Assembly (NCBI GenBank): GCA_049423385.1 | Contig: JBMSQQ010000047.1 | Coordinates: 1-26,812, forward strand | Source of the DNA: Silvanigrellaceae bacterium | GTDB lineage: Bacteria > Bdellovibrionota_B > Oligoflexia > Silvanigrellales > Silvanigrellaceae | Length of the DNA: 26,812 nucleotides | Direction of reading: 5' to 3' | Shown: in pieces, positions 1 to 26,812 of the stretch | Layout of the letters: every line of letters starts with the position of its first letter | How positions within the stretch are numbered: the first letter of the stretch is position 1 | The notes under the pieces: model-generated | Seen by the model: the letters and a program-made list of their open reading frames with translations, nothing else | Told to the model about the DNA's origin: nothing | The model's database searches: none | Program-made: the position numbers and the translations under genes

Positions 1-187
1 GGAATTTTTCGTAGTGGTCGGCCATGTCACCCAATTCGGTCGGGCAGACAAAGGTAAAGTCGGCTGGGTAAAAGAAGAAGATCGACCATTTTCCCTTGAG
101 GTCGTTTTGCGTGACTGTCTTGAAGCTGTCGTTGACGTAAGCCTGAACGCTGAAATCGGTGATTTTGGTGTTGATAATGTTCATCAT
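1..187 (-). CDS. ahpC: Alkyl hydroperoxide reductase C (2-Cys peroxiredoxin), N-terminal part; runs off the left edge
   Basis: Absent from the ORF track. Manual minus-strand translation from ATG 187 gives MMNIINTKITDFSVQAYVNDSFKTVTQNDLKGKWSIFFFYPADFTFVCPTELGDMADHYEKF, containing the AhpC signature FFYPADFTFVCPTE. A GAGG RBS lies upstream. Confidence 0.97.
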   Translation of the reverse strand, partial: MMNIINTKITDFSVQAYVNDSFKTVTQNDLKGKWSIFFFYPADFTFVCPTELGDMADHYEKF

Positions 188-266
188 GGCGCACCTCGAA
201 TAAATGGAGAGTTCTGCAGGAGGCAGCCCTCTGCTTCCCACACCTGAATCATCGCCATTTTTTTCG

Positions 267-311
267 ATAACGAAAGTCGATTATATCTATAGAGCGATAG
301 ATGCTGTCTAT
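267..311 (-). promoter_or_regulatory. Putative OxyR-type operator and -10 box upstream of ahpC
   Basis: The minus strand reads ATAG-acagcat-CTAT-cgctct-ATAG-atataat-CGAC. This includes a perfect ATAG-N7-CTAT (297-311), further ATAG-like tetramers, and TATAAT at 280-285. ahpC is a classic OxyR target. Confidence 0.55.
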
Positions 312-1426
312 CGACCTGCTCTTTCCTGGCGGACGCCGATTTGAACAACATGATTGGCAAGATGTTCGAGCCACTCGTACTCAAACAGCATCACTTTGGG
401 GGCATAGGGAGTTTCTTCGCCGGTGTTGGACGAATCGTAGTCATAGAGTCCATCAGAGCCATAGAACTCCGAATTTCGAACGTAAAAGACGCCCTGGTTG
501 CGGCAACCACCGGCTTGCACATAACTGCTCTTGAGCTTGTTTCCCCTGCCGCGTGAATCCTTGGCCTTCTTCAAATATTCGGTTCTCTTTTGTGCGGAGT
601 CGGTTTGACCAGCCTTGGCGATCCAGTCACGCGCGAGTTCTTCAAAATATTTGATGGAGCTTTCCACGAATCCGCACTGGCGATTGTCGCGATTGTCATC
701 GAAACCAACCACAAAAACGGAATGCCAAAAGCCCTCGTGGTTGTAGATCACCTGCACGGGAGCCTGATTTTGAACCAAGGCTTCTTTGACCTGTTCAACA
801 ATTCCCGGGGGATTGAGTCCGACGTTCCATTGATCCGACTCCGGATCTGCATAAATGACAGTACGGCTGAACTTGGGCAACTCGACATATCCTTTGGTTA
901 CTGATTTGAGATTGTCGAACCAATTGATAATCACGCCGTAACTGCTTCCGTTTTGATTCGCCGGCGCGGGGAAAATGTCGCCTTTGGAATCTTCGCGAAA
1001 CCAACCCTTGGTGAATGGATAAACAGAATTGAGAATTCCCCGCCCCGTCGCGTTGAGAATTTCGATGCTGTCGGTCTTCCAGTTTTCAACATTTTTAACG
1101 TTTTTCTTTAGTCCCGATGCATTGATCACATGCCTTTCAGAGAGATCGAGCGGGCCATTGGAGGCACGCGAGGCATAAGGATTCAGTCGAGCCAACCACC
1201 ATTCAGCGACACCTGTGAGGGTCATGTAAAGGCAACTGCCCGCATCTTCCTGATGAGGTGATGGAATGATGTAGGGAACCAGCTGATTGAAACCGTTCAG
1301 GGTCGAGATATCCTTGACAACTTCCGGCTTGTAGTTGGTCGGGGTTGCTTTCGCAACGCCTGCGGGGAGAGTGGCGAACGCGGCCAATACGATGAATCGA
1401 ATCAGAAAGTATGGTCGGATAGCCAT
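308..1426 (-). CDS. Secreted papain-like (clan CA, C1-type) cysteine peptidase
   Basis: Motifs: HQEDAGSCL (oxyanion Gln and catalytic Cys), DLSERH, WHSVFVVGFDD (His), FYVRNS (Asn). Signal peptide ends AKA. ATG 1426 follows a GGAG RBS, so it is preferred over TTG 1441. Confidence 0.75.
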   Translation of the reverse strand: MAIRPYFLIRFIVLAAFATLPAGVAKATPTNYKPEVVKDISTLNGFNQLVPYIIPSPHQEDAGSCLYMTLTGVAEWWLARLNPYASRASNGPLDLSERHVINASGLKKNVKNVENWKTDSIEILNATGRGILNSVYPFTKGWFREDSKGDIFPAPANQNGSSYGVIINWFDNLKSVTKGYVELPKFSRTVIYADPESDQWNVGLNPPGIVEQVKEALVQNQAPVQVIYNHEGFWHSVFVVGFDDNRDNRQCGFVESSIKYFEELARDWIAKAGQTDSAQKRTEYLKKAKDSRGRGNKLKSSYVQAGGCRNQGVFYVRNSEFYGSDGLYDYDSSNTGEETPYAPKVMLFEYEWLEHLANHVVQIGVRQERAGR

Positions 1427-1557
1427 TATCCAAACTCCCAAATGCCAGAATTGGCTCGAACTTTAAGCACATCACCGCTGAGGCCACAAGAGGACCAGCG
1501 CGGTTCTGTGCATATTGGAAAAATCACAAATGATTCCGGAAATTTAATTCAAACATT

Positions 1558-1585
1558 TCACTTGAATTCTTGCTTATTCCGATAC
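1558..1585 (+). promoter_or_regulatory. Possible sigma28/FliA-type promoter of the vWA lipoprotein gene
   Basis: TCAC-N16-TCCGATAC versus the consensus TAAA-N15-GCCGATAA; ends 22 nt before ATG 1608. Confidence 0.35.
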
Positions 1586-1607
1586 GTCGTTCAAGGGAGA
1601 GCAGGAC

Positions 1608-2624
1608 ATGAAAAACTCAATTGTCTGTTTCGGGGTGGTTTTTGGCCTGGTTGCCTGTGGGCAGTCAGAATTCAATTCGACCCCTGGTCCCAAAAGGTCC
1701 ACGACAAAGAAGTCATCCGGTGCGGAGTCGGTGGGTGCCAACGGAACCAATTCGGCGAACGGAGAAGGAGTTGGCGGCCAGAAGCAAGAGACGTTCACTG
1801 TCTCAAGCCTGACGGGCAAAGTGGACATCGCCTGGTACGTCGACCAATCAGGTTCAATGACCAAGGAAGCTCAACACGTTCAAAACAACCTGGCCAGTTT
1901 TTTCAACCTGGTTGGCAAGGAAGTGGATGCGCGCTACGCGCTTGTCGCAAACTCGACAGGCAGCAACGCAATCAAAATTCCCGTGGAAGATGCCAATCAC
2001 ATCCAGATCAATCAATCCATAGCCAGCAACAATGCGCTTGAAATCGCCATCAGCTCTTTTCTGGCAGCGGATTTGGCGGCCCAACCCCCATTGGACGCAA
2101 ACAACCCTGCCGGAGCCAAGGTTACAAAAGCTCCGATCCAGGGAACTCTCAAAAACTTTTTCCGGCCCGGCGTGTTGCCAGTCGTCGTTATCGTGACAGA
2201 CGACAACGCAAAGAGGGTTAATGAAACGAACTTTCTGGCGTTGGCGAAAGACGCTCTCGGCGTCGAGCCAAAACTGTATGCCTGGCGCGGAAACTCGAAT
2301 CTTCCGGCAATTCCGGGAGCACAATGCGATGTTGCGGCCAACGGAGTTGCCTACGAACAGCTTGCTGCGAAAACCGGGGGTGAGGTCTTCAATTTGTGCG
2401 AACCCGACTGGACCAGCAGTTTTGCAAAGTTGACACAAAACATCGTGCAGGCAGCAAAAAACAGTTTTGCACTGAAAGTTTCGCCAAAATCGATTGTCTC
2501 CGTGACAATCGATGGCAAGGCGATCGACAACAGCAAGGTGACTTTGAGCGGTAACATCGTCACCATTGCTGCGTCTGAACTTTCGGCCATTTCGAAGGGA
2601 TCGGTGGTTATCACCTACCAATGA
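1608..2624 (+). CDS. Lipoprotein with von Willebrand factor A (MIDAS) domain and a C-terminal beta-rich domain
   Basis: Lipobox LVAC; G/S/T/N-rich linker; DIAWYVDQSGSM (DxSxS MIDAS); VVIVTDDN; AYEQLAAKTGG. GGAG/AGGA RBS. Confidence 0.85.
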   Translation: MKNSIVCFGVVFGLVACGQSEFNSTPGPKRSTTKKSSGAESVGANGTNSANGEGVGGQKQETFTVSSLTGKVDIAWYVDQSGSMTKEAQHVQNNLASFFNLVGKEVDARYALVANSTGSNAIKIPVEDANHIQINQSIASNNALEIAISSFLAADLAAQPPLDANNPAGAKVTKAPIQGTLKNFFRPGVLPVVVIVTDDNAKRVNETNFLALAKDALGVEPKLYAWRGNSNLPAIPGAQCDVAANGVAYEQLAAKTGGEVFNLCEPDWTSSFAKLTQNIVQAAKNSFALKVSPKSIVSVTIDGKAIDNSKVTLSGNIVTIAASELSAISKGSVVITYQ

Positions 2625-2694
2625 ACCCTGATTGATCCCATTGGGCTGCCAGGAGATGACACCGGGAAATTTGAATCCGGGTCAGCGCAGGCTT

Positions 2695-3615
2695 TCAGTA
2701 TTGCAAATCAGTCAGAAAAACTTCTTCGCGCCGGGTTGTCGTGAAGGCGATGCCTTTTTCATAATAGGCGGCTTCGTTGATGAACACCGGCCACGTTGTC
2801 TCACCACTCCAAAAATGGGATTTGCCATCGAAGCCAAGGAAAATGGGTTGACCCGGCATCAGTTCCTGAAAGTCGCGCCCCTGAAACTCGGGATGGAGCA
2901 TTGCGTCGGGCAAACCATCGACTCCGCGCGGGTAATCGATATGGTCCTTGAAAACAAACAGGGGAACACTGGCCGGAAGTGACGGCCGCACGCCGGTGTT
3001 CCACATTTCCACAAAATCGAGGCAGTGTTCCACCAACCGCGCAGTTTCCAGCACAAAGTGTGCATTCAAAACCCCATTCGCAACCGGGCCAACTTCAATT
3101 GCAAAACCATTGCGTGACAAGGAATTCAAAAAACCAGGATGCGCAGAAGGCTCTTCCCAGACATACGCCCTGACGTTGGAATCCTTGGAACGCAGGTATC
3201 CATATAAAAGAACGTTGAACGGATCGCGATTGGTGAGCACGAGGCTCAAGCCCATGTGCGCAGTGGTTGTGTGAAGATCAAAAATCACATCGGGTGCCTT
3301 GCCATCACATTTTTCAAGAAGTTCATGTTGAATCTGCTGCGCCAATTTCAATTCATAGGCCTGCGAATCAACCACCGGCCCTGAAGGACTGAAGCTTCTG
3401 TTGAGATCGCGCTCCACGTATCTTCGACAAATTTCAAAAGCGCGACGGTTGGCAAACAGGGGAATGGTATTGAAAGAGGGTCGGCGAATGGAGGATGAGT
3501 CCGTCAACCAATGTCGAGCCAGAAAGGCACCGGTGAACTCATTGCCGTGGGTTCCTCCGGAAACGAGGACATGTTTCATTTTTTGCGTTGAGTTCAGCTG
3601 CGTTTGCTTGTTCAT
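2695..3615 (-). CDS. Aspartoacylase (AstE/AspA family, M14-like Zn amidohydrolase)
   Basis: GGTHGNE, DLNRSF, DLHTT, IEVGP, LHPEFQGRDF and PVFINEAAYYEKGIAF are all hallmark aspartoacylase motifs. 4-nt overlap with the upstream gene. Confidence 0.93.
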   Translation of the reverse strand: MNKQTQLNSTQKMKHVLVSGGTHGNEFTGAFLARHWLTDSSSIRRPSFNTIPLFANRRAFEICRRYVERDLNRSFSPSGPVVDSQAYELKLAQQIQHELLEKCDGKAPDVIFDLHTTTAHMGLSLVLTNRDPFNVLLYGYLRSKDSNVRAYVWEEPSAHPGFLNSLSRNGFAIEVGPVANGVLNAHFVLETARLVEHCLDFVEMWNTGVRPSLPASVPLFVFKDHIDYPRGVDGLPDAMLHPEFQGRDFQELMPGQPIFLGFDGKSHFWSGETTWPVFINEAAYYEKGIAFTTTRREEVFLTDLQY

Positions 3616-4388
3616 TTGGAGCTCACCTTCATGACCGCATCCACGGCCGCATTGAAATCGAATGCACAGTGTCCGGGTGCTTCTGTGAAACTTGCCTGCA
3701 GAGGCAATCCCATGTGTGCATACTTTGTGAGTCCTGCACGAACCTGCTCAAACAAAAAATCGGATTTGCCAATCTGGACGAACAGGGGAAATTCGGCGTC
3801 CAGCCTTTTGTACCCGACAATCTTGTCCTGGCTTGGCCAAGCCCCTCCACACAATGCCAAGGCACGTCCTTTGAGCTTGTGGGCGTGACGGGGATAAAAA
3901 TCACCCATCAGAAAAGTCGCACCTGCGGAAATTCCCACAATCACCAACATTGGTGAATCCGATGCCAATGAATTTTTCCAGGCTGAGGGAATGTCTTTTT
4001 TGATGAGCCCAAGCAGATATTCATCCTGACGCTCGCCGATGGCCGACTCGAATGGCCAGTTGCGATTGCGCGTGGGTGCCGCTGGAACTGCGAGACGCAG
4101 TCGATGATTGCAGGCCGATTGGCTCATCATCTCTGCAAGCCCGGCAATACCGGCAGCACCACCACTGCCATGAAGCACAACCATGGTGCCAGCCCATCTG
4201 CCTTGCCGGCTGAGGGCAGAATCCTTCACGCCCGGACATTCATGCAGAACGACCTCGGACTCCAGAAATCCCGGTTTTTTCAGTTTGAGAACAGTCGTTG
4301 AAGTTTGTGCCGCTGAGTGCGCCACTGAGGATGAGCCCAGAAACCAGGACAGAGCGAAAGCGAGCGATACGTAATTGAATCTGGTCAC
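3612..4388 (-). CDS. Secreted alpha/beta-hydrolase (esterase/phospholipase-like)
   Basis: Motifs VVLHGSGG, GISAG (nucleophile elbow), GKSD (Asp) and PGHC (His). Signal peptide. GTG 4388 follows AAGGAGG, so it is preferred over ATG 4433. Confidence 0.8.
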   Translation of the reverse strand: MTRFNYVSLAFALSWFLGSSSVAHSAAQTSTTVLKLKKPGFLESEVVLHECPGVKDSALSRQGRWAGTMVVLHGSGGAAGIAGLAEMMSQSACNHRLRLAVPAAPTRNRNWPFESAIGERQDEYLLGLIKKDIPSAWKNSLASDSPMLVIVGISAGATFLMGDFYPRHAHKLKGRALALCGGAWPSQDKIVGYKRLDAEFPLFVQIGKSDFLFEQVRAGLTKYAHMGLPLQASFTEAPGHCAFDFNAAVDAVMKVSSK

Positions 4389-4432
4389 CCATGCCTCCTT
4401 TGCCTGGCACCGATGACACCGACGTCCGGCCA

Positions 4433-4951
4433 TCAGCGCAACGAGCAGGCGCTCGACGCAATACCAAACTGTCCTGTGAGTCCGGCCAAGACTTTAACTC
4501 TTTGACCAGCCGCAGCAGTTGGAAATCCAACATACACCCGGAATTTTCCACTGCCGGCCAAGGTCGCCACGATTTGAAAATCACCCTTGCCCATCGATTC
4601 TGCAACATTCTGGCCCGCAGCATCAACAACAAGCAATGCAGCATTGTTCACACTTCCAGCAGTGGAAGTCGCGACGCACAAAGTGACCAGTTCGCTGCTG
4701 GCCAAGGACGTTGTGACGTTCGCAACGGGAACTTCATTGAAGCAATAATTGTTGACAATCATCGTGGAGGGAAGATTGCCTGCACAAGCGCCTGACTCTG
4801 CCATTGTGGAAACTGGCGCACTTGCCGAGGTGAAGTTCCAGGTGAGGGTCGATTGCGAGGCAATTTGCGACTGCACGCCGTTGTCGTGTTGTCCACACGC
4901 AGTCGAAAGTACAGTTGATGCCAGAAGAGACCTCAGCAAAAGCGCCTTCAT
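4433..4951 (-). CDS. Small lipoprotein of unknown function (beta-rich, several Cys)
   Basis: MKALLLRSLLASTVLSTAC lipobox; GGAG RBS about 7 nt before ATG 4951. No recognisable family motif. Confidence 0.7.
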   Translation of the reverse strand: MKALLLRSLLASTVLSTACGQHDNGVQSQIASQSTLTWNFTSASAPVSTMAESGACAGNLPSTMIVNNYCFNEVPVANVTTSLASSELVTLCVATSTAGSVNNAALLVVDAAGQNVAESMGKGDFQIVATLAGSGKFRVYVGFPTAAAGQRVKVLAGLTGQFGIASSACSLR

Positions 4952-5106
4952 ATTCATACTCCGCAAGAGAAAGTCTGCTTGTAATTCAAGCACGAAGGCA
5001 GCGGAGTTATCCTAATGACACACGCCTGACAATAGAAAAATGAATATGATTACCGAATATTATATTGATTGATTGGCCAATCTGCCTCGCCTGCCACCAG
5101 GTCGCT

Positions 5107-5892
5107 TCAGGGCACAGTTCGGGGTTTGACCCCTCGCCATTCAAAAACCACGTTGTCCGCCAATCGGGACGCCTTGTTGAACTGCTCTTCGGTGCGCACC
5201 GTCCAAACGATCAGCGGCATTTGCGCCCTCACCCGCTGCGACAATTCATCCGTCAAGTCATTGATATTATAACTTATAAATTCACAATCAGGAGCAATGC
5301 CTGGCCGCAGGTTGGTGAGTCCCTCCAACTGCTCCGGCGACAGAAACGCAAAATCAGGGTCCTTCCGGTGATTGCAGGAGATGAAACCGACCGGCCATTT
5401 GTCGGAAGCGGTACGCAGCCTCAAAAGCTCTGTGACGGAAAAAGGATTAAAGCTCTTGAGTGCCACCGGCCCCTGGTATGTCATCAGCAACTCGGCAACC
5501 TTGCGCTCGAGGCGTCCGTTGGTGTCGTTTCCATTGCGGGAAAACGACTTGAGTTCAATGACCAGGGGACGCTGTCCCTGCACAAATGCCAACACGCGAG
5601 CCAGGGTTGGAATTCCTTCACCGCTGTTTCCCAGCCGCAAGTTCTGCAACTCGATGGCACTCATGTCGGTGAACAGTTCGCTGCGCGAACACATCCGTTC
5701 CAGAGAGTCGTCATGGAAGACCATCACTTCACCATCGGACGACAACATGACGTCGAGTTCTGCCGCAAATCCCTGATTCACGGCCTCCAACACGGCAGCC
5801 AATGAATTCTCGGGTTTGGCTCCTGTATTGTCGAAGAATCCACGATGTGCGATCGGGTGCTCTTTCAAGAAATCTGCAGATACTCGACTCAT
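5107..5892 (-). CDS. Glycerophosphodiester phosphodiesterase (GlpQ/UgpQ family)
   Basis: Motifs IAHRG, PENSLAA, ELDV, VFHDDSLER, IPTL, IELK and VWTV. ATGA overlap with the upstream lysophospholipase. Confidence 0.93.
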   Translation of the reverse strand: MSRVSADFLKEHPIAHRGFFDNTGAKPENSLAAVLEAVNQGFAAELDVMLSSDGEVMVFHDDSLERMCSRSELFTDMSAIELQNLRLGNSGEGIPTLARVLAFVQGQRPLVIELKSFSRNGNDTNGRLERKVAELLMTYQGPVALKSFNPFSVTELLRLRTASDKWPVGFISCNHRKDPDFAFLSPEQLEGLTNLRPGIAPDCEFISYNINDLTDELSQRVRAQMPLIVWTVRTEEQFNKASRLADNVVFEWRGVKPRTVP

Positions 5893-6950
5893 TCCGAATC
5901 CCCCGAATGCTTCCAGCCTTCAAAGAAAGCCAACGTTTGGCACATGACGCGCTGACGAATTTCGTCGCGCTCCTGGAGAAGTTCGTGTTGTGCCTTGGCT
6001 TCGTATGCAAGAATAAAACTCGACTGGCTATGCTCGGCAAATCTCACAAAATTGGATTTGACAACCTGATCCGCCCCGGCCTGCCAGACCAGTAAAGGGC
6101 ATCTGACGAAGCGCGGAAATTCCAGATGTGCAAGACGCCTTTCCACCCGAAGCGCCTCATGCAGCCAACCAAAACTCGGCGAACCGAGCTTGATGCTCGG
6201 GTAAGTCTTGAAGAGGTCACGATTCCAGTCTCGGCGAGCGGCACAGTTGGTCAAATCAAACCCGTAGCTGACGAGGTCGATGTCTTTTCCGCCAGGAATA
6301 TACTCCTTGTCGCGCCCCGCCTTCACACCGTTGGCGATCATCAGTTCAACAAACACTTTTGGATAAGGTTTGAGAATCAACTCGACCATTGGCGCTGTGA
6401 ATACAGCAGCTGCAGGTTGCATTCTGGACTGGGAAAGCCACAGTGACGAAACAGTGGCTCCCATGGAATGGGCAAGCAAAAAAAGTGGGCCTTTTTTGCG
6501 TGGCTCAACAACCTGAGCGTAAAAAATTGAAAGATCGTTGACATACGCCTGGAAAGATTCAACCCAACCGATTTGCTGATTCTCGAGTTCCCGCTGGGAA
6601 AACCCCTGTCCGCGGTGATCATAGCAAATGACGTCATATCCGCGGGTGAAGAAATCGTATGCAATTTCTGCATACTTGGCGTGCGACTCGTTGCGACCCG
6701 AGACAATCATCAGCGTCGCTGTCGACGCCTCCGAACGCCAGGCACGGGCGCTCAATTTCACACCCTTCACACCAGTGAAATCGCAACGCTCGGCCATTTG
6801 ATAGAAGGGCTCAATGAACTTTGAATGCAAATCACGCAGCTGAGTTTCGCGATTGTTGAATGGAATCGGGGCAAAATCATTCAGCGACCGCTGATGTTCA
6901 GCGGACCTGGCGGAGTGTTTGCGACCTTTTCCGGACGATTCAACAGTCAT
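5889..6950 (-). CDS. pldB: Lysophospholipase L2-like alpha/beta hydrolase
   Basis: Motifs SGRNESHAKYAE, YDHRGQGFSQR, LAHSMG (nucleophile), GSPSFGWL, AGADQVV and AQHELLQERD match the PldB/Hydrolase_4 pattern. Confidence 0.85.
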   Translation of the reverse strand: MTVESSGKGRKHSARSAEHQRSLNDFAPIPFNNRETQLRDLHSKFIEPFYQMAERCDFTGVKGVKLSARAWRSEASTATLMIVSGRNESHAKYAEIAYDFFTRGYDVICYDHRGQGFSQRELENQQIGWVESFQAYVNDLSIFYAQVVEPRKKGPLFLLAHSMGATVSSLWLSQSRMQPAAAVFTAPMVELILKPYPKVFVELMIANGVKAGRDKEYIPGGKDIDLVSYGFDLTNCAARRDWNRDLFKTYPSIKLGSPSFGWLHEALRVERRLAHLEFPRFVRCPLLVWQAGADQVVKSNFVRFAEHSQSSFILAYEAKAQHELLQERDEIRQRVMCQTLAFFEGWKHSGDSE

Positions 6951-6967
6951 GATGAAGGAGCATAGCT

Positions 6968-8533
6968 TTACATTCCGTCAACTTCAATCTTGTCGATCCT
7001 CCATCCCCAGTCAGCGACAAATTTATCTGTACTGAATGCGATATGTATTTTTCTGGCGGACACAAATCCGCTCCAAAAAGCTCCAAGCTGACCACTGAAC
7101 CTCTGCACAGGTTTTCCATCGTCATCAAAAATGACAAGCACGTCTGTCGATTGAGTTGAGAACTGATCAAAGTGCAACCGATATCCATTTGCCCCCTCGG
7201 GAAGAACAATCTCGTGACTTTCATTGAACTGTGATCTGTATGGATGTTCGCTTTGCAAAACCATCAGGAGTTCTTGTCGTCTGCCCTTGGGATATTCAAT
7301 TCGTTCTCCAGTGAGCGCTTTAAGGGCATTCTTGAAACTCAGGCGTTTGTCACTGTCGCTGAACACGGTCAGACCAAGAGATTCGTCTGCCCCGTCAAGG
7401 ATTCGTGCTTTGATCTGCTGGCTTGTCGAATCGGGTGATTGAGCCTTCAATTGTGCCGCGACGGCAGCCACAAGCGGACATGCCTGGCTCGTGCCCGAGC
7501 GAATGGCGTATTGTCCACCGGGTGCTGTCGACTGGATAGCCTCGCCGGGCGCAAAGATGTCGACGGTGTTGCCGTAGTTTGTGAAATTGGTGGCAATATC
7601 GCGATTGTCGCTTGCACCGACCGTGATCTGGTTATCAAGCCGATAGGAGGCCGGGTAACTGGGTTCGTTGTCGATGTTTCGTCTGAAGTTGCCCGCGGCA
7701 GAGACAACAAGGACATCCTTCTGCCTCGCATGATTGATGGCCTGGAAGATTTCCTCGGAATAGGATTGCGTTCCAAAACTGGCAGAAACAACGGATGCGC
7801 CATTGTCCACAGCATAGCGAATGGCCTGAGCGATTTTTTCGGCCGACACCGACGGACGAGCACCAGAAAAAATCTGCAAAGACATCACCCGAAAGCCACT
7901 CCAGGGTGACGCAATACCGATGCCGTTATCAGCCTTTGCAAGCAACAGACCTGCAAGGTGGGTTCCGTGGCCCAGGGCATCGATTTGATTTGGCGAATCG
8001 TCGGCAAAACTCCAACCACGAGCATCATCAACATAACCATTTCCATCATCATCCAGACCATTGTGTGCCTTGTCGCGCCCTGCGGAATCGATGCCCGTTT
8101 CACCACGGTTCACAAAAAAGCGCGAAGAATCAAAGTCAGGATGCTCAAAGTCGACGCCCGAATCGATGAGGGCCAGAATCACTTCCCGGTCGTTCGATTC
8201 GTGCGGAAAGATTGAGGGCAGGCCAATGTCGGCTCCTGGTTTGCCTTCCAATACAGACGGAAACTTTTGTCCCTTGTTGGACAAATACCATTGAGCCGAG
8301 AAAAATGGGTCGGCAAAATCAAGAAACGAAAACCCAATAACACCGGTTCGAACCGGAGAAAAATAAACGCTGTCTGTAAAATGAACAAGGCGTTCTTCTC
8401 CGCGAAGAACGCCCTGATGACCACTGACTGCAGAATCGTTTCCAATCCGGGTTCCGCCCTCCACGCAGCCTGCAGAAAATGCAAAAAGGACGCCCGAAAA
8501 AAACAGTTTCTCCAGCGCCCCTGTGATTTTCAT
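6968..8533 (-). CDS. Subtilisin-family (S8) serine protease lipoprotein with C-terminal CUB-like domain
   Basis: Catalytic LIDSG (Asp), GHGTH (His), AAGN (oxyanion) and SGTSQACP (Ser). Ca-loop insert NGLDDDGNGYVDD. C-terminal SEHPY...LHFDQFST...FSTDKFVADWGW is CUB-like. Lipobox SAGC. Confidence 0.92.
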   Translation of the reverse strand: MKITGALEKLFFSGVLFAFSAGCVEGGTRIGNDSAVSGHQGVLRGEERLVHFTDSVYFSPVRTGVIGFSFLDFADPFFSAQWYLSNKGQKFPSVLEGKPGADIGLPSIFPHESNDREVILALIDSGVDFEHPDFDSSRFFVNRGETGIDSAGRDKAHNGLDDDGNGYVDDARGWSFADDSPNQIDALGHGTHLAGLLLAKADNGIGIASPWSGFRVMSLQIFSGARPSVSAEKIAQAIRYAVDNGASVVSASFGTQSYSEEIFQAINHARQKDVLVVSAAGNFRRNIDNEPSYPASYRLDNQITVGASDNRDIATNFTNYGNTVDIFAPGEAIQSTAPGGQYAIRSGTSQACPLVAAVAAQLKAQSPDSTSQQIKARILDGADESLGLTVFSDSDKRLSFKNALKALTGERIEYPKGRRQELLMVLQSEHPYRSQFNESHEIVLPEGANGYRLHFDQFSTQSTDVLVIFDDDGKPVQRFSGQLGAFWSGFVSARKIHIAFSTDKFVADWGWRIDKIEVDGM

Positions 8534-8536
8534 GAT

Positions 8537-9808
8537 TCAGCGTACACAGGAAGCAACGGATTCACGACCAACACAACCTGTCATCCATTCACGAACCTTG
8601 GAATGGGCCGGTGTGCAATCTGCAATCACCTGGTGTGCCGGACCACGAACTACGGCCCCAAGTGCAACGGCAATAGAAACGCTGTTTCCCGAACCATCGT
8701 AAGGAACCCACAAGGTTCCGCCTGCCGCCGCAACACGTCCAGCCTGCAAGCCAGGAATCGGACCGTGAAATGACATCTTCGACTTCAGCTCTGCTTCGTC
8801 AAATACAAACATTGGATTCAGGTAGCTCGATGGAGCAGGTGCGTTACCTGCATAAAATGCGGGTGCGGAATCCACGGACACCGAACTGAATGCAACCTCT
8901 TTTTTGGTCTGGACATCGCTGATTTTGGCTGCGAATCCGAGGATGTACTGCTCATTTGCGGCCAAGGCAGTGCCATTGGAATTGGCTTTCCGCCAAATGA
9001 CGTCAACGGCACCACTTGTTCCACAGCTGTAGATACGCTCATGGCGGAATTGAGCGTCATAGCTCGCCGGCCTTCCAACGGGTCGAAGGTCGAGTGGGGT
9101 TGACGATGAATTTGAAGCTGGAGTTGGAGCGGCGCCTGGCTTGTTTGCTGCAGAGGAGACAGGACCTCTGTCACCCTTGAATCCATGAGAACCATCGGCA
9201 ACGAGATAGCTCTTCATTCTCTCCCGTACAATATCGCTCACCGGTTGGCACTTGAATTCAAGGGTTTTGCCTTCGCTCGTGATCACGAAATAGCGGTTGG
9301 CAAACGCACCGGCGTCTTTGCTTTTTGGTATCGCGAGCGTTGCACCAGTGACATCATTGAATTTGTAATCAGCGCCATTGATGCGTTGAAATCCCCAACC
9401 CGATTTCAGTTCGTCTTGCGGATATTGCAGAGAATAACCAATGTAGCTCATCACCGGGAACGATTCGGAAGGTTTGAGTTCCGGTGTCCGGTAGCGTGGC
9501 TCATCGATTGTGGAAACACTTCGGAATTCAAACTTTTGCCCATTGGTGCTCTCGAGTGAACCGGCAAAACCAAGAATGTACGGAGTCACACTTTCACCGT
9601 TGGAACGCTTCATGCGCCAGACGAAATCGAATCCTCCGGCTTCCTTGCCCTTGGCATCCTTGCAAACCGTGAAGCGAGTCACTTCGAATTGTTGAGCAAA
9701 TGCAGTATCTCCGGCCGATTGCATTCCCGAGTTGAACGTCCGTGGCTTGCAACCCACAAAAACTGCTCCAGAGACAATCAAAAAGCTGAGTGAAGACTTC
9801 AATTTCAC
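8537..9808 (-). CDS. Lipoprotein of unknown function with two tandem homologous domains
   Basis: GTG 9808 follows GGGGAG. Lipobox FVGC-KPRTFN. The two halves share motifs (VWR/IWR..SNG, YILGFA, SVS, ELKS, TL.[IV]P, C.P....VRE.M) and are separated by a Pro/Ser/Ala linker. Confidence 0.8.
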   Translation of the reverse strand: MKLKSSLSFLIVSGAVFVGCKPRTFNSGMQSAGDTAFAQQFEVTRFTVCKDAKGKEAGGFDFVWRMKRSNGESVTPYILGFAGSLESTNGQKFEFRSVSTIDEPRYRTPELKPSESFPVMSYIGYSLQYPQDELKSGWGFQRINGADYKFNDVTGATLAIPKSKDAGAFANRYFVITSEGKTLEFKCQPVSDIVRERMKSYLVADGSHGFKGDRGPVSSAANKPGAAPTPASNSSSTPLDLRPVGRPASYDAQFRHERIYSCGTSGAVDVIWRKANSNGTALAANEQYILGFAAKISDVQTKKEVAFSSVSVDSAPAFYAGNAPAPSSYLNPMFVFDEAELKSKMSFHGPIPGLQAGRVAAAGGTLWVPYDGSGNSVSIAVALGAVVRGPAHQVIADCTPAHSKVREWMTGCVGRESVASCVR

Positions 9809-10039
9809 AAGCACTCCCCTGAATATTGAATTTGATTTATGAATCGAGACCGGCTCGGAAAGTCTATTGCGAAGGAAGGCAAATCTCGAGTCGAAAAGGA
9901 AATCCGCCAAAAAATTGAACGCCAATGGCGACCTTTTCAATTTGGATGCGAATTTGACCCACTCATTCTCGCAAGCTAATCCTGATATGCTTTGACTTCC
10001 CAAGCGAAGTCGGTTTCATGACAAAAACGGAGCATAAAA

Positions 10040-10648
10040 ATGAAAGTTGGGATCATCTCTGGCAGTCACCGCAAAAATTCACAATCCATGCGCGTTGCAC
10101 ACTGGGTTCAAAAGAGGCTGACACAACTCGGATTGAGCCAGACCACTTCAATCCTTGAACTCGCCACTGCAGATATCCCGTTCTGGGACGAGGGCATGTG
10201 GTCGGGCGACGAACGCTGGAAAAAAATCTGGAGTGGACACTCGCAAAACCTTGCCAGCTGCGATGCATTTGTGATTGTCGCACCAGAGTATGGCGGCATG
10301 GTTCCACCTGCGCTCAAGAATATTTTCCTGCTTGCGAGCAATCAGGAGCTGGCCCACAAGCCTGCTTTGATTGTTGGAATCTCATCGGGCCGTTCCGGCA
10401 CCTATCCCATCTCGGAGCTCCGGACGAGCAGCTATAAAAACACCCGCATCTGTTACATCCCCGATCACATGATCCTGCGTGAAGTCGAAAAACTCTTTGT
10501 GAGCGAAGAGCCCTCTGCTCCGTTTGAAGGCGACACCCGCGCCAGGCTCGATTATTTTTTGAAGGTCCTGGGAGAATACTCCAAGGCTCTTCAGCTCGTC
10601 CGCGAAAGCGGAGTCATCGACACCAAAACCTTTCCGAACGGTCTTTAA
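10040..10648 (+). CDS. NAD(P)H-dependent FMN reductase
   Basis: Motifs IISGSHRKNSQS, DAFVIVAPEYGGMVPPALKN and KPALIVGISSG; GGAG RBS. Confidence 0.92.
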   Translation: MKVGIISGSHRKNSQSMRVAHWVQKRLTQLGLSQTTSILELATADIPFWDEGMWSGDERWKKIWSGHSQNLASCDAFVIVAPEYGGMVPPALKNIFLLASNQELAHKPALIVGISSGRSGTYPISELRTSSYKNTRICYIPDHMILREVEKLFVSEEPSAPFEGDTRARLDYFLKVLGEYSKALQLVRESGVIDTKTFPNGL

Positions 10649-10666
10649 TCACTGGAGGACTCTTTC

Positions 10667-11311
10667 ATGTCTGAGCTTGAATTGGTTCAACACGCATTGC
10701 AATGGCGATACGCAGTCAAGAAATTTGATCCGCAAAAAAAGATTCCATCAGCCCACTGGACGGTTTTGAAGGAATCGTTGCGCATGGCTCCATCATCTTA
10801 TGGCCTTCAACCCTGGAAATTCATCGTTGTTGAAAACAGCCAGCTCAGGCAAAAGCTGAGAGAAGTTTCGTGGAATCAGTCGCAGGTGACCGACTGCTCG
10901 CACTATGTGGTTCTCGCTTTCAGGGAAAAAGTTGATCCCGAATTCATTCACAAAAACATGCAAAAAATCTCTTCAGTTCGAAACGTCGGACTGGAAAGCC
11001 TGGCCGGATTTGAAAAAGCCATCACTGGCGATCTCGTTCTGGGACCAAGGTCCAAGGATATTGCTGCCTGGGCTCAACGACAAGTTTACATCGCCATGGG
11101 ATTCCTGCTGCACAGTGCCGGTATTTTGAAAATCGACTCAACTCCCATGGAGGGACTCGATCCGTCTGCCTACGACGACATCCTTGAGCTCAAGGGCACC
11201 GGCTGGAAGACCGTGGCCGCAGTTGCCCTGGGTTATCGTCATGCCGAAGATCCATTTATCCAGAATAAAAAAGTCCGCTTTGACGAAGCCGAAGTTTTCG
11301 TGACGAAATGA
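10667..11311 (+). CDS. Nitroreductase family NAD(P)H-dependent oxidoreductase (NfsB-like)
   Basis: Motifs WRYAVKKFD, APSSYGLQPWKFIVV, NQSQV, QVYIAMG, IDSTPMEG and ALGYR; GGAGG RBS. Confidence 0.93.
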   Translation: MSELELVQHALQWRYAVKKFDPQKKIPSAHWTVLKESLRMAPSSYGLQPWKFIVVENSQLRQKLREVSWNQSQVTDCSHYVVLAFREKVDPEFIHKNMQKISSVRNVGLESLAGFEKAITGDLVLGPRSKDIAAWAQRQVYIAMGFLLHSAGILKIDSTPMEGLDPSAYDDILELKGTGWKTVAAVALGYRHAEDPFIQNKKVRFDEAEVFVTK

Positions 11312-11362
11312 ATTGCATCTTCGTTTTCTGAATCTGGCGCGCACCATCAGGGAAGTTTTTAC

Positions 11363-12640
11363 ATGATAACCGATCCGCTGCTGCTGAAGATTTCAACTGT
11401 CTTTTTTGCGTGCGCAGTTCTTCACACCTTCTGCACCAAAAAATTCAACAGTTGGGCCAAAAATTTTCGCGAGGGTTCTGGCCTCGAAAATCTTTTTCAT
11501 TTCCTGGGTGAAGTTGAAGTCGTCTTCGGCCTCTGGGCCTTTCTTTTTCTTTTTGCAGTGTCGATGCATTCGGGAACAAACGCCGCGGCCGAATACATGA
11601 ATCAGGTCAATTTCTCCGAAGCCGTGTTTGTGTTCGTTATCATGTGCCTCGCCTCGACCCGACCAGTGATGCAGTTTGCCGAACGCCTGATTCGCGGTGT
11701 TGCAGCATTGATGCCAATTCCACAAACAGTGGCTTTTTATGCCGCCAGCCTGATTATTGGCCCATTGCTGGGATCGCTCATCACCGAGCCTGCCGCCATG
11801 ACAGTCACGGCGCTGTTGCTGCGCAACAGCTTCTTCAATCAACCAACTTCGGCGCGTCTCCGTTATGGAACGCTGGGGCTTTTGTTCGTGAACGTATCGA
11901 TTGGAGGGACCCTGACCCACTTTGCAGCACCACCTGTCCTGATGGTGGTGGGTCCATGGAAGTGGGATTTGCTCTTCGTGCTGAAAAGCATTGGCATCAA
12001 GGCACTCGTATCGGTGCTGATAGGTACAACCGCGACGCTTCTTTTTTTCTGGCGAGAATTGGTGTCAATGCGCCTGGAAAAGGAGACGGAAGTTCGACCG
12101 CCTGCACCACTCTGGCTCACATTGATACATCTGGGTGTGATGTTGCTTACGGTCGTTTATCACACACGGATTGCATTCTTTCTGCCACTGTTTCTGCTGT
12201 TCATTGGTCTGACTGAAGTCACCCGCGAACATCAGAATCAACTCAAAATCAAGGAAAGCTTGCTCGTTGGTTTTTTTCTGGGCGGACTCGTCACACTTGG
12301 AGGGCTCCAAGGCTGGTGGCTCAAGGATGTTGTCGCTGCCCTCAATCCCCTGGCATTGTTCCTGAGCGCAACAGGCCTGACAGCCATCACCGACAATGCT
12401 GCGCTGACGTATTTGGGAACATTGGTTCCCGACTTGAGCGACGCTGGCAAGGTTGCACTTGTGGGTGGTGCTGTCGCGGGCGGTGGTCTTACGGTGATTG
12501 CCAATGCTCCCAATCCCGCAGGATACGGTATACTCAAGGACGTTTTCGGAGATGAAGGCATCAGTCCGCTGGGACTTTTGCTCGCAGCCTTGCCCACCAC
12601 CGTGCTTTTCATGGTCATTTTTCTTCTTGCCGGACAATAA
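11363..12640 (+). CDS. Putative Na+/H+ antiporter (DUF1504 / Na_H_antiport_3, IT superfamily)
   Basis: Highly hydrophobic. Motifs LGEVEVVFGLW, ITEPAAMT, NVSIGGTLTHFAAPPVLMV, TDNAALTY and GGGLTVIANAPNPAG. Confidence 0.88.
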   Translation: MITDPLLLKISTVFFACAVLHTFCTKKFNSWAKNFREGSGLENLFHFLGEVEVVFGLWAFLFLFAVSMHSGTNAAAEYMNQVNFSEAVFVFVIMCLASTRPVMQFAERLIRGVAALMPIPQTVAFYAASLIIGPLLGSLITEPAAMTVTALLLRNSFFNQPTSARLRYGTLGLLFVNVSIGGTLTHFAAPPVLMVVGPWKWDLLFVLKSIGIKALVSVLIGTTATLLFFWRELVSMRLEKETEVRPPAPLWLTLIHLGVMLLTVVYHTRIAFFLPLFLLFIGLTEVTREHQNQLKIKESLLVGFFLGGLVTLGGLQGWWLKDVVAALNPLALFLSATGLTAITDNAALTYLGTLVPDLSDAGKVALVGGAVAGGGLTVIANAPNPAGYGILKDVFGDEGISPLGLLLAALPTTVLFMVIFLLAGQ

Positions 12641-12720
12641 TTTCAGCATCTTGAAGGCAATTGCGACAACCCGGATTCTGTGCGAGGACAGCTCTCTTGA
12701 AAATCAGGGGGAGTGCCCAA

Positions 12721-13989
12721 ATGTACAGATCGCATCGTTCACGCAAGTCTTTTGCCGCACAATGGCTCTCAGCCGCAATGTTGATTGCATTTTTTTCAGC
12801 CTTTGCATCGTCGCTGACTGCGTTTGCGGCCGAAAAAAACCCATTGGTCAACAACTTTGCCGATCTCCTCACAGGCATGTTCGACAGTTCATCACAGGCC
12901 ATTGACGACTCCGAATACCTTGATGTCACGGTTCACCACTGTGCCATCACCGTGAACAACCTGCCGCGCGACAAGCGCAGTGGACGATTCCTTGCGTTGC
13001 GTCAATCGGTGAGCACCTCGGATTCCCCCTACCGCGTGCGTGTTCTGAGAATATTCGCAGGCGAAAACAGCGACGTTGTCAGGGTATCAAGCTACGGAAC
13101 CATGGAAGGTATCAATCTTTCAGACGTCTGCTTCAAGCCTGAAAATGAGCGGATGATTGGCTTTGCACAACTCGCAGAGGAAAAGTGCACGACTGAATCG
13201 CACTATGAAAACGGCCGTTTTGTGGGCGGAACAACGGGTGAAGGTTGCCCGAGTTCGCGCGCAGGTGCAGTCCGCATGACCAGCGAAATCACCCTCGATG
13301 GCAAAGGAATGACCACATGGGATCGCGGCTGGAATGCAGCGGGCCAGGTGGTGTGGGGCCCCGAAAAAGGTCCGTACCGTTTCGAACGCGTCACTGCGCA
13401 GGATGTGCGTCTTGCCCAACTCGCATCATTTTTTTCGGGAAGCTTCTCCAATGCAGAACAGGTGGCTCAAGATCCGAAAAACTTTATTCCTGTTTCATAT
13501 CAATTCTGCCAAATCGATGCCGCCCAAAATCCGTTGCGGCCTTTCACACGGCTGATGCTTGCGCAACAAACAGTCAGCACTCCCGCACGCACCATCCAGC
13601 GCAACCGAGTCTACGAATTTTTCCGCAATGCTGATGGCAAAATCGGCATCCGCACCAATCCCTTCGAAGAAAGCAAAGTGCCGGTTGACGTTTGCCAACG
13701 TGACCTTGCGGAACGTCGAATGATTGCCGACGAGGCACTCGCGCAAAAGGATTCCTGCGTATTGAGTTTCGAATGGAATGAGGCACAGGAAGCGTTCACA
13801 GGAAGCACACCTGCGGAGGGATGCCCAAGCAACTTTCAAGGTGCGGTGAAATTCACTTTGGAGGAAGTCATCAAGGACGGCCTCATTTCCCCATGGGAAA
13901 GATGGTTCAACGCACAGGGTGAACAGGTTGCAGGTTCCAAGGTTGGTCCTTACATCTACAAGCGCATCAGCAAGACAGTCAATCAATAA
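12721..13989 (+). CDS. Exported protein with two tandem CpcT/CpeT (T-type bilin lyase-like) domains
   Basis: ATG 12721 follows GGGGGAG; signal peptide ends AFA. Domain 1: G.FDSSSQA, PYRVRV, GC, WDRGWNAAGQVVWGPEKGPYRF. Domain 2: GSFSNAEQ, QRNRV, GC, WERWFNAQGEQVAGSKVGPYIY. Confidence 0.82.
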   Translation: MYRSHRSRKSFAAQWLSAAMLIAFFSAFASSLTAFAAEKNPLVNNFADLLTGMFDSSSQAIDDSEYLDVTVHHCAITVNNLPRDKRSGRFLALRQSVSTSDSPYRVRVLRIFAGENSDVVRVSSYGTMEGINLSDVCFKPENERMIGFAQLAEEKCTTESHYENGRFVGGTTGEGCPSSRAGAVRMTSEITLDGKGMTTWDRGWNAAGQVVWGPEKGPYRFERVTAQDVRLAQLASFFSGSFSNAEQVAQDPKNFIPVSYQFCQIDAAQNPLRPFTRLMLAQQTVSTPARTIQRNRVYEFFRNADGKIGIRTNPFEESKVPVDVCQRDLAERRMIADEALAQKDSCVLSFEWNEAQEAFTGSTPAEGCPSNFQGAVKFTLEEVIKDGLISPWERWFNAQGEQVAGSKVGPYIYKRISKTVNQ

Positions 13990-14020
13990 GCTTGGAATCA
14001 TTGAGTTTGCTGATTGAAAG

Positions 14021-14056
14021 AAAAGCCTGTGATGAGATGATCATCACAGGCTTTTT
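14021..14056. terminator. Bidirectional rho-independent terminator between convergent genes
   Basis: AAAAGCCTGTGATGA-gatga-TCATCACAGGCTTTT is a perfect 15-bp inverted repeat whose ends give a U-tract on either strand. Confidence 0.9.
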
Positions 14057-14081
14057 CGTTGCAGCGGGGGAGGTCGATGAT

Positions 14082-14711
14082 TCACCGGGCGATAAAGAAC
14101 GATGCCCCGTTTGAATCTGCGCCCGAGCTGATGCGGCAACGGAACATTTCATCCATCTTGATGCCGTAGTCCCTGGGATCGAGGTAGTTGACCTTCACCA
14201 AAACTTCACCATCGTCGTAGATCTTCGCACTGCCATAGTTGAGAACGAATCCGCGGATCGAGATGAGCTTTGTTTCAGAAGCGGCGATATAAGTGCGCTT
14301 GTCTGCGCGCTTGGAAGTGATTCCAGTGCCAAAGTGCTCCCATGTTTCAAATTTCATTCCACCAATCGCATCCATGCCAGCCTTGTCGCTGCCGTAGCAG
14401 CTTGCTGGCTTGACCGAATTCGCAAGCTTGCAGGCAACGTCGGAGGTCTGTTCGTCGGGGTTGGTGACATTGCTTTCGACAAATTCCTTCAAAAAAAGGA
14501 ATTCACATTTCTTGTAATCAAACACGGAACGCACGGATTTGCCGTTGACCAGAGCGTTCAGTATTTCGGCGTGGTTCAACAAACGCTTTTCCATGCCGGC
14601 GACAATGGCATCCGTGACCGGCTTCCAAGGGTTCAAACCACCCGCTGATGCCTGCGGATTCACCAGAGTCAATCCAAGAGCCGAAGACAGCAAAAACAAA
14701 GAGTTCTTCAT
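14082..14711 (-). CDS. Secreted VirK-like family protein
   Basis: Signal peptide ends ASA. ILNALVNGKSVRSVFDYKKC, DAIGG and the C-terminal DDGEVLVKVNYLDP.Y....FRC.I...GASFF resemble my recollection of the Agrobacterium/Xanthomonas-type VirK family. GGAG RBS. Confidence 0.55.
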   Translation of the reverse strand: MKNSLFLLSSALGLTLVNPQASAGGLNPWKPVTDAIVAGMEKRLLNHAEILNALVNGKSVRSVFDYKKCEFLFLKEFVESNVTNPDEQTSDVACKLANSVKPASCYGSDKAGMDAIGGMKFETWEHFGTGITSKRADKRTYIAASETKLISIRGFVLNYGSAKIYDDGEVLVKVNYLDPRDYGIKMDEMFRCRISSGADSNGASFFIAR

Positions 14712-14884
14712 GATTCAAATCTCCACATATGGGATCCGGGTGCCGCGACTCAGCCGGACTAACAGCATTCAACTCCACCGACAAGTCAGGTTGCGCACGT
14801 TGTCGAATCCTTGAACACCAGGCCGTCCCTTCAACTCCATTGATTTTCGCCACTTCGCTCGCAGCAGCGGGTGGATTTGCAGAG

Positions 14885-14900
14885 TGGCACGAATCCTGCA
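14885..14900 (+). promoter_or_regulatory. Putative sigma54 (-24/-12) promoter for the M48 peptidase operon
   Basis: TGGCACGAATCCTGCA versus the consensus TGGCACG-N4-TTGCW, with correct GG-N10-GC spacing; 50 nt upstream of ATG 14951. Confidence 0.65.
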
Positions 14901-14950
14901 TCCGGGTGGCGTCTAGACGCGAAGCTGCGTCCTGCAAAGGAGAGTTTTTT

Positions 14951-15835
14951 ATGAAAATCCAACGACATGGAATGCTTTTGTCCTCAATCCCATTGTTTGC
15001 CGCAGCTTTCGGTGCGCTTGTTGCAACCGCGTGCGGAGCAAGTGCAGAGCAGCCCGAGGCAACGACCCAGGAATGGGGCACTTCTGTGCAGGCAGGACAG
15101 GCTGAAGCAGAAAAGCTGCGCAACTTTACTCTTGAAGACGAATACAAATACGGAGCCGAACTCGACGCGGCAATCAAGGACCCTGCCCGCGCCAATGAAA
15201 CCGGCGTGACAATCTCCACACTCGAAAATCATCCATCGGTTGCATACATCAACCGCATTGGCCAGCGACTCGCCGCAGCCTCTGATCGGCCCGACATCGT
15301 CTTCAAATTCCAGGTCGTGAAGGAAGACACCGTGAATGCCTTTGCGACCATGGGTGGCTACGTTTACATGCACACGGGCCTGATCAAATCGGCAACCAAC
15401 GAAGCACAGGTTGCTGGCGTCATGGCTCACGAGCTTTCACACATCACGCACAAGCACGCGCTGCAATCCATGGCAAGTCAAGCCGTGTATGGCGGTTGGG
15501 TAAAGGGAGTTGGTGGCTTGGGAGGCCTCATCATCAACCTTGGTTCTGCCGTTTTGTTCAGACTTCCAGGCAGCCGTGCGTTTGAGTTTGAAGCAGATGG
15601 AACAGGTTTCGAAATCATGCGCCGCGCGGGTTATCCAGCAGATCAAATGGTCGAATTCTTCCGCAACGTGCTTGCAAAGGGCGATCCCAACGACGGCAAG
15701 CGTCGTGATTGGCTTTCAACTCACCCCGACACATCGCGGCGCATCAATGCGCTCAATCAACGCTTGACTCCGGGCGACAGCAGGGGACTTGGTTTGAACG
15801 CCTCCGAGCATGCACAAATTATAAATTCGCTTTGA
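14951..15835 (+). CDS. M48-family zinc metallopeptidase lipoprotein (BepA/LoiP-like)
   Basis: Motifs VNAFATMGGYVY, AHELSH (HExxH), SRAFEFEAD and WLSTHP; lipobox ATAC. ATG 14951 follows AAGGAG, so it is preferred over 14729. Confidence 0.93.
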   Translation: MKIQRHGMLLSSIPLFAAAFGALVATACGASAEQPEATTQEWGTSVQAGQAEAEKLRNFTLEDEYKYGAELDAAIKDPARANETGVTISTLENHPSVAYINRIGQRLAAASDRPDIVFKFQVVKEDTVNAFATMGGYVYMHTGLIKSATNEAQVAGVMAHELSHITHKHALQSMASQAVYGGWVKGVGGLGGLIINLGSAVLFRLPGSRAFEFEADGTGFEIMRRAGYPADQMVEFFRNVLAKGDPNDGKRRDWLSTHPDTSRRINALNQRLTPGDSRGLGLNASEHAQIINSL

Positions 15836-15866
15836 GCCTGACTGGACCACGACAGAGGAGGCACAA

Positions 15867-16961
15867 ATGAGAGCTTTGGCAAGAACCCGAATTTCGCTCA
15901 TGCTTTCCTGCGGCAGCACACTGCTGATGTTGGCCTGCGGAAATCGAAATGATTCACTTGACCAAAGCTCCTCTGTGTCGTCGCCCCAGTCAAGCGCTTC
16001 AGCAAAAGGTTTTGCAATCATCGACGAACAGATCACGCAAACAATTGCGGAACGAATGACAGCAAAATGCGCTGAGTTGAAGTTTGAAAAATCTTCGGAT
16101 CTTGAAGGTTGCAGTGCCGCATCCGCTACGCTGGCAGCGGAACTTGATTTTTCATACATCCGTCGCAACGATGGCAACTCAGCCTTTGTTTTCTTCAGCA
16201 AAAAACTGCATGCACTGATGGCGGATCCTCAGGTTGGAACCTACCTGAATGATCTGCAGATCGCTTGTCTGGATGCAATCTATTCCGGAAAAACATTCAA
16301 TCTGTGGGATTTCACGCTTGCCAAAAGCGGTGGTCGAAGCGAGGTTGCCCTCGAACGCATCGCAGTCTTGTTTCAGGATGGTTCCCAAACTGCGGCCCAG
16401 AAAAAATTTCTTCTCGTTGAACAACATCCCATGGCATTTGTGTTGGGGCAAACTCTGGATTTGCTCGACCAGGGACTCGAACGTGGGCAGATCGAAGCGT
16501 ACCCAAAGCCGATCCAATTGAGCCGAACCGCACATTACCATTATTACGTTCCCCGCTTTCTCGCCCAACAACTCTCCAGAAAAAGCCACTCGCAGAAGAT
16601 GTCTGCGCTGGTGCCATTCGTTTTCAATTCCGTTTACGAGCTTCGACAAATCCAGAAAGCGCAAAATTCGGGATTGCCAGCGTTTCACAAAGCCGTGACA
16701 GTGGATCGCGATGAAAACCCGGCTCTCAAGGAATTGGTCGCCAAGTGGAATCGCTTCGACGAACTCTACAGCGACTTGCTGGACCATCTTTCTGCACCTC
16801 TGATTGGTTTCACCCCGCAAGGTCAAAAAGAAAATCTTGAAGACCTGTTCCTTGGGTACCTGGGTGGGCGCGATGGAAGCCGAGGGGGAGGGAATATGAC
16901 CCTGGATGAATTCGTTGCGGACTTTGCCAAGGATCCGGTTCTTTTTTTCAAGTCCAAATAA
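15867..16961 (+). CDS. Lipoprotein of unknown function (largely helical)
   Basis: GAGGAGG RBS; lipobox LLMLAC; Ser-rich linker; 364-aa ORF 31 nt downstream of the M48 gene. Confidence 0.8.
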   Translation: MRALARTRISLMLSCGSTLLMLACGNRNDSLDQSSSVSSPQSSASAKGFAIIDEQITQTIAERMTAKCAELKFEKSSDLEGCSAASATLAAELDFSYIRRNDGNSAFVFFSKKLHALMADPQVGTYLNDLQIACLDAIYSGKTFNLWDFTLAKSGGRSEVALERIAVLFQDGSQTAAQKKFLLVEQHPMAFVLGQTLDLLDQGLERGQIEAYPKPIQLSRTAHYHYYVPRFLAQQLSRKSHSQKMSALVPFVFNSVYELRQIQKAQNSGLPAFHKAVTVDRDENPALKELVAKWNRFDELYSDLLDHLSAPLIGFTPQGQKENLEDLFLGYLGGRDGSRGGGNMTLDEFVADFAKDPVLFFKSK

Positions 16962-17000
16962 CTAAAATTACGCAATAAAAATCAAATGTGAACTGACTCC

Positions 17001-17028
17001 TCAACTCCAGCCCCAACAACTCCGATAT
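17001..17028 (+). promoter_or_regulatory. Possible sigma28/FliA-type promoter of the trypsin-like lipoprotein gene
   Basis: TCAA-N16-TCCGATAT. If real, translation must start downstream of 17027. Confidence 0.4.
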
Positions 17029-17053
17029 GCCATTTGGATTGTTGGGGGCCATG

Positions 17054-18703
17054 ATGAGTCGTCGCGCAATGCCAGTTTCAACCAGAATATTTTCACGAGG
17101 CTTTTACTTCCTCGCGACGGTTGGAATTTTGGTGGGATGTGGAGGTGCGACTTCGACCGCCCGGGTTCAAGGCGGTTCGAAATGTGGCCAACAACCTGTT
17201 GTGGGTGGCGGAGGAACGGCCGGCGGCTCCACAGGGTTGACCATGCTCAATTCCAATCTCGATCTCGCAAGCAACCTGGCGAGCGTGTCCGGTGATGCGG
17301 GCGTGGGAACCGGCTATCTCGACATCAGCACCAAATCCGAAACGGGCGTGGCAGAGGGACGGCGTTGCACCATGCACGTACGACCCATCGAGGGCACAGA
17401 CTCGGTTGTTCGAATCTGGACGGCAGGACACTGTTTCTTCGACCCCCAAACACCCAAGTTCCGCAATTCCACGTACAAGGCACAAATCTATTACAACGGT
17501 GGTTATTTCTCTGCGGGCGTGGTTTTGGATGGAATGGCCGAGCTTGCGACCTTTTCTCAAGGTTTCGCGACTGCATTGAACTTGCCGGGCCTCGACACCG
17601 CATTGCCGGACATAAAAGGAGCGGTATTTTCGGCCCTGCCTTCACAAACGGGACAGATTTGTCTCGACAATGAATCCGCATTTGTGACGAACAAGATTTC
17701 CTCGGGCAACAGAAAAATGGTCGCGTGTTTTGCGCGCAGCGAGTTGCGTGGTTTTAGAACCACTCTGACGCTCGACAGCACCACCAAACCGTATATGACC
17801 GAAGTCCTCAAAATCTTGCGTGCCAGAGAGAAGGACGCGTTCGCAAAAATGGACGCCAAGACGGCTCTTCAAATCAAATCGTATATTGACATTCATTTTG
17901 CCGAAAGACGCAGGACTACCGACCTGCGGAGTTTGGCATTCAGTCTCAACAAACAGATTTGCGAGATCTTCAAGACCAACCCAACCTCACCGTTATTGGC
18001 AGGTTTGCCGACAGGATCATGCCAAACCGTGCCACTGATATCCGCGACTTCCACCATCCGCGATCTGGTTATTGCAAAATTCAAGGATCCAACAACTGTA
18101 CCTGCAACTGACAACAAAATGATGGAAGTGTATTACGACGATGGAACAACCAGCCTGGATGTCCTCAAGACAAAAACAGCAGGCTGCAACACCATGAACA
18201 TTGATTCACTGCCAGCGAACAACGATCTCATGACCCCTTGCGACATGACATTTGTTGCAGACAAACTGTGGCAAAAATGGGTTGACAGTGGTGCGCAGCC
18301 TGTCGTGTCGGGCACTTTGTTTGATGCAAACCTGTTCGGATTCAATCCCGACAGTTATTTTGCACTCCACACGAACGCCGCACAAACAGCTTTGCAGAAA
18401 TCCAGTGGCTTGCGCGGCAAGGCAAGAATATTGCCATTGAACAACAGCACGGTGTTGAATTTTGGAACCGCCGTTTCCGGCAGCTCGAACAACATCATGC
18501 ACATCAATCTCGACTCAGCAGCGCAGAGCTTGTTCCCGACAAAAGGCGACAGTGGTTCGATGCTTTCCATCTTTGGCTACTTTCCTGTGGGCCTTCTTTC
18601 CACAGTGGATGGAGAAAGAACATCCGGTGGCGCAAGCGTGACACCACTTCCGGAAGTCGGCTCCGAAGACGAGACGACAATCAATTCAGCCAGTGGCTGC
18701 TGA
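17054..18703 (+). CDS. Trypsin/chymotrypsin-like (clan PA) serine protease lipoprotein with a large internal insertion
   Basis: Lipobox LVGC; RCT...IWTAGHCF (His motif with Cys pair); KGDSGSML (Ser motif) followed by PVGLLS. Start uncertain (17027/17051/17054/17069). Confidence 0.7.
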   Translation: MSRRAMPVSTRIFSRGFYFLATVGILVGCGGATSTARVQGGSKCGQQPVVGGGGTAGGSTGLTMLNSNLDLASNLASVSGDAGVGTGYLDISTKSETGVAEGRRCTMHVRPIEGTDSVVRIWTAGHCFFDPQTPKFRNSTYKAQIYYNGGYFSAGVVLDGMAELATFSQGFATALNLPGLDTALPDIKGAVFSALPSQTGQICLDNESAFVTNKISSGNRKMVACFARSELRGFRTTLTLDSTTKPYMTEVLKILRAREKDAFAKMDAKTALQIKSYIDIHFAERRRTTDLRSLAFSLNKQICEIFKTNPTSPLLAGLPTGSCQTVPLISATSTIRDLVIAKFKDPTTVPATDNKMMEVYYDDGTTSLDVLKTKTAGCNTMNIDSLPANNDLMTPCDMTFVADKLWQKWVDSGAQPVVSGTLFDANLFGFNPDSYFALHTNAAQTALQKSSGLRGKARILPLNNSTVLNFGTAVSGSSNNIMHINLDSAAQSLFPTKGDSGSMLSIFGYFPVGLLSTVDGERTSGGASVTPLPEVGSEDETTINSASGC

Positions 18704-19453
18704 AGAGTCCTGGAGTCTGAGCATTTTCAAGACCATTGATTCCAGCTTCGACAACATCAAGTGAATCAACAGACCAAAACAGGACACCACCACGAGTGCC
18801 GCAAACAGACGTGCGGTTTCCTGATTGTATGCCGCCATGAGCAGGCGATAGGCCAAACCCAACTCCTGACCGCCGGTTCCTGCCACGAACTCAGCTCCAA
18901 CAGCTCCAACCAATGCAAGACCGCCGGTGATGCGCAATCCATTCACGATATAGGGCAAGGCAGAAGGGAGTTCGAGGTGCCAAAGGCGCTGCCAAACATT
19001 CGCCCTGTACAGCTTGAAAATACGCTGCAGGTTGGCATCACTCTTGCCCAGACCCGCAAGAGTTGAACTGATCATCGGATACACACACACGAGCCAGGCA
19101 CAGGTCATGAGTGCAAGAAAGGCATTGTTGCGAAACCAGATGATCAGCAACGGCGCAATGGAAACTACAGGCGTCGTTTGCAGGAGGATGGTGAATGGAA
19201 AAACACTTTGGCGAAAACCACGCGAGAGATGCGCCAGCAATCCAATTGTGAAGCCTGTCAGCAACGCAAGTACAAAAGCTCCAAGAGTGAGCTTGAACGT
19301 GAAAAGGAACGACTGCATCAAGGGGATAGCATCTTTTACAAGTGCCGCAGCAACCGCAGATGGAGCCGGCAAAAGCCATGAGGGTAAAGAAAGAAAGCGA
19401 CATGCAATTTCCCAGATCGCAACCATAAAAACGACCAACGCAACACTACGCAT
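18686..19453 (-). CDS. ABC transporter permease, NitT/TauT/SsuC family
   Basis: Motifs WLLPAPSAV, LQTTPVVSIAPLLIIWF, LELPSALPY and GAVGAEF; several TM segments. Confidence 0.92.
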   Translation of the reverse strand: MRSVALVVFMVAIWEIACRFLSLPSWLLPAPSAVAAALVKDAIPLMQSFLFTFKLTLGAFVLALLTGFTIGLLAHLSRGFRQSVFPFTILLQTTPVVSIAPLLIIWFRNNAFLALMTCAWLVCVYPMISSTLAGLGKSDANLQRIFKLYRANVWQRLWHLELPSALPYIVNGLRITGGLALVGAVGAEFVAGTGGQELGLAYRLLMAAYNQETARLFAALVVVSCFGLLIHLMLSKLESMVLKMLRLQDSSAATG

Positions 19454-20225
19454 GTGAAACTCCCTCCAGGGCAGCTTCGCTCCAAGCCTGGCGGACTTCG
19501 TCCTTGAGTCTTTGAACGCGTTCGACGAGCAGATGCGAAGCGAAACTCACCGACTCCGACCCTCCAGCCTGGAAATCGTAATACCTGAGCAATTGTCCGG
19601 ATCGGGAAAGAACAAGAATCCGATTACACATCCGCACCGCTTCTTCGATGTTGTGGGTCACAAGAACATAAGCAATTGCACTTTCACGCTGAAGACCCAG
19701 TATGTCGTCCTGCAGCCGGCCACGGGTGACGTCGTCCAATGCAGAGAAAGGCTCATCAAGCAGAATAAGCTGAGGTGAATTCACAAGGGCACGCGCCAAC
19801 GCCACTCGCATCTTCATACCCCCCGAAAGCTCGTCGGGATAAGAATTGGCACGGTCGGCAAGACCCACCCGATGCAAAAGCGAAGTCAGCAGTTCATCCT
19901 GCTTGCTTTCTTTTTTCGCCAGAATGTCGCCAACCAGCTCAAGGTTTTCGCGCACCGTCTTCCAGGGAATCAACGAGGGTTCCTGAAAGACAAATGAAAT
20001 TTTTTTTTCTGAAAGCTTGCGATTCACACGCCCAGAGGTCGGTGAAAGCAGGCCGGAGATGAGATTCAAAAGCGTGCTCTTGCCGCACCCGGAGGGTCCA
20101 AGAAAGGCTACGCGATCGCCGCTGGCCACCTGCAGATTGAAATTTCTGATAACCTCGCGACCGGAGAACCGCAATCCAACAGAATCACACTCCACGAGCA
20201 GTTGTCGGTTTTCTGTTGAGCTCAT
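19446..20225 (-). CDS. ABC transporter ATP-binding protein, NitT/TauT/SsuB family
   Basis: Walker A GPSGCGKST, VFQEPSLIPW, signature LSGGM, Walker B LLDEPFSALD and H-loop VTH. Confidence 0.94.
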   Translation of the reverse strand: MSSTENRQLLVECDSVGLRFSGREVIRNFNLQVASGDRVAFLGPSGCGKSTLLNLISGLLSPTSGRVNRKLSEKKISFVFQEPSLIPWKTVRENLELVGDILAKKESKQDELLTSLLHRVGLADRANSYPDELSGGMKMRVALARALVNSPQLILLDEPFSALDDVTRGRLQDDILGLQRESAIAYVLVTHNIEEAVRMCNRILVLSRSGQLLRYYDFQAGGSESVSFASHLLVERVQRLKDEVRQAWSEAALEGVSHA

Positions 20226-20237
20226 TGGCTCTCCTTT

Positions 20238-21323
20238 TCAAGCGAGTGACAGACCCAAACCCACGCCGCCAGGCAAGACGAGTTCCGAATTGCCCCGGTG
20301 GTAAGGACTTTGCACGGTTGGCCTGCTGCGCAGAAAAAAAGGCGTATCGAGATCACACCATTGAATGGCACCCGTCCCGCAAACCGCGTGCAGCGAGGCA
20401 GTCATGGCGATCTCGCTTTCCACCATCCCACCAATCATCAATGGGATGGAACATCTGCGAGCCACCTCGGCAATCAACAATGATTCCCTCACACCCGACT
20501 TCATGAATTTCAAGTTGATCATGCGTGCGCATTTATCGTTGACAACCTTGATGGCATCACTGAGAGTCTTGACAGTCTCGTCGGCACACACAGGAATGGG
20601 CAACATTTCGCTGAGGCGGGCCATTCCTGCAAAATCGTCTTCCGGGAGAGGTTGTTCGAAAAACAAGGGATCGATTTTTCGCGCCACCAATTCAAAAACC
20701 AGACGCTTTGCAGATTCGACCTGGAATCCCTGATTGCCATCGAGGCTGATTCGCAGATTTTTTCCTGAACAATTCATCAACGCCATGATACGCGCAACAT
20801 CGTCTTCAATTGGCCCGCCACCCACCTTGACCTTGACGTAGGGAAAGTTGTGCGACGAGAAACAATTCCAGAAATGTTCGACATCTGTTGCAGGAATGCA
20901 GGGAAGAGTGATGTCGGTGATTGCAGAGCTCAAGCCTGCTCTTCCCCAAAGCGCCCACAATGGACAGCCCAGCTGACGAGCGTGGAGATCCCACAATGCA
21001 ATTTCAACTCCCGTGCGGGCCGAAGGAGCATGACTGAACGAGTGCCAGAGTTGATTGTGAAGTTTTTCAAGGGCGGCTGCGGGAGACAGGCCCATCAATA
21101 AACTTGTCAACTCCTGCGACGCAAGCAAGGCGATTTCCTGGGTGTCTCCGGTCAACACGGGAAAGGGAGCAGCCTCACCTATTCCCACGCCACCCTCAGC
21201 GTCTGTGAGCGCAATCAGAACGTTTGCAACTTTTTCAACAGCTCCCTTGGAGATGTTGAAGGGCAAATGCAAATCGGATTCGAATGCAGCAACTCGACAA
21301 TCTGATAACGGCAACAATTTCAT
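20238..21323 (-). CDS. Dipeptide epimerase (L-Ala-D/L-Glu epimerase-like, enolase superfamily MLE subgroup)
   Basis: GIGEAAP; KVKVG (KxK); metal ligands DGNQG, EQP and ADE; NLKFMKSG; DLD (DxD typical of dipeptide epimerases). Confidence 0.88.
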   Translation of the reverse strand: MKLLPLSDCRVAAFESDLHLPFNISKGAVEKVANVLIALTDAEGGVGIGEAAPFPVLTGDTQEIALLASQELTSLLMGLSPAAALEKLHNQLWHSFSHAPSARTGVEIALWDLHARQLGCPLWALWGRAGLSSAITDITLPCIPATDVEHFWNCFSSHNFPYVKVKVGGGPIEDDVARIMALMNCSGKNLRISLDGNQGFQVESAKRLVFELVARKIDPLFFEQPLPEDDFAGMARLSEMLPIPVCADETVKTLSDAIKVVNDKCARMINLKFMKSGVRESLLIAEVARRCSIPLMIGGMVESEIAMTASLHAVCGTGAIQWCDLDTPFFLRSRPTVQSPYHRGNSELVLPGGVGLGLSLA

Positions 21324-21427
21324 TGCAGACTCCAGTCCAAGAGTGCCAATAGTTTGCCAACAAATACGATCAATAGAAAGCCCGTCTGTTAGATTGTTCA
21401 GGACTCGTCACTGAACTGGAGCCCGGC

Positions 21428-22708
21428 ATGAATCAATCGACCGACACTGCCCGCGAAAAGTTGATTCTACTCCTGCTCACTGCAATTCAGTTTGCCCACG
21501 TTGTTGACTTCATGGTGATGATGCCGCTGGGTCCACAGCTGATGAGAATTTTCGCAATCTCGCCTGCCCAGTTCGGACAGATCGTTTCTGCCTACGGAAT
21601 CAGTTCTGGAATCGCCGGACTTGTTGTGGGTCCGATGATTGACAAATACGACAGAAAAATTTTCATGCTTTTTTGTCTGCTCGGTTTGACCGCCGGAACC
21701 CTTCTCTGCGCGATTGCACCAACGGCAGACGTTCTTTTTCTCGCCCGCTGTATTGCCGGATTTTTTGGTGGAATTCTGGGTGGACTTTCGCAAGCGATTA
21801 TTTCTGATGTCTTCCCCGCCGAACGGCGTGGATTTGCAATCAGCAGAGTGATGACGGCATTTTCCATTGCCTCCGTGCTCGGTGTTCCTGCAAGCCTCGC
21901 GCTCGCGAACAAGTTCAGTTGGCACACCCCGTTTGTTCTGGTCACGGTGTTGCTCGCTCTTTTGATGCTCATCTCGTTGTGGCGTTTTCCCAGTCTCAAG
22001 GGGCATATCGACCCATCTTCAACTTTTCTGGGCAGGTTGAAGCAATTGACCCACCTCGTTGTCGAGAAGCCTGCCGTCATCGGCTTCCTGACCACATTCT
22101 TTATTATTTTCGGTCAATTCATGGTGATTCCATTCATCAGTCCATTCCTGGTCAAGAACCTTGGTTTTGCCGAGACGCAACTCCCGCTCCTTTATTTTCT
22201 CGGTGGATTTGCGAGCATCTTCACCATGCCGCTGATTGGAAAGTGGACTGACAAATTCGGCGCGTCGCGGATCTTTCCTTTTGGAGTCGTGATTTCAATC
22301 GTGCCCTTGTTCACTTTGACCCATCTCACAAGCCACAACCCCGTGATCATCCTTTCCGTCACGACCTTGTTCATGATTTGCATGGGTGGCCGCATGGTGC
22401 CATTTTCATCTTTGCTGACAACAGCCGTTGAACCCAGAAAGCGTGGAGCATTCCTGAGCCTCAACGCTTCAGTTCAGTCGCTCGCACAGGGCGGGGCAGC
22501 CTTGTTCACCGCATCGCTGGTTCACGAAGCGGCCGATGGCAGCTTGCAGGGATATGCGACCTCGGGATGGATTGCGGCAATCTTCAGCGTGCTGACGATT
22601 GTACTTGGACTTCAAATCGCAAAAGCCGGAGCGCGTTCAGTACAACAAACAGACTTGAAAACGCCATCGCAGCCGCTGCCCACATCGGAGTCAGTCGACC
22701 CGTCATAG
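21428..22708 (+). CDS. MFS transporter (DHA1/AraJ-like)
   Basis: About 12 hydrophobic segments. Motifs DFMVMMPLGP, IDKYDRK (motif A), ISDVFPAERRG and GKWTDKFG. Confidence 0.92.
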   Translation: MNQSTDTAREKLILLLLTAIQFAHVVDFMVMMPLGPQLMRIFAISPAQFGQIVSAYGISSGIAGLVVGPMIDKYDRKIFMLFCLLGLTAGTLLCAIAPTADVLFLARCIAGFFGGILGGLSQAIISDVFPAERRGFAISRVMTAFSIASVLGVPASLALANKFSWHTPFVLVTVLLALLMLISLWRFPSLKGHIDPSSTFLGRLKQLTHLVVEKPAVIGFLTTFFIIFGQFMVIPFISPFLVKNLGFAETQLPLLYFLGGFASIFTMPLIGKWTDKFGASRIFPFGVVISIVPLFTLTHLTSHNPVIILSVTTLFMICMGGRMVPFSSLLTTAVEPRKRGAFLSLNASVQSLAQGGAALFTASLVHEAADGSLQGYATSGWIAAIFSVLTIVLGLQIAKAGARSVQQTDLKTPSQPLPTSESVDPS

Positions 22709-24776
22709 CCAGGGGCATGAGAACGATGTTGTAACCAAACGCCCAGGCCAGATTCTGGCGAATGTTTCGAAACGTGGCTTTTGACAAAGATATGGCATTC
22801 AGCACACCCGAAAGTCCGCTGTCCTTGAGAGTCAAAGAGGCTGTTTGTTGTGCTGCATCGGTTCCATTCCCCATGGCAATCCCAACATCCGCGGCAGCAA
22901 GCGCAGGTGCATCATTGACACCATCGCCCAACATCGCAACCACCGAGCCTTGGGAGCGGAGTTGAGTCACAAGGGCCGCCTTCATTTGTGGGGTTTGTTG
23001 AGCATGAAATTCAATTTCCAATGACATCCCCAACGGACCAACCACATCCGCTTGATCACCAGACGCAAGTATACCCGTCACTCCCGACTGCTTGAGCGAT
23101 GCAACGACCCGACCCGCATCTGCCCTCAGGGCATCACTCAATGACCATGCCACGACAGGCTCGTCGTTGAGGGTACAGACAACCCAGGAGTTGCCATCAA
23201 CAATCGGAAGCAGCTCTCTCTGCTTCTCCGTCGCGCGACCCACCTGCAGTTGTTTGTCGCCTTCGGTTGTTGTCCAAAGAGCGCTCATTCCCTGCCCAAC
23301 CGATTCGTGAATCTGGCTGAGCTGCCCTTCAATTTGAGTCGGCAACTGCCGGCTTTTCATTTTTGCAACCAACGCCATTGCAACCGGATGTTGTGAGCGC
23401 TGCTCGAGCAACAAAACAGCATTGAAAATGTTTGCACGCTCTGCTTCAGAATGCTCCTGCCGCGAAATCCATTTTTCTTCAACCACCGAAAGTTTGCCTT
23501 CGGTGAGCGTTCCCGTTTTGTCGAAAACGATGGTTTGCACAGCCTGAAGAGATTCAAGTGCAGCAAGGTCGCGAAACAAAATACCCGCCTTTGCGGCGCG
23601 ACCCGTTGCGATTGCAATAGCAATCGGGGTGGCCAAACCCAATGCACACGGACACGCCACCACCAAAACAGAAACGGCTGCGTTGAGACTCGCCGGGAAG
23701 TCTTGATGCAAAACGAATTGCCAGACAAGAAATGTGAGCAGGCTCAACACAAGCACAACAGGAACGAAAACGGCCGATACCCTGTCCGCGAGTCGTTGAA
23801 TTGGCGCCTTGGAGATTTGAGTCCGCTCAACAAATTTGATGATTTCACCCAGGCGCGTTTGCGCTCCCAAAGCCTTTGCCTCGATTTTGACGACTCCCAC
23901 CTTGTTGAGGGAACCGGCAACAACACTGTCACCCACCCGCTTGATGACCGGACGACTTTCGCCAGTGAGGAGCGATTCATCGACTTCTGTTTGTCCATCC
24001 AAAACCAAGCCATCTGCAGCGAAGCGTTCACCAACGCGGGTCAGAAGGATGTCGCCGGATTTTACGAACCGCACATCCAGAGATTCCATCTCCGAATCAC
24101 TACCCTTGGACAGCCTGCAAGCCATGCGGGGCTGAAGTTGCAGCAAGGCACCCAACGATGATGTGGCGCGCCAGGTCATGCGTTGTTCGAGGTATTTTCC
24201 GATCAGGACGAAAGCAACGATCGCCGCTGCCGTTTCAAAATAAACGAACTCGGAACCTTGCGAAGCCTGAACGCAGGACCAAACAAAGGAGATGCCCGCA
24301 CCCAGGGCAACCAGCGTGTCCATGTTTGCCGCCCGGTGACGCAAGAGCGCGGCTGCCTTGCGAAAAAAAACGAATCCAGGTCCTGCAAGCAAAACGAACG
24401 TGAGCAGACCAGTCAGCAATCGAACCGCAGGCAACGCTGCAAGCGAATGGACCATTCCAAGAACAATGACAGGCAATCCCAGAACAGCAGAAAGAAGCAT
24501 CCTCTTTCGAGCTGTATCCTGCTCGCGTCGTTGACTCTCTTCGAGTGAAAAGCCCTGACCCAGAGGCTTGGCATGATAGCCGATGGTTTCAATTTTTTTC
24601 TGTATTTCAAAATCCGGCAATTCACTTTGGACAATCGCGGTGTGGGTGGCAAAATTCACCGTCGCTCGCTGTATTCCGGGGGTACTCGACAAGCCACGCT
24701 CAATGCGGCCTGCACAGCCTGCACAGCTCATTCCTTGAACGGAAAATTCTTTAACGTGGCTTTCGTTTGTATTCAT
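22584..24776 (-). CDS. copA: Copper-translocating P1B-type ATPase
   Basis: HMA GMSCAGC, TGES, ACPCALGLATP, DKTGT, HP and GDGVNDAP. YN and MAFSS transmembrane ligands indicate the Cu(I) P1B-1 type. Alternative GTG start at 24788. Confidence 0.95.
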   Translation of the reverse strand: MNTNESHVKEFSVQGMSCAGCAGRIERGLSSTPGIQRATVNFATHTAIVQSELPDFEIQKKIETIGYHAKPLGQGFSLEESQRREQDTARKRMLLSAVLGLPVIVLGMVHSLAALPAVRLLTGLLTFVLLAGPGFVFFRKAAALLRHRAANMDTLVALGAGISFVWSCVQASQGSEFVYFETAAAIVAFVLIGKYLEQRMTWRATSSLGALLQLQPRMACRLSKGSDSEMESLDVRFVKSGDILLTRVGERFAADGLVLDGQTEVDESLLTGESRPVIKRVGDSVVAGSLNKVGVVKIEAKALGAQTRLGEIIKFVERTQISKAPIQRLADRVSAVFVPVVLVLSLLTFLVWQFVLHQDFPASLNAAVSVLVVACPCALGLATPIAIAIATGRAAKAGILFRDLAALESLQAVQTIVFDKTGTLTEGKLSVVEEKWISRQEHSEAERANIFNAVLLLEQRSQHPVAMALVAKMKSRQLPTQIEGQLSQIHESVGQGMSALWTTTEGDKQLQVGRATEKQRELLPIVDGNSWVVCTLNDEPVVAWSLSDALRADAGRVVASLKQSGVTGILASGDQADVVGPLGMSLEIEFHAQQTPQMKAALVTQLRSQGSVVAMLGDGVNDAPALAAADVGIAMGNGTDAAQQTASLTLKDSGLSGVLNAISLSKATFRNIRQNLAWAFGYNIVLMPLAMTGRLTPMWAAAAMAFSSLFVVLNALRLLRFEVQVQSSAR

Positions 24777-24848
24777 GTCCGTGCGCACCTATACTGCCAA
24801 GTCCCGAATGAACAGATGGCAGTGGGTCTCTAACACAGGGAACTTGGG

Positions 24849-26462
24849 ATGTTAAAGCTTGTCGCGACGATTTTGATGGTTCCATTGCTTGTTTCGACCG
24901 GCTGCCTACGCTCGAAATTGGCTGAATCCGACAAAATTTCCAAATTTCATGACGCACAAAACCATCGCCTCAATGCGACTCCCTGGTTCCGCGTCGACAC
25001 CAATCGTGATGGAAATCTTTCCACGGCGGATGACTCCGATGATGATTGGTCATGGCAGGGACGCGGTGCATTCGTTCTGCCGAACCTCGATGATGATGAT
25101 CGGGATGGATCAACCGACTGCTCCGACGACTCCGTCAACACGGCCGCCGACGAAAAGGATCTCACTCCTGTGATTGTCGGTTGGAACGATGCAGATGCAG
25201 CGTATCTTGAAAAGTTCAAGTTCCGGTTGTCTGCCTCTTCCACATCCGCGCCGGTCAAATGGTTTCTGCGCACCGGAAGCGAATGGAAAAAGATGGACAA
25301 CACTTTTTCACTCGCCGAGTTGCAGGGAGAAAATACCCACAAGGCCATGCTTGGATTGGAGGCTTGTGCCTTTGCTTCAAAAAGCTGGGATGGATTCATG
25401 AACATCCAGCTTGAAGATGATGTTGGCGAGACCATTCAATCGTCACCCGTCAGGGTCTCTCCTTTCCTGATGATACCCAATACGGAAAGAATGGAAACGT
25501 TGTTCATCGCACGCGACAACACAGGAAAATACGGCAACACACGGATGCTGTTTGAACTGTTCCTGCCATCGCTGCTCGGCAGTGTCGCGGTGAAAACCTA
25601 CAGCACGGATGCCTGGCAAGAGATGTGGATGCAGGACACCATGGAGATTGGCTATGCGGAGTCACCCACGAGCAGGATGCATGTTGTGTTGAATGCACCA
25701 CGCGGCCAAGATAGGTTCGGCCGCACACGATTGGCTCCAGACGTTGGATATATTGAAGTGGCCCAACCGCGGGGACAGAACAGTCCCGGTGACGGATGGC
25801 TCGATTGGTTTGGCAACCTTGAAGTCAGCCCGCCCACCGCAAAATTTCCCAATGGAAGGGTTTACTACGGAATGAATCCAGAGACAGGCGACAGCCTGCA
25901 TCCCGAGGTTGTTTCCTTTCTCGAGGCACAGGAACTGCAAAAGCCCGTCGCCCTGGATACAGGCTGGCTGTTTATAAAACACGTCGATGAAATGCTGACC
26001 TTTTGGCCCGACGGCAGGAACAATGGGTTTGTTGCCCTGATGCCAAGCCCTGCTCTGGCAGGACAAATTCTGGGACAAGAACTCGATGACTACAACACTG
26101 AACTTCAGATGCGCATTCGCCGCACGGTTGACGGCGTCAGCGAGAAGTCATCCGTTGCAGAAATTTTTGGTCTTGAGGCAGGCCAGCTGAAGATGTTGCC
26201 ACTGCTTTACGATGCAGGGGAACATGGTGCAACCGGACGATGGTCGAATCCCGTCAATTCGGTGGTCATCAACAAGACGTTGCTTTACGGCAGAACGGGG
26301 GTGCCGAAGGCGGCTCACGAGTTCATCAAAAAGACGGTGCGGGAGAGCTCGATGCTCCCACTCGGAGTTGAAGACAGCGCCTATCAGCCACGCCTGGGCA
26401 ACGTTCATTGTGCAACAAACTCCAAGCGAAATCCCCCCAAACGCCCTTTTTGGCACTGGTAA
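24849..26462 (+). CDS. Protein-arginine deiminase (PAD family), lipoprotein
   Basis: WMQDTMEIGY, LDWFGNLEVSPP, GWLFIKHVDE and GNVHCATN correspond to the PAD4 catalytic Asp/His/Asp/Cys motifs. Acidic Ca-type segments DTNRDG and NLDDDDRDG. Lipobox STGC. Confidence 0.93.
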   Translation: MLKLVATILMVPLLVSTGCLRSKLAESDKISKFHDAQNHRLNATPWFRVDTNRDGNLSTADDSDDDWSWQGRGAFVLPNLDDDDRDGSTDCSDDSVNTAADEKDLTPVIVGWNDADAAYLEKFKFRLSASSTSAPVKWFLRTGSEWKKMDNTFSLAELQGENTHKAMLGLEACAFASKSWDGFMNIQLEDDVGETIQSSPVRVSPFLMIPNTERMETLFIARDNTGKYGNTRMLFELFLPSLLGSVAVKTYSTDAWQEMWMQDTMEIGYAESPTSRMHVVLNAPRGQDRFGRTRLAPDVGYIEVAQPRGQNSPGDGWLDWFGNLEVSPPTAKFPNGRVYYGMNPETGDSLHPEVVSFLEAQELQKPVALDTGWLFIKHVDEMLTFWPDGRNNGFVALMPSPALAGQILGQELDDYNTELQMRIRRTVDGVSEKSSVAEIFGLEAGQLKMLPLLYDAGEHGATGRWSNPVNSVVINKTLLYGRTGVPKAAHEFIKKTVRESSMLPLGVEDSAYQPRLGNVHCATNSKRNPPKRPFWHW

Positions 26463-26529
26463 ACAACCGACCAAGCCCTTTCGCGTCAATTAAAAAACAC
26501 AATATTATCATAATATTAGCCAAAAATAA

Positions 26530-26556
26530 TCAAATTTCGACCAATTTAACCGATAG
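26530..26556 (+). promoter_or_regulatory. Putative sigma28/FliA-type promoter of the prepilin-like gene
   Basis: TCAA-N15-ACCGATAG has canonical spacing and lies in an AT-rich intergenic region. Confidence 0.5.
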
Positions 26557-26603
26557 CCACAACTGGAGGGAATTATTCCTTCTTCAGGTGCGAGGGTGCG
26601 GCG

Positions 26604-26812
26604 TTGTTGTTCGAACGAAAAAAGCAGGGCGGATTTTCGCTGCTGGAACTGATGGTGGGGCTGACGGTTCTGCTCACCGTGGTTGGATTTTCGTTCAAGA
26701 ATCTTGTGGGCCTGCGCAAAAGCATGAACCGCATCACAACCACGGGACCACATCTTTATTTTGAGAGCTTTGCCGTTTCGCGCCTCAAACTCTATTTCGC
26801 CAAGATGATGCA
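26604..26812 (+). CDS. Type IV prepilin / pseudopilin-like protein, N-terminal part; runs off the right edge
   Basis: Absent from the ORF track. TTG 26604, after GAGGG, gives MLFERKKQGG|FSLLELMVGLTVLLTVVGFSFKNLVGLRKSMNR..., i.e. a basic leader, G|F cleavage site, Glu+5 and a hydrophobic helix. The frame is open to the window end. Confidence 0.88.
   Translation, partial: MLFERKKQGGFSLLELMVGLTVLLTVVGFSFKNLVGLRKSMNRITTTGPHLYFESFAVSRLKLYFAKMM

What the first reader, a model, noticed from the sequence alone, without database searches (positions are those of the whole stretch)
24849..26462. Lipid-anchored, vertebrate/cyanobacterial-type protein-arginine deiminase
Seen: lipobox STGC and a complete catalytic set (WMQD, HVDE, VHC), with segments very close to human PAD4 as I recall them (WMQDEMEIGY, LDSFGNLEVSPP, GEVHCGTN). 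It also has acidic Ca-binding-like stretches and apparently lacks the first N-terminal Ig-like domain. Known: Ca-dependent PADs are patchily distributed (vertebrates, cyanobacteria, actinobacteria, some fungi) and are distinct from Porphyromonas PPAD and agmatine deiminases. Inference: envelope or extracellular citrullination of prey/host proteins, cationic antimicrobial peptides, Arg-rich polymers or the cell's own surface proteins.
Basis: partly seen in the sequence, partly recalled or inferred. Interest (0 to 1): 0.72.

Follow-up and report, generated by a model that had tools for sequence, protein, structure and literature searches.

The report
Exported bacterial citrullinating enzyme, divergent branch
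This gene from an uncultured aquatic bacterium encodes a distant relative of the human enzymes that convert protein arginine to citrulline; it is predicted to be lipid-anchored outside the cytoplasm and belongs to a little-studied bacterial branch that has lost one calcium site, but no activity or substrate has been measured.

Summary
The ORF is real (537 aa). It is a PADI-family protein with PAD_M and PAD domains, no PAD_N, the human PAD fold and all four catalytic residues (D263, H378, D380, C521). The lipoprotein signal is well supported: 13 of 14 close homologues pass a lipobox rule, against 0 of 120 hits of a cyanobacterial/animal-type query, and the genome has Lgt, LspA and LolA. The label 'vertebrate/cyanobacterial-type' is wrong in the strict sense. 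Identity to those enzymes is 25-29%, and grouping with them is rejected (AU p=1.5e-38). The gene belongs to a separate bacterial branch that keeps calcium sites 1, 3, 4 and 5, has lost site 2, and carries fixed Trp/Lys/Asn changes near the active site. It is an accessory gene (7 of 13 genomes of a genus inferred to be Silvanigrellaceae), with empty sites in relatives. Bacterial PADIs are published. This scan noted exported PADs before on other DNA, mostly with a HEAT-repeat partner; that partner was not found here. Best reading: an envelope enzyme that likely deiminates incoming arginine-containing peptides. Activity, calcium dependence, substrate and expression are untested, and 'prey' is unsupported.

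The parts
24849..26462 (+). Two-domain PADI-family gene, 537 aa (P0001)
24837..24841 (+). Purine-rich ribosome-binding-like site; a similar CA(C/T)AGGA stretch precedes the ATG in 5 of 5 relatives displayed. In-frame stop at 24831-24833
24849..24905 (+). Predicted lipoprotein signal (Lys3, hydrophobic helix, S-T-G-C); Cys19 codon at 24903-24905
24906..24971 (+). Low-confidence, non-conserved linker (residues 20-41), as expected for a lipoprotein tether
   Evidence: pLDDT<50 for 18-41
24990..25412 (+). PAD_M Ig-like domain (residues 48-188) with Ca3/4/5 ligands N79, D81, D83, D90, D93, D101, D104, E171 and a clade-conserved Cys91/Cys173 pair
25449..26459 (+). Catalytic pentein domain (residues 201-537), about 28 residues shorter than animal PADs between the HxD motif and the N588 equivalent (90 vs 118)
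25626..25646 (+). W260, Q262, D263, T264, E266 = PAD4 W347, Q349 (Ca1), D350 (catalytic), E351 (Ca2 ligand, lost), E353 (Ca1)
25692..25709 (+). N282-A-P-R285-G-Q: Ca2 ligands D369/N373 and R374 lost, R372 kept
25797..25823 (+). W317 and W320 (PAD4 G403, S406 positions; clade-specific) and Ca1 ligand E325 (E411)
25974..25988 (+). I376, K377 (clade-specific; Gly in other PADs), catalytic H378 and D380
26409..26411 (+). Catalytic Cys521 (PAD4 C645)
22584..24788 (-). Neighbour (context only): copper-type P1B ATPase, divergent from the PAD gene, starts 60-72 nt away
26601..26812 (+). Neighbour (context only): prepilin-like ORF cut by the contig end, first of a three-gene cluster in relatives

Best explanation
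The gene encodes a two-domain protein-arginine deiminase homologue with an intact catalytic set that is predicted to be lipid-anchored outside the cytoplasm and likely converts arginine in incoming peptides to citrulline and ammonia. Shown: domains, catalytic residues, conserved lipoprotein-type N-terminus, clade position and loss of the Ca2 ligands. Predicted: the PAD fold. Inferred from family knowledge: Sec export, Lgt/LspA processing at Cys19 and tethering through the 20-41 linker; D263/D380 hold the guanidinium, W260/I376 clamp the side chain, Cys521 attacks and His378 assists hydrolysis. Inferred: Ca1 and Ca3-5 fill with environmental calcium once the protein is exported, and without Ca2 the enzyme is less tightly switched than PAD4. 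Most speculative step: the substrates are foreign arginine-containing peptides (cationic peptides or protein digests), selected by a groove narrowed by the clade's Trp/Lys changes, which gives charge neutralisation and some nitrogen. That would explain an accessory gene with no protective partner.
For: Family and fold: Pfam PAD + PAD_M; AF2 pLDDT 88.8; Foldseek human PAD4 E 7.6e-41, TMq 0.79; VIA-align PADI6 Z 33.9 (459 aligned, rmsd 2.7) against Z 20-22 for agmatine deiminases and PPAD. Catalytic D, H, D, C are invariant in 25 of 25 aligned relatives. Of 13 strain variants inside the ORF, 10 are synonymous. Export: lipobox rule in 13 of 14 close homologues, 28 of 120 wider hits, 84 of 120 Oligoflexus/myxobacterial-type hits and 0 of 120 clade Ai-query hits; Lgt, LspA, LolA in the genome; Cys91 and Cys173 in 14 of 14 close homologues, each next to a Ca5 ligand, a possible disulfide (inferred). 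Free arginine is already covered: a separate arginine deiminase is in 13 of 13 genus genomes and the one in this genome shows no signal-like N-terminus. Envelope and peptide context in relatives: 12 of 34 long representatives chosen for length carry PG_binding_1 or OmpA; one same-clade protein is fused to D,D-carboxypeptidase and PG-binding domains (P0397); an OPT peptide transporter and an NlpC/P60 fusion neighbour some same-clade genes.
Against: No member of this clade is known to me to have been assayed; the tested bacterial enzyme (Cyanothece/Rippkaea 8801) is only 26.7% identical. R374, which binds the substrate backbone in PAD4 (recalled), is lost. The PAD4 Ca2 triple mutant keeps only about 4% of kcat/Km (PMC5445078), so losing Ca2 could mean a weaker enzyme, not a freer one. 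The fusion and neighbour hints are few: 11 of the 12 envelope fusions come from other PAD branches, the set was chosen by length, and no neighbour is shared across the clade. In the window the flanking genes are also adjacent in genomes without the PAD, so they say nothing about substrate. No carbamate kinase was found in this 90.6%-complete genome.
Confidence: 0.45

Rival explanations
1. It is an exported deiminase of C-terminal arginine or of a small guanidino compound (for example protease products ending in Arg, or beta-Asp-Arg from cyanophycin), not of internal peptidyl-arginine. The invariant Lys377 beside the catalytic His would bind a carboxylate.
For: Coordinated clade changes: no Glu at E351 in 120 of 120; Trp at S406 in 103 of 120 (17 unscored); Lys at G470 in 102 of 120 (4 Gln, 14 unscored); Asn at E642 in 115 of 120. 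R374 is lost. No HEAT-repeat partner, which would fit low self-toxicity.
Against: Fold and sequence are far closer to PADI than to PPAD, agmatine deiminase or ADI. R372 is kept, and 2 of 4 animal PADs in the alignment also have Gly at R374. Free arginine is served by a separate ADI. The direction of the Lys377 side chain could not be measured.
Confidence: 0.22
2. It citrullinates the cell's own envelope proteins, for example the pilin-like proteins encoded downstream, to change surface charge or adhesion.
For: A prepilin-like three-gene cluster follows on the same strand in the window and in 4 of 6 relatives.
Against: The cluster is present in 5 of 5 PAD-negative genus genomes examined, and 2 of 6 PAD loci lack it downstream. 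An AT-rich spacer of about 140 nt separates the genes and similar spacer sequence persists at the empty site in G010. The promoter/terminator scan was uninformative.
Confidence: 0.13
3. It is an offensive enzyme delivered to prey or a eukaryotic host (for example in outer-membrane vesicles) that citrullinates target proteins.
For: The family includes a Daphnia pathogen (PMC7308576, passages). Lipoprotein PADs are common among hits named Oligoflexus, Nannocystis, Enhygromyxa and Kofleriaceae. Patchy presence fits a conflict gene.
Against: Cultured relatives are listed as non-predatory. No immunity-like or partner gene lies next to it. The polymorphic-toxin survey PMC3482391 has no mention of deiminase or citrullination in the 300,000 of 357,715 characters held.
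Confidence: 0.1
4. It is a catalytically weak or inactive calcium-binding envelope protein.
For: Ca2 ligands are lost, and the PAD4 Ca2 mutant is strongly impaired. The lid region is shortened.
Against: All four catalytic residues are invariant across relatives down to about 34% identity, and variants are mostly synonymous.
Confidence: 0.05

Closest known systems
Human PAD1-4 and three-domain cyanobacterial PADIs (clade Ai of Cummings et al., PMC8826395)
   Same: PAD_M + pentein fold, catalytic Asp/His/Asp/Cys, Ca1, Ca3, Ca4 and Ca5 ligands, the D388/D389 residue and an R-V-x-P-[FW]-x-M-x-P-N connector.
   Different: No PAD_N; lipoprotein signal instead (0 of 120 Ai-query hits pass the rule); Ca2 ligands and R374 lost; W317, W320, K377, N518; shorter lid; 25-29% identity against 44.7% between cyanobacterial and catfish PAD; grouping rejected.
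Two-domain bacterial/fungal PADIs (actinobacterial-fungal type and 'bacterial outgroup' sequences of PMC8826395)
   Same: Two-domain architecture and loss of Ca2. One sequence with this clade's IKHVD motif (A0A2T1DDG0_9CYAN) is in that paper's supplement, so the branch was sampled.
   Different: No His-rich connector; separate branch from the three actinobacterial sequences used. The paper's main text has no occurrence of signal peptide, secreted or lipoprotein. No fungal sequence was available to me.
Exported PAD + HEAT-repeat partner module of Oligoflexus/myxobacteria/Planctomycetes
   Same: Lipoprotein-type PADI outside the cytoplasm.
   Different: That clade keeps E351/D369 and has a HEAT gene directly downstream in 5 of 7 loci examined (2 cut by contig ends). 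No such partner was found in this genome or three PAD-positive congeners.
Porphyromonas PPAD and agmatine deiminases (PF04371)
   Same: Pentein fold and Cys/His/Asp chemistry; PPAD is also an exported citrullinating enzyme (recalled).
   Different: No PF04371 match; Z 20-22 over the catalytic domain only; no PAD_M domain in those enzymes (PMC8826395).

Membership tests
PADI family (PF03068) | PAD_C domain above the Pfam cut-off | tested here: met
   152.8 bits vs cut-off 25
PADI family (PF03068) | PAD_M Ig-like domain | tested here: met
   40.5 bits vs 24.8; structural match to PADI6 begins at chain residue 122
PADI family (PF03068) | Catalytic Asp, His, Asp, Cys | tested here: met
   D263, H378, D380, C521 align with PAD4 D350, H471, D473, C645 (roles recalled)
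PADI family (PF03068) | Ca1, Ca3 and Ca5 ligands | tested here: met
   Ligand list from PMC5445078; all present
PADI family (PF03068) | Calcium-dependent deimination of peptidyl-arginine | not testable with these tools
   Needs an assay
Clade Ai (animal + late cyanobacterial, three-domain) | PAD_N domain | tested here: not met
   No Pfam trace; only 41 residues precede PAD_M and an in-frame stop lies 6 codons upstream
Clade Ai (animal + late cyanobacterial, three-domain) | Ca2 site (E351, D369, N373) | tested here: not met
   T264, N282, Gly/gap; Glu at E351 in 0 of 120 clade hits
Clade Ai (animal + late cyanobacterial, three-domain) | Ca4 residue D388/D389 and animal-type PAD_M-PAD_C connector | tested here: met
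   D298 and residues 202-211; not exclusive to clade Ai in my alignment
Clade Ai (animal + late cyanobacterial, three-domain) | Phylogenetic placement | tested here: not met
   AU p=1.5e-38 for genus clade + Ai; p=0.001 for the whole branch + Ai; p=0.26 when two further metagenomic sequences are added to the group; unrooted
Actinobacterial/fungal two-domain PADI | PAD_N absent, Ca2 absent | tested here: met
Actinobacterial/fungal two-domain PADI | His-rich connector | tested here: not met
   I-P-N at 209-211
Actinobacterial/fungal two-domain PADI | Phylogenetic placement | tested here: inconclusive
   Separate branch from 3 actinobacterial rows; no fungal rows, no root, not AU-tested
Agmatine deiminase / PPAD (PF04371) | PAD_porph match and single-domain pentein closest in fold | tested here: not met
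Bacterial lipoprotein (Sec/SPII) | Basic n-region, hydrophobic h-region, lipobox Cys | tested here: met
   Recalled PROSITE-like rule passed by 13 of 14 close homologues; 0.28% by shuffling; no SignalP available
Bacterial lipoprotein (Sec/SPII) | Lgt and LspA in the host | tested here: met
   LolA
Bacterial lipoprotein (Sec/SPII) | Actual lipidation and which membrane or face | not testable with these tools
   Needs labelling and fractionation
Exported PAD + HEAT partner module (scan notes) | HEAT-repeat gene directly downstream | tested here: not met
   Downstream gene is prepilin-like; partner profile finds 0 of 4 genus genomes, 1 of 1 positive control

The most novel reading that the evidence does not exclude
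This branch is a third PADI type: exported, free of the Ca2 switch and of the HEAT inhibitor partner, with a rebuilt Trp/Lys-lined pocket that gives a new specificity. It is spread over Silvanigrellaceae, Myxococcota, Planctomycetota, Sericytochromatia, Eremiobacteraeota and some cyanobacteria. It would be a calcium-relaxed citrullinating enzyme and would suggest that much bacterial citrullination happens at the cell envelope, with tight calcium gating a feature of the cytoplasmic lineage that entered animals.
Probability: 0.3. Interest if true: 0.7.

Novelty: new variant of a known kind. Interest (0 to 1): 0.42.

Why it matters
The function of bacterial and fungal PADIs is described as completely unknown (PMC9174705, passage). 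This protein gives a small, soluble-after-truncation test case for two open points: whether bacterial PADIs work outside the cytoplasm, and what the Ca2 site contributes, since here it is naturally absent while Ca1 and Ca3-5 are kept. It also shows that some features used to unite animal and cyanobacterial PADIs (D389, the connector) occur more widely. It does not bear directly on the origin of animal PADs, and exported bacterial PADs have turned up repeatedly in this scan.

Tried and rejected
No NCBIfam family matches. No phage record matches. A HEAT partner was not found in G000, G002, G011 or G007 or among neighbours of 11 other same-clade loci (ORFs of 150 aa or more within 2.5 kb, printed output partly cut). 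A functional link to copA or the pilin cluster was rejected: both stay adjacent without the PAD in G010 and G003, and lie in tandem in G001, G004 and G006. A hidden PAD_N upstream was rejected (in-frame stop). Contamination or misassembly was rejected: synteny with congeners, G+C 0.53 like the window, and the same stretch in another study's contigs. Expression: the only RNA run (X9) has no contig on the PAD gene, which is no evidence either way. The promoter/terminator scan was at chance level. The careful bootstrap tree did not finish, so supports are SH-aLRT only; trees are unrooted and have no fungal or human rows. The Atlas search only returned PAD clusters. Literature: nine searches listed no paper on exported or lipoprotein PADI-family enzymes in bacteria, or on the roles of G403/S406/E642; subscription journals and patents are not covered. 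The PAD2 calcium paper (Slade et al.) was not held. No complex prediction was run.

Full report
Observation. The ORF at 24849-26462 encodes 537 aa. It has a lipoprotein-type N-terminus (Cys19), a low-confidence linker (residues 18-41), PAD_M at 48-188 and PAD from 201. PAD_N and PAD_porph give no match even at E<=1, and an in-frame stop 6 codons upstream leaves no room for PAD_N. Contigs from two DNA runs of another study span copA and the whole gene with 11 substitutions each and no indels. Of the 13 listed variants inside the ORF, 10 are synonymous.

Host. The genome is 3.47 Mb and 90.6% complete. A genome of the same genus (G002 = L007) is titled 'uncultured Silvanigrella sp.' and another (L003) 'uncultured Oligoflexia bacterium', so I infer Silvanigrellaceae. 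The PAD family is found in 7 of 13 genomes of the genus, 0 of 13 of the family's other large genus, and 16 of 104 phylum genomes searched. Cultured Silvanigrella and Fluviispira are listed as non-predatory (PMC11656739, passages); a Daphnia pathogen is a close relative (PMC7308576, passages).

Family. All 27 PDB sequence hits are mammalian PADs, best 136 bits. The AF2 model (pLDDT 88.8, pTM 0.85) matches human PAD4 at E 7.6e-41, TMq 0.79. VIA-align gives PADI6 Z 33.9 over 459 residues, well above agmatine deiminases and PPAD at Z 20-22. D263, H378, D380 and C521 align with PAD4 D350, H471, D473 and C645 (roles recalled) and are invariant in 25 of 25 aligned relatives.

Not clade Ai. Cummings et al. 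(PMC8826395; I read parts 1-5 of 12 and searched main text and supplement) define a three-domain animal/cyanobacterial type and a two-domain type. I collected Ai-type sequences by a motif scan and a homology search. An Ai-type protein scores 544 bits against human PAD2. The query is 25-29% identical to cyanobacterial, amphioxus and catfish PADs, while the tested cyanobacterial enzyme is 44.7% identical to catfish PAD. Two trees (73 rows LG+G4; 42 of those rows LG+C20, quick search; SH-aLRT only, unrooted, no fungal or human rows, rows hand-picked from about 500 held) place it in a genus clade (100) inside a wider branch (97-99) apart from clade Ai, actinobacteria and an Oligoflexus/myxobacterial branch. 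AU tests on 30 rows reject genus clade + Ai (p=1.5e-38) and whole branch + Ai (p=0.001). They do not reject a larger group that also holds two metagenomic sequences (p=0.26), so deep relationships stay open. Named members of the branch include Sericytochromatia, a cyanobacterium, Myxococcota, Planctomycetota and Eremiobacteraeota. One sequence with its IKHVD motif is in the Cummings supplement.

Calcium sites and pocket. With ligands from PMC5445078 (passages): Ca1 (Q262, E266, E325), Ca3-5 (N79, D81, D83, D90, D93, D101, D104, E171) and D298 (D388) are kept. Ca2 is lost (T264, N282, Gly/gap), and so is R374. Among the 120 proteins (the query standing in for its own record), none has Glu at E351, 103 have Trp at S406 (17 unscored), 102 Lys at G470 (4 Gln, 14 unscored) and 115 Asn at E642. 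The 120 hits and the 120 have Glu in 119 and 118, Trp in none, and Lys in one and none. The lid region between HxD and N588 is 90 residues against 118 in animals. What these changes do is inferred only; the PAD4 Ca2 mutant is much less active, so the result could go either way.

Export. A recalled PROSITE-like lipobox rule is passed by 13 of 14 close homologues, and the 14th has the same Cys19. It is passed by 28 of 120, 84 of 120 and 0 of 120 of the three hit lists (metagenomic start calls are unreliable). In this genome 146 of 1,712 long ORFs pass against 9 after shuffling, so lipoproteins are common here and the rule is specific; the query's own N-terminus passes in 0.28% of shuffles. Lgt, LspA and LolA are present. 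Cys91 and Cys173 occur in 14 of 14 close homologues beside two Ca5 ligands, a possible disulfide (inference).

Context. The gene is divergent from a copper-type ATPase in 5 of 6 relatives and precedes a prepilin-like cluster in 4 of 6. In G010 and G003 these flanks meet with under 300 nt and no PAD trace; in G001, G004 and G006 they lie in tandem without it. The gene is therefore accessory and the neighbours are uninformative. Earlier scan notes describe exported PADs with a HEAT-repeat partner. I confirmed such a gene after 5 of 7 Oligoflexus-type loci (2 cut by contig ends), and found none in this genome or three PAD-positive congeners, with a positive control hit. The genus has a separate arginine deiminase (13 of 13), ArgG (12 of 13 over cut-off) and an OTCase-family gene (10 of 13 over cut-off; the family includes aspartate transcarbamylase), but no carbamate kinase was found in this genome. 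A profile search of 1.84 billion representatives found 2,602 hits at E<=0.001; 12 of 34 long ones that I chose carry PG_binding_1 or OmpA, only one of them in this branch.

Mechanism and verdict. Most likely this is an exported, lipid-tethered arginine deiminase using standard Cys/His/Asp chemistry on arginine-containing peptides that reach the envelope, with relaxed calcium gating (0.45 for the whole chain; family identity and export are each about 0.85-0.9). Rivals are C-terminal-arginine or small-molecule specificity (0.22), self-modification (0.13), offensive effector (0.10) and inactive protein (0.05). Bacterial PADIs are published and their function is unknown (PMC9174705, passages). Nine literature searches listed nothing on exported forms or on this branch's features; PMC11016909 (passages) and PMC3482391 (term search) add nothing on them. 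Verdict: new variant of a known kind, interest 0.42.

Noticed in passing
window 26601-26812 (+); L002:7702-12124: Three-gene prepilin-like cluster; the second protein (about 800 aa) ends in a Hint/Vint-like domain (PF14623, PF07591, below cut-off). Present in all genus genomes checked, in two orientations relative to copA.
   Followed up: partly
L034:2595-3578, L035:2646-3602, L071, L085, L097: PADs of Oligoflexus tunisiensis, Pseudobacteriovorax and relatives are lipoprotein-like and followed by an exported HEAT-repeat gene with two invariant arginines. Cultured strains exist, so that module is directly testable.
   Followed up: partly
alignment: Features described as exclusive to clade Ai (D389, Ca2 ligands, the connector) also occur in other bacterial branches: E351/D369 in the Oligoflexus/myxobacterial branch, D389 and the connector in this branch; 2 of 3 actinobacterial rows also align an Asp at D389, which may be a register issue.
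   Followed up: partly
P0355, P0357, P0360 (cluster includes Microcystis aeruginosa WP_149106500.1): A Microcystis-type PAD branch groups next to animal PADs at SH-aLRT 88 but is unresolved; unnamed Ai-like sequences (P0350, P0352, P0339) also fall outside the main cyanobacterial group. It may bear on the donor of animal PADs.
   Followed up: no
P0433-P0524: Many long bacterial proteins end in a PAD module behind OmpA, PG_binding_1, subtilase, amine oxidase, Ig/PKD or FG-GAP domains; many have Cys at the E351 position.
   Followed up: no
L048 (NZ_CP007513.1, about 539713-540637): Unannotated PAD-like sequence in three pieces on a Bacillus bombysepticus plasmid.
   Followed up: no
window 1608-2624, 4433-4993, 6968-8533, 8537-10003, 14729-15835, 15867-16961, 17027-18703: Several other ORFs have Cys-containing lipoprotein-like N-termini, including a subtilase, an M48 peptidase, a weak MIDAS-adhesin match and orphans.
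   Followed up: no
window 12661-13989 (+): Protein with two CpeT/CpcT (DUF1001) domains and a signal-like N-terminus in a non-cyanobacterial genome.
   Followed up: no
window 18686-21323 (-): Dipeptide-epimerase-like enolase-family gene followed by a NitT/TauT-type ABC ATPase and permease, syntenic in L002 and L003.
   Followed up: no
L028, L037, L038, L039, L029: Very divergent PAD-like genes (Pfam E 1e-25 to 6e-4) in other Oligoflexia genomes, some with lipoprotein-like N-termini; left out of the trees.
   Followed up: no
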